This document shows positions 1-64,000 of a stretch of 64,000 nt of DNA, piece by piece. Location of the stretch: positions 36,890,001-36,954,000 of the forward strand of contig NC_047025.1 of the NCBI RefSeq assembly GCF_902652985.1, written 5' to 3'. The number at the start of each line of letters is the position of its first letter. Position 1 is the stretch's first letter. The translations under genes were made by a program, and so were the position numbers. The notes under the pieces were generated by a model. It saw nothing but the letters and a program-made list of their open reading frames with translations. It was not told the DNA's origin and did no database searches. The stretch comes from Pecten maximus. Taxonomy: Eukaryota.

Positions 1-570
1 GTAATTCTGTTAGCCCTGAGGATGATAGTAATTCTGTTAGCCATGAGGGTGATAGTAATTCTGTTAGCCTGAGGGTGATAGTAATTCTGTTAGCCTGAGG
101 GTGATAGTAATTCTGTTAGCCCTGAGGATGATAGTAATTCTGTTAGCCTGAGGGTGATAGTAATTCTGTTAGCCATGAGGGTGATAGTAATTCTGTTAGC
201 CATGAGGGTGATAGTAATTATGTTAGCCATGAGGGTGATAGTAATTCTGTTAGCCATGAGGGTGATAGTAATTCTGTTAGCCCTGAGGGTGATAGTAATT
301 CTGTTAGCCTGAGGGTGATAGTAATTCTGTTAGCCATGAGGGTGATAGTAATTCTGTTAGCCATGAGGATGATAGTAATTCTGTTAGCCATGAGGGTGAT
401 AGTAATTCTGTTAGCCCTGAGGGTGATAGTAATTCTGTTAGCCCTGAGGGTGATAGTAATTCTGTTAGCCATGAGGGTGATAGTAATTCTGTTAGCCATG
501 AGGGTGATAGTAATTCTGTTAGACATGAGGGTGATAGTAATTCTGTTAGACATGAGGGTGATAGTAATTT
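1..570. repeat. 27-bp minisatellite (GTAATTCTGTTAGCCATGAGGGTGATA), ~21 copies, runs off the window start
   Basis: Tandem unit read directly; 26/27-bp variants; the overlapping ORFs are repeat artefacts. Confidence 0.97.
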
Positions 571-920
571 AGACAATAGCATAACCCTATAAGCCCCTGA
601 TGATGTTAGTAATTTTGACAGTCCCGGGGGTGACAGCACATCTGTCATTGTCTGACAGAACCTTTGAATTTTATGTATTTTATCATACCAATGTTACCAG
701 GTGTGACAAAATTGTACACACACTATTTATTTATTTAAAAAATAACTGCAAAACAGAATAAGTAAGTTTTTAAGTGTAATATCAACAGCAGAGATTTTAT
801 AGATTTGTTTTGAACTACTTTGATGAGGATATAGATGTTAAATTGTCTGAGCCTTATAAAAGTAAATATTTACACAGTAATAAATAACCATATTTTACTG
901 TGACACACTACAATGCCTAC

Positions 921-1203
921 CTGTGCCATTCTTGGGTATAGAGTTGTAGGTACATGCGTTCCTTTCTGACAAAGGTTTCTTGTCCTTTTTAATTGATTTT
1001 GGGAGAAATGGGAGTTTATACTCCAGATCCTCATTTTTCTCAAACTTTATGGCTTTAAGCTTGTTTTCAGGTGAATGTCCATTGCGTGCGTGTTTGTTTT
1101 CGGGTGATAGTCCACCATGTCCGTGTTTGTGGCTCAGCGACTTGCCACCAGGGTGATGTGGCATCAGTGGCATTTTGCCCAACCTTTGATGTTTCAGTGG
1201 CAT
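921..1203 (-). CDS. Putative first coding exon of an unidentified gene (MPLKHQRLGKMPLMPHHPGG...PKNGT-G), phase-1 donor
   Basis: Non-repetitive 94-codon ORF from ATG 1203 in otherwise stop-rich DNA, ending at a good donor CAG|GTAGGC (920-915); possible acceptor ATTTATTCAG ending at 1307; no family recognised. Confidence 0.5.
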
Positions 1204-2829
1204 CAACCTATGAGCTGTTATACTGATCCTGTATCAAAGCTAGGAATTCAATATGCTCAACATTCAGTGTCCATTACACACCATCAGGATTGTCCCCAGA
1301 ATCACACTGAATAAATCCAAAGATCTCAATCGAAATATCCCAGATATCTAATGTTAAATTATCATTTCAAAGAAGAAAATAAAAAGTTGTGGTCTAAACG
1401 AACACCAATGAGTTGCCACTGACTTACATGTTGTGTCCCTGGTGTTTGGTGTTCTCTACAGAAATCTACTTAAGCTCCAATAACCAACAATAGAGGTATC
1501 AATTTAATATGTAGCTTAAAGCTCTAGTGTTGTATATATGAAAGGTAGAGTTGAAACCGTTGGTCGTTTAGTGACATATTAACATAATCCACAGAACTAC
1601 CACCGGTGATATCCTGAGTTACGCCCGAGCTCTCCAGGTCCCATTCAGCGATCCGTCTCGCTGCCGTAAAACAAGCACTTGTCGACTACTTACACATACA
1701 TTTAAAGGTTTTGGAACAACACATACCAATCAACGGGAGCCAATTCTTAACCCTACCACCAGTATAGTCACAAGTATTGAACCAGAGGTCTAGTACTGTC
1801 CCATGATACGTATCAATAGGTAATACAACATTTACCTGTGAAAGCCTTGGTAGACAGGATAATTCTGGATCAATTATGCAATTAATCTGTCCGAGACTTG
1901 ATATTCTATTTGCGCCTAGATTACTTTAATCTTTGTCATAAAGGACTGGAGATTGATTTAAATAACTATGATTAGATGTATTTTAGATATTGGGATTTTT
2001 ATGAAAAAAATCATAAGCTTGATCTGAAAGATCAGAGAAGTTTTCAAATGACTAAGTATTCATTAATTATAATACAGAACGATACTCAACATACATGTAC
2101 TAGCTTGATGTTCTTATAACTGTACTTATCTAACCAATATAATGAAAAAATGACCAGTTTTATAATAAGATCAATTTCTCACAATACATGTACATAATAT
2201 CAATCAATTTGTCCCATTGCTGATCTTTCCCGAGGGTGTAATGTACCTGTTTGTAGACAGTGTTATACAGACACGAGACTTACATTAATTGTATTTCACA
2301 GAGTGTGTACTTCATTAAACATATCTACACATTACCTTTAACTGATTTGAAGAAAGGTGTTAAGTGAAGATTTAGGCCCTGTTCCTGGTGTATTTTTAAA
2401 CTGTTATATTGACCGTCGGTGATGTAGTTACAGGTTAACAGGTGATATTCTGTAATTACTTGGTATACAGTTAATAATGAAAGTTATGTAGGAGGCAAGA
2501 ATTATGAAAATATTCTAGTTCCAAGCTCCAAGGTAAAACAAAAATTTATTGATGTATTAGGGGACTACCATAAGGTAGTACGTGTACATACCTGATAATC
2601 CAGGCAGACATTATACAACACAAGTACATTAATTTGTACACTCTACACGTATCTAACTGTCATTTAACATGTTTATTTGAGATCAATCATTTGTTGGTGT
2701 CATATTAGTATCGATTGATGGCAGGCATTTATTGTTTATGAGTAAAATGTCTTTTGATTTGAAAATCTAAAAACATTCTGGTAATGAAGGGTCCTCGTGT
2801 GGCAATTATCTACTGAGGTCGCATATATG

Positions 2830-4584
2830 CACGAGGCTACTCCAACAATGTTAGAGGTTTTACACGAGGCTACTCGAACAATGTTAGAGATTTTACACGA
2901 GGCTACTCCAACAATGTTAGAGATTTTACACGAGGCTACTCCAACAATGTTAGAGATTTTACACGAGGCTACTCCAACAATGTTAGAGATTTTACACGAG
3001 GCTACTCCAACAATGTTAGAGGTTTTACACAAGGCTACTCCAACAATGTTAGAGATTTTACATGAGGCTACTCGAACAATGTTAGAGGTTTTACACGAGG
3101 CTACTCCAACAATGTTAGAGATTTTACACGAGGCTACTCCAACAATGTTAGAGATTTTACACGAGGCTACTCCAACAATGTTAGAGATTTTACACGAGGC
3201 TACTCCAACAATGTTAGAGATTTTACACGAGGCTACTCCAACAATGTTAGAGGTTTTACACGAGGCTACTCCAACAATGTTAGAGATTTTACACGAGGCT
3301 ACTCCAACAATGTTAGAGATTTTACACGAGGCTACTCGAACAATGTTAGAGATTTTACACGAGGCTACTCCAACAATGTTAGAGGTTTTACACGAGGCTA
3401 CTCCAACAATGTTAGAGATTTTACACGAGGCTACTCCAACAATGTTAGAGATTTTACACGAGGCTACTCCAACAATGTTAGAGATTTTACACGAGGCTAC
3501 TCGAACAATGTTAGAGGTTTTACACGAGGCTACTCCAACAATGTTAGAGATTTTACACGAGGCTACTCCAACAATGTTAGAGATTTTACACGAGGCTACT
3601 CCAACAATGTTAGAGGTTTTACACGAGGCTACTCCAACAATGTTAGAGGTTTTACACGAGGCTACTCCAACAATGTTAGAGGTTTTACACGAGGCTACTC
3701 CAACAATGTTAGAGATTTTACACGAGGCTACTCCAACAATGTTAGAGGTTTTACACGAGGCTACTCCAACAATGTTAGAGGTTTTACACGAGGCTACTCC
3801 AACAATGTTAGAGATTTTACACGAGGCTACTCCAACAATGTTAGAGATTTTACACGAGGCTACTCCAACAATGTTAGAGATTTTACACGAGGCTACTCCA
3901 ACAATGTTAGAGATTTTACACGAGGCTACTCCAACAATGTTAGAGATTTTACACGAGGCTACTCCAACAATGTTAGAGGTTTTACACGAGGCTACTCCAA
4001 CAATGTTAGAGGTTTTACACGAGGCTACTCCAACAATGTTAGAGGTTTTACACGAGGCTACTCCAACAATGTTAGAGGTTTTACACGAGGCTACTCCAAC
4101 AATGTTAGAGGTTTTACACGAGGCTACTCCAACAATGTTAGAGATTTTACACGAGGCTACTCCAACAATGTTAGAGATTTTACACGAGGCTACTCCAACA
4201 ATGTTAGAGGTTTTACACGAGGCTACTCGAACAATGTTAGAGATTTTACACGAGGCTACTCCAACAATGTTAGAGATTTTACACGAGGCTACTCCAACAA
4301 TGTTAGAGATTTTACACGAGGCTACTCCAACAATGTTAGAGATTTTACACGAGGCTACTCCAACAATGTTAGAGATTTTACACGAGGCTACTCCAACAAT
4401 GTTAGAGGTTTTACACGAGGCTACTCCAACAATGTTAGAGGTTTTACACGAGGCTACTCCAACAATGTTAGAGGTTTTACACGAGGCTACTCCAACAATG
4501 TTAGAGATTTTACACGAGGCTACTCCAACAATGTTAGAGGTTTTACACAAGGCTACTCCAACAATGTTAGAGATTTTACACGAC
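2830..4584. repeat. 33-bp minisatellite (CACGAGGCTACTCCAACAATGTTAGAG[A/G]TTTTA), ~53 near-identical copies
   Basis: Direct reading; the unit is a multiple of 3, which explains the ~600-aa ORFs on both strands. Confidence 0.98.
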
Positions 4585-5136
4585 GAGATACTTTGACAGG
4601 CACCATGTAACAGGTCTCTGATAGAAAAAGAGCCAACAAGCGGAGTAGTACGAGGCGAGAACGATCACTGACTAAGGTCCTATTGGGTATTGCAACTTAC
4701 AAATTGTGCTCAAAGAACTAGCTCACTTGGCAATTTTTACAAGTATATAACAAGTGGACAACATCCACAGATGTGTTAACAACACAGATCTACTTATGAT
4801 TGTATAAATTACACAATAACGTAGATCATGCTACACATCGGTGAAATGTCACCAGAGTATGAGAGTGGATCAGCAAACACCTCACACTTTGGAGTAGACG
4901 GTATTATATCCTCAATGGTAATGACAACAAAATCATCTAAATTTAAATTGACAATACAAATTATAATAAACCTTTAAAATACAAAAGAAATCCAAATATT
5001 TAGATAATCAAAGCTTTCATATAGCTGTGATATGAATAAATGTCTTAACCTGTCGTCACCTACAAATGTATCTATTCTGGTCAGGCTTGTAACAAGGTAG
5101 CTCTGCTGGGCCTACAAGTACATTGTGGCCAAGTGT

Positions 5137-5605
5137 GACTACATGGTGTCCGGGCCTGACTACATGGTGTCCGGGCCTGACTACATGGTGTCCGGGCCTG
5201 ACTACATGGTGTCCGGGCCTGAGTACATGGTGGCCATCAGGCCTGTACATGGATGCAAGTGTTAAGCCTAACTGACTATATGACGGGCAGGCCTTTAAAT
5301 GGTGGCCTGTGTGAGGCATCAGACTACATGGTGGCTGGGCCCTGTACATGACGGCCAGGCTTATGTCTGGTGGCCAAGTCTGACTACATGGTGGCCAGTG
5401 AGGCCTCACTACATGGTGGCTGGGCCCTGTACATGGCGGCCAGGCTTATGTCTGGTGGCCAAGTCTGACTACATGGTGGCCAGTGAGGCCTCACTACATG
5501 GTGGCTGGGCCCTGTACATGGCGGCCAGGCTTATGTCTGGTGGCCAAGTCTGACTACATGGTGGCCAGTGAGGCCTCACTACATGGTAGTCTGGCCTGTA
5601 CATGG
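5137..5605. repeat. GC-rich composite tandem repeat: four 21-bp units (GACTACATGGTGTCCGGGCCT), then three 85-bp units built from the same CTACATGGTGG motif
   Basis: 85-bp units start at 5324, 5409 and 5494, with a partial fourth at 5579. Confidence 0.9.
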
Positions 5606-7102
5606 TGGTGGTATATGGATCATGAGTACTATTTTGTAATTCTGGCCATTCACAAGGACACATGGGAATCATTCAGTCATTAACAGGCAGCTTTAAGAGT
5701 ACAGAGCTGGCTATACCCCCATGCCATTCTCTCAGCACTTCCATTTGGATTTTTTTTTTTTATTAAAGAAGTCTCCAAAGGACAATTTGTAGGGACATCA
5801 CAAAGTATACAAATGTAGCCTGTTTGCAGTATATGCATGATTTTTTTATGCCACTTCTTATAAAAAAAGATTGACATGATTTAGAGTGTGAAATGGCTAT
5901 CCTTTATATCAGGTACAGTCTCACAGGCCCCACAGGGGTCCAAGGTGAAAATTGTGCAACACACAGGGGTAGAGATTTCAATGGTGTAATGCTGAACAAG
6001 ACTTTACAAGGGATGGACATTTTATCAATCTGTAGGAGTGTGAATATCCCGTTACTTCAGAGAAGTGAAGCATTAAAAAGGGGTGAACTTATACCTGAAT
6101 GATTTAACCATTGTATTCACACATCAAAGTTACTGTGTTCCAAAATCACTTGTATTCAAGTACATAATTAAAAGGTCATGATCATACTCTTTCTATCAGA
6201 TCGAGGTAAGAATAATTAAACAGATCAAATAGTTTTATAATTAAGCCTATTCAAAGTTCAGTCAAGTAAATGTTCTGAAAATTCAAATTATTATCAAACC
6301 TGATGATTTGGGAACTTGTATTCTGGGTGTAACATTATAATCAATGAACACGCTAGTGTCTCGGTGACCTTGACCTCTAGTACTCACTATTGACCAACAT
6401 AGAACATTGTAACAAGGAGTGCCTGTCCAGATATTGACCCTGATATCTGATTGCTCTACAGCGATTTTCAGAGGACCCAAACATATATTTGTTTTCCATT
6501 AAAAGGAAAAAAAATCAAATGACAGTAATTAGTTGTATTATTCCATTGAGCTAGTGGTCTGTGTGATTGGCCCACAGCAGACACATTATTTACACTGTGT
6601 TAGGTAGAGTCGGTTCCTCCTAACGACAATTCATCTGACAACCAATTAACCTATGCTTAAATACATTAACAAGTTGTTATTATCTGAAAAGGGATGTTCT
6701 ATCTGGCCTGGGCCCAGGACTACAATCTTTAATTAATTACAGTTCTTTTAATATCATTTATATTTCAAAATTTAAATAGTTTTTATAATTTACTTCACCT
6801 GGATCAAAAGTAAGTATATATTGTTTTGAACTTTTGAATAATTATAATCACACTGTAGGGAAACATGAATCTGACAATAAATGTAAACTTTGACAGATGA
6901 CAACCAAATCTATAATCAGATGTACACTGTTGTTATAAATCTCTCCAAGGGTTCATCAAATATCTAGTATCAAACTATTTGCCTGCAAGCACAGATGTAA
7001 AATAAAATATGTATGTACAAACTCGTGCACAGACAGACATATGCCCCCTCACATATAGTACTGGTGTCTACATGTAATGCTACAATGTATTTCATGATAT
7101 AA

Positions 7103-7686
7103 TGTAGCGGGGTGTAATATGTCTTAAAATGATGACAATGCCGCTGGGTTCGTTTGATTTCAAAGGTTTTATTATTACTCAAAAACCCACGTTAACACGT
7201 ATAGTGCATCAACGTGAGGCTTAACACTGCTCACTTCCATGACCGTCATATACCGCACAACAGATGTAAACAATACAGGAATACGACTCTATATGGTGAC
7301 AGATGAATTCGAAGACCTACATTTTGTAGCTCCGGCTTCAATGACGTCGAAATTCAAATGTCCCGAAACACAAAGAAACAAAGACTAAAACCACAGATAA
7401 GAACTTTCAACCAATCAAACAACTTTGTTACAGTCACATGTCACGTTCGTCAGTGAAATATACTCACAGGTACAAAGACATACACATACCAATATACAAA
7501 CACGCGCACGGGATCGCCGGTAACGAATATATATATATGCACGGACGCAGGTAAAAGGTCGCGAGGGCCTTATACCTCAATAATAAATACCTTACATATT
7601 TATTATATTTTATTAATAATTATCACACATATACATGTATACATTTCACAAATATCAAACACTTTATTAAAAATAACCCTATTACA
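7103..7686 (-). repeat. 3' LTR of Gypsy element 1 (584 bp)
   Basis: Direct repeat of 14811-15394; TG..CA ends; adjacent PPT. Confidence 0.97.
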
Positions 7687-7698
7687 TACTCCCCCTGG
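7687..7698 (-). other. Polypurine tract of element 1 (CCAGGGGGAGTA)
   Basis: Purine run directly 5' of the 3' LTR on the minus strand. Confidence 0.85.
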
Positions 7699-7933
7699 TT
7701 CGAAAAAGACGTCCTCGTCTTAAAACAAGTTGGGAAATATCTTACTTATCATAAATACAAAATCTAGTCATGTACATTATGCATCAAATACATTACTAAA
7801 TATCACAATGTCACAAATCATACGTACATTCAAATAAAAATCAAAAGAAAAGAGCGCGAATATGAAAGTTTAAGAAAAACACATATCTATTTAAAACATG
7901 TAGAATAAAACAGTCCAGCTGGAAACAATATAT

Positions 7934-10900
7934 CTAACAAATCACATCTCCACATACGATTCTAACGAGAGCATCTGATACTCGATCAGGAGCAAGTACT
8001 CCACGCTCACCCAGACGTTGTAAATACTCTGCTCTCGTGAACCAATCCGATGAAATCCCTTGACATAATTGGTTCATCACGAACTCTCCTGACTGCTGCC
8101 ACAAAGGAGGCTGCCTAGCTCTAGTAGATCTTCTAGGAGCTGGCGTTGGTACCCGTGGTGCAATTGGTGCTACCACATCTTGATCATCCTGGACTGAAAC
8201 ACCCCCAGTCTCATCATTCCCCGAGACTTGGTCGTCACCAGGCGGAGCTTCGTCCACTACCACAGTCGGATGACAGTCGTCACCATCAACAGACTGGGCA
8301 GACTCTTGTCTATCAGACGCCGGAGTATCCTCCTTGGGATGTGAAGGTATCCCATTCTCCAATTCTGATAGCGGGCCCTCTACAGGATCATCAATGACGA
8401 CTGATGAGTCGACATCTTCATCGGAGTCGCTGTCTGCGGTCTCCAAAGTAACAATATCCTCCTCCTCTGGCTTGGTCAATGTCCTCTTTCTTGTTGTTGA
8501 CTCCGGTTTCTCATCAAAACTCACTTCATCTGTGTCATGCAGGAAATCGATGGGCAAGAGCAAATTGCGGTGCAATGTCTTTTCTTTTCCTTCGCCATTA
8601 CACTTGCGGACGACATAGACAGGCACATCTGGATTAGGCTGACGAATCACGACGTATTCATCATCTTCCCATTTGTCGGAGATTTTGTGTTTTCCTTCAA
8701 ATGCCATAATCCGAACTAGAACTCTGTCTCCATCCTGTAAAGCAACTGCTCTAGCCTTCCTGTCGTAATTCCTCTTCTGGTGTTCTGCAGCTGTAGACAT
8801 AAACCGTCTTGCAGAGTCATAGGCATTCTTCAGGTTCTCGCGAAGAGACGATACAAACTTGGACAATGGTTGATGCTTCCCTCCAATGTCTATTCCGAAT
8901 GCCAAGTCGATGGGTAACCTAGGTTGTCTACCAAACATCAGAAAGAATGGAGAATAGCCTGTGCTATCGTGCCGTATGCTGTTGTATGCATGAACAAGAG
9001 GACCGACATGCCTTTTCCAGTCTCCTTTATCCTTCGGGTCCAAAGTACCCAACATCCCTAGCAACGTCCGGTTAAACCTCTCACAGCTTCCATTACCCAT
9101 TGGGTGGTACGGCGTAGTCCTACTCTTCTTGATGTTGGCTATAGCGCATAACTGGTGAATTAAGTTTCCAACAAAATTGGCACCTTGATCAGAGTGTATA
9201 CGTCTAGGCATTCCGTAATGTACAACAAAGTTGTAGAAAAATGCCTCAGCTGTAGTTTTAGCGGTTTGATTTTTCGTAGGAATGGCTTGTGCGTACTTGG
9301 TGAAGTGATCCGTCACAACCAGTATATGCTGAAATCCTCCTTTAGATGACTCCAAGGTAAGGAAATCCATACACACTAGCTCCAGTGGCTGGGTTGTCTG
9401 GATATTCACTAATGGCGCTTTCTGAGTAACTGCCTTCCTAAATATACAGCGTCGACACCTTTTCACCCATCTCTCCACGTCCTGAGTCATTCCTGGCCAA
9501 TAAAAACGTTCCTGAATAAGTGACAATGTCCTATCACGTCCGGGGTGTCCGACAGAATTGTGAAGTCCATATAAGGCTTGTTTCCGAAAAGCAGGAGGTA
9601 ATATCAGCTGTTTTCTGGATGTACCATCTTCTATGACTTCTCGATAAATCACCCCCTTATCGATTTTTAATCTGTCAAAGGAACGTAACAAAGTTTGCTG
9701 ATCAGGATCTAACTGTCTTCTATCTGGCCTCTGGTTATTCCGAACATAAAATAACATCTGCCGGAGTACTGGATCTCTGTCCTGAGCTCGTCTCCAATCT
9801 CTAGAAGTCATCTCCTGAATATCCTGACCAGAGTCCATGAATTGCTCATCAATGACTGAAGTAGACATGGAAACGGTCTCAATCCAGGCTACTGGCTGTT
9901 GTACTGCACCGCAAATAGCCTTGACAGAATCCAAAGGGATATCCTTAACAGATGTAGACTCCTCAATGTGGGATGGCAGTCTAGACATAATGTCAGCATC
10001 TGTATTGTTCTTTCCTGGCTTGTAGATGATGTTGAAGTCAAACGCGGATAATGCAGCCAACCATCTATGTCCCGTCGCATCCAACTTGGCAGACGTTAAA
10101 ACATATGTCAGTGGATTGTTGTCGGTGGTAACTGTAAACTTCCTTCCGTACAGGTAATCCGTAAATTTGTCAGTCACTGCCCACTTTAAAGCTAAAAATT
10201 CCAATTTATGGGCAGGATAATTCCGCTCAGATTTCGTCAATCCTCTGCTTGCATAAGCAATGACCCGCGGTTTTCCATCCTGCTGCTGGTAAAGGATCGC
10301 CCCAAGACCATGTCCACTTGCGTCTGTATGTACTTCAAATGGGATGTCATATAATGGATATCCAAGAACAGGCGGTGAGGATAAAACACTCTTCATGGTC
10401 TGGAACGCTGTTTCCTGCTCTTTCTCCCATTTCCATACAGTTGACGCAGTCTTGCTCCTAGTAGAATGGCCTTTCTTCCTTGTAGGTGGTAATAGCTCGT
10501 TCAGTGGCTTCACGATGGCAGAAAAACCTTCCACAAACTTACGATAGTAGCCACAGAATCCCAAGAAACGTCTCAAATCATCCGGACCAGAGGGCTTAGG
10601 CCAGTCAACTATCTTCTGTACCTTATCAGGATCTGCTTCTATACCATCCTTAGAAACAACGAAACCAAGAAACTTCACTTTCTTCTTGAAATAAGAGCAT
10701 TTCTGTGGAGCTAGCTTTAATCCATGGTGCCTTATCTTCTCAAATACTAACTCTAACCTCTCTATATGCTCACCGAATGTCTTGGAAAACACTATGACGT
10801 CGTCTATATAGACAAAGCAAATGGTGGTATGGAGCTCTCCAAGGCACTCTTCCATCAATCTTTGGTAAGTCGCTGGTGCATTCACTAACCCGAATGGCAT

Positions 10901-12340
10901 CCTATTGAATTCATAGAATCCTAACGGTCCGATGGTGAAAGCAGTCCTTGACTTATGTTCCTCGTGAAGTTCGACCTGATGGTAACCACTCTTCATATCC
11001 AGTGTAGAAAAATAATCACATCCTGATAAAGAATCTAAAATCTCCTCCACCCTAGGAAGAGCATAAGAATCCTTTACAGTCCTAAGATTCAACTGACGGT
11101 AGTCGATGCACATCCGCAGTCGTCCGTCCTTCTTCCGTACCAATACAACTGCAGAGGCCCAAGGTGAATGAGAGCGACGAATAACTCCTATGTCCAAAAG
11201 TTGATGTAGGTGATCACGCACTTCACTGAGCATAGCAGGAGGAATACGACGATGGCGTTGTTTAAATGGCACTTCATCTGTGAGCTCAATACGGTGATGA
11301 ACAGCATTAGAGTGTCCAAGATCCATATCCCCTTTAGAAAATATATCGGGGAAACTGGAAATCATCTGTTTACTAATTGTAAACTCCTCTTCAGACAATC
11401 TATCATCAAACTTCATCTGTCGCATCAAGGCTTCCATATCCGTGCCTACAGAATCATCAGTATCATCAGATGTGTCCACATCTTGCAAACATCCTTCGAC
11501 CTTCACTGGCTGAATCTCACAAAGCACCGCACGAGGCTGTATGGTAACATTCCTGGCAGTGATGTTAGATATGGTCACAGGAACAACGCCATTTCCTCTA
11601 TAATGGTACTGAATAAGACTGGGCGATATATCCAAATCATCGACTAATGTCGACTCATTCGATGTTGTAAGGTAAGCACTGGTGGGTGTATGCTCGACTT
11701 GATGATCAACGTAGCCATTAATAGTAACTTGACTATTGGGCTTAACTTGAATTGCAGTACCTTCAGCACTCTTTACTACACCAAGACAGAATTTTTTCCG
11801 AATCAAATTCTGTTGACGCAATGCAATACATCGGAATGTAATATACCAAGGCGTCGAGAGTGAGGATCCTTTCATCAACTTATCACCACAAACTTGCTTA
11901 CAGGAGTCCATGATATCCATCAATATGTTGGTCCCCACTAGAATTGGTACCTTAGAATTATATCTGGTGTCTGGTACAACCAATAGAAGTCCTGGTAAAG
12001 GTGTATTGTGGCCCTCAATTGTAGTCTCTATCTCGGCCTGTATAAAACCATCATATGGCAATGCCTCTCCCCCAGCACACTCAATATCTAAAACATCGTT
12101 TAAAGAATGAAGTGGTAAATGGCTCAAATGACTGTCGTAGAAGTTACGACTAACAGTGCTGACCGCTGAACCAGTATCCAACAATGCGGTAGTATTCACC
12201 CCAGAAATCTTTAACTGTTCCTCACTGCAATCTCCAACCAGTGCTGTACCGGTATCATCATGATCATCTTGCATGATAGGGCTCTGTTGTCCAATCCTGC
12301 CTACTGGTGCCCCAGGCCTGTAGGCGTCCGAGCGTTTAAA
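7934..12340 (-). CDS. pol: Pol polyprotein (protease, RT, RNase H, integrase, acidic tail), translated via -1 frameshift from gag
   Basis: LLDTGS protease; LRMCIDYRQLN and YIDD RT motifs; TDASGHG/LEFLALKWA RNase H; HNSVGH...CRRC zinc finger; IHSDQG/ERFNRTL integrase core. Confidence 0.96.
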   Translation of the reverse strand, partial: FKRSDAYRPGAPVGRIGQQSPIMQDDHDDTGTALVGDCSEEQLKISGVNTTALLDTGSAVSTVSRNFYDSHLSHLPLHSLNDVLDIECAGGEALPYDGFIQAEIETTIEGHNTPLPGLLLVVPDTRYNSKVPILVGTNILMDIMDSCKQVCGDKLMKGSSLSTPWYITFRCIALRQQNLIRKKFCLGVVKSAEGTAIQVKPNSQVTINGYVDHQVEHTPTSAYLTTSNESTLVDDLDISPSLIQYHYRGNGVVPVTISNITARNVTIQPRAVLCEIQPVKVEGCLQDVDTSDDTDDSVGTDMEALMRQMKFDDRLSEEEFTISKQMISSFPDIFSKGDMDLGHSNAVHHRIELTDEVPFKQRHRRIPPAMLSEVRDHLHQLLDIGVIRRSHSPWASAVVLVRKKDGRLRMCIDYRQLNLRTVKDSYALPRVEEILDSLSGCDYFSTLDMKSGYHQVELHEEHKSRTAFTIGPLGFYEFNRMPFGLVNAPATYQRLMEECLGELHTTICFVYIDDVIVFSKTFGEHIERLELVFEKIRHHGLKLAPQKCSYFKKKVKFLGFVVSKDGIEADPDKVQKIVDWPKPSGPDDLRRFLGFCGYYRKFVEGFSAIVKPLNELLPPTRKKGHSTRSKTASTVWKWEKEQETAFQTMKSVLSSPPVLGYPLYDIPFEVHTDASGHGLGAILYQQQDGKPRVIAYASRGLTKSERNYPAHKLEFLALKWAVTDKFTDYLYGRKFTVTTDNNPLTYVLTSAKLDATGHRWLAALSAFDFNIIYKPGKNNTDADIMSRLPSHIEESTSVKDIPLDSVKAICGAVQQPVAWIETVSMSTSVIDEQFMDSGQDIQEMTSRDWRRAQDRDPVLRQMLFYVRNNQRPDRRQLDPDQQTLLRSFDRLKIDKGVIYREVIEDGTSRKQLILPPAFRKQALYGLHNSVGHPGRDRTLSLIQERFYWPGMTQDVERWVKRCRRCIFRKAVTQKAPLVNIQTTQPLELVCMDFLTLESSKGGFQHILVVTDHFTKYAQAIPTKNQTAKTTAEAFFYNFVVHYGMPRRIHSDQGANFVGNLIHQLCAIANIKKSRTTPYHPMGNGSCERFNRTLLGMLGTLDPKDKGDWKRHVGPLVHAYNSIRHDSTGYSPFFLMFGRQPRLPIDLAFGIDIGGKHQPLSKFVSSLRENLKNAYDSARRFMSTAAEHQKRNYDRKARAVALQDGDRVLVRIMAFEGKHKISDKWEDDEYVVIRQPNPDVPVYVVRKCNGEGKEKTLHRNLLLPIDFLHDTDEVSFDEKPESTTRKRTLTKPEEEDIVTLETADSDSDEDVDSSVVIDDPVEGPLSELENGIPSHPKEDTPASDRQESAQSVDGDDCHPTVVVDEAPPGDDQVSGNDETGGVSVQDDQDVVAPIAPRVPTPAPRRSTRARQPPLWQQSGEFVMNQLCQGISSDWFTRAEYLQRLGERGVLAPDRVSDALVRIVCGDVIC
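12277..12340 (-). promoter_or_regulatory. -1 ribosomal frameshift signal: U UUA AAC slippery site plus predicted H-type pseudoknot
   Basis: Gag frame TCT TTA AAC; the -1 frame continues FKRSDAY into pol; stem1 GCCUAC(A)GG/CC(A)GUAGGC, stem2 UGGGGC/GCCCUA. Confidence 0.85.
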
Positions 12341-13395
12341 GACTTTCTGCTGTGATCTAAATTCACTCGACAATCTCGTTTGATGTGTCCTGGCTGTCCA
12401 CATCTCCAGCATACTGGTCTATCACTATCTCCTCTATAAGGTTTGTCCTGCCTCCTATAGTCCTGAGGTACCTTATAAGATCCACGTGCAGGTGGACAAC
12501 CATGGCCTGACTCCCTATTCTTCTGTAAGGATACTAAATCCTGTTTCAGCTTAGACATCTCAGTCGTAAGGTCCTTTACCAAAGCCTTCATTTCTTTAAT
12601 GTCCTCGTTGTGTGGTATGGCAACCTTAACAGGTTTAGGCTTCTCTGGTGAGGCGTCGGCCTGCTCTATCTGCCTAACAGCAATGCGAAGTTTGTCATAG
12701 TCCTGAATAGTATCAAACTTGTGACCAGTAACATCACGTAGCGACTTCTTAAGTCCACGCCAAAACTTAGTCCGTAACATCTCTGTGACCTGAGATTGGG
12801 TAAGCTCACATCGGGTTTTAGCTCTATCCAAAATATCTTCAAGTCTACTGGCCCAAGATGTCACACTCTCTGAATCTTCTTGTTTAGCAGAATAAAATTT
12901 GGCAAGCAAATCCTCTGCAGCAGCAATGTTTCCATAGTTTCCAGTCATCTTATCCAACACCTGTTGTAATGCAACTGAAGATCCCATTCTTCTAGCTGTA
13001 TTTGCTGCTTCACCTCTTAAAGATCTTCTCACGGCTTGGAAAATAGCCTGATCCTTGTAAATTCCATCTCGTTGTAACATCTCAACCTCATAGATCCATT
13101 GCTCAAACGGTACCTCTCCATGAGGGACTTGTGGAGATCCTGAAAATATGGAAATCTTCGGCACATAATATGAAGTATTATGTGTGCTGGATGGTACTGT
13201 ATCATCTCGATGATCTTGTAACACCTGGGAAAGATCGAGGATCGGTTCACGCTTCACAACCTTGGCTTTAGCTCCTCCCGCTAAAAGATCAGTTAACCAC
13301 TGAGCTGCAGTATCCTTAGATTCTAGATCTGGTTTAAGGTTCATAGCTGCTAAAGCCTCCATCAAATGTTCAGCTTGCTTCCCAGCATCCGCCAT
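12301..13395 (-). CDS. gag: Gag (PNMA-like capsid plus CCHC zinc knuckle); probable start MADAGK
   Basis: KISIFSG...EVPFEQWIYEVE capsid-like motif; CWRCGQPGHIKRDC knuckle; strong context ACTATGG at 13395. Confidence 0.93.
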   Translation of the reverse strand: MADAGKQAEHLMEALAAMNLKPDLESKDTAAQWLTDLLAGGAKAKVVKREPILDLSQVLQDHRDDTVPSSTHNTSYYVPKISIFSGSPQVPHGEVPFEQWIYEVEMLQRDGIYKDQAIFQAVRRSLRGEAANTARRMGSSVALQQVLDKMTGNYGNIAAAEDLLAKFYSAKQEDSESVTSWASRLEDILDRAKTRCELTQSQVTEMLRTKFWRGLKKSLRDVTGHKFDTIQDYDKLRIAVRQIEQADASPEKPKPVKVAIPHNEDIKEMKALVKDLTTEMSKLKQDLVSLQKNRESGHGCPPARGSYKVPQDYRRQDKPYRGDSDRPVCWRCGQPGHIKRDCRVNLDHSRKSLNARTPTGLGHQ

Positions 13396-14790
13396 AGTTG
13401 AAGTATTACACAGAGTACACAAGCACAATAATACAAGTAATATAATCATGAAGTCCAATGTGAAAAATGAGAGCCAATACTGCAAAAAAAACCTAACAAA
13501 GTCCAAATATGCCGATAACTGGAAATAAATTCAAGAAAATTTTAAAGTCCAAATAAGCTGAAAATCAAAAATAAATACAGAAAATTCATCAAAGTCCAAA
13601 CACAGGTAATAATACACAAGAAAATATTATATAAATGTGTATAGGAAAATAAACACTAGCAATAAATCAAAGTCCAAATTTATCTGAAAATCAAAGCTGA
13701 AATTGAAAAAGAAATGAAAACGCAAACACGGTTCAAATTAATAGAGCTAGTCTAAAGCCTACAAGGTGTCTGAAATTCACAAAAATAAACAACCACAAAA
13801 TATCTGAAATGCAAAAAGATACAAACAATGTCAAAGCGACAAATATTTCTAAGTATAAACACCTAAAGCAATAAATTCTAACACCGAATAAATCAATTAA
13901 ATGAAAGAAAATCCACAAAATCTGAAAGAAAAACTCATAGATTCAAAGATATACAAAATAAAGTACTATGTAAAGGGAAATAATCATTAGCTAATCTATC
14001 AAGGGCAAATAACTCACCAATGTCAAGACAATAATCAACAAGATAATCTAATTACATATATAAGCAAGCATGTGTCTAGATGGCATTGATAAAAAAACAA
14101 ATTGACATAACACACAAACTAAAGTAATCTAGATTACAGGGTATTACGCGAAAACCGAAAACTCCGAACAGAAAAGAAAAGCGTGTCGCAAGCGCAGCAG
14201 TTCAACATATATAACACACAAACACAGATTGAACAACAAATAATAATCACATGGAAGTCACGACAGTGTAATGTCAGTTAATGTGTCTTGGTCAGTGCAA
14301 AATATCAACTACCCAACTAAGAATAGATAAACCGACAAATAAAGAACCAATGCAGCAAAAGATTTACTAAGTATACAAAGATACTAACCTTTCTACAGCG
14401 GGTAAGCAGGGCAGGTACAGGTAGAAGTTTCCATGCTCACATTCAGATTCACGATTCAGATCCACACATTTTACGAATAATACAGGAATAAACACATGAC
14501 AACACTAAATTCCAAATAGAATACACGAATAAACACATAAATAATCCATGCTATAATGAATGAGTCACTGAATAATATCCTTTCCCGTCATAAAGTTCAA
14601 TTTAGTTCAAAATGAAAACGTAAGTCCATTCACATGTGTGCCACCATCAACATCCGGTTTCACATATCGGTGTCACCTTCCCATAGTGCCATACTGAAAA
14701 GTTCCGGGTGCAAAAGTTCCGGACCAAACTGGAATTCGACGATCACGTCAGGCAAGTGCAAACCCTCCGGTCCCTCAGTCTAACGGAGTA

Positions 14791-14808
14791 GTCCCTACAT
14801 GGGCGCCA
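14791..14808 (-). other. Primer-binding site of element 1, tRNA-Lys-like (TGGCGCCCATGTAGGGAC)
   Basis: 2 nt after the 5' LTR; 14/18 match to the tRNA-Lys3-type PBS TGGCGCCCGAACAGGGAC. Confidence 0.8.
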
Positions 14809-14810
14809 TT

Positions 14811-15394
14811 TGTAGCGGGGTGTAATATGTCTTAAAATGATGACAATGCCGCTGGGTTCGTTTGATTTCAAAGGTTTTATTATTACTCAAAAACCCACGT
14901 TAACACGTATAGTGCATCAACGTGAGGCTTAACACTGCTCACTTCCATGACCGTCATATACCGCACAACAGATGTAAACAATACAGGAATACGACTCTAT
15001 ATGGTGACAGATGAATTCGAAGACCTACATTTTGTAGCTCCGGCTTCAATGACGTCGAAATTCAAATGTCCCGAAACACAAAGAAACAAAGACTAAAACC
15101 ACAGATAAGAACTTTCAACCAATCAAACAACTTTGTTACAGTCACATGTCACGTTCGTCAGTGAAATATACTCACAGGTACAAAGACATACACATACCAA
15201 TATACAAACACGCGCACGGGATCGCCGGTAACGAATATATATATATGCACGGACGCAGGTAAAAGGTCGCGAGGGCCTTATACCTCAATAATAAATACCT
15301 TACATATTTATTATATTTTATTAATAATTATCACACATATACATGTATACATTTCACAAATATCAAACACTTTATTAAAAATAACCCTATTACA
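14811..15394 (-). repeat. 5' LTR of Gypsy element 1 (584 bp)
   Basis: Direct repeat of 7103-7686. Confidence 0.97.
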
Positions 15395-16996
15395 TAACAC
15401 AACAGACTTCCTACATCCACATCTCTGTATATGGGATCCAGATATAAGATATTGATCAGATTTACAGATTGTTTTGCTGTCCTACAAATGAATTTACATT
15501 TGTGTATTCATGCAGTATAACAGAAATGATCATTAAGCAGTCTGAGTTTCAAGGTTTAGTTTAATTAGCTTAAACCAACCCAGGATATAGATGATGTATC
15601 AATTCTGTACTCTGCTACCGTGTACTGTGCAACAAGAAGCATTAAAGGATAAAGATTCCTGTTTCTTAGGGGTTTATAAAACCAACACATCCAGCTACAA
15701 TTAATTTTAAGATCCATGAGCTCTTTAAATTGGTAGAAATTAAAAGTTAATTACAGTGAGAGCTTTATGATTCATATGAATGGAGCAAAATGTATAATAA
15801 AATTAAAAGACTCGGGTTTGATGTATGGGGTATTGGACTGTTACTATAGGTCTAAAAAGATACAATTGTATACAGTTTGTAATCTGACAGGGGACACAAC
15901 TCTACATAGTTATACTATTCTTTTGATATGCTTAAAGGTGAGGTTGGTGCACCTTTTGACCTCTCATATGTTTGTTACCAAATGGAGGTGTATTAACTTT
16001 CTTGAGAATAAGTTTGTACTACAGAAAAGAAAAGATTTAAAGGCATCTGATTAAACTACATGTATATGTATATAATTATATGTTACGGTACATGTACATA
16101 ATTCCAACAACATGCACAACTATTTGACTGGTCCAGCAACCTGTATAATTATAAAGGATTCAGCACATTTTTGTACAATTATTTGTTACAATTAATTTCT
16201 GTAACATCACTAATTGTCAGCACACCAGAAATCGGTACATAGGAAGGTCGCGAACAAATGACACACAGGTAAGGCTTTGGAATGATATATATATATATTG
16301 CCTGTTTATATATACATCAATCACAATTTCACATGTTCTAAATTGTTTGCTATATTAACTAAGACTAGATATTAATGTCAAAGAGTACTACACCAGGGGA
16401 GGTAATCTGATATTGGTTCTCAGATTCTAGCTGTACCACCTAATTCCAGCAGCCGAGCCCCAGCAGATTAATAGAAGTCCAACAAGGATCAGAGAAAATT
16501 AGAGTATTTAAGTCAATGTCTTCTGTTTTTTTCAAATATTTAAAATAACATTTAATTTTGATAATGCTATGTTAAATGAACATAAATGTAAAACATGTTG
16601 GAATCAAACATGTACTGTTTAAAAAAAAACAAAAAAACTATTGACAAGATATTATTGAATGAGACAACAATTTGGCTTGCAAAGTTATTAAAATCTTAAG
16701 TACTTTCAATTACAATGAACTAGCACATCTGCATTTGTTACTAATTTTTTTATCTGGAACATGCATTTTTTTTTTCTATAGATTTAAGAAAAATAACAGT
16801 TTCTATATCAGGGTAGGATAGGCTTTGAATGTATGTACATGAGATGATTTGAAGTGATGTTTAATGGTTGCACTCTAAATCTAAGAGGTTATCTATCGAA
16901 ACATTCCGTTATCTCCAGGTAAAGATGTAATCGTGTGAACTCGGCCCATTTACACCTGTATATTAAAAGATTTTCCTGATCTCAACACAACATAGA

Positions 16997-17128
16997 TATT
17001 CCTTATGATACCCAGGTATTAGTGTAGAACACATCTCGGTATTACACTATCACACGAGTATTCCTTATGATACCCATGGCCAGGTATTAGTGTAGAACAC
17101 ATCTCGGTATTACACTATCACACGAGTA
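16997..17128. repeat. Two-copy tandem duplication (~62-68 bp)
   Basis: TATTCCTTATGATACCCA...CACACGAGTA twice, with a 6-bp indel. Confidence 0.9.
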
Positions 17129-18944
17129 CCTGTCAACTGATAAGCGATCTGACAGATATGCACTTCTGATTTCCTATCTGTATATGTCACATTGAAACAG
17201 GCTACTGGCTCCTATTTCTCATCATATGCTGTTTATATCATCTACAATTCAGAGCATTTTATCCTCATTAATCATCCTTAAAATGTCAGTTGGTATTTTA
17301 CCTTTTTACTGTGACAAAATTCTACCTATATTATGATTCATGCACCTGCCCCTATAACAGAGGTCTGGTGCACTATTTGAAACACAAAAAAGTTCCGTTC
17401 CTCACTATAATATCATCTTTAGTTTTTTAACTAAAGACTGAATTATTATCCTTAAAAAAAGAAATATGAATAAAGAAACTTGTTTTTTAATCCACCCAAA
17501 TTTCCATGGAAACTTTCCCGTTAGATTATCACACCCCTTTTGTCTTTTATTAAGTATGCAGTCCACTTATTAGATAAACTATGGTATACATGTATATGTA
17601 TTACGTGTATACACACATAGGGACTCTTCAGTCTAATGATTTAATCTGTTTTATTAATGTTGTGTTTCTATTTTTCAAGAAATTTAAGAATTTATAGTAC
17701 ACACATAATTAGGATAATTTTTTATTCAAAAGATTAATTAATTATTCAAACCAGGGGTATCCAGATTGACATGCATACAGAAACTAAAGCATGAATTTCA
17801 CAAAAGAATACAAACATTAACTGATAAATTACTAATAATTAACTCATGTATTGAATTGAATAAGACCCCTGATATGATAATTGATATATAGGTGCTGTAA
17901 TTACAAATGATGTCACTGAAACTTTCACAATATCGAGCTGTGTCTAGGATGTTCTACTGTCATTCATGGAGCTGTGCTCTATAAAGCTATTACATATAAT
18001 GTGGTATTGACGTAGATAACATATGACTACATGTATGGTGGATATTGATCTGCCATAAAACATTCCAGCTATTGAATGGTATGACAAGTGACACACAGAC
18101 TTGGTCTAACACTGAACACTCATAACTACACATACAATGTATTTTTATCAATGTGCCGTGTCTTAAAAATGCCTTAAAATGTGCACTGATAGATAGAGTA
18201 AGTGGTTATTTTCCATTCCCTGAACTCTACCTTTCCTATTTTAATAATTAACAATAACTCCAATTTTTTTAATTTTAATTACATTTCCTCATTATCATCA
18301 GTACATTATTACTATGTGTTAGTGGTCTTTAAGGTTATATATAATTAAAGTTCTTACATGTCACTAAAAGTCCAGCTGTTTCATGCCCATTATGACAGAT
18401 TTATGTTTTTGAAGTTTAAATTTTTTGGTACAGCTAAGGTCACATGATATGACATGTCAGTGATGTTATCGGTCCATTGATAGTATTTAATATTGACCAG
18501 AATATATGAAGGGCAAGAAAATTATCACTGAAAAGTCTGGTAAGTTAAGACAGAAAGAAAAAAGATCACAATCATGCATGTTTGTGAAAGGGGTATTCAT
18601 AAAACAGGAAAAGGAAGTCTGCTGGAGGTCTCGGAGTAAATTTCATAAAATCCAGAGAGGATAGTCTGTAAAGAACGCCTATGAAATACTGATACTGAAC
18701 TTCTATCAATCCATGTTTAAATAACAACCAGCACATCATAAGTGTTACACACTATAAGTGTAAAAAGGTAAATCTTCTTGAAGAACTAAATGGATTTTGA
18801 TGAAATATCCACGTGATCTTTGGAATAAATTTCCACATGCAGAAACTCTTTTAAAACTTGAAATATTGCTAGGTGGATACTGGAAAAACAATTGCTTACT
18901 TCATAATTTATGAACACTAACTTTATCCATTGCATATATATATA

Positions 18945-19051
18945 TAGTGGTATAGGCTGCGGGTATTTCTGGCTAGGCGATTGGGTGCCGTAGATCTTGA
19001 GTTCGAGGCCTGGTCAGGGCACGAGTCAAAAAATTGTCTTCCTTCATCACA
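18945..19051 (+). mobile_element. tRNA-derived fragment (SINE head or solo tRNA-type LTR)
   Basis: A-box-like TAGTGGTATAGG and B-box-like GAGTTCGAGGCC; no cloverleaf. Confidence 0.55.
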
Positions 19052-19116
19052 AACAAATGTTGGATGCATATTACTAGAAATAGATAATTATAATTTTTTT
19101 TTTTTTGTAATACAAA

Positions 19117-19596
19117 TGTACATGTATATTGATATAGATAAAGAGGCTTTATAAGCCTGCATCCATAATGCACCATCCTAATTCCTGATATCTTGCTAGG
19201 TTGAACATAGAATGTAGAATATAGCAAGCCTGAAGACCTAGTCTGATCCCTAGGTGAGGCACTGAAATATTTTTTTAGCTTACCATGCACTGATCTGTAA
19301 CATTGACACCCATGTAGGGACTCAGGAATCATTGGATATTTAACGTTACTTTCACAACCATCTACATTGTAACCCCTAATGAAGACTTAATGAGGCTAAG
19401 TGAGTTTTTCCCTAGAGGAGCCGAGGAGTTGTAAACTTGTATACAATATACCACTTATAGCTGGAGAGAACTTCTCATTAGCTTGAATCGGTTGATCATA
19501 GGACTAGTAAAAATTAAGCCACAGGTCCTGGCTTTCGATCCCTATCAGAGGCACCGAAATACATTTTCTCTCTCATTAATCCTGCATTCTGTTACA
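19117..19596 (+). mobile_element. Degenerate TRIM with tRNA-like LTRs (Helenus-like): 5' LTR ~19117-19302, PBS 19304-19321, PPT 19414-19428, 3' LTR 19430-19596
   Basis: Both LTRs end CTGT(A/T)ACA and share GATCCCT...GAGGCAC(C/T)GAAATA; PBS TGACACCCATGTAGGGAC; PPT AGAGGAGCCGAGGAG before TGTAAAC; A/B-box-like motifs in the 3' LTR; 5' boundary uncertain. Confidence 0.65.
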
Positions 19597-19664
19597 TATC
19601 TGATATTGTAATAAAGTTTGGTTTGTAATAGTAATAGTGTAACGTACACAGGGAGTACAACGGA

Positions 19665-19714
19665 GCGGTCACCCATCCAAGAGCTGACCATGCTCGACAT
19701 TGCTTAACTTCGGT
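19665..19714 (-). ncRNA. 5S rRNA-derived internal control region (box A, IE, box C) inside the TRIM 3' LTR; not a complete 5S gene
   Basis: ACCGAAGTTAAGCAATGTCGAGCATGGTCAGCTCTTGGATGGGTGACCGC closely matches the central part of invertebrate 5S rRNA as I recall it. Confidence 0.85.
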
Positions 19715-20003
19715 ACAAAAGCCACAAAAGTTAGCTCTGAAATGCCCATATCCATGAACCATCACAGTACCCCCTTCACCGATAAGCTTCATCCCGAAGC
19801 TTCCATGGGTTCAACCTGGCATCCTCAGCAAACACAACTGTCCCTGTTATTGTTATAGTGGTGCCGCCTCATGACCAGACCCCCTGGTCACCAACAAGTC
19901 TCCAGGAACATTGTGCTTCCCATGCTGTCTAAGGGCACCCTACAGGATACCTGAGGCCCCTTTCGCTGCCACCAAATGTAACGTGCACAAGGGGAACAAC
20001 GGA

Positions 20004-20046
20004 GCAGTCAACCATCCAAGAGCTGACCACGCTCGACGTTGCTTAA
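20004..20046 (-). ncRNA. Second 5S-derived segment in the TRIM 5' LTR, cut at TTAA inside box A (continues at 21953)
   Basis: TTAAGCAACGTCGAGCGTGGTCAGCTCTTGGATGGTTGACTGC. Confidence 0.8.
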
Positions 20047-21948
20047 AGCCACATACTCCCAAAGAAACATATATCAATGGTTACATTTTGAACTTTTTAT
20101 AGTTTTCAGACTTGATACATACCTAACAGATCATCATTAATCAGAAACTGAAAGAAGATGTGTATTTATGAAAGTATACTGGGTATTCACAAAAATAATT
20201 ACTGTGGCTGCCGGACCAAGTTTCTCTGAAAATTAGTCCCACAATGCAACGGCGGGTTTTACAGTCCATACAAAATGGTAGAATGCCGAAAGCGTGGACC
20301 TGCAAAAACGCAGACATATTCTGCAAAAAAAAAACGTAAAAGGGAGTGGAATAGCATACATGTCAACCTCTGAAACCTCCAATGAGGGAGATCTCCCTCA
20401 TTCCACATCTAAAATCAGGGAGAAAGTGCGTGAAAAAAATCGCGACATTTTTTTAGGTGATGTTCCTCATGGGCTTGTGCAGGTGTAAATTACCTCGGGC
20501 TACAGTTTGATATTTAAATTTGACAACAATGGTTAATTTTAAAGAATAATGATAATAAAAAAAAAATAGAAGAAAAAAATTAATTTAAAAAAAAATGTTT
20601 TCAGAAATTTCATAGAAAGGAACTGTATTTAGTGTATTATATTATTAATGATGTAGTCACTTGAAATTTGCAACCAGTATACAAAGCAACTACTTATCTC
20701 CTGATTTTTTTTTTTTTCATTATTTTGTTCTGAAATATTTCTAAATGTATCAAATTATCTCCCTTCCTTTCTCAAATAATAATTACACGGTAATTTATTT
20801 CTTTTTGTTTTACTAGTAGTTCTATTATGACATAAAACAAACTTCTTAAAAAGTCTTTTTATTTTCTTTCTGACCCAAATTGAAATCCGGATTTTTGTGG
20901 CAGTTTACGATTTATATTAGTATTGACCAATTAAAGATGGCGGCAGTACAAACGCTGGTACTGACAGCTACGATTAAGAAAGGCATTATTGGCTTTCATG
21001 TGAGTAAATCTTGTTGGCAGATATTATCAGTGTTTGTTCTTGAAGTGATGTATCCTAGTTGTAATCACAAAATTAACTGACCATGTCAAATGAAGCCAAA
21101 TACAGTTGTAATGTATACACCGGTCGGCAGGCTTGCACGATGAGTGGTGACCGACCCTCTCTCACCAAGCCCCAGGCCAGGGCAGCTACACAGGTGGTGG
21201 GGTTGTTTTGATTACATAATCAGATTAGGGTCGAAGTGTCTGAGATTTCCGGGGTTTTATGAGGGAAGACTGCTCAAATCCGGGAGAAATTTAACCCCGA
21301 TTCGGGAAATGTAACAAATCGGGATTTAGGGGAAATTTAATTGATTTTCCGGGCACTTCCCGCGTAATCCGGGAAGGTTGACACCTATGGAATAGGCAAA
21401 ACCCGAGTATTTCCTTAGGAAAGGAAATGATGTGTTGGAACTAAGTGAGAAAAGATAATGGAATAGACTCTTGCAAATTTCGATTTTGCCGGACGTCTAT
21501 TGGATTGCTGGTTAGCTTTTGAACATTGTCAACTTCACCAATTAAAAATTTTATTGATGTTTTAATTGTATGCATATTGCTACATTTTAAAATTAAGTAT
21601 TAAAATGTAAACTGTGTTTGTTTATTTTTTTTCAGTTATTACACGAATATTCTGTTAATATATTTAAATGAAAGCATTATTAGACAAAGTTCACATATGC
21701 TCAATATGTAAACAACAGCCATGTGTGTAGTTTATGTGCAGCACACGTTGTTATAGCCTTGTTCTCGGCTCATTGACAAATCTTGCGATAAATATAAATG
21801 CAGCGAGTTATTTTTATACACTGATGTCTCAAGGACTCCCCTGGTCAAGCGTCCTGGCCAGTGGTCATTTTAATGTTAGGAGAGCGTGAATGAGCATCTT
21901 GGATTGCCATCAATACATGTGTACAACTAGAATAAGAGTATAGTGGCT
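20047..21948. mobile_element. Non-autonomous TTAA-specific DNA transposon (Kolobok-like termini AG...CT) inserted in the TRIM 5' LTR
   Basis: TTAA TSD at 20043-20046 and 21949-21952; TIR AGCCAC-ATACTC / GAGTATAGTGGCT. Confidence 0.8.
20355..21389. mobile_element. Non-autonomous DNA transposon (1035 bp) with a 6-bp TSD, nested in the TTAA element
   Basis: TSD GAATAG (20349-20354, 21390-21395); 15-bp TIR CATA(CA/GG)TGTCAACCT; subterminal CGGG repeats; 22-bp perfect palindrome at 20381-20402. Confidence 0.82.
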
Positions 21949-22419
21949 TTAACTTCTGTACACAGACAATATACTCATCTGAACAGCCACAAAAGCTAGC
22001 TATTGGATTATGCAGCTGAAATGCCCATATCCATGAACCGCCACATTAGTTCCCGAAACAATCCCATTCCTTCCCAGTACTCAGTCTACTGTTTTGTATT
22101 TTATATTCAAACTCATGTTAAAACACTTAAAACAACTACTTTCAGTAAATGTTGGTCCAACCCTAAACAACTATGTACATACATGAAGTTCCGACAAGCT
22201 TAAGAAAACATTCGGCAAACTGTCATGTTATTCTAGACACGGTTGAGTACCCTACAGTGGAACATAACGTTAGTTATCGTACAAAATGTACAGTGTACAG
22301 CTGACTTGATTACATTAGAATATGTAAACACAACTATATTTCCACGCAATCTCACACCAGCAATTTAAATATCGACCTTCTGATGAGGTTAAGATTAGTT
22401 TTATTTGTGATATACGTAC

Positions 22420-22483
22420 CATTTCGCATTTCATTCTTCTTTTCTCCTATGTAGGAGGCACTTCGAACCAATCCGGTCGCCAT
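22420..22483 (-). CDS. MORN1: First coding exon of a MORN-repeat protein, MORN1-like (MATGLVRSASYIGEKKNEMRN-G)
   Basis: Context CAACATGG; YxGExK..xRNG MORN-type motif; phase-1 donor G|GTACGT after RN-G, where I recall vertebrate MORN1 exon 1 ends; no downstream exon found in the window. Confidence 0.62.
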
Positions 22484-22654
22484 GTTGTTTTCACTGACAA
22501 CGTGATTGGAGCATCTCTTGAGTTATTCTACAAATATACCAATTGGTCCCGAGAATTCCGAACGAATGGGTAATTCTCGCATTCGACAGACACCTGCGAG
22601 ACTTTAAAAGATATTTCAGAAGCCGACAGGAAAAGTCATCATTCGTTGTTCAAG
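22484..22654. promoter_or_regulatory. Compact bidirectional promoter/5' UTR region between divergent ATGs (171 bp)
   Basis: Divergent start codons; CCAAT boxes at ~22504-22509 and 22539-22546; CpG-enriched; RFX-like GTTTTCACTGACAAC. Confidence 0.6.
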
Positions 22655-22690
22655 ATGGACCAAGAAAAGGGGATGTCAATTTTTAAAGAT
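22655..22690 (+). CDS. NECAB: NECAB exon 1 (MDQEKGMSIFKD)
   Basis: AAGATGG start; donor GAT|GTGCGT. Confidence 0.88.
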
Positions 22691-25600
22691 GTGCGTGCAT
22701 ATTTTAGTTAACAATGTTTAAACCAAATGACACTTGAACACAATATGCAATGTTTTAGCAAAGTAAATTAGCCTGATTGCGATTTGGAGGTTACTGATGT
22801 TTACGTTTGGACAACAGGCTAAGCAATGCTATTATTAGATAATAATTGAATATTGCATTGTTTTTCTTATATTTCTATTGACAAATAAGTATAATTCAGG
22901 CCTTTAATTATAGTGATACATCAGACAGTATATTACATATCAGACGATGCAAAACCTTGTTAAAATAATCAGCTGGAGGAGGACAAACACTAAATTCGAC
23001 CCCTACCCCCCCCCCCCCCCCCCCCCTCCACATTCTCCATCTCATCGTCCCCATTAGGAGTTATTTGTTTATGTTATATGTCTTTTATATATTTTATATA
23101 GGTACAATGACAGGTATAGTCTTGTCTATAAATGTATACGTTTACAGTCATTTATACATTTAGCAGGTATAGGCCTACCAAGGATATACATGTATGTACA
23201 TACATGTATAATGTGTGTCTTCAGGTATACTGAAGCAACAGTTAACTTGAAATTGGCTATGTATATATAGGCAGGTTTGACTATAGTTGTAACCAAATAT
23301 TGGTGATGTGAAAGTGGATTCTGAAAAAAATGCACCATTTAAATTCCACAAATATAAAGTCGCTTGATCATGAGATTAAGGAAATGAACCGAAATATTAA
23401 TTAAGCTGTGATTGGTCATCCATTTTTCAGTTTGATTTAGCTATTCATGTTCACTCTATATATACATGAATAAATAAGCCTGTGAATGTAAATTGTGAAG
23501 CTCTAACATACACTTAACCATACAGTACAACATTGCAGTGGTTGGTAACAAACTTACATTAATGGTTTTTCACATATCTCAATACCTTTTCAAAGATTGG
23601 CTTTTTTTAAAAAGGGACACATCATATTCAGTTGAGTTATTAAACCAAGCTTGATTATAGATTGAGTGTGTTGACAGACATTGCTAGTACCTATAATTCA
23701 ATCATTGCTGATGTACATGTCAACATTTAAGGATCTAGATCCAGTATCAGAAAATAGTTTATGATCAAATATCTTAAATCAATATGTAGCAGATAATTTT
23801 TGTGAATTTTGTTTTAATGTGATAAAAATAAAGTATTCCTTTTTTATTTCAGGTATTTAGGAGAGCCGATAAAAATGGTAAATATCACATTTTTTTTCTG
23901 GACGTGTATTATAGCTTAAAATAGTATTTCATTTTTTGGAATACCTCATCTCTGTTTGAACGACCTCATCAGGATTGATAACATAAAACCATTTGATATG
24001 AAAATTTAGACATGTTATTGACATTAGTCAGATAAGGTTGTACTGTAATTGTCTTCATGAAATCTAATTACAACGATTAATTTCAATTTTGACATTAATC
24101 ATAATTATTAAGGCTTCAATTAATTTGACTACATTCAAAACAACTTGTTTTTCATTGGCCCATCACTATATTGACTAGAACATGCATCATTTTGGTAGAA
24201 ACAATGTGAGGCCAGTAAAAGTTACAGGAATGTAGTAACAAGGGTTTGTATAGGAATGTAGTAACAAGGGTTTGTATAGGGATGTAGTAACAAGGGTTTG
24301 TAGAGGAATGTAGTAACAAGGGTTTGTATAGGAATGTAGTAACAAGGGTTTGTAGAGGAATGTAGTAACAAGGGTTTGTAGAGGAATGTAGTAACAAATG
24401 GTTTTGTAGAGGAATGTAGTAACAAGGGTTTGTATAGGAATGTAGTAACAAGGGTTTGTATATGAATGTAGTAACAAGGGTTTGTATAGGAATGTAGTAA
24501 CAAGGGTTTGTATAGGAATGTAGTAACAAGGGTTTGTAGAGGAATGTAGTAACAAGGGTTTGTAGAGGAATGTAGTAACAAGGGTTTGTAGAGGAATGTA
24601 GTAACAAGGGTTTGTAGAGGAATGTAGTAACAAGGGTTTGTAGAGGAATGTAGGAACAAGGGTTTGTAGAGGAATGTAGTAACAAGGGTTTGTATAGGAA
24701 TGTAGTAACAAGGGTTTGTATAGGAATGTAGTAACAGGTTTGTAGAGGAATGTAGTAACAAGAGTTTGTAGAGGAATGTAGTAACAAGGGTTTGTAGAGG
24801 AATGTAGTAACAAGGGTTTGTAGAGGAATGTAGTAACAAGGGTTCGTATAGGAATGTAGTAACAAGGGTTTGTAGAGGAATTTAGTAACAAGGGTTTGTA
24901 GAGGAATGTAGTAACAAGGGTTTGTATATGAATGTAGTAACAAGGGTTTGTATATGAATGTAGTAACAAGGGTTTGTATATGAATGTAGTAACAAGGGTT
25001 TGTATAGGAATGTAGTAACAAGGGTTTGTATAGGAATGTAGTAACAAGGGTTTGTAGAGGAATGTAGTAACAAGGGTTTGTAGAGGAATGTAGTAACAAG
25101 GGTTTGTAGAGGAATGTAGGAACAAGGGTTTGTAGAGGAATGTAGTAACAAGGGTTTGTATAGGAATGTAGTAACAAGGGTTTGTATAGGAATGTAGTAA
25201 CAGGTTTGTAGAGGAATGTAGTAACAAGAGTTTGTAGAGGAATGTAGTAACAAGGGTTTGTAGAGGAATGTAGTAACAAGGGTTTGTAGAGGAATGTAGT
25301 AACAAGGGTTCGTATAGGAATGTAGTAACAAGGGTTTGTAGAGGAATTTAGTAACAAGGGTTTGTAGAGGAATGTAGTAACAAGGGTTTGTAGAGGAATG
25401 TAGTAACAAGGGTTTGTAGAGGAATGTAGTAACAAGGGTTTGTAGAGGAATGTAGTAACAAGGGTTTGTAGAGGAATGTAGTAACAAGGGTTTGTAGAGG
25501 AATGTAGTAACAAATGGTTTTATAGGGGAATGTAGTAACAAGGGTTTGTAGAGGAATGTAGCAACAAGGGTTTGTAGAGGAATGTAGTAACAAGGGTTTG

Positions 25601-28600
25601 TAGAGGAATGTAGTAACAAGGGTTTGTAGAGGAATGCAGTAACAAGGGTTTGTATAGGAATGTAGTAACCAGGGTTTGGAGAGGAATGTAGTAACAAGGG
25701 TTTGTAGAGGAATGTAGTAACAAGGGTTTGTAGAGGAATGTAGTAATAAGGGTTTGTAGAGGAATGTAGTAACAAGGGTTTGTAGAGGAATGTAGTAACA
25801 AGGGTTTGTAGAGGAATGTAGTAACAAGGGTTTGTATAGGAATGTAGGAACAAGGGTTTGTAGAGGAATGTAGTAACAAGGGTTTGTAGAGGAATGTAGT
25901 AACAAGGGTTTGTAGAGGAATGTAGTAACAAGAGTTTGTAGAGGAATGTAGTAACAAGGGTTTGTATAGGAATGTAGTAACAAGGGTTTGTAGAGGAATG
26001 CAGTGACAAGGGTTTGTAGAGGAATGTAGTGACAAGGGTTTGTAGAGGAATGTAGTAACAAGGGTTTGTAGAGGAATGTTGTAACAAGGGTTTGTAGAGG
26101 AATGTAGTGACAAGGGTTTGTAGAGGAATGTAGTAACAAGGGTTTGTAGAGGAATGTAGTAACAAGGGTTTGTAGAGGAATGTAGTAACAAGGGTTTGTA
26201 TAGGAATGTAGTAACAAGGATTTGTACAGGAATGTAGTAATAAGGATTTGTACAGGAATGTAGTAACAAGGGTTTGTAGAGGAATGTAGTAACAAGGGTT
26301 TGTAGAGGAATGTAGTAATAAGGGTTTGTAGAAGTTAACATTGTTACTTGTGCTAGTATACTGTACTTGGAAATATTGTAGATTTTGTATTTTAGTTTGA
26401 ATTTACTTACGTTTATAATGACTCTTATTTAGGGGGATAGCTATAGGTAGTTTTCCTCTCCATCAAATTTAAAGTTTGTCAGCACTGTGGATCTAGGAGC
26501 TTCATTTCTTGAGGGGTTACATGTTATATCTGAAAAAAGTTCTGCTTTCTTGTTTGTGTCAAGGTCACTAACTAGTGAACATGAATTACTTGTTTTTTTC
26601 TGATGATCATATAAGATATTGATTGATACCTTATTGAAGGTTTTATATCCTTCTTTTGTATTTAGATACATTTTTTGAAATCTGTATTGTTAAAAAATGT
26701 TTGTCAGATGACGGAGCCATATCTTGGGAGGAATTTGTCGGATTTTTCTCCGATGGTATCATGGGTAAAGAGGAATTGGAATCTCTCTTCAAGGAAATCG
26801 ACACACATAACACCAAGTAAGCTGAGTTTAAACTTTAAACACATTGCTATGGTTGATCATGATATGTGCCTTCAGTTATTTTTAGGACTAGTCAGTCATG
26901 GACTCGTGCTTTTCCTGTGCACAACAGATGCATATAGATATTGAGTACCATATGAAAAAAGTTTTGGTCTCAAAATTAAATGAAATAATCCTACAAAAAT
27001 TACTGGGATTTGGTTTTATCAAGTTGTAGCATTACAACTAGATTTTCTGGAAAATAAAAACATAATGGGACAATATAATAAATCAATTCTTTCTATTATA
27101 TGATGTTTTTAACAGCTCCCAATTTTTTATTAGAAATGAATAATAAAATAAATAGAAGTGTATCATTGTCGTATTGCCCTCTACACTTGAAGCAACCTGG
27201 CATCTCCGACGACATCCACATATAGTGGTATATAAAGTTTCCCCATCATGTCCTGTTCAATTTTCTATGATATTAGTTAATGCTAGATGAATTAATGTTG
27301 TATGTTTTTTCATCCATATCCAATAATTTTGAAGTGTGTAATATTTGATGGATATCTATGTGTTCTATACCTGTTTTCAGTAATATTGACATAGGTGAGC
27401 TTCATGACTACTTCTGTACACATCTGGGTCAGTTTAAGGAACTTTATAGCCTGGTGGAGGATTTCAACACCAAACTATCCAATGTTTTAGTGTCTACATC
27501 ACAGGTAAACTCACCGAAATCTGATGTCTTGATCATTATTAGTACTATAACAACAAACTAACCAATATCTTGCATCTTCATTTTGGTAAACATGCTGGAT
27601 ACCCCGTAATGACAGAAGTCCATCACACTCCTCATCAAACTAATAATATTGCCTTTATTTTGTTGATACTAGTACCCAGTTACAATATTTATAAGTATTT
27701 ATTATTGCATTTTTACCAGTGAAATAAAGAAATTTATCCTTTCAATATGGCACCCCCAAGTTGACATGGAGTAACACCACAAAGAGGTGACATCATGAAT
27801 TAAGTTACTGATTCCCGCACTTTTTGACACTATCATTCTTTTGATTTTTTAAAAACAATTTTTAGCATATGAATGCAATAAATAGAAAATTGAATGGCTT
27901 CCCTTTGAATATAACATATATATCACTCGTATAACAGAACATTTCGATATTTTTCACTTGGGCTTCGCACTCGTGAAAATATTGATATTCTGTCATACGA
28001 GTGAAATATACTGTATATTATATTCAATGGTAAACCATTCAATATCCTCTATTTATTTGCATTTCTTTCTTTAAAATCTTAAATGAAATCTTTACTGTCT
28101 GTAGTACTTTCAGCCAATATATTATTTTGCAGTGTTTACTAGATTTAAGTATACATAGTGCCTTAAACATCCATTTTACTTGATGAAAGGTTGATTACTT
28201 TATTGTTTTTGAAGACCTACCCAAGTGCTGGAAGGATGGATAAATTCATCACACGATTTCTTGTCCGGGAAATGTGGAACCAAATTACAGCCATACAAAT
28301 CCCGTTGGAATCTGCCTCAGAATCTCTGGATGAACAGGCTAAACAGGAAAGGTAGTGGCAACTTTTCTTGATAACCATCAAATTTCATGTTTCTTGGTCA
28401 TCTGGTGTCAACTTTTCTGGGAAAAATATGTTTGAAACAGTTATAGGAAGTTTCTATTGACATGCCTCACACTGACATGTCCTGTCAATCTTTACTTGAT
28501 TGATACTTTTACTGGAAAGTCCAGTTGCAGTTAAGGTGCTAGGGCCATCAAGGTTTTCTGTGGAACCCTAAAATCAGATTTGAGTTTAAGGATTGAAGGA

Positions 28601-31600
28601 GCCTGTCAATATGACATATATATGTTTTGACCCTCAGTTTTCTGAGAAGTGTTATTTGACTCCCTAAATTGCTAAAAGTCAAGGGTCAAATGGAAACCTG
28701 GATCATAATAATGTTGACATGATTAAGATGTTTATCTATAAGTATCTGTCAGAGATAGTCCAAATGGGACCCCTCATTCCTCCTTTCTTGATTAAACAAG
28801 ATTTGTCACCAGCCATGATGGAGATGATGTTGATAAGCTAACATTGGCATTAGTGGAAGTTTCTTCTAATGAATGACATAGGATATAACAAACGTTGTTT
28901 ACACTTTATGTTATGCTAGATGAGATACTGCATGATATATGCTGTTACAGATCTAGATATGATAGTGATGTTCTGGGATATTATTAATCTTATGTTGAGT
29001 AAAGGATATTATTATTTTATAATGCAACATGACATTATTGATCTCATGCTATGTTACAGAGAGGACATTCAGCCAATACATTTATCAGACCTGAAAAAGA
29101 AGGATGGCAATGAAGTTGTTCCTGGTCGTGTTGGCCGTAGAGCCAAGCGCCAAGCAAGCAATCAGTCCCAGAGTAGTGTAAATATGGAGGGTAGGTGTAG
29201 AGAACTTGTCACTGTACTCTCAAGCTATCAGAGTTGCTGTTCACTCTTAAGGCCTTGCATTAGAGATGTGGATCCATTGTAGTAATTACAGTGTAGATGC
29301 ATCCTTTCGACTGCCAGTTGTAGGAGAGGCTTAAATAGGTTTTTCTTAGCCTGTAGCCATATTGTTTTCTGGAGATTGTTTCAGAATCCAGAAGTTCAAA
29401 GTTCCCAAGATTTCACATGAATACCAGAGTTATTTTCTAAATAAAGACCAGAATAATATTCTTTCAAAACTTATGACCAATTGTCATTTTTGATAATTAG
29501 TAGATATTCATTGTGATTGATGGCATATTTCAATAAAATGAAAAATAATGTTTTCCACATCTATCACTTTTGATTGGCATTTATGGTTACAAATTATGCT
29601 TGAAAAACATTACTATCTGGAACCCCTAATCCAGACATGTATTTAAACTAATTGTTGGAAAAAACAGCCTTTGAACTTGAACTTAACATACATTTTTATC
29701 ATTTTAATTTTAAGTAATATTGGTAAGCAAAATCTGCAGGGAAGCTATAAAAGATGATATCTACATTGATAAATGTGCTATGATACAGTAACATAGCTAA
29801 TGTAATACTGTGATTGTTGCAGCACCAACAACCTCTGTGAACCCCCTGGCCTTGACCTCTCAGGTGGACAGACTGACCCAGTTACTCAACAGACTGGAGC
29901 ACAGTGTAAGTACAATGCATGTAACAGTAAAGAAGATCGTCTTATATATTAAAATACGTGCCATCTATATTAGTAGAATAGTTTATATTAGGCCACTTCA
30001 AATTGTTTCTTATAAGAGATTTAAATTTGCAGGTGTATTTCTGAAATCCAATTTGAATTGTCAATCATTGGAGAGGGAAGAAACTGTAGACTGAACATGC
30101 CTGTGTTAGTTTTGTATTGTTTTTATTTACAGGTAGATTTGGGAAACTTTGTTGATGAGGATCTCAATGCTGTGGAGGGCGACAAGGTTGGTATGAAAAC
30201 AATACAATATTTGAAACATTTAAATACAGACTTTGTTAGTCTGCACAGTTTTTCTTTTATGTGTAAAAAGTATTTTTATTGTTAAATCAATATTTTGTAT
30301 TGTTTTTCAAATTGGCTGGTATATTTATAGACTAATTCGTTTTCCTGCTAACTATAAACTGTTCTCTCTCCTGATAAATGTAAGGCATATAGTTTGGTCT
30401 ATAACTTAATTGGTTGAAATGTTATCAATATTATGGGGATGTTCTTATGTTAGAATGTGAAGTCTTTGCAATGGAAATATGAATAGTACAGACCTAGCGG
30501 GAAAGTTTATACCCAGGCGTAGGCGTTTACCTGATTAAATAGGTAAATTATCAACTTTAGCATAAGTTTAAAGATTGTATGTCATTTTAAATACCTAGCA
30601 TGTTCTCTCCTGCCTTGAGTTATAATGCATTGATGTACAGTACAGTAGAGTGATGCTATATGGACTGTAGCTGTTTGAATGACGGTGATTTAACAAATAT
30701 TAAACCCAAACAAGTAGTTCTAGGTCTGTTGTAAACTGGAAAAGTGTAGGTAATTACTGATTCCTTGTCTGATACAGGTCCCTTGGACCTTTTTGCATGA
30801 TTAATAATTTGGAATTGATATACATGATTGTAGATATAAACTGAAGTAATTTATGATAAAAAAGTTGAATTTCCAGTGTAGATAAGTTCAGGTTGGTAAT
30901 GATAGTACCTTGTAGTACATGGAAGGCCACTTTATATTATACACTTAAAACAAAAAGAAACTGGTGATTGTGTTGTAGCTGCTGCTGTTACAGCGAGATA
31001 TGAAGGTTAGAGAGGATTCAAAGGATGTGTTTAGAACCAGTCTACGCGACTACATAGAGGACACACAGAAATTACTGCCATGTTTGAGGTAAATCACTTG
31101 TTAATGATAAGGTAGTCTGTCCATTTTGTCTTTTGAATAAGACTTTTAAGCTACACTATAAGATAATAGATTGAACACGCAAAATTTATGTATGTAGAAT
31201 CTGAATGGATGGAATGATCTAGTGTGTGGGGGGGCATATAGATGGGAGGTAACTCTTTCCGACTTGATGATTATTTGCCTTGATGTACATACATGTTTTG
31301 TGCTAGTAGCCTTAAATACTTCTTAAGTGGAAAAAAAAATTCATCGCATGATAATTCTACCCACACAACAAAGTTAGGGGGGAGGGGGGTATATCTAGAA
31401 TCGGGTTGTCTGTCTGTCTGTCTGTCTGTAGACACATCTTGTCCAGACAACTTCTAAACCAATGGACTGATTCCAATGAAACTGCACACAAATATAAAGG
31501 ACCATGTTTAGATGTGCATGCAGCTGTTTCCAAAAAAATTCCAAATTTTGGTTGTCATGGTTACTGGTCACTATCAGGAGGTTTTTATTCTCGGGACAAC

Positions 31601-33651
31601 TCCTAAACTTAAAAACTGATTTTCACAAAACATCACCGGATAATGTTAGGGAACATGTGTAGATGTGCTTGCGGCTGTTTAAATTCCAAAATTTTTGTTG
31701 CAATGGTGACTTGTCACTATTAACAAGTTTTTCTTGTTAGCTCACCGGTTACGAGTAACCGAGAGCTAATGCTGTCACCCCGGCGTCCGCGTCCGCGTCC
31801 CACCCAAAAACTTTAAAGTTTTTGGGGTAAGTTTTTGGAAAGCTTGTAAGCCCAAAAGTATACACCTCTTGCCCTTCTTATTTGGTTTATACATTCATTA
31901 GAGGTCTAGGAGTGATGTTATGGCAAAATCATGCAGAAAAAAATTGTGATTTTTTCGCATTTTACCATTTTGTGGACTTAACTTTTTTGGCACCATACCT
32001 AACTTTTTTGGCACCATAACTCACTTTAAAGTTTTGGGGCTGAGTCCAAAGGTATACACCTATCACCCTTCTAATTTGGTTTATACATTCATTAGAGATC
32101 CAGGACCCGTTTCCCGTAGGATTGAATAAAGCTACTAAAAATAATTGTGGACAGAGGAAAGAGACCATGTTAGTGTCTGTTTTACAACTATGATAGTTAA
32201 CTCTGAATGGATAAAAAGAGACCATGTTTGTGACTGTTTGTAGTATCAGTGTACAGTACTGTACAGACTCTGGAGTGTTCTCAGTGTATGATAATTAACT
32301 CTGTACAGATAAAAGAGACCATGTTTGTGACTGTTTGTAGTATCAGTGTACAGTACTGTACAGACTCTGGAGTGTTCTCAGTGTATGATAATTAACTCTG
32401 TACAGATAAAAGAGACCATGTTTGTGACTGTTTGTAGTATCAGTGTACAGTACTGTACAGACTCGGGAGTATTCTCAGTGTATAATAATTAATTGTGGAC
32501 AGATAAAAAGAGACCATGTTTGTGACTGTTTGTAGTATCAGTGTACAGTACTGTACAGACTCGGGAGTATTCTCAGTGTATGATAATTAATTGTGGACAG
32601 ATAAAAAGAGACCATGTTTGTGACTGTTTGTAGTATCAGTGTACAGTACTGTACAGACTCTGGAGTATTCTCAGTGTATGAAGTGTGGCAGTCTACTGAA
32701 GATCACGACTGGTAAGTTAACTCTACAACTGGCTGCATACAAATTAGCTACATTTCATATTTATATACTTTATATTCTTGAAGTTATTGATGTTTGGAAA
32801 ATCTATTAAATAAACAAGTTTAGATATTAATTTTGTTATAAAACTGCATATGCTTTAAAACCGTTTTAATATCTAAAATATTACACATTAAATGTAGATA
32901 TTTCAAATTTTCTCCACACTTTTTTTTATTTATGCTGTTGAATGAATTATTAAATCATTGATTGGTCGTCAACTATTTATGAAATTGTGATGAATGATAA
33001 TTCATTTCAAACTGTTTCCTAACACCTGATCTTGCTTCTTTGGATTGCAAATAAATATTGTGTAGCAAAATCAGATTTCGGATACCATTATTTACTTGGT
33101 TATGTCCCTTTGTTTACTGTGTTTCGCACTGTCGGAACCAAATTTTGTGTATTATTTCACCTAGAATACTTAAATGGCCAGTACTAACTGAGTTAGACCC
33201 TGGTTCTTTTCAGAACTAGGGTGCCTATCGTACAATCCTCTATCTTGTTGAATGTTAAAGTTCCTTGATTTTCTGTTTCAGTTTTAATGAAAATCCAGAC
33301 AATTCCTTCAGTGACCGTTTCAAGGATTTTTTGGATATTGAGGAGCCTATACAGAAAGTAAACTTTCCTAGTAAGTGAAACAATAGTTTGGATAAAACTT
33401 TCTGGTCATCTGTCCTAACGGTAAATAAATTGATATGATGGTGTCTGCTGTTAATCACTCTCTGTATTGTCAATGTTTCTTTTGAATGCTTCTGTGTTGA
33501 TTTTCACTTGTTATTATTGGAATAACTTTACTGGGGCTAATATTAGAAGGCCCTGTATCGCGATACAGATTCCTGTCAGTAATAAGCAAGATTATGATGC
33601 ATGAAATGTTCAAATGATCAATTTTCAGGTAGATGGTGGAAAAGGGACTAA
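22655..33651 (+). CDS. NECAB: N-terminal EF-hand calcium-binding protein (NECAB-like), 12 coding exons, 999 nt = 332 aa plus stop
   Basis: All introns are GT-AG and phases join; [25 protein letters not shown]...IDTHNTNNID EF-hands, KFITRFLVRE, an ABM-like C-terminal domain (YEVW) and terminal PSRWW parallel vertebrate NECAB1. Confidence 0.95.
23853..23877 (+). CDS. NECAB: NECAB exon 2, 25-nt micro-exon (VFRRADKN)
   Basis: Acceptor TTTCAG; donor G|GTAAAT. Confidence 0.92.
24226..26332. repeat. 26-bp minisatellite (GGAATGTAGTAACAAGGGTTTGTAGA), ~80 copies, in NECAB intron 2
   Basis: Direct reading; contains a 466-bp higher-order duplication. Confidence 0.98.
26708..26816 (+). CDS. NECAB: NECAB exon 3 ([10 protein letters not shown]...IDTHNT)
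   Basis: CAG| ... AA|GTAAGC; EF-hand loops. Confidence 0.95.
27381..27504 (+). CDS. NECAB: NECAB exon 4 (NIDIGELHDYF...VSTSQ)
   Basis: TTTTCAG| ... CAG|GTAAAC. Confidence 0.95.
27877..28057. mobile_element. Fold-back MITE (~180-bp imperfect palindrome)
   Basis: Arms AATAAATAG..TGAATGG..TCACTCGTAT / ATACGAGTGA..CCATTCA..CTATTTATT. Confidence 0.8.
28215..28351 (+). CDS. NECAB: NECAB exon 5 (TYPSAGRMDKFITRFLVRE...KQE)
   Basis: AAG| acceptor; donor AG|GTAGTG; NECAB homology region. Confidence 0.92.
29060..29190 (+). CDS. NECAB: NECAB exon 6 (EDIQPIHLSD...NME)
   Basis: TACAG| ... G|GTAGGT; phases 2 to 1. Confidence 0.9.
29823..29905 (+). CDS. NECAB: NECAB exon 7 (PTTSVNPLALTSQVDRLTQLLNRLEHS)
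   Basis: GCAG| ... AGT|GTAAGT; coiled-coil QVDRL motif. Confidence 0.9.
30133..30186 (+). CDS. NECAB: NECAB exon 8 (VDLGNFVDEDLNAVEGDK)
   Basis: TTTACAG| ... AAG|GTTGGT. Confidence 0.85.
30979..31088 (+). CDS. NECAB: NECAB exon 9 (LLLLQRDMKV...LPCL)
   Basis: TTGTAG| ... AG|GTAAAT; start of the ABM-like domain. Confidence 0.9.
31354..31730 (+). mobile_element. Truncated Helentron-associated non-autonomous element (HINE/pearl/DINE-1-like)
   Basis: 5' palindrome, (GTCT)n microsatellite, two ~150-bp core repeats. Confidence 0.7.
31737..32110 (+). mobile_element. Second truncated HINE/pearl-like element
   Basis: TTAGCTCACCGGTTAC...GTAACCGAGAGCTAA palindrome, (GCGTCC)n, internal direct repeats. 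Confidence 0.68.
32141..32680 (+). repeat. 97-98-bp tandem array made of the NECAB intron 9 3' end plus the first 47 nt of exon 10 (five acceptor copies)
   Basis: TGTTTGTAG|TATCAGTGTACAG with exon starts at 32244, 32341, 32438, 32536 and 32634. Confidence 0.95.
32634..32711 (+). CDS. NECAB: NECAB exon 10 (SISVQYCTDSGVFSVYEVWQSTEDHD), using the last array copy
   Basis: Only the last copy continues to YEVW and the donor TG|GTAAGT. Confidence 0.92.
33282..33370 (+). CDS. NECAB: NECAB exon 11 (FNENPDNSFSDRFKDFLDIEEPIQKVNFP)
   Basis: TTTCAG| ... A|GTAAGT. Confidence 0.9.
33629..33651 (+). CDS. NECAB: NECAB exon 12, coding part (SRWWKRD*)
   Basis: TTTTCAG| acceptor; conserved terminal WW; TAA. 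Confidence 0.88.
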
Positions 33652-35289
33652 GTGGCATGATAAAGGTTTCTGTCACAGAAAAGTATGAAGATACAGTGAA
33701 AACATAGAAGTGAAGTTAGAGGATCTCCAACCAAAATAGCCAACAATGAGACTGAAAGATGGTTCCACCAAGTCAGATACTTACAAGTTACATCAATACA
33801 ACGGTTTTTACTTCATTAATTTAGATGTATTTCAAGTTAAATCCTTTGAATATGAGCATGTCAGTGTACCTACAAAAATTTGTATTTCAAATACACACAT
33901 GTTTTATATTTCTTCAATCGTCTTTGAAGTTCCGTCATGAAATAATTATAACATTATATAGATTGACATTAGGCCATGCTCCCTAACTAAATATTGTTGG
34001 TATTACATACTAAAAACACTTGCGGAACTGAAAGATCTGTCTGTATCAAGGTTTTACTGGTTCAGTATTTAGAACAAAACCATAATTGTATGACAGGGAT
34101 TAGTTCTGTTCATCAAGATGTTTGTATTTGATAGATATTTGCAATACAATTTTATGCAAGGTTAATATATTATAGTCCATATTATAGTCCTGTAATTGAT
34201 ATATGTTTCGTTTTGTCAATAAGGTTATTGAAACCTGATATCTAATACAATTACTATGAATTGTTGGCTGTATTGTCAGTGAGTTAGAGTGTAAGTGTGT
34301 TTTAATTTTCTTCAATAAATGTTCATAGTCTGAAGGAATTATATCAGATTAATCAAATTTCAATAATAAATGTGATTTCCCTCAGTGTAACTGTTTACAT
34401 ATTAGGGTCAAGTGTTTAAATTTAGATCACCATCATTTACTTCATAATGACTTCTCAGACCAAACAGCAAATTTAATTTCAAAATCTTTTATCCCTAATA
34501 GCAGCACTAGGTTGAAGTAACACTTCCAATTAACATCCAAAAATAAGGCCAGTATATTTGTCATCGTGTACCTAAAGACAGAGTGTAGGTATCCAATATA
34601 ATTTAAGAAATATGAAGAATGGTTTATGTTTCCAGTAATTAGTTTGCAAGAGCAGACTTTCTAACAGTTCAGAATTTAGCTGTGTAAAATTATGCCCTGA
34701 CCAAATCTTTGACTACGTATCCACACATAAGTGTAGTGTTCGCTTTCTCATCTTTGTCATTATGGAGAAACTTATATTCTCCTAGTCTTTATACCCACCC
34801 ACCGCATGTAAGAATGGTTAATCCAGGTATTATAGCCCAGTTCCATTCATCATGTCTGCAGCCACAATATATGTTAAAGATATTTCCAGGCCATTTGTGG
34901 AGGTTAAAATAAAGTGGAGAACAGGGCATTCATGTTGCACCATAAAACTATTAGTATTGTAAAATATTTAGATGGACTTTGATGGTCTGTATTCATTTTC
35001 CAACATTTTCAAGATGCATTAAACCAAATTAATATTTCAAAGTTGTCTGCCAGTTCTTAGCATTTTTCACATTGGTAATGTGTTTAACATTTACAAAGTT
35101 TTGTCATGTTTTTTTTTTCTATATTGTTTGTATTGATATCTGTTACAGTATATTCTGTTCCTCAGGTTTTATGAAACATATTTATTTTGTTGACACCCAC
35201 CTGTGTGATGATATACCAACTCTTGTACTCTCACTGTTTCTTGTTAAAACATTGTTTTTGTTAATTGTTCTCTTGTTTATGACTTAGGT

Positions 35290-35510
35290 AATTAACTACC
35301 TATAGTGACTAATTATTAAACTACCCGTAGTGACTAATTAATAAATTACCTGTAGTGACTTAGTAATAAACTACCTGTAGTGACTAATTAATAAATTGCC
35401 TGTAGTGACTTAGTAATAAATTACCTGTAGTGACTTAGTAATAAACTACCTGTGGTGACTAATTAATAAATTACCTGTAGTGACTTAGTAATAAACAACC
35501 TTAGTGACTA
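35290..35510. repeat. 25-bp minisatellite (ATAAATTACCTGTAGTGACTTAGTA), ~9 copies
   Basis: Direct reading. Confidence 0.9.
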
Positions 35511-38500
35511 TACCACAGTTTTATATCAACTGTCTTAGATGAATTGTACTTGTATGCTGTTTTGTACTTCTACAGTGTAGTTGAGCTCACCTGTCATTAG
35601 GAGGAGAACCAGGTGTAGAATTAGGTGTATATGAGCTTTTACAATGAAATGCAGTCTATCTACTTTCTATCTGACATTTCTACAACCATATGGGCATGTG
35701 TAATGGAATTAGTCTTTGTAGCATAGATCTATCAAATCTTTGTAGATTACATTTGTTCAAACAGTTGTGAGCCGTCAGCAGAGGATTTTTGTAAGTCCTA
35801 GTCAGAATAAAATCTGTATCTGTGAGGTCATTGGATTCGAATGTCTAAGAGTCAATACACCTGTAGGTTCCTTGGGTACACGCCTATCAGTGAGTTTAAA
35901 TGTGTGTTTGGGCAAACGACTGATTGATAAGTTCAGGTAACCTTGAAGATCAAAGGTCATACATGTATGTATCAAGTCTTGTGTATCCTGTAGGGTATAG
36001 GTTAAAATCCTCCATATTTCCAGCAATAAGCAATATGAAACATGAGATTACAGATAACTGTAGGGGATGACTCATGTCCGATAGTCCAGTGATTTCAAAT
36101 TACTTAAGTAGTAGTTATTCAAAATAAATATATGAAAATGAACATTTTTCAACCTCTTTGTGATTGGTCTAGTGTGATCTTGTAGATTTTGATGCATTTA
36201 TTTCATGTCCAGATGTGTATCTCAACTCCTGGCTATGATTGGTTATCAGCATTAAGTAAATACTATATCAAATATGATTTTCTTATTATAGATTTATTTG
36301 TGTTTTACCCCTCCTTATATTTTTTACATAAAGGACCATTGACAATTTGAAGGCACAATACTCTGAACAAACTCACATTAAATCATTCATTGTAATATCC
36401 TGATAAAGTTCTGACTTTATATACATCACAGCATAAACTGTATCACATGAAACTTTCATTGTTTTCATAGTTTCTATGGAACCACAAATATAAATACAAC
36501 CAATGTTATATGTATTAGTGTTATCTTATTGTTGCCTGTGCGAACCAAGAAAGTTTGTACCGACGAAATAATTTGAGAGCTCTAAACCACAAAAAAAATG
36601 TTCACACAAACATTTTATCTTGTACAGTAATGCTTATCGCTTAGTATATGTAAATTATGATATTATTGTATTTATGTATTGGAATATAGGTATTATGATG
36701 TATAGGTGGATAGGTAATATAAACTTTTCAGGAGTAGAATTAAGGTCACATGTTATATCTAGTGTAGCGCATGCTATTTATTAATGGGCTGTGTTTTTTG
36801 ATAGATTTTTTGCATGCATAATCAGTTAGGATGTGTAATTTGCTTTAAAGCAAATTGTCCATATTAGATTTAAAAGATCAGTATTTTCCAATTTTTTCCA
36901 ATTTCAGTTATGTTTACTTGCTCCAGGTAAAGACGTATTGTTTTCAACCAAAATTTGCCTGTTTAACATGTCTGAATTATTAGAAATGGTAAAAATAATA
37001 TTTGATAATTGTCATAAAGTGCTTTGTTAGTGTCATAAAAGCTATATTTACCAATATCAGTCTAGTAATAATAATGGAATTCTCAAACATTAATATAACC
37101 CTGAATGCTCAACGGTAAGTCTAGGTTAAAAAATAAACACCTGAAATTTTCTTATGACATGTTGAATGTGCTAAACATACAATATCCTGACTCTGTGTGT
37201 ATTGTACCTTACATAAGCCAAGGTGAGAGTGTCTGTTTTACTATTACAGGGTCGACTGGGTAACTTAGACTTAGTATAAGACATGTCCACTATGTTTTGT
37301 ATCATTTATACAATTTACCCAATATTACAATAATACTAAAATGTACTGAGCTTCACTCTAAATGCATTAATTTATACCAATGTATAGGGAACCAATATCT
37401 GTTCCAAATCTTTGACATTTTTACCACCTTTATAATATTTTTACCGTTATATGTGTGTTAATACTTATTTAATAAATTATCAAAAGGTGACTGTTGTTGT
37501 TGCTTCTTGTAGAAAACAGAAAGAGACGCAGACATGTGACAGGAATATAAGTCACATACAATGTTAGTGAGACATACTAGTAGTCATTATGATAAACTTT
37601 GTCAGGATCCATGGAGTATGAGAAATGATCGCGGAGATTGGTCATTATAGTAGATCTACATTGTAATCACCGTAATGGCTTTACATGTATGTAGAACAAT
37701 GTCGGTAGTTTTACTTAGCTTGTAGCTCTAGACTCGGAACTTATCACAGAAGATGTTTCTGTTGTCACGGAACATGATTTAAGTTATAATGAAGTTATTG
37801 GTGGTATTCTGCTGATATTGAATGGATGCACAGTTATTACAAAAACAAGATCAAAGGACCGAGGGAAGCTTTAATCCCGGACAATGTTTATACATAGTGT
37901 CATCAATATCACTACGTGTATTTGTATATGTCATGTCTTCTGAACGGAGATGTTTTGGTCGATAAACAATATACACACTATATGTTTGTGTATTACATAA
38001 TATTACCCCATTTGGTTGTCATTTTGTTTAAGAACATTTTAAGTAAGAATATTTCTTCAGTTGACATTTTGTACTTCTTTTAAATCTTCAAATACATATG
38101 ATCAGTGACTGCTTTACATGAGAATTTTACGGATTTCTATATTTTTCCTCCAATTAACGTAACTATTTAATTCTCATTCACCAGATATACATATTGTGTA
38201 ACCAGAACAATACGCATCGTCTTTAAATTGCAAGAACTTTATCAATCATACTCAAAGAATTTGAAATCTAGAACATTAACGTTAATTTCATTGGTCTAAA
38301 ATTTTCTGACAACGTAACTTACATCATACTGAATGATAAACGTGATTTTATGGTTCTCTATGACATATATTAACATACCTCCTTCCCACTCCTTTTACAT
38401 AGTGATCACTGGTTTATTTCCAACATCACAATGTCCACGAGGAGAAACTTTACAGGTTGTCGGGAGATGGAGGTAAGTAAACATTTGTTAGGTTTTATGA

Positions 38501-38716
38501 TTGCTGTTAAGGAAAGCTGGTACGACATGCAAATTGCTTATTGTTAATTGCTTATATACTTCCATTACAAACCTGGACATATCGTTAAAATTTGTCAATG
38601 AAGAAAAACGTTCCTTTAAGATAAAGGAACTATTAGATGCAAAGCTGTATGTCTGTTTTGGCAGAAGGTCTAAGGCAGCATTTAATATTCCAAAGGCCTA
38701 TTGTAAGTCTACTGTA

Positions 38717-38884
38717 TGTTGATTCGTGGGTTCTGTACATGTGTGTGCATTCATAACACGAGGCTTGTCTGTCAGGCAGCCATATTTAATACACAAAGCA
38801 TCATGGGAAGCGGGTAATACAAATTACAGAATCGGTTGTATTAATTTACAAATCCGACAATGCGGAACGCATATATCATTAACA
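38717..38884 (-). repeat. 3' LTR of element 2 (168 bp); PPT GGAGAAGAAGGGA at 38885-38897
   Basis: Direct repeat of 43027-43194. Confidence 0.97.
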
Positions 38885-39245
38885 TCCCTTCTTCTCCAAT
38901 AATTTTGAAAGTATTTCAAAATAGTACTTTTCCTAGACCCGACTACCAAACATTTTTAACTCTCTATAAAATTGAACTGAGATTTTCATACAGATCTTAT
39001 GAGCATTACTTTTGTAGGAGTCTGAACACAATTGCTCAAAATCACATATTACTTTGAAACAAACAAAATAAATTGCAACAGTCTCTAACATGAACTTTAA
39101 CCAATAACTGAATGATTCACCATGAACTGTTTAACTTGACAGTCCTACGTATACTATGATCACAACTAAAATATTTGAACAGTCTCTTAAAGAATTGAAC
39201 ACAGTCACAGTCTGTAACTGAAACACAGTATCTAATAACGCGAAA

Positions 39246-42200
39246 TTAAGTAACATAGTCCTTTAAGTACACTGGCGGTTTGGAATCACGCTTAGGTCGG
39301 GTACTTCCTGTTGGTAACGGTTCCATCACTGTCATAGCTGTGCCACTTGTGGTAGGTTTCTTGGCTTCACTTTTACTCGAGATTTGATCATGAGACGACA
39401 TGAATTTAGTAGGCTCCACGGAGTCTTTCTGCGACACGTTTTGAGAGACAGTATCTGGTACGCGATTTGGAGACACTTCGCGAGGACGCGGTAGTATGGA
39501 TGTCGGCCTCATGTGGACGCGGTTCCTACGATATACACCACCATCTGGACCACAAACAGTGTAAGATTTCGAGGCAGTCCTTTCTTTCACTGTCCCGAGT
39601 TTCCATCGCTCTCCCTCTAGATGCTGGAAGTAAACGGTTTGTCCATTTTTGAGTGCGCGTAATGGATGCGACTTCCTGTCAAATGTCCTTTTCACAGATT
39701 GTCGACGCGCTTCGCGTTTCCTGTCAATTTCAGCATTTGGCACTGAGGTTGAGGTATCCTGACATAGACTGGGAATGAATGTTCGAGTTGTCCTTCCAAA
39801 CATTACCTGCGCTGGACTGACACCAGTATCTTGTCTGGGTGTGTTACGTTGTTCCAATATTGCTTCATATGGGTCCTTCCCTTCAACAAGAGTTTTCAAT
39901 AACAGGTTCTTCATGACCTTGACGGCGGACTCGGCTTTACCATTGGCTTGTTGATGCATTGGAGACGACATCACATGATTAATTCCCCAATGACTGACAA
40001 AATGTTTAAATTCACTGCTTGAGAACTGAGGTCCTCCATCTGACACAATCATCTTTGGGACGCCATAGCGAGCACAATGTTTCTTTACGAATGATATGAC
40101 ACGTGCACTTGTTGTCGTAGTAAGCAAGTCACACTCAATGAAATGCGAGTAGTAATCTACGGCTATAAGGTAGTCTTTCCCTTGTACTTGACACAAATCG
40201 AGTCCGATCTTGTGCCAGGGTTTTGCTCCTTCAGTGTGCTGTGTAAGCGGTTCTGGCGCATTTCGCGGTTTCATCTCCTGACAAATTTCACAGGCATCAG
40301 CAAGTTGCTTGATGTCGGCTGACATACCGGGCCAGAATATCGTTGACCGGGCTCTCCTGAGCATACTATGGTAGCCAAGATGTGCACTGTGTAAACGCGA
40401 TTTCATGTCTGCTCGGAGACTTTGAGGAATTACTATAGATTCTCCCCTCATTATAATTCCATCAACAACTGACAGGCTTTCACGCAAATCAAAATATGCG
40501 GCGGCACCAGGGGGCAAATCCTGTCTTCTTGTAGGCCAACCTTCAATGACAAGAGTCATTAATGCTTGCAGGATTGAATCATTTGCTGTGGCTTCTCTAA
40601 CTTCAGAAATCCTAGCATCTGGGATGTCACCAAACACATTCACGGTCAGAATGCGAACACGTTCATCACGGTTTCCATCCGTCGAGTCGAGGTAAGCTCT
40701 ACTCAAAGTGTCGGCGATCAACAGGTTGACTCCTTTCACAAACTCAAACTCCACATCATATCTATGGAATCTCATCATGATGTCCTGTAGACGCTTTGGC
40801 GCCATACTCAGAGGTTTTTTCAGAATGGCGGCCAAAGGTTTGTGATCGTTCTGCACCGTGACGTTTCTCCCATATGTATATTGGTCAAAACGCTCAAGAC
40901 CATAGAGCACTGACAAAGCTTCTTTTTCTATTTGAGCCCATTTTCTCTCTGACACCGTAAGAGCTCTGGACGCGTATTCTACGGGTCTCCCTTCCTGTAG
41001 AAGTACGGCTCCGATACCATCCTTGCTGCTGTCGACTTGTAAGACAACCTCCTTATCAGGGTCAAAATATGCAAGACATGGTGTAGTGGTCAGCTTTTGC
41101 TTAAGTAATCTGAACGCCTTCTCACAATCAACAGACCAGTTCCAAGGCGTTCCTTTTCGGGTAAGAGCTCGGATTGGTTCCAAAGTTTCTGCCAAATCCG
41201 GTAAGAAACGGGACATGTATTGTGCCATGCCACACAAACGTTTTACACCTGAGACGTCAGTGGGTGAGGGCATGTCATGAATGGCCTTGACCTTTGCATC
41301 ATCGACCTTGACACCATCCTTCGAGATACGGTGACCATGAAATACAATTTCGTTGAGACCAGTTTCTTGCTTCTCTTCATTCAGTGTGATATGTTTTTCT
41401 TCACATCGCTTCAGGACGTTTTCTAGCTTCTGCTGATTATCACGTTGGGCGGAGACGAGGTCAGGACCACAACCTGGTACAATGATGTCATCCACGACAC
41501 TGAAAACACCATCAATGTCACTCAGGGCTTCATCTAATTTTCTCTGAAATATCTCACTGGAGACCTTCAGACCAAATGGCAGTCTGGTCCACCGGTATCG
41601 ACCAAATGGCGTAATCATTGTTGTGAGCAAGCTTGACTGTTTGTCCAACCGCACATGCCAATAAGCTTCTTTGATGTCAAGTTTGCTGAATATTTTGGCA
41701 TCCTTCAATTTTGGCAATATGTCATCTAGTACAGGTAGTCGATAATGTTCACGCATTAACGCGGTATTGAGTGGTTGGGGATCTATACACAGTCTCAACT
41801 TTCCATTAGTTTTGTGTACAACAGCCATCTGGCTGACCCACTGTGTTGGTTCAGTCACAGGAACGAGTACTCCAGTATCCTGCAGTCGATCAAGCTCCTC
41901 TTTTACCGAAGCCTGAATAGCTAGGGGCACCTTCCTGCACGGTAAGACTTTGGCTGGAATGCTCCCATCAGTACGTAGGGTTGCTTCACCTAAATCACCA
42001 AGTTTATGTGGGGTTTTCATGACTTGTGAAATGAAACGGTCATCATTAATGGTTACAAAACCAAGTTCCTGAATAGTCTTCAGACCTAATAGGTTGGTGA
42101 GTCCGTTAGGTACAACAATGAAAGTCACACTGGATTCAACGCTAGTACGGGGGTTTGTGACCTTGAGGGTACACTGCCCAAGAGGTTCCAAGTTAGTCTT

Positions 42201-42851
42201 GTTCCACATATTTAACTTCACTTTTGTGGGCGTTACTTGGGGCTTCCTCACATGTTTTTGACAAATAGTATTAACATCAGCAGCACTGTCAAGCTGAAAT
42301 TTCACAGAATTGTCATTTACAGTCAAAGACGCATGTATTCGTTGTTTGCCGGAATCAACTGCCATGAGCCATGCTCCATCTTCATCATCAAGACTTGTGT
42401 CCTCATTTGCGAGTGACACTGCGTGTACCTTCTTACATTTTGCTTTGAAATGGTTTCGTCCTTTACAAAAATCACAGGTAGCACCCCATGCTGGGCATTT
42501 CTCCTTTTGTCGAGCATGCTGATAACCACAAAAAGTACATTCATGTCCTTTACTAGAACTGGTATTGGTACGCGACGGTCTCGAGGGTTTCTGTTGACTT
42601 TGAGGTTTCACGAACGGTTTCCTCCCCTTCGAGTTTGGTTTCTGGTTATAGTTACTAGCAACTTTGTTCACTCTCGATGTTGGGTTAGTGTCACGAAGTT
42701 CTCTTACTTGCTTATTTGATTGTTCAAATGCCCTACAAACCTTTACAGCTTTCTCAAGGGTGAGTTTATCTTCCCTCAACAAGAGTTCCTGTAACTTTCC
42801 TGTTACTGTGAACACTATTTTATCGCGCATCATTCTCTCTTTTTCCTGGAA
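39246..42851 (-). CDS. pol: Gag C-terminus plus Pol (two Cys/His knuckles, protease, RT, RNase H, integrase) lacking its native N-terminus; first in-frame ATG at 42833
   Basis: CTFCGYQH...CPAWGATCDFCKGRNH; LDSAA protease; LRLCIDPQPLN and VVDD RT; VDSSKDG/QIEKEAL RNase H; HSAH..CEIC and SDGGPQF integrase. Confidence 0.92.
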   Translation of the reverse strand, partial: FQEKERMMRDKIVFTVTGKLQELLLREDKLTLEKAVKVCRAFEQSNKQVRELRDTNPTSRVNKVASNYNQKPNSKGRKPFVKPQSQQKPSRPSRTNTSSSKGHECTFCGYQHARQKEKCPAWGATCDFCKGRNHFKAKCKKVHAVSLANEDTSLDDEDGAWLMAVDSGKQRIHASLTVNDNSVKFQLDSAADVNTICQKHVRKPQVTPTKVKLNMWNKTNLEPLGQCTLKVTNPRTSVESSVTFIVVPNGLTNLLGLKTIQELGFVTINDDRFISQVMKTPHKLGDLGEATLRTDGSIPAKVLPCRKVPLAIQASVKEELDRLQDTGVLVPVTEPTQWVSQMAVVHKTNGKLRLCIDPQPLNTALMREHYRLPVLDDILPKLKDAKIFSKLDIKEAYWHVRLDKQSSLLTTMITPFGRYRWTRLPFGLKVSSEIFQRKLDEALSDIDGVFSVVDDIIVPGCGPDLVSAQRDNQQKLENVLKRCEEKHITLNEEKQETGLNEIVFHGHRISKDGVKVDDAKVKAIHDMPSPTDVSGVKRLCGMAQYMSRFLPDLAETLEPIRALTRKGTPWNWSVDCEKAFRLLKQKLTTTPCLAYFDPDKEVVLQVDSSKDGIGAVLLQEGRPVEYASRALTVSERKWAQIEKEALSVLYGLERFDQYTYGRNVTVQNDHKPLAAILKKPLSMAPKRLQDIMMRFHRYDVEFEFVKGVNLLIADTLSRAYLDSTDGNRDERVRILTVNVFGDIPDARISEVREATANDSILQALMTLVIEGWPTRRQDLPPGAAAYFDLRESLSVVDGIIMRGESIVIPQSLRADMKSRLHSAHLGYHSMLRRARSTIFWPGMSADIKQLADACEICQEMKPRNAPEPLTQHTEGAKPWHKIGLDLCQVQGKDYLIAVDYYSHFIECDLLTTTTSARVISFVKKHCARYGVPKMIVSDGGPQFSSSEFKHFVSHWGINHVMSSPMHQQANGKAESAVKVMKNLLLKTLVEGKDPYEAILEQRNTPRQDTGVSPAQVMFGRTTRTFIPSLCQDTSTSVPNAEIDRKREARRQSVKRTFDRKSHPLRALKNGQTVYFQHLEGERWKLGTVKERTASKSYTVCGPDGGVYRRNRVHMRPTSILPRPREVSPNRVPDTVSQNVSQKDSVEPTKFMSSHDQISSKSEAKKPTTSGTAMTVMEPLPTGSTRPKRDSKPPVYLKDYVT

Positions 42852-43027
42852 GGTTCTTGATAGGGTAGGTTCCAAAACCTATGTGATTCTAATACCTCGT
42901 TGTCGCGGGGATTGCAATATTTCTCAAGAGCTTGCAATACTTTATTGGGGTCGTCCTTGTCCCCTTCCTCTTCCCACGTGATCTGGTCATAGATCTCTAA
43001 AACATGTGATCCCACCGCTGCCACCAT
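42852..43027 (-). pseudogene. gag: Gag N-terminal remnant fused to the PBS, out of frame with the main ORF
   Basis: HVLEIYDQITW...LEKYCNPRDNEVLESHRFW typical of this Gag family; frame break at ~42850. Confidence 0.85.
43009..43026 (-). other. PBS of element 2, tRNA-Leu (TGGTGGCAGCGGTGGGAT)
   Basis: Directly after the 5' LTR; complementary to the metazoan tRNA-Leu 3' end AUCCCACCGCUGCCACCA. Confidence 0.92.
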
Positions 43028-43194
43028 GTTGATTCGTGGGTTCTGTACATGTGTGTGCATTCATAACACGAGGCTTGTCTGTCAGGCAGCCATATTTAAT
43101 ACACAAAGCATCATGGGAAGCGGGTAATACAAATTACAGAATCGGTTGTATTAATTTACAAATCCGACAATGCGGAACGCATATATCATTAACA
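43027..43194 (-). repeat. 5' LTR of element 2
   Basis: Direct repeat; TG..CA. Confidence 0.97.
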
Positions 43195-43499
43195 CTGTAT
43201 GCCATAAAGCATTAGCATACAGCAATTGAATTAAATAATGCTAAATGTTTATAGTGTTAGAAACCATTAATCACCTTTGAAGCAAGCGATGTATGCTTTG
43301 TTTACTCAGTTTAGAATGGTTTTATGCGGAAAGTTCGCATTAAAGCATTTAGAATAAATAATTTAGCATTAAGCATGTCGTACCGACAAGTCAGCAAGAC
43401 GGGAGTACGAGGACATCAGGTGAATGATTGAACACGCAATTGTAGCTTTCATAAATTTCCTTAATACCTAGAGCAGCAACAACTTGAATATAAAAATAT

Positions 43500-43955
43500 T
43501 TTTAAAAAAAAGAGAGAAGGAAATCGAGTTATTCAAATTCGTCGTAACACCAGTCCTTCTGTATGGTAATGAAACGTGGAAAATGGACGAACGAGATGAA
43601 AAAACTGCAAGACACATTCCAACATGGTGCTAAAGAAGAATCCTTAAAAATCACTTGCCAGAAAAAGTTTCCACCGACACGGTGATAGAAACAGCCATGA
43701 TAGACACGATCAGTACCTTGATTAGGAAACGCCAATGACAGTGGATTGGCCATGTTCTGAGGATGGTACCCGTCCGTAGCACTCGGCTGAGGGCCAGTAG
43801 GGAAAAGAGAGGAAGATCGAAAAAGACGAACCATAGAAAGAAAGGATCGCACTGGGGTTTGAAACGTGGACAGATGCAGCAAGATCAGTCTGAGACAGAA
43901 GCACATGGAGGTGACCTGTTCACAGCCCTGTTCTCCACTAGGAGAAACGTAAGTC
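43500..43955 (+). mobile_element. Degenerate 3' fragment of an RTE-type LINE
   Basis: Frame-broken motifs PVLLYGNETW, RRILK, WIGHVLRM, RDRSTWR. Confidence 0.8.
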
Positions 43956-44960
43956 GAGTGTTCACTTGATGTCCGCTTAGTTCTTGATGGTTTACCCTCC
44001 TGCATGTGATTTTGTTTGCAATGGTGTTGCCCAATTCTCGCGTAACTACTGGTGTGGATGTCATCTCAGCTTCTGCAGTTCTCCCGATATCGCCTTTGGG
44101 GTCGGCTTATGCATAGTGTGTCGAGTTTGTAGTGTGTAGTCCAATGTCCAAATCAGTAGGAAAACAGGGTAAGCGCTATACCCCTCTAGTCTCGTAGCAG
44201 ATTATATGTATTTACAGTATCGTATTTTGGATTATTTGATCATTTTCTGCGTGTTCTCACCGTGCCGTTGACTATATTTCAGTATGTACTACTAATAACT
44301 AATTGTTCCCTGTATGTGATCGTTAAGGATTCCCACTTTCTTGAATTTGTATAGAGTTCTGTTTTTTCCTTGCTATATTTTCTGATCTGTTCCTAACATT
44401 GTTTTGTGTCGGCGTCCTTGTGTATTGCAGTCGCGGTAATTTATTATTGTATCCAGCAACGGCATTACACAAACAGGCTCAGTATGAGGCGACAAACATG
44501 GAGGGAGATGTATAACTGTAGTGTGATATCTTTCACATAGGATTGTATTATTGTTGTATGTGTGTTTAACTTAAGATAGTAATTCTACAACGTTAATTCT
44601 TGTCTTGATTGAAAGTTAAGAGTCTCCGCTATCCCTTCGTAATTTTATGTGATGAATATCAATTTGTTAGTATATACTGTAGCAGTTTTTACCTATAAAT
44701 GCATATTCCACTTGTCTCTTATTTAACAGAACATTCGGAGATCACGGACATCGTGTACCGTGAGTATGTCTATGATATGTTTACATACACATATTATACA
44801 TTTAAATGCACGCTGTTATATGTTTGATGATTTTAATTTCTCACTTGTTAATTTTACATCCCTGCTTCCCTTACGTTCGGTGTTAAAATGTCCCAGTTGG
44901 TTCGATATTCAAGGGATTATTCCCGTTTTCAAAATTCCCGCGACAGATGCCTACAACTCA

Positions 44961-45168
44961 TAGAGACATTAATAATGAGTGGTCTATAGAGGTACAGGTT
45001 GATGAAGAGTATGGATAGAGACATTAACAATGAGTGGTCTATAGAGGTACAGGTTGATGGAGATAGAGACATTAACAATGAGTGGTCTATAGAGGTACAG
45101 GTTGATGGAGAGTATGGATAGAGACATTAACAATGAGTGGTCTATAGAGGTACAGGTTGATGAAGAGC
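44961..45168. repeat. ~55-bp tandem repeat, 4 copies
   Basis: TAGAGACATTAACAATGAGTGGTCTATAGAGGTACAGGTTGATG units. Confidence 0.93.
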
Positions 45169-47222
45169 TTGGGGAAGTTTTTTGATCGACATAACGATCT
45201 CATTGTGATATATTCGGTTTCATTATGCGATATGAAGTCGTGTTCGATGCTTATCGAAAAGTACGATAGTTAACCCGTTAGGGCATGGTCTCTTTGGGAT
45301 TATCTTACCATGCAAGATGATCGCAGAAGTTATAGTTTACATCTAATCACACTCTGTGAATCCTTGTCAAAGCACTGCGAACTGTAAAACTTGGCATCGA
45401 GGTGTGATTAAATAGTCTGGTTATCTTCATTTTGTATTCGTATCACCGTTAGATATGAGTGACAATATATAGATTATACTTGTGCAAAGAAAAACTAGGT
45501 CATTAAATGTCTCCGTCCTTTTTTGTTCTTCCCCAGTGGCGCTACGGATAAAAGTATCTAAATCAAGAATGAACGATGAATCTAAACAAAAATCAGCCGA
45601 ACACAGGTATCTTCGCTAGAAATCTTAATGTTTAATAGTTGGACATATATATCTAATTGACAATGAGCACGATTTGTTCATGTATGAATGATGCTTGTAA
45701 AATTTTGTGACCGATGTTAACGTTATGATATGACTCTTTGTGTTGAGTTGTCACTTTTACCATTTATTTTATAACGTTTTTACGTTTTATGTTGATTCTT
45801 TATGTTGATTCTTTGTGTTGAGTTGTCACTTTAACCATTTATTTCATTGTGTGTTTAAGTTATATAGGTAGACCTTTATGTTGACTTGGCACTTTTACCA
45901 TTTATTTCATTGTGTGTTTACGCTGCGTGCGATATTTTTGTCTGTATGGGTCGACATCATGGTGTTTTATTTCAGTGAAATTTGATGACATATTCTTTGA
46001 ACATTTTAAACATATTATAATTAGTCATTATGTAGATATTGTGTTTGTGTTATTGTCTTTCGTATTAAGTATGTTGGTACTATACTTTCTAGACACAGTC
46101 TTCGTGAAGAAGCAATGCATGAAGTTTGAGCTAATTTGGTTCACGTGAATTGAGGTATTGTACATAAACCACTTTTCTATTTATAGTAATATTTCCTTTT
46201 GGCCCCAAAAGAGACCCCAAGCAAGCTCTCTTGATGAGGAAACAGTCTACTTGATCGTTCGTGCTGCTTGTTATACAATGTACCATGCTTACATATCTGG
46301 ACTATTGAACTATAGGGCTATTATTTCTAAAATAAAAATAAAAAAAACAACTTAGATTTTGTTCGTGTGCCTTGAGACAGTCATTTTAGCCAGACGCATA
46401 CATCGAGGTGTTCGTTTCTAGTAGTTTGATCAAGACAGTTGTAAAGTGTTTTCATCTAGACGGCACTGTATCAGAATACAACTCAGGTAATACATATTTA
46501 TATAATAGTACAAATCAATTTTCTTTATCTGATTTCCTTTAAAAAGCCATGCATATTTTTGTAAACATCCATTAGCGTTTATACGATGTAAAGTTTTGTC
46601 TGCCATTTTGTTTAAACTATAAGCTTTAATGCTGCCCTCACTGGCGAATTAAAGTCCAGGTCAATACACTTTATCTGAAATAACGCCATATCAGTCCTGT
46701 AGATGATGATATTTTTATTTCATTTATGGCGAAATAAAATCCGTGAATTTAACTTTAGTATATAAAGGAATAACAGGCATTCATTCTATATGAGTTTTAT
46801 TGATTAAGAACATCTCAAGCTTTCAATTTATAGGTATGCACTTTAATCAGGCTGATACCTAAAAGACGTGATTTTGAAAGAATTCTTTTTATGTTCCAGG
46901 TAAAGTAATCATCGGTATTACTCAGTATTATTCGATCTTTATTGATAAAAAGGATCATATACCTCGGCATTTTACCAACATTGGACTTTCCCGTTGTCAA
47001 ATACTCCAAATCTCAACCTACATAGACCAACAGAATAACCTTATGATGGAACTTATGTAAATAGAATACTGACATTCTGTTTGCTTGGTATCTGGACTAT
47101 TTTATGGAAGTGTGTATCAACAATCGAATCTTTGTCAAAGCTAGTGACAGTACTGACAATAGATCTATCAAATCTCGTGTTGTCTTTTAAATATACACTG
47201 TACTTACATATTTTTATCTGAC

Positions 47223-48437
47223 AGCTCACCTGGATCAAAGGTCCGGTGATCTTATGTCATGGCGCGGCGTCCGTCGTCCGTCCGTCATCCGTCAACATTT
47301 GCTTCAAATCGCTGAAAGTTCTTCTTGGATTTTGACCAAATTCGGTCAGAAACATCCTTGGCAGAAGGGGAACAGATTTTGCATAAATGATGACTCTGAC
47401 CTCCAAGGGGTCGGAGGGGCGGGGCCCAATGGAGGAAATTGAGGCAATTCCTTTAAATCGCTACGAGTCATAAAGCTATGAATGGGTATGAACTTAATTT
47501 GGTCAGAAACATCCTTGAGGGGAGGGGAACATATTTTGCATTAATGACGATTCTGACCGACAAGGGGCAAAAGAGGCGGGTCGAAAAGGGGAAATAGAGG
47601 TAATGTCTTTAAATCGCTACTAGTCATGAAGTTATGAATTGATTTGAACCCAATTTGGTCAGAAACATCCTTAGAAGTGGAACAGATTTTGCATTAATGG
47701 CGATTCTGACCCCCAAGGGGCCAGAGGGGCGAGGTCAAATAGGGGAAATAGAGGTAATTTCTTTACATCTCTACTTGTCATCATGTTTTTGATTGCTTTT
47801 GACCCAATTTGGTCAGAAACATCCTTGGGGGAAGCGGAACAGATTTTGCATAAATGGTGACTCTGACCCCCAAGGATCCAGAGGGGTGGGGCCAAATAGG
47901 GGAAATTGAGGCAATTCCTTTAAATTGCTACTTGTCAGAATATCCTGCATGGATTTGAATCAAATTTGGTGAGACAGATCCTTGGGGAAAGGGGAAAATA
48001 TTTCGCGTAAATGGCGACTATGATCCCCAAGGGGCTAAAGGGGCGGGGCCCAATAGGGGAATTAGAGATAATTCCTTTTAATCACTACTTGTCATAAAGT
48101 TATGAATGGATTTGAATCCAGTCAGAAGAATCCTTTGGGAAAGGGGAACACATTTTGCATAAATGGTTGCTGTTACCCTCCATCCCATGTATAGCATCGC
48201 TGGACGTTAAGGGATAAACACAATTCTGATGTAAAAAATTAGGCCCAAGGGCATTTCCCCTACCCTTACCCCTACTCTATACTTCATTATTTCTTACTCC
48301 CCCACACTATAACCATATATAGCATTGTTCGAGATTAACTTATAAAGCTACGTATTAACGCATTGAACATGAACATTATTTTGACGTTTGGTCAAATCGA
48401 ACCAGGTGAGCGATACAGGCCCCATGGGACACTTGTT
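47223..48437 (+). mobile_element. Complete HINE/pearl-like non-autonomous Helentron with ~5-6 internal ~157-bp core repeats
   Basis: 5' AGCTCACCTGG subTIR with palindrome, (CCGT)n, tandem TTGGTCAGAAACATCC cores, 3' CCAGGTGAGC subTIR, hairpin, CTTGTT. Confidence 0.88.
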
Positions 48438-63412: not shown

Positions 63413-63665
63413 CACCTGCTGGGAGATATTTAAACCGTTTGGGAGTTATTTCAATTTCTTGGAGCTACTACATCTTCTAGGAAGTATTTACACCTGCTGG
63501 GAGCTATTAAACCGCCATTGAGTTATCACATCTTCTGGGAGCTATTTGCACCTTTCTTGGAACTATTTACACCTTACGGGAGCTATTACACTCTCTAGAA
63601 GCTATTGCCCCTGCTGTGGCTATTACACATTTTTTGAACTATTTACATCTTCTATGAGCCATTTT
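63413..63665. repeat. Degenerate ~21-22-bp tandem repeat (TTACACCTKCTGGGAGCTAT-like), ~12 copies
   Basis: Recurring GGAGCTATT/ACACC motifs. Confidence 0.7.
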
Positions 63666-64000
63666 CATCGTTATTGGTTTATTTTGTCCCATTTACATCG
63701 ATAAGCTCTATGCTGTACCCATAAGGAGGGTAGTATGTAGCTACTCACTAATCCGGTACCTAAGCGGACTATACATTATACATGTGTACCTTTACGCATT
63801 ATCTTTAACCCAGTATTTTAATGCGGATTAACTTACTTTTAGATTTAGGTCGGATTTGAATCCAGTAATTAGAAAGTCATTGTAAAGTTTTGTATAGGAT
63901 ATGTAAAGGGCGAACCAAGTGTGTGGAGTTAGCAATTCTCACACCTTTTATTTTCGGATAAACATGTGTTATTTTTTGTTCCCAGAAGTACTGTGATCGT

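What the first reader, a model, noticed from the sequence alone, without database searches (positions are those of the whole stretch)
19117..19596. Adjacent tRNA-LTR TRIM (Helenus-like) whose PBS matches the unusual PBS of the intact Gypsy element 4 kb away
Seen: two diverged ~170-bp repeats ending CTGT(A/T)ACA with A/B-box-like motifs. Between them are TGACACCCATGTAGGGACT right after the first and a purine tract right before the second. That PBS differs from element 1's TGGCGCCCATGTAGGGACT by only two G>A changes. Inference: a second Pol III-promoter TRIM that borrows the enzymes of an element-1-like Gypsy family, so an autonomous/non-autonomous pair may be visible in one window.
Basis: partly seen in the sequence, partly recalled or inferred. 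Interest (0 to 1): 0.7.

Follow-up and report, generated by a model that had tools for sequence, protein, structure and literature searches.

The report
Known mini-retrotransposon, many Gypsy helpers
This is an old, decayed copy of a tiny gene-less jumping element already published from scallops; elsewhere in the genome the same family is fused to several families of full-size Gypsy retrotransposons exactly at their shared tRNA primer site, which likely records whose enzymes it borrows, and the neighbouring Gypsy element is not among those fusion partners.

Summary
The TRIM is real: LTRs 19150-19302 and 19430-19596 (68% identical), PBS and PPT. It is a decayed member of the published Helenus-1_PeMa lineage (Kojima 2024); this scan has met the family before on other DNA. 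The PBS is not unusual: it is the exact complement of this genome's tRNA-Lys(UUU) 3' end, shared by at least four intact-looking Gypsy families. Element 1 has identical LTRs, so it is far younger than this copy; adjacency is probably chance.
New here: 16 loci where a foreign LTR and Helenus-1 are joined at the PBS. Five donor families were shown to be Gypsy of element 1's clade (RT 56-72% identical). Eight of the 16 have a perfect 4-bp target duplication around the whole unit, and for one the empty site was seen in another individual. Element 1's own family gave 0 hybrids at 14 junctions, against 4 of 9 for family B. Helenus-1 therefore likely rides in the particles of many Lys-primed Gypsy families rather than one partner. 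I found no such hybrids in print (nine searches). Co-packaging and Pol III transcription are inferred, not tested.

The parts
19150..19302 (+). 5' LTR of the TRIM, decayed (TG start reads TA); tRNA-like core barely detectable
   Evidence: Alignment to young copy L172: 96 of 140 aligned positions; score against host tRNA-Lys(UUU) reached by 33 of 500 shuffles
19239..19250 (+). Box B position in 5' LTR, broken (GGTTC not kept)
   Evidence: Sequence, alignment to L172
19304..19321 (+). Primer-binding site: 16 of 18 match to the 3' end (+CCA) of host tRNA-Lys(UUU)
19303..19429 (+). Non-coding internal region, 127 bp (105 bp in the published family)
   Evidence: 77 of 105 aligned positions identical to L172; Table S1 row
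19414..19428 (+). Polypurine tract, decayed
   Evidence: Sequence; aligns to the PPT of young copies
19430..19596 (+). 3' LTR, TG...CA, with tRNA-derived core
   Evidence: 121 of 149 aligned positions identical to L172; score against host tRNA-Lys(UUU) 38, reached by 0 of 500 shuffles
19479..19491 (+). Box A-like motif in 3' LTR
   Evidence: Alignment to host tRNA
19530..19542 (+). Box B-like motif in 3' LTR, GGTTC interrupted
7103..15394 (-). Element 1 (family A): intact-looking Gypsy, 584-bp identical LTRs (14811-15394, 7103-7686); a member of the likely helper clade but not shown to be this TRIM's helper
14791..14808 (-). Element 1 PBS, 18 of 18 match to host tRNA-Lys(UUU)
12301..13530 (-). 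Element 1 gag frame (PNMA, zf-CCHC)
7934..12418 (-). Element 1 pol frame (RT, RNase H, integrase in Gypsy order)

Best explanation
The window holds an old, decayed copy of the Helenus-1_PeMa lineage of tRNA-LTR TRIMs, a family that is likely transcribed from the tRNA-type promoter in its LTR, likely primed by the host's tRNA-Lys(UUU), and likely copied and integrated inside the particles of several related Lys-primed Gypsy families rather than one dedicated partner. Shown: LTR-PBS-PPT-LTR anatomy; family match; exact PBS-tRNA complementarity; 4-bp target duplications; recent activity of the family; 16 hybrid loci joined at the PBS; one hybrid absent as a unit from another individual. Inferred: hybrids form when plus-strand strong-stop DNA (LTR + 18-nt PBS) of one genome anneals to the minus strand of the other at second-strand transfer, which needs both RNAs in one particle. 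The PBS is the only homology needed, which would explain the promiscuity. Element 1 belongs to this clade and may be one helper among many, but its position 3.8 kb away is probably chance.
For: Family: young copy L040 matches the published LTR at 158 of 159 and the internal part at 103 of 105 positions, read by eye. Window copy 69-81% to young copy L172. Primer: 17 genomic matches end in the exact PBS complement and 7 in a one-base variant, of 60 matches; 9 of 9 tested are tRNA-Lys(ttt). TSD 4 bp in 31 of 45 Helenus units; 6 of 35 LTR pairs 100% identical. Hybrids: 11 of 20 hits, 4 of 9 hits, and one reverse case L165. Perfect 4-bp TSD around the whole unit in 8 of 16, one mismatch in 1, unresolved in 7; chance of a 4-mer match 0.0055. 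Empty site for L197: one contig of run X2 joins L226:4144 to 5266, skipping the 1117-bp hybrid plus one TSD copy. Donor families B, C, E, F, I: RT 56-72% to element 1, against 32% for Leu-primed element 2. TSD around a composite as the mark of a reverse-transcription origin: PMC1950507.
Against: Co-packaging and Pol III transcription were not observed. 7 of 16 hybrids have no resolvable TSD. L174's 5' end is defined by its TSD, and no empty site was seen for it. Donors H and J were not shown to encode Gypsy proteins, and G only by a 100-aa integrase-end match. Families A and D are active and share the PBS yet gave no hybrid. The window copy is at the edge of the family (67% over 362 bp by blastn) and shares a variant motif with 3 other decayed LTRs, so it may be an older subfamily whose helper is extinct. 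The census used exact-PBS patterns and misses decayed junctions.
Confidence: 0.8

Rival explanations
1. Element 1's family is the dedicated helper, and the two neighbours are an autonomous/non-autonomous pair.
For: Identical PBS; the best PPT-terminus match among families A-G, 15 identical bases across the PPT/LTR border; both families have copies with identical LTRs; 4-bp TSD in 9 of 11 family A units read.
Against: 0 of 14 family A junctions lead into Helenus, against 4 of 9 for B (Fisher p = 0.014). No LTR or internal homology above background. This TRIM copy (68% LTR identity) long predates element 1 (100%). No Helenus LTR hit in the 44 family A loci screened (about 1.5 kb of flank each). 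With at least 1583 LTR-motif hits, a copy lies within 4 kb of a given element about 1.4% of the time, before counting decayed copies or the many elements of the clade.
Confidence: 0.08
2. The hybrids arose after integration by DNA recombination or gene conversion between a resident Gypsy and Helenus DNA, using the 18-bp PBS and the few shared terminal bases; they say nothing about helpers.
For: All these LTRs end in similar bases, giving a second micro-homology. Unequal recombination is the usual explanation for multi-LTR elements (PMC1950507; PMC6934838). 7 of 16 hybrids lack a resolved TSD.
Against: Recombination between separate insertions leaves unmatched flanks, yet 8 of 16 have perfect TSDs. 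L173 has two 100% identical Helenus LTRs around a Gypsy body. The L197 site is empty in another individual. Crossovers on 18 and about 5 bp of homology are improbable (established knowledge).
Confidence: 0.1
3. It is a tRNA SINE pair or chance repeats, not an LTR element.
For: Young LTRs resemble tRNA. The window copy has no TSD.
Against: Related copies have TG...CA LTRs, PBS, PPT, 4-bp TSDs, solo LTRs and tandem arrays, with no A-rich tail; the family is published as a TRIM.
Confidence: 0.01

Closest known systems
Helenus-1_PeMa (Kojima 2024, PMC10886601; Data S1, Table S1, Fig. S2C)
   Same: 159-bp LTR, 105-bp internal part, 4-bp TSD, same PBS; young copies here match almost letter for letter.
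   Different: The window copy is only 69-81% identical to a young copy and has no TSD. The paper aligns this PBS, with a gap, to Aplysia tRNA-Lys-CTT; here it is an ungapped match to the host's tRNA-Lys(UUU). The paper names no helper for this family and has no 'chimer' or 'hybrid' in its main text.
Helenus-2_ArIr, Helenus-1_MiYe, Helenus-3_MiYe (same paper)
   Same: Same LTR start, internal layout and PBS type; the window's 3' LTR shares the GAGAGAACTTCTC variant with ArIr and MiYe-3, read by eye.
   Different: Other scallop species; not aligned by program.
Template-switch complex insertions (Sabot and Schulman 2007, PMC1950507); TRIM-TRIM chimeras in sugar beet (PMC13570524)
   Same: Composite LTR elements integrated as one unit, diagnosed by flanking TSDs.
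   Different: In the parts I read, those join members of one family through homologous LTRs, or two non-autonomous families. Here unlike LTRs of an autonomous Gypsy and a TRIM are joined at the PBS alone.
Cassandra and Ajax (5S-promoter TRIMs)
   Same: Pol III-type promoter in the LTR; no LTR homology to a helper.
   Different: 5S rather than tRNA promoter; the helper of Cassandra is stated to be unknown.

Membership tests
TRIM | Two direct terminal repeats, under 1 kb, non-coding | tested here: met
   447 bp; LTR alignment above all 2000 shuffles; no ORF of 150 aa or more there
TRIM | PBS after the 5' LTR and PPT before the 3' LTR | tested here: met
TRIM | Target-site duplication | tested here: inconclusive
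   Absent in this copy; 4 bp in 31 of 45 family units
Helenus (animal) | tRNA-derived sequence with boxes A and B in the LTR | tested here: met
   Young LTR vs host tRNA-Lys(UUU) 60.5 and window 3' LTR 38, each 0 of 500 shuffles; window 5' LTR 33 of 500. Rfam found no tRNA in either; box B is broken in this copy.
Helenus (animal) | 4-bp TSD and PBS shared with Gypsy | tested here: met
Helenus (animal) | Transcription by RNA polymerase III | not testable with these tools
   Untested also in the defining paper; only contigs were available
Helenus-1_PeMa | Sequence cluster at 75% identity and 75% coverage (paper's method) | tested here: inconclusive
   Young copies meet it; window copy 294 of 394 aligned positions (75%, gaps excluded) but 67% by blastn. 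Possibly an older subfamily.
Dedicated autonomous/non-autonomous pair with element 1 | Shared LTR or internal sequence, or recombinants, specific to the pair | tested here: not met
   No homology beyond PBS and PPT; 0 of 14 junctions hybrid
tRNA SINE | A-rich tail, no PBS or PPT, variable TSD | tested here: not met

The most novel reading that the evidence does not exclude
A Pol III-type TRIM needs nothing from its helper but a shared primer: it enters the particles of any Lys-primed Gypsy family and leaves PBS-joined, TSD-flanked hybrids that name its helpers directly. Scanning genomes for such junctions would identify the unknown helpers of Cassandra, Ajax and other orphan TRIMs, and hybrids such as L173 (Gypsy genes between two Helenus LTRs) are a route for LTR and promoter swapping between families.
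Probability: 0.7. Interest if true: 0.62.

Novelty: new variant of a known kind. Interest (0 to 1): 0.45.

Why it matters
The element at the given coordinates is ordinary and already catalogued. The label 'new variant' refers to the hybrids. The defining paper says it is not known how a TRIM's dependence on its autonomous partner is maintained and that no helper is known for Cassandra; a 2026 survey proposes generalist mobilisation but calls for evidence. PBS-joined hybrids with target duplications are a genomic record of who was copied with whom. They support the generalist model, correct the primer assignment for this family, and give a cheap search that can be run on other orphan TRIMs.

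Tried and rejected
ARAGORN found no tRNA in the window. Rfam found no tRNA in the window copy or in two young copies, so tRNA-likeness rests on alignment to host tRNAs. A 5' end at 19106 or 19117 was rejected by alignment to a young copy. LTR or internal homology between TRIM and elements 1 or 2: background only. An autonomous element with ordinary Helenus LTRs: L168, L169 and L160 (Helenus LTR + PBS + foreign DNA) match no family A-D internal region and show no same-strand Gypsy protein; only the composite L173 has Gypsy genes between Helenus LTRs. Empty-site test for L174: none among the listed pieces, though both junctions are spanned by contigs of two samples. RNA runs were held only as contigs, so expression was not examined. 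Eight of the 20 hits were ordinary Helenus with point changes and one (L181) had no recognisable LTR; these nine were not counted as hybrids. Literature searches found no report of TRIM-Gypsy hybrids joined at the PBS; the library lacks most subscription journals, Repbase was not available, and supplements of the other papers were not read.

Full report
Observation. The motifs are as described. The two repeats align with a local score of 80, against a maximum of 56 in 2000 dinucleotide shuffles and 57 in 1973 real segments of the window; 110 of 161 aligned positions are identical. Alignment to a young genomic copy sets the element at 19150-19596: 5' LTR 19150-19302, internal 19303-19429, 3' LTR 19430-19596. 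No target-site duplication (TSD) survives and box B is broken in both LTRs. Element 1 is a Gypsy at 7103-15394 (-) with 584-bp identical LTRs, a PNMA-type gag and RT-RNase H-integrase, 3.8 kb away on the other strand.

Family. A genome search gave 51 matches at 66-91% besides and including the window. The related copies are well-formed TRIMs. One of them, L040, matches Helenus-1_PeMa of Kojima 2024 (PMC10886601, Data S1) at 158 of 159 LTR and 103 of 105 internal positions, compared by eye. Of that paper I read parts 1-5 of 6 of the text, supplement passages and part 10 of 11 of the supplement. A 23-base LTR motif occurs 1583 times with up to one mismatch. Among units with both ends in outside DNA, 31 of 45 have a perfect 4-bp TSD, and 6 of 35 LTR pairs are identical (median 95.6%; this sample leans to young copies). 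The window copy is 69%, 73% and 81% identical to young copy L172 in its three parts and shares a variant motif with three other decayed LTRs, so it may be an older subfamily. Earlier notes of this scan met Helenus-1 and -3 elsewhere in this genome.

Primer. The PBS is the exact complement of a host tRNA 3' end plus CCA: of 60 matches to a T-arm/acceptor pattern, 17 end in the exact complement and 7 in a one-base variant, and 9 of 9 tested are tRNA-Lys(ttt). The paper aligned this PBS with a gap to Aplysia tRNA-Lys-CTT. The exact 18-mer occurs 286 times; of the first 30, 27 are Helenus, 1 is family A and 2 are other LTR families. At least four intact-looking Gypsy families (A = element 1, B, C, D) share it, each with a copy whose LTRs are 99.6-100% identical. 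PBS sharing therefore does not single out element 1.

Hybrids. A search for the PBS followed by Helenus internal sequence but not preceded by the usual Helenus LTR end gave 20 hits: 11 have a foreign LTR, 8 are Helenus point variants, 1 has no LTR. Four of 9 family B LTR-PBS junctions lead into Helenus, and L165 is the reverse, Helenus LTR-PBS-B internal. That makes 16 loci with 8 donor LTR types (B 5, F 3, C 2, G 2, E, H, I, J 1 each). TSDs around the whole unit are perfect in 8: L197 CAAG, L187 GAAT, L177 TTTC and L178 CAGG (foreign LTR at one end, Helenus LTR at the other), L201 CTTA and L190 TGAA (Gypsy LTRs outside), L173 TAAA (two identical Helenus LTRs around a Gypsy body) and L174 CATG (5' end defined by the TSD itself). 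L189 has one mismatch and 7 are unresolved. A chance 4-mer match has probability 0.0055. LTR starts were fixed independently for B and C (intact copies), F (its own second LTR), I (other copies) and J (it interrupts another Helenus copy). For L197, a contig of another sample (run X2) joins the two flanks with one TSD copy and skips the 1117-bp hybrid. For L174 no empty site was seen, but both junctions are spanned in two samples, one of which may be the assembly's own. Donors B, C, E, F and I have RT 56-72% identical to element 1, against 32% for the Leu-primed element 2; G shows a 100-aa integrase-end match; H and J were not shown to encode proteins.

Element 1. All 14 family A LTR-PBS junctions found continue into family A sequence, against 4 hybrids of 9 for B (p = 0.014). 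In its favour, A has the best PPT/terminus match to the TRIM (15 identical bases) and makes 4-bp TSDs in 9 of 11 units, so it may still be a helper. The two window copies differ greatly in age (LTR identity 100% against 68%). A Helenus LTR lies within 4 kb of a given element about 1.4% of the time by the motif count, and none was seen in the flanks of the other family A loci screened. I read the adjacency as chance.

Mechanism. From established LTR-retroelement biology, plus-strand strong-stop DNA copies the LTR and the first 18 bases of the primer tRNA and then anneals by that PBS to a minus strand. If it anneals to the minus strand of a different RNA in the same particle, the product has one LTR from each parent, joined at the PBS, and is integrated with one TSD. 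That is the structure of L197, L187, L177 and L178. The 18-base primer copies that vary among near-identical family A elements fit the same step. Shown: structures, TSDs, one empty site. Inferred: co-packaging, Pol III transcription. The main rival, recombination after integration, predicts unmatched flanks or two-LTR Gypsy alleles at these loci.

Comparison with print. TSD-flanked composite elements from template switching are known within families (PMC1950507, part 1 of 2 read); TRIM-TRIM chimeras and a generalist-helper proposal are in PMC13570524 (passages); recombination across families is called rare in PMC6894440 (passages); helpers were found by similarity for 11 of 289 plant TRIM subfamilies (PMC4717578, passages) and for none in biv-TRIM (PMC6934838, passages). 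Nine searches found no report of TRIM-Gypsy hybrids joined at the PBS; subscription journals, Repbase and unread supplements could hold one.

Verdict. The element is a dead copy of a known family and the window does not show a dedicated pair. The follow-up gives direct genomic evidence that this Pol III-type TRIM is likely served by many Lys-primed Gypsy families. Interest 0.45.

Noticed in passing
window 19638-20085 (-): A second TRIM-like element 41 bp from this one, tail to tail: repeats 88.6% alike over 70 bp, PBS TGGTGGCAGCG (Leu type, as in element 2), PPT near 19767-19778, and an LTR core that reads by eye like the 5S-derived core of Ajax-1_LiLo. Ajax was reported only from nemerteans; one search found no other paper. 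Rfam gave no 5S hit; no TSD seen; copies not searched.
   Followed up: partly
L233-L246 (family A junctions; L238 is the window's element 1): Primer switching within one young Gypsy family: of 14 PBSs, 9 match tRNA-Lys(UUU) variant 1, 2 variant 2, 2 match tRNA-Lys(CUU) over all 18 bases, 1 is a point mutant; the 1-2 bases after the PBS also vary.
   Followed up: partly
L171, L172: Two young Helenus-1 copies with a Lys(CUU)-type PBS on an otherwise standard element; L172 has identical LTRs.
   Followed up: partly
L247 / L177 and L248-L260: Family I natively carries a Lys(CUU)-type PBS (12-base match) yet forms a TSD-flanked hybrid with Helenus through the Lys(UUU)-type PBS.
   Followed up: partly
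L253 / L254: Two family I LTRs joined head to head through a palindromic fusion of two PBS copies.
   Followed up: no
L063:1488-1525: A Helenus-2-like LTR end followed by about 37 bases of reverse-copied tRNA-Lys(CUU) including CCA, longer than the usual 18.
   Followed up: no
window 15395-15397 and 7100-7102: Element 1 is flanked by a 3-base repeat (TTA), not 4; the same holds for L125/L126, while 9 other family A units have 4.
   Followed up: no
window 38716-43194 (-): Element 2: Gypsy with 169-bp identical LTRs, Leu-type PBS, RT 32% to element 1.
   Followed up: partly
L101, L158, L202-L205: A rearranged Helenus unit (LTR-PBS-inverted LTR) repeated at several places.
   Followed up: no
window about 18950-19030 (+): A/B-box-like motifs suggesting a decayed tRNA SINE just upstream, so three Pol III-type elements may lie within 1.2 kb (read by eye).
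   Followed up: no
window 2700-4700, 24150-26430, 55130-58860 and others: Long minisatellite arrays (33- and 29-bp units among them) that produce spurious long ORFs.
   Followed up: no

What the first reader, a model, noticed from the sequence alone, without database searches (positions are those of the whole stretch)
19638..22045. Miniature LTR retroelement carrying a 5S rRNA Pol III promoter in both LTRs (Cassandra/Ajax-like TRIM) in a probable mollusc
Seen: removing the TTAA insert (20047-21952) leaves a ~500-bp non-coding element on the minus strand. It reads 5' LTR (163 bp, TG..CA), TT, PBS TGGTGGCAGCG, the rest of a 210-bp internal region, PPT GGTGAAGGGGGTAC, 3' LTR (129 bp, two small deletions), with flanks ATAG/TTAG. 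Each LTR holds the box A/IE/box C region of 5S rRNA in the same orientation as the PBS and PPT. Known: 5S-bearing TRIMs are the plant Cassandra family; from memory, an animal counterpart (Ajax) was reported only from nemerteans and with 5-bp TSDs. Inference: this may be an undescribed bivalve family, transcribed by Pol III (TFIIIA/C) and mobilised in trans by a tRNA-Leu-primed Gypsy. By 5S spacing the start site would be near 22003.
Basis: partly seen in the sequence, partly recalled or inferred. Interest (0 to 1): 0.88.

Follow-up and report, generated by a model that had tools for sequence, protein, structure and literature searches.

The report
Scallop mini-retrotransposon with 5S promoter LTRs
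This is an old, broken copy of a small non-coding LTR retrotransposon family of the king scallop whose terminal repeats carry the internal promoter of the 5S rRNA gene, a design so far reported only from plants (Cassandra) and two ribbon worms (Ajax).

Summary
The genome is Pecten maximus xPecMax1.1. On the minus strand lies a TRIM:
- 163-bp 5' LTR, split at a TTAA by a 1.9-kb nested insertion
- TT spacer, then an 11-nt PBS complementary to the host tRNA-Leu 3' end
- 210-bp internal region ending in a PPT
- 129-bp 3' LTR, shortened by deletions

The family is real. About 210 LTRs and about 50 internal regions were counted. Intact copies measure 163-207-163 bp. Perfect 4-bp TSDs flank 11 of 20 copies. 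LTR-pair identity runs from 100% to 83%, and one tandem LTR-I-LTR-I-LTR array exists.

LTR 87-136 matches host 5S rRNA positions 45-94 at 46/50, covering box A, IE and box C. Rfam's 5S model finds nothing, so only the promoter part is kept, as in Ajax.

New here: LTR 7-89 forms a 37-bp hairpin in the sense RNA only (z -5.8 to -7.9; antisense z about 0). The predicted Pol III start and the LTR's only T4 run sit at its apex.

Pol III transcription and the Gypsy helper remain inferences; no RNA data could be obtained. No mollusc 5S-TRIM was found in the searchable literature, and Repbase and Dfam could not be checked. Verdict: new member of a known kind, moderate interest.

The parts
22046..22049 (-). 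5' flanking target site (CTAA on the minus strand)
   Evidence: Matches the 3' flank CTAT at 3 of 4 positions. The family makes 4-bp TSDs.
21953..22045 (-). 5' LTR, first part (LTR positions 1-93), starting TGTG
   Evidence: 82/93 identical to the intact copy L002. Holds the degraded hairpin region, LTR 7-89 = 22039-21957.
21991..21994 (-). T4 run of the 5' LTR (LTR 52-55), the only T4 in an intact LTR. The start predicted from 5S spacing is LTR 43 = 22003.
   Evidence: T4 at LTR 52-55 is kept in 89-96% of 47 aligned LTR copies.
20047..21948 (-). Nested insertion (1902 bp) into the TTAA of box A of the 5' LTR, flanked by duplicated TTAA (21952-21949 and 20046-20043). Not part of the TRIM.
   Evidence: Intact copies have one TTAA here. 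The outer part is a repeat with about 1089 first-look candidates. The inner part, 20355-21389, is another repeat with about 1816 candidates.
19977..20046 (-). 5' LTR, second part (LTR 94-163), ending GTTACA. Holds the rest of box A (20046-20034), IE (20031-20026) and box C (20018-20001).
   Evidence: 67/70 identical to L002. Local match to host 5S positions 52-94.
19964..19974 (-). Primer binding site TGGTGGCAGCG, preceded by the TT spacer at 19976-19975
   Evidence: 11-nt complement of the 3' end (...CGCTGCCA plus CCA) of host tRNA-Leu(AAG) and tRNA-Leu(TAG) genes. Present in most of the 30 internal regions shown.
19767..19976 (-). Internal region (210 bp), non-coding, no T4 run
   Evidence: 196 matches, 11 mismatches and 3 gap columns against L002's internal region. 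28 of 30 copies have no TTTT. Longest ATG ORF in an intact copy is 47 aa.
19784..19803 (-). 8-bp hairpin (GAAGCTTCG-GGA-(C/T)GAAGCTT) just upstream of the PPT
   Evidence: Present in nearly all copies and part of the MFE fold. Similar hairpin-plus-PPT ends are seen by eye in Ajax and in P. maximus Helenus sequences.
19767..19780 (-). Polypurine tract GGTGAAGGGGGTAC abutting the 3' LTR
   Evidence: The commonest form among the other copies is GGCGAAGGGGGTAA followed by TGTGATGG.
19638..19766 (-). 3' LTR (129 bp; two deletions remove much of the hairpin arms). 5S-like segment at 19714-19665: box A 19709-19695, IE 19692-19687, box C 19679-19662.
   Evidence: 122 matches, 7 mismatches and 34 gap columns against the L002 LTR. 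45/50 to host 5S positions 45-94. The last 70 nt are 62/70 identical to the 5' LTR.
19634..19637 (-). 3' flanking target site (CTAT on the minus strand)

Best explanation
The feature is a dead copy of a roughly 533-bp non-autonomous LTR retrotransposon (TRIM) family of Pecten maximus.

Shown:
- Two 163-bp LTRs (TG..CA), a tRNA-Leu primer binding site, a polypurine tract, no ORF and 4-bp target-site duplications.
- About 210 LTRs and about 50 internal regions in the genome.
- In every LTR, in element orientation, a 50-nt segment nearly identical to the host 5S rRNA gene's internal control region (box A, IE, box C).
- No other recognisable part of 5S.

Inferred mechanism:
- TFIIIA/TFIIIC/TFIIIB assemble on the 5' LTR.
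- RNA polymerase III starts about 50 bp upstream of box A (about LTR 43).
- It reads through the T4-free internal region and stops at the T4 run (LTR 52-55) of the 3' LTR, giving an RNA of about 380 nt.
- That RNA would have U3 = LTR 1-42, a short R = 43-55 and U5 = 56-163.
- LTR 7-46 and LTR 51-89 are complementary in the sense RNA only. The two RNA ends could therefore pair as a panhandle and hold donor and acceptor together for the first strand transfer.
- Reverse transcription is primed by tRNA-Leu.
- Integration is by the integrase of an autonomous tRNA-Leu-primed Ty3/Gypsy element that makes 4-bp duplications.

The window copy itself is inactive. Its LTRs differ by about 11%, box A of the 5' LTR is split by a TTAA insertion, and the 3' LTR has lost 34 bp.
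For: Family and architecture:
- 70 matches and 312 first-look candidates in the genome.
- 30 loci show LTR(163)-internal(207)-LTR(163).
- Perfect 4-bp TSDs in 11 of 20 copies, with the fifth base not shared.
- PBS and PPT are present in nearly all copies shown.
- LTR-pair identity ranges from 100% to 83%.
- 215 and 211 genome hits for two LTR 28-mers against 52 for an internal 28-mer, with controls at 0.

5S module:
- LTR 87-136 matches host 5S positions 45-94 at 46/50 without indels.
- Box A is 15/15, IE 5/6 and box C 15/18.
- The rest of 5S is unrecognisable and Rfam RF00001 is silent. This is the same pattern that defines Ajax.

PBS: host tRNA-Leu(AAG/TAG) genes end ...CACCGCTGCCA.

Transcript geometry:
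- The only T4 of the LTR is at 52-55, and there is none in the internal region of 28 of 30 copies.
- Sense-strand hairpin LTR 7-89: -42.9 kcal/mol, z -5.8 to -7.9, against -11.8 kcal/mol and z +0.4 for the antisense.
- In a model RNA from LTR 43 to LTR 55, 43 pairs join the first 50 and last 55 nt. The end duplex is -57.7 kcal/mol against -21.9 +/- 4.0 for shuffles.

Helper plausibility:
- 76 genomic sites read CA-NN-TGGTGGCAGCGGTG.
- One is a full 8.9-kb element with RT-RNaseH-integrase order, near-identical LTRs, and the same GTTACA-TT-PBS junction as the TRIM.
Against:
- If Pol III starts at about LTR 43, it meets the T4 run only about 10 nt downstream in the 5' LTR. It would have to read through there yet stop at the same run in the 3' LTR. 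If it starts after the run, there is no R.
- The absence of T4 over about 366 nt is only weakly informative. My rough estimate, not run with a tool, is about 1.7 expected by chance.
- Conservation among genomic copies is flat across the LTR (0.92 in the 5S part, 0.91-0.92 upstream). This is expected for neutrally decaying copies and gives no evidence of selection on the promoter.
- No autonomous element sharing more than the LTR end and PBS was found.
Confidence: 0.65

Rival explanations
1. It is an ordinary TRIM transcribed by Pol II or by read-through from neighbouring genes. The 5S fragment is a passenger relic, for example from an old 5S-SINE insertion or template switch into an ancestral LTR, with no promoter role today.
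For: - No expression data.
- The T4 run lies about 10 nt after the predicted Pol III start.
- Flat conservation among copies.
- Modest copy number, about 50 internal regions.
Against: - A neutral relic should have decayed evenly. Yet 5S positions 45-94 are 92% identical to the host gene with no indels, while the other 69 nt of 5S are unrecognisable.
- Nemertean Ajax retains the same selective part.
- The sense-only hairpin covers LTR 7-89. If the whole hairpin lay inside the transcript, at most 6 nt of the LTR would be left upstream for a Pol II promoter.
Confidence: 0.25
2. On origin: the 5S piece was captured freshly from the scallop's own 5S gene, making this an independent bivalve invention that only converges on Ajax and Cassandra.
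For: - 46/50 identity to the host 5S gene.
- Box A is identical to the host's.
- 4-bp rather than 5-bp TSD.
- The internal region shows no obvious similarity to the Ajax internal sequences read.
Against: All points below are by eye, from the sequences printed:
- The scallop LTR and both Ajax LTRs share the two 5S differences GAGCG and GGTCA, where the host has GAGCC and GGTTA.
- They share the same spacings, TGGC-5 nt-GGTTG-19 nt-GAAGTTAAGC, where the 5S gene has 7 and 26.
- They share a YTTT(T/A) run just before TGGC.
- They share a hairpin centred a few nt downstream of the predicted start.
- They share an ATATGG(G)CA motif about 15 nt from the LTR start.
- 5S is so conserved that 92% identity to the host does not discriminate.
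Confidence: 0.3
3. It is not an LTR element at all but a 5S-derived SINE (SINE3), a 5S pseudogene cluster or a tandem repeat.
For: - A tandem LTR-I-LTR-I-LTR array exists.
- One solo LTR is amplified inside a satellite.
Against: - Paired identical LTRs with TG..CA ends, a PBS, a PPT and 4-bp TSDs at dispersed sites on many chromosomes.
- The 5S-variant string occurs about as often (211) as the string spanning the 5S/non-5S junction of the LTR (215). No separate SINE family therefore carries it.
- No poly(A) or LINE-like tail.
Confidence: 0.02

Closest known systems
Ajax (Ajax-1_NGe, Ajax-1_LiLo), 5S-promoter TRIMs of the nemerteans Notospermus geniculatus and Lineus longissimus (Kojima 2024, PMC10886601)
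   Same: - TRIM with LTRs of about 150-165 bp.
- Only the box A/IE/box C part of 5S is kept, near the 3' end of the LTR.
- tRNA-Leu PBS.
- More LTRs than internal parts (Ajax-1_LiLo 1114 vs 151; here about 210 vs about 50).
- By eye: the same spacing from the T-run/TGGC motif to box A, a hairpin at the predicted start, and a hairpin plus CGAAGGGGG-type PPT at the end of the internal region.
   Different: - 4-bp rather than 5-bp TSD.
- 533 bp rather than 421-434 bp.
- An 11-nt PBS including the CCA complement, against the 6-nt TGGCAG match reported for Ajax.
- The internal region is about twice as long, with no evident similarity.
- A much longer hairpin (37 bp against about 11 bp).
- Host phylum Mollusca.
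Cassandra, plant 5S-TRIM (Kalendar et al. 2008; PMC7215508, PMC10853983)
   Same: - Non-autonomous TRIM with the 5S Pol III promoter in both LTRs.
- Forms tandem LTR-internal arrays.
- The promoter closely mirrors the host 5S gene.
   Different: - Per those papers, Cassandra LTRs carry 5S sequences that adopt 5S-like secondary structures after transcription, with Pol III promoters and terminators.
- The scallop LTR keeps 50 nt only, is not recognised by Rfam's 5S model, and has its only T4 upstream of box A.
- Different kingdom.
Helenus, tRNA-promoter TRIMs, five families in Pecten maximus (Kojima 2024)
   Same: - Same genome.
- Same size class.
- 4-bp TSDs.
- Same TRIMp3 idea: a small-RNA-gene Pol III promoter in the LTR.
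- Similar hairpin-plus-PPT end of the internal region, by eye.
   Different: - Helenus LTRs carry a tRNA-like module, not 5S.
- The four P. maximus Helenus internal regions read start with TGGCGCC- or TGGTGCC-type PBSs, not the Leu PBS.
- None has the 163/207-bp dimensions.
- The 5S string is absent from the paper's sequence file.
SINE3 (5S rRNA-derived SINEs)
   Same: A 5S internal promoter drives a non-autonomous retroelement. Kojima proposes that SINE3 heads are the source of the Ajax and Cassandra modules.
   Different: SINE3 elements have no LTRs, PBS or PPT and are mobilised by LINEs. In this genome the 5S-variant string was counted only about as often as the LTR junction string, 211 vs 215.

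Membership tests
TRIM (terminal-repeat retrotransposon in miniature) | Two short direct terminal repeats (about 100-250 bp) with TG..CA ends; whole element under 1 kb | tested here: met
   163-bp LTRs running TGTG...TACA. Elements are about 533 bp in 20 or more copies.
TRIM (terminal-repeat retrotransposon in miniature) | PBS complementary to a tRNA 3' end next to the 5' LTR, and a PPT next to the 3' LTR | tested here: met
   TT + TGGTGGCAGCG is the complement of host tRNA-Leu(AAG/TAG) plus CCA. The PPT GGCGAAGGGGGTAA abuts the 3' LTR.
TRIM (terminal-repeat retrotransposon in miniature) | No coding capacity | tested here: met
   The longest ATG ORF in an intact copy is 47 aa.
TRIM (terminal-repeat retrotransposon in miniature) | Target-site duplications at dispersed insertions | tested here: met
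   Perfect 4-bp TSDs in 11 of 20 copies on different chromosomes.
Ajax (Kojima 2024) | [quoted passage not shown] | tested here: met
   LTR 87-136 equals host 5S positions 45-94 at 46/50. There is no RF00001 hit at E<=10 on the window or on an intact copy.
Ajax (Kojima 2024) | 5-bp target-site duplication | tested here: not met
   TSDs are 4 bp; the fifth base does not match in the perfect cases.
Ajax (Kojima 2024) | PBS complementary to tRNA-Leu | tested here: met
   11-nt complement. The paper reports TGGCAG for Ajax.
Ajax (Kojima 2024) | Sequence homology to Ajax-1_NGe / Ajax-1_LiLo beyond the 5S control region | tested here: inconclusive
   Comparison was by eye only, using the sequences printed. 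Shared spacings, two shared 5S variants, hairpin position and an ATATGG(G)CA motif were seen. The internal regions look unrelated.
Cassandra | LTR carries a 5S domain that adopts a 5S-like secondary structure | tested here: not met
   Only 50 nt are 5S-like, and Rfam's 5S model gives no hit.
Cassandra | Pol III terminator in the LTR associated with the 5S domain | tested here: not met
   There is no T4 after box C. The only T4 is at LTR 52-55, upstream of box A.
Cassandra | Demonstrated Pol III transcripts | not testable with these tools
SINE3 | 5S head at the element's 5' end, LINE-type tail, no LTR/PBS/PPT | tested here: not met
   The 5S segment lies inside both LTRs of an LTR-PBS-PPT element. 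The 5S-variant and LTR-junction strings have equal counts.
Type 1 (5S) Pol III promoter | Box A, intermediate element and box C in gene-like order and spacing (Xenopus numbering 50-64, 67-72, 80-97; established knowledge) | tested here: met
   15/15, 5/6 and 15/18 identical to the host gene, with no indel between them.
Type 1 (5S) Pol III promoter | Binding of TFIIIA/TFIIIC and transcription by Pol III | not testable with these tools
   Needs RNA or ChIP data.

The most novel reading that the evidence does not exclude
The family, and by eye Ajax too, uses a so far undescribed layout for a Pol III-driven LTR element. The RNA's start and stop both lie at the apex of an LTR-encoded hairpin, so R is only about 10-13 nt. 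The two hairpin arms become U3 at the RNA 3' end and U5 at the RNA 5' end. These arms pair through 37 bp, 11 of them G-U and hence sense-strand specific, into a panhandle. The panhandle would replace a long R in minus-strand transfer, comparable to the 5'-3' cyclisation sequences I recall for yeast Ty1. The T4 run about 10 nt from the start would be ignored in the 5' LTR but used in the 3' LTR. That would be a Pol III counterpart of retroviral promoter-proximal poly(A)-site occlusion. The shared module would also imply that Ajax-type elements predate the mollusc-nemertean split or moved between the two phyla.
Probability: 0.2. Interest if true: 0.7.

Novelty: new member of a known kind. Interest (0 to 1): 0.5.

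Why it matters
LTR retrotransposons that swapped their Pol II promoter for the 5S gene's internal Pol III promoter were known from plants (Cassandra) and, since 2024, from two ribbon worms (Ajax).

A well-defined family in a scallop would put the design in a third lineage and a second lophotrochozoan phylum. Its 4-bp duplications point to a different helper integrase. It sits in the very assembly already mined for the tRNA-type relatives (Helenus).

Practical consequences:
- Such LTRs can be mistaken for 5S pseudogenes or extra 5S loci in annotation and FISH.
- They add Pol III promoter-like sites across the genome.

The sense-only hairpin centred on the predicted start and stop gives a concrete, testable idea of how a Pol III transcript with almost no R region could still complete LTR-type reverse transcription.

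Tried and rejected
- **Rfam.** The gathering and E<=10 scans of the window, and of an intact copy, gave no 5S hit. The few weak hits to bacterial or trypanosome sRNA families are chance.
- **Selection test.** Per-position identity among 47 LTR copies is flat: 0.92 in the 5S part, 0.91-0.92 upstream, 0.86 at the 3' end. Dispersed copies decay neutrally, so this neither supports nor refutes promoter function.
- **Neighbouring Gypsy as helper.** The young Gypsy at about 7.1-15.1 kb of the window has the PBS TGGCGCCCATGTAGGGA, not the Leu PBS. Rejected as helper.
- **Other helper candidates.** Leu-primed LTR elements are common, and one full Ty3/Gypsy (L064) shares GTTACA-TT-PBS. Beyond that 20-nt junction, BLAST finds nothing convincing in common with the TRIM. 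The helper is not identified.
- **L051.** Three LTRs at odd spacing suggested a longer relative. They turned out to be one solo LTR amplified with a 34-bp satellite.
- **Homology of LTR 52-86 to 5S positions 1-44.** Two incompatible weak alignments exist. I treat this stretch as unassigned.
- **Published biv-TRIM (PMC6934838).** It lacks a canonical PBS, no 5S link appears in the passages searched, and no scallop is among its host species. It is not this family.
- **Computed alignment with Ajax.** The comparison was made by eye only.
- **Rules kept.** Natural copies (L002, L004) served as references.
Full report
**1. What is in the window**

- An LTR starts with TGTG at 22045 and runs to 21953.
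- It is interrupted at a TTAA and resumes at 20046, ending ...GTTACA at 19977. The two parts total 163 bp.
- Then come TT, the primer binding site TGGTGGCAGCG (19974-19964) and a 210-bp internal region.
- The internal region ends in the purine tract GGTGAAGGGGGTAC (19780-19767).
- A 129-bp second LTR follows (19766-19638).
- The flanks are CTAA and CTAT.

Piecewise alignment to an intact genomic copy gave these values:

| Part | Result |
|---|---|
| 5' LTR, first part | 82/93 |
| 5' LTR, second part | 67/70 |
| 3' LTR | 122 matches, 7 mismatches, 34 gap columns |
| Internal region | 196 matches, 11 mismatches, 3 gap columns |

The last 70 nt of the two LTRs are 62/70 identical. This copy is therefore old.

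**2. The host**

The window's assembly has 918,306,378 bp in 3,983 contigs, and its longest contig is 60,076,705 bp. These are exactly the figures published for Pecten maximus xPecMax1.1 (PMC7191990).

**3. It is a family, and it is an LTR element**
- A search of the genome with the uninterrupted 409 bp gave 70 matches from 312 first-look candidates.
- In the 30 loci fetched, the pieces are arranged LTR(163)-internal(207)-LTR(163). One place carries LTR-I-LTR-I-LTR in tandem.
- Eleven of twenty two-LTR copies have perfect 4-bp target-site duplications on different chromosomes. Several more match at 3 of 4 positions. The fifth base is not shared.
- The junctions ...GTTACA TT TGGTGGCAGCGAAC and GGCGAAGGGGGTAA TGTGATGG... 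are kept in nearly all copies.
- LTR-pair identity ranges from 100% (two copies) down to 83%. Insertions therefore accumulated over a long time.
- Whole-genome pattern counts give 215 and 211 LTRs for two different 28-mers at up to 3 mismatches. An internal 28-mer gives 52. Reversed-pattern controls give 0.
- That is roughly 50 elements with internal parts and about 100 solo LTRs.
- The longest ATG ORF of an intact copy is 47 aa.

These results refute the SINE, pseudogene and satellite readings.

**4. The 5S piece**

The genome's own 5S genes were located with RF00001.
- Against one of them, LTR positions 87-136 match 5S positions 45-94 at 46/50 without gaps.
- In the standard Xenopus numbering (established knowledge: box A 50-64, IE 67-72, box C 80-97), box A is 15/15, IE 5/6 and box C 15/18 identical to the host gene.
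- The remaining 69 nt of 5S are not recognisable.
- Infernal with Rfam's 5S model finds nothing at E<=10, either in the window or in an intact copy.

The LTR thus holds the internal control region but cannot encode a 5S-like RNA. In the window, the TTAA insertion splits box A of the 5' LTR. The 3' LTR keeps the segment at 45/50.

**5. The primer**

Twenty-six genomic sites match the 3' end GTTCGAATCCCA(C/A)CGCTGCCA. ARAGORN calls those examined tRNA-Leu(TAG) and tRNA-Leu(AAG). With CCA added, the last 11 nt are the exact complement of the PBS.

**6.

Folding the LTR as RNA gives a long hairpin. LTR 7-46 pairs with 51-89 through 37 pairs, of which 26 are Watson-Crick and 11 are G-U. The apex is at 47-50.

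| Sequence folded | Energy (kcal/mol) | z-score |
|---|---|---|
| Typical copies, first 93 nt, sense | -42.9 to -44.4 | -5.8 to -7.9 |
| Same stretch, reverse complement | -11.8 to -14.4 | about 0 |
| Window copy's 5' LTR | -23.9 | -0.4 |

The structure exists only in the sense strand, which points to the RNA or to single-stranded sense DNA. In the window copy's 5' LTR the hairpin is degraded.

Two other landmarks sit at the apex.
- The only T4 run of the LTR is at 52-55, present in about 90% of copies.
- The internal region has no T4 in 28 of 30 copies.

**7. Most likely mechanism (inferred)**
- The type 1 promoter in the 5' LTR recruits Pol III, which starts near LTR 43.
- The polymerase crosses the T4-free body and stops at the T4 of the 3' LTR, giving an RNA of about 380 nt.
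- In that RNA, U3 is LTR 1-42, R is about 43-55 and U5 is 56-163.
- In such a model RNA, the minimum-energy fold joins the first 50 and last 55 nt through 43 pairs. The end-to-end duplex is -57.7 kcal/mol against -21.9 +/- 4.0 for shuffled ends.
- The result is a panhandle that could bring the strand-transfer donor and acceptor together despite the tiny R. From memory, yeast Ty1 uses 5'-3' cyclisation sequences in a comparable way.
- An internal promoter also explains why so little of the LTR is left for U3.
- tRNA-Leu primes reverse transcription.
- A helper's integrase makes the 4-bp duplication.

Weak points:
- The T4 lies only about 10 nt after the predicted start and would have to be ignored in the 5' LTR.
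- No transcript data could be obtained.
- Copy-to-copy conservation is flat, as expected for neutral decay, so it says nothing about selection.

**8. The helper**
- The young Gypsy 4-12 kb away in the window uses TGGCGCCCATGTAGGGA, not the Leu PBS, so it is not the helper.
- Elsewhere the genome has 76 sites reading CA-NN-TGGTGGCAGCGGTG, belonging to several LTR families.
- One (L064) is a full 8.9-kb element. It has 933-bp LTRs 99.8% identical, gag with a zinc knuckle, and pol in RT-RNaseH-integrase order, which is the Ty3/Gypsy order.
- Its junction, GTTACA-TT-PBS, is the same as the TRIM's.
- Nothing else is shared with the TRIM.

A Leu-primed Gypsy helper is therefore plausible but not identified.

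**9. Comparison with what is known**

Kojima 2024 (PMC10886601) defined Ajax as TRIMs whose LTRs hold only the promoter part of 5S.
- Ajax was found in two nemerteans, with 5-bp TSDs and a tRNA-Leu PBS. The elements are 421-434 bp long.
- The screen for 5S-type TRIMs covered only those two genomes.
- The same paper mined xPecMax1.1 for tRNA-type TRIMs (Helenus) and lists five families. None has 163/207-bp dimensions.
- The scallop 5S string is absent from the paper's sequence file.
- A 2024 review of rDNA-derived sequences in TEs lists only Cassandra and Ajax as 5S-promoter TRIMs (PMC10946416).
- The earlier bivalve TRIM, biv-TRIM (PMC6934838), has no canonical PBS, and no 5S link appears in the passages searched.

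I compared the Ajax LTRs printed with the scallop LTR by eye. They share the following:
- The variants GAGCG and GGTCA, where the host 5S has GAGCC and GGTTA.
- Identical spacings, TGGC-5 nt-GGTTG-19 nt-GAAGTTAAGC, where the 5S gene has 7 and 26.
- A T-run just before TGGC.
- An 11-bp hairpin (GGCCATGAGGG/CCTTTATGGCC in Ajax-1_LiLo, with a covarying pair in Ajax-1_NGe) centred a few nt after the predicted start.
- An ATATGG(G)CA motif near the LTR start.
- A small hairpin just before a CGAAGGGGG-type PPT.

This suggests that the 5S module, and perhaps the LTR, is related to Ajax rather than freshly captured.

The family meets the Ajax definition except for TSD length. It does not meet Cassandra's features: there is no 5S-like fold and no terminator after the 5S domain.

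**10. Verdict**
- The structural interpretation is supported.
- The Pol III mechanism and the helper remain inferences.
- Within the searchable literature this is the first 5S-promoter TRIM in a mollusc. Repbase and Dfam were not checked.
- I class it as a new member of a known kind, of moderate interest. The apex-centred, sense-only hairpin is the most novel lead.

Noticed in passing
window 20047-21948 (inner part 20355-21389): The insertion that splits the 5' LTR is itself nested. An outer repeat (about 1089 first-look candidates) carries an inner repeat of about 1035 bp (about 1816 candidates; some copies 97-98% identical). It is flanked by a duplicated TTAA, with apparent terminal inverted repeats AGCCAC(T)ATACTC. 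However, all 39 other genomic matches of the outer part begin at insert position 16 or later, so the true end of that family is unclear.
   Followed up: partly
L051 (G000:C8:41550300-41554300), LTRs at 1046-1208, 1981-2143, 2724-2860: A solo LTR of the family sits inside a satellite of about 34 bp (GTGGGAGTGTGGCGGAAGTGTATCGTAGAGTA-like). It has been amplified three times together with the satellite as a higher-order repeat.
   Followed up: partly
L003/L005 (G000:C8:10757809-10758711): A tandem LTR-internal-LTR-internal-LTR array of the family, with a 370-bp period. Its flanks do not match as a TSD. This resembles the tandem arrays described for Cassandra.
   Followed up: partly
window about 7100-15110, minus strand: A young Ty3/Gypsy-sized element: direct repeats of at least 300 bp at 7103-7402 and 14811-15110 are 100% identical, with ORFs of 1492 and 401 aa between them. 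Its PBS TGGCGCCCATGTAGGGA is the same string as the PBS of Helenus-1_PeMa in Kojima's supplement. This is relevant to the neighbouring finding s1-793976, not to this one.
   Followed up: partly
L064 (G000:C1:10672000-10681999), element 594-9516: A full-length tRNA-Leu-primed Ty3/Gypsy element of 8.9 kb. It has a third ORF of 322 aa after pol with a weak C2H2 zinc-finger hit, below the Pfam cutoff. BLAST-defined LTR starts show no purine tract upstream, so the LTR boundary may be a few bases off.
   Followed up: partly
Kojima 2024 supplement sequences compared with window 19784-19803: A short hairpin with a ...TCG-(R)GG(R)-CGA... top lies about 5-20 nt before the PPT. By eye it recurs in this family, in both Ajax families and in several P. 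maximus Helenus families. It may be a cis signal shared with their helpers.
   Followed up: no
window 19117-19596: Directly next to the 3' end of this element lies another small element with a tRNA-like segment (GGGATCGAAAGCC). Together with the nested insertion, this stretch is a small nest of transposable elements.
   Followed up: no
G000 contigs C515, C513, C6:24.48-24.50 Mb: The host 5S rRNA genes (119 bp, 119.5 bits) lie mostly in tandem arrays with a period of about 463 bp. Each is followed by T5 and then T4 runs.
   Followed up: no
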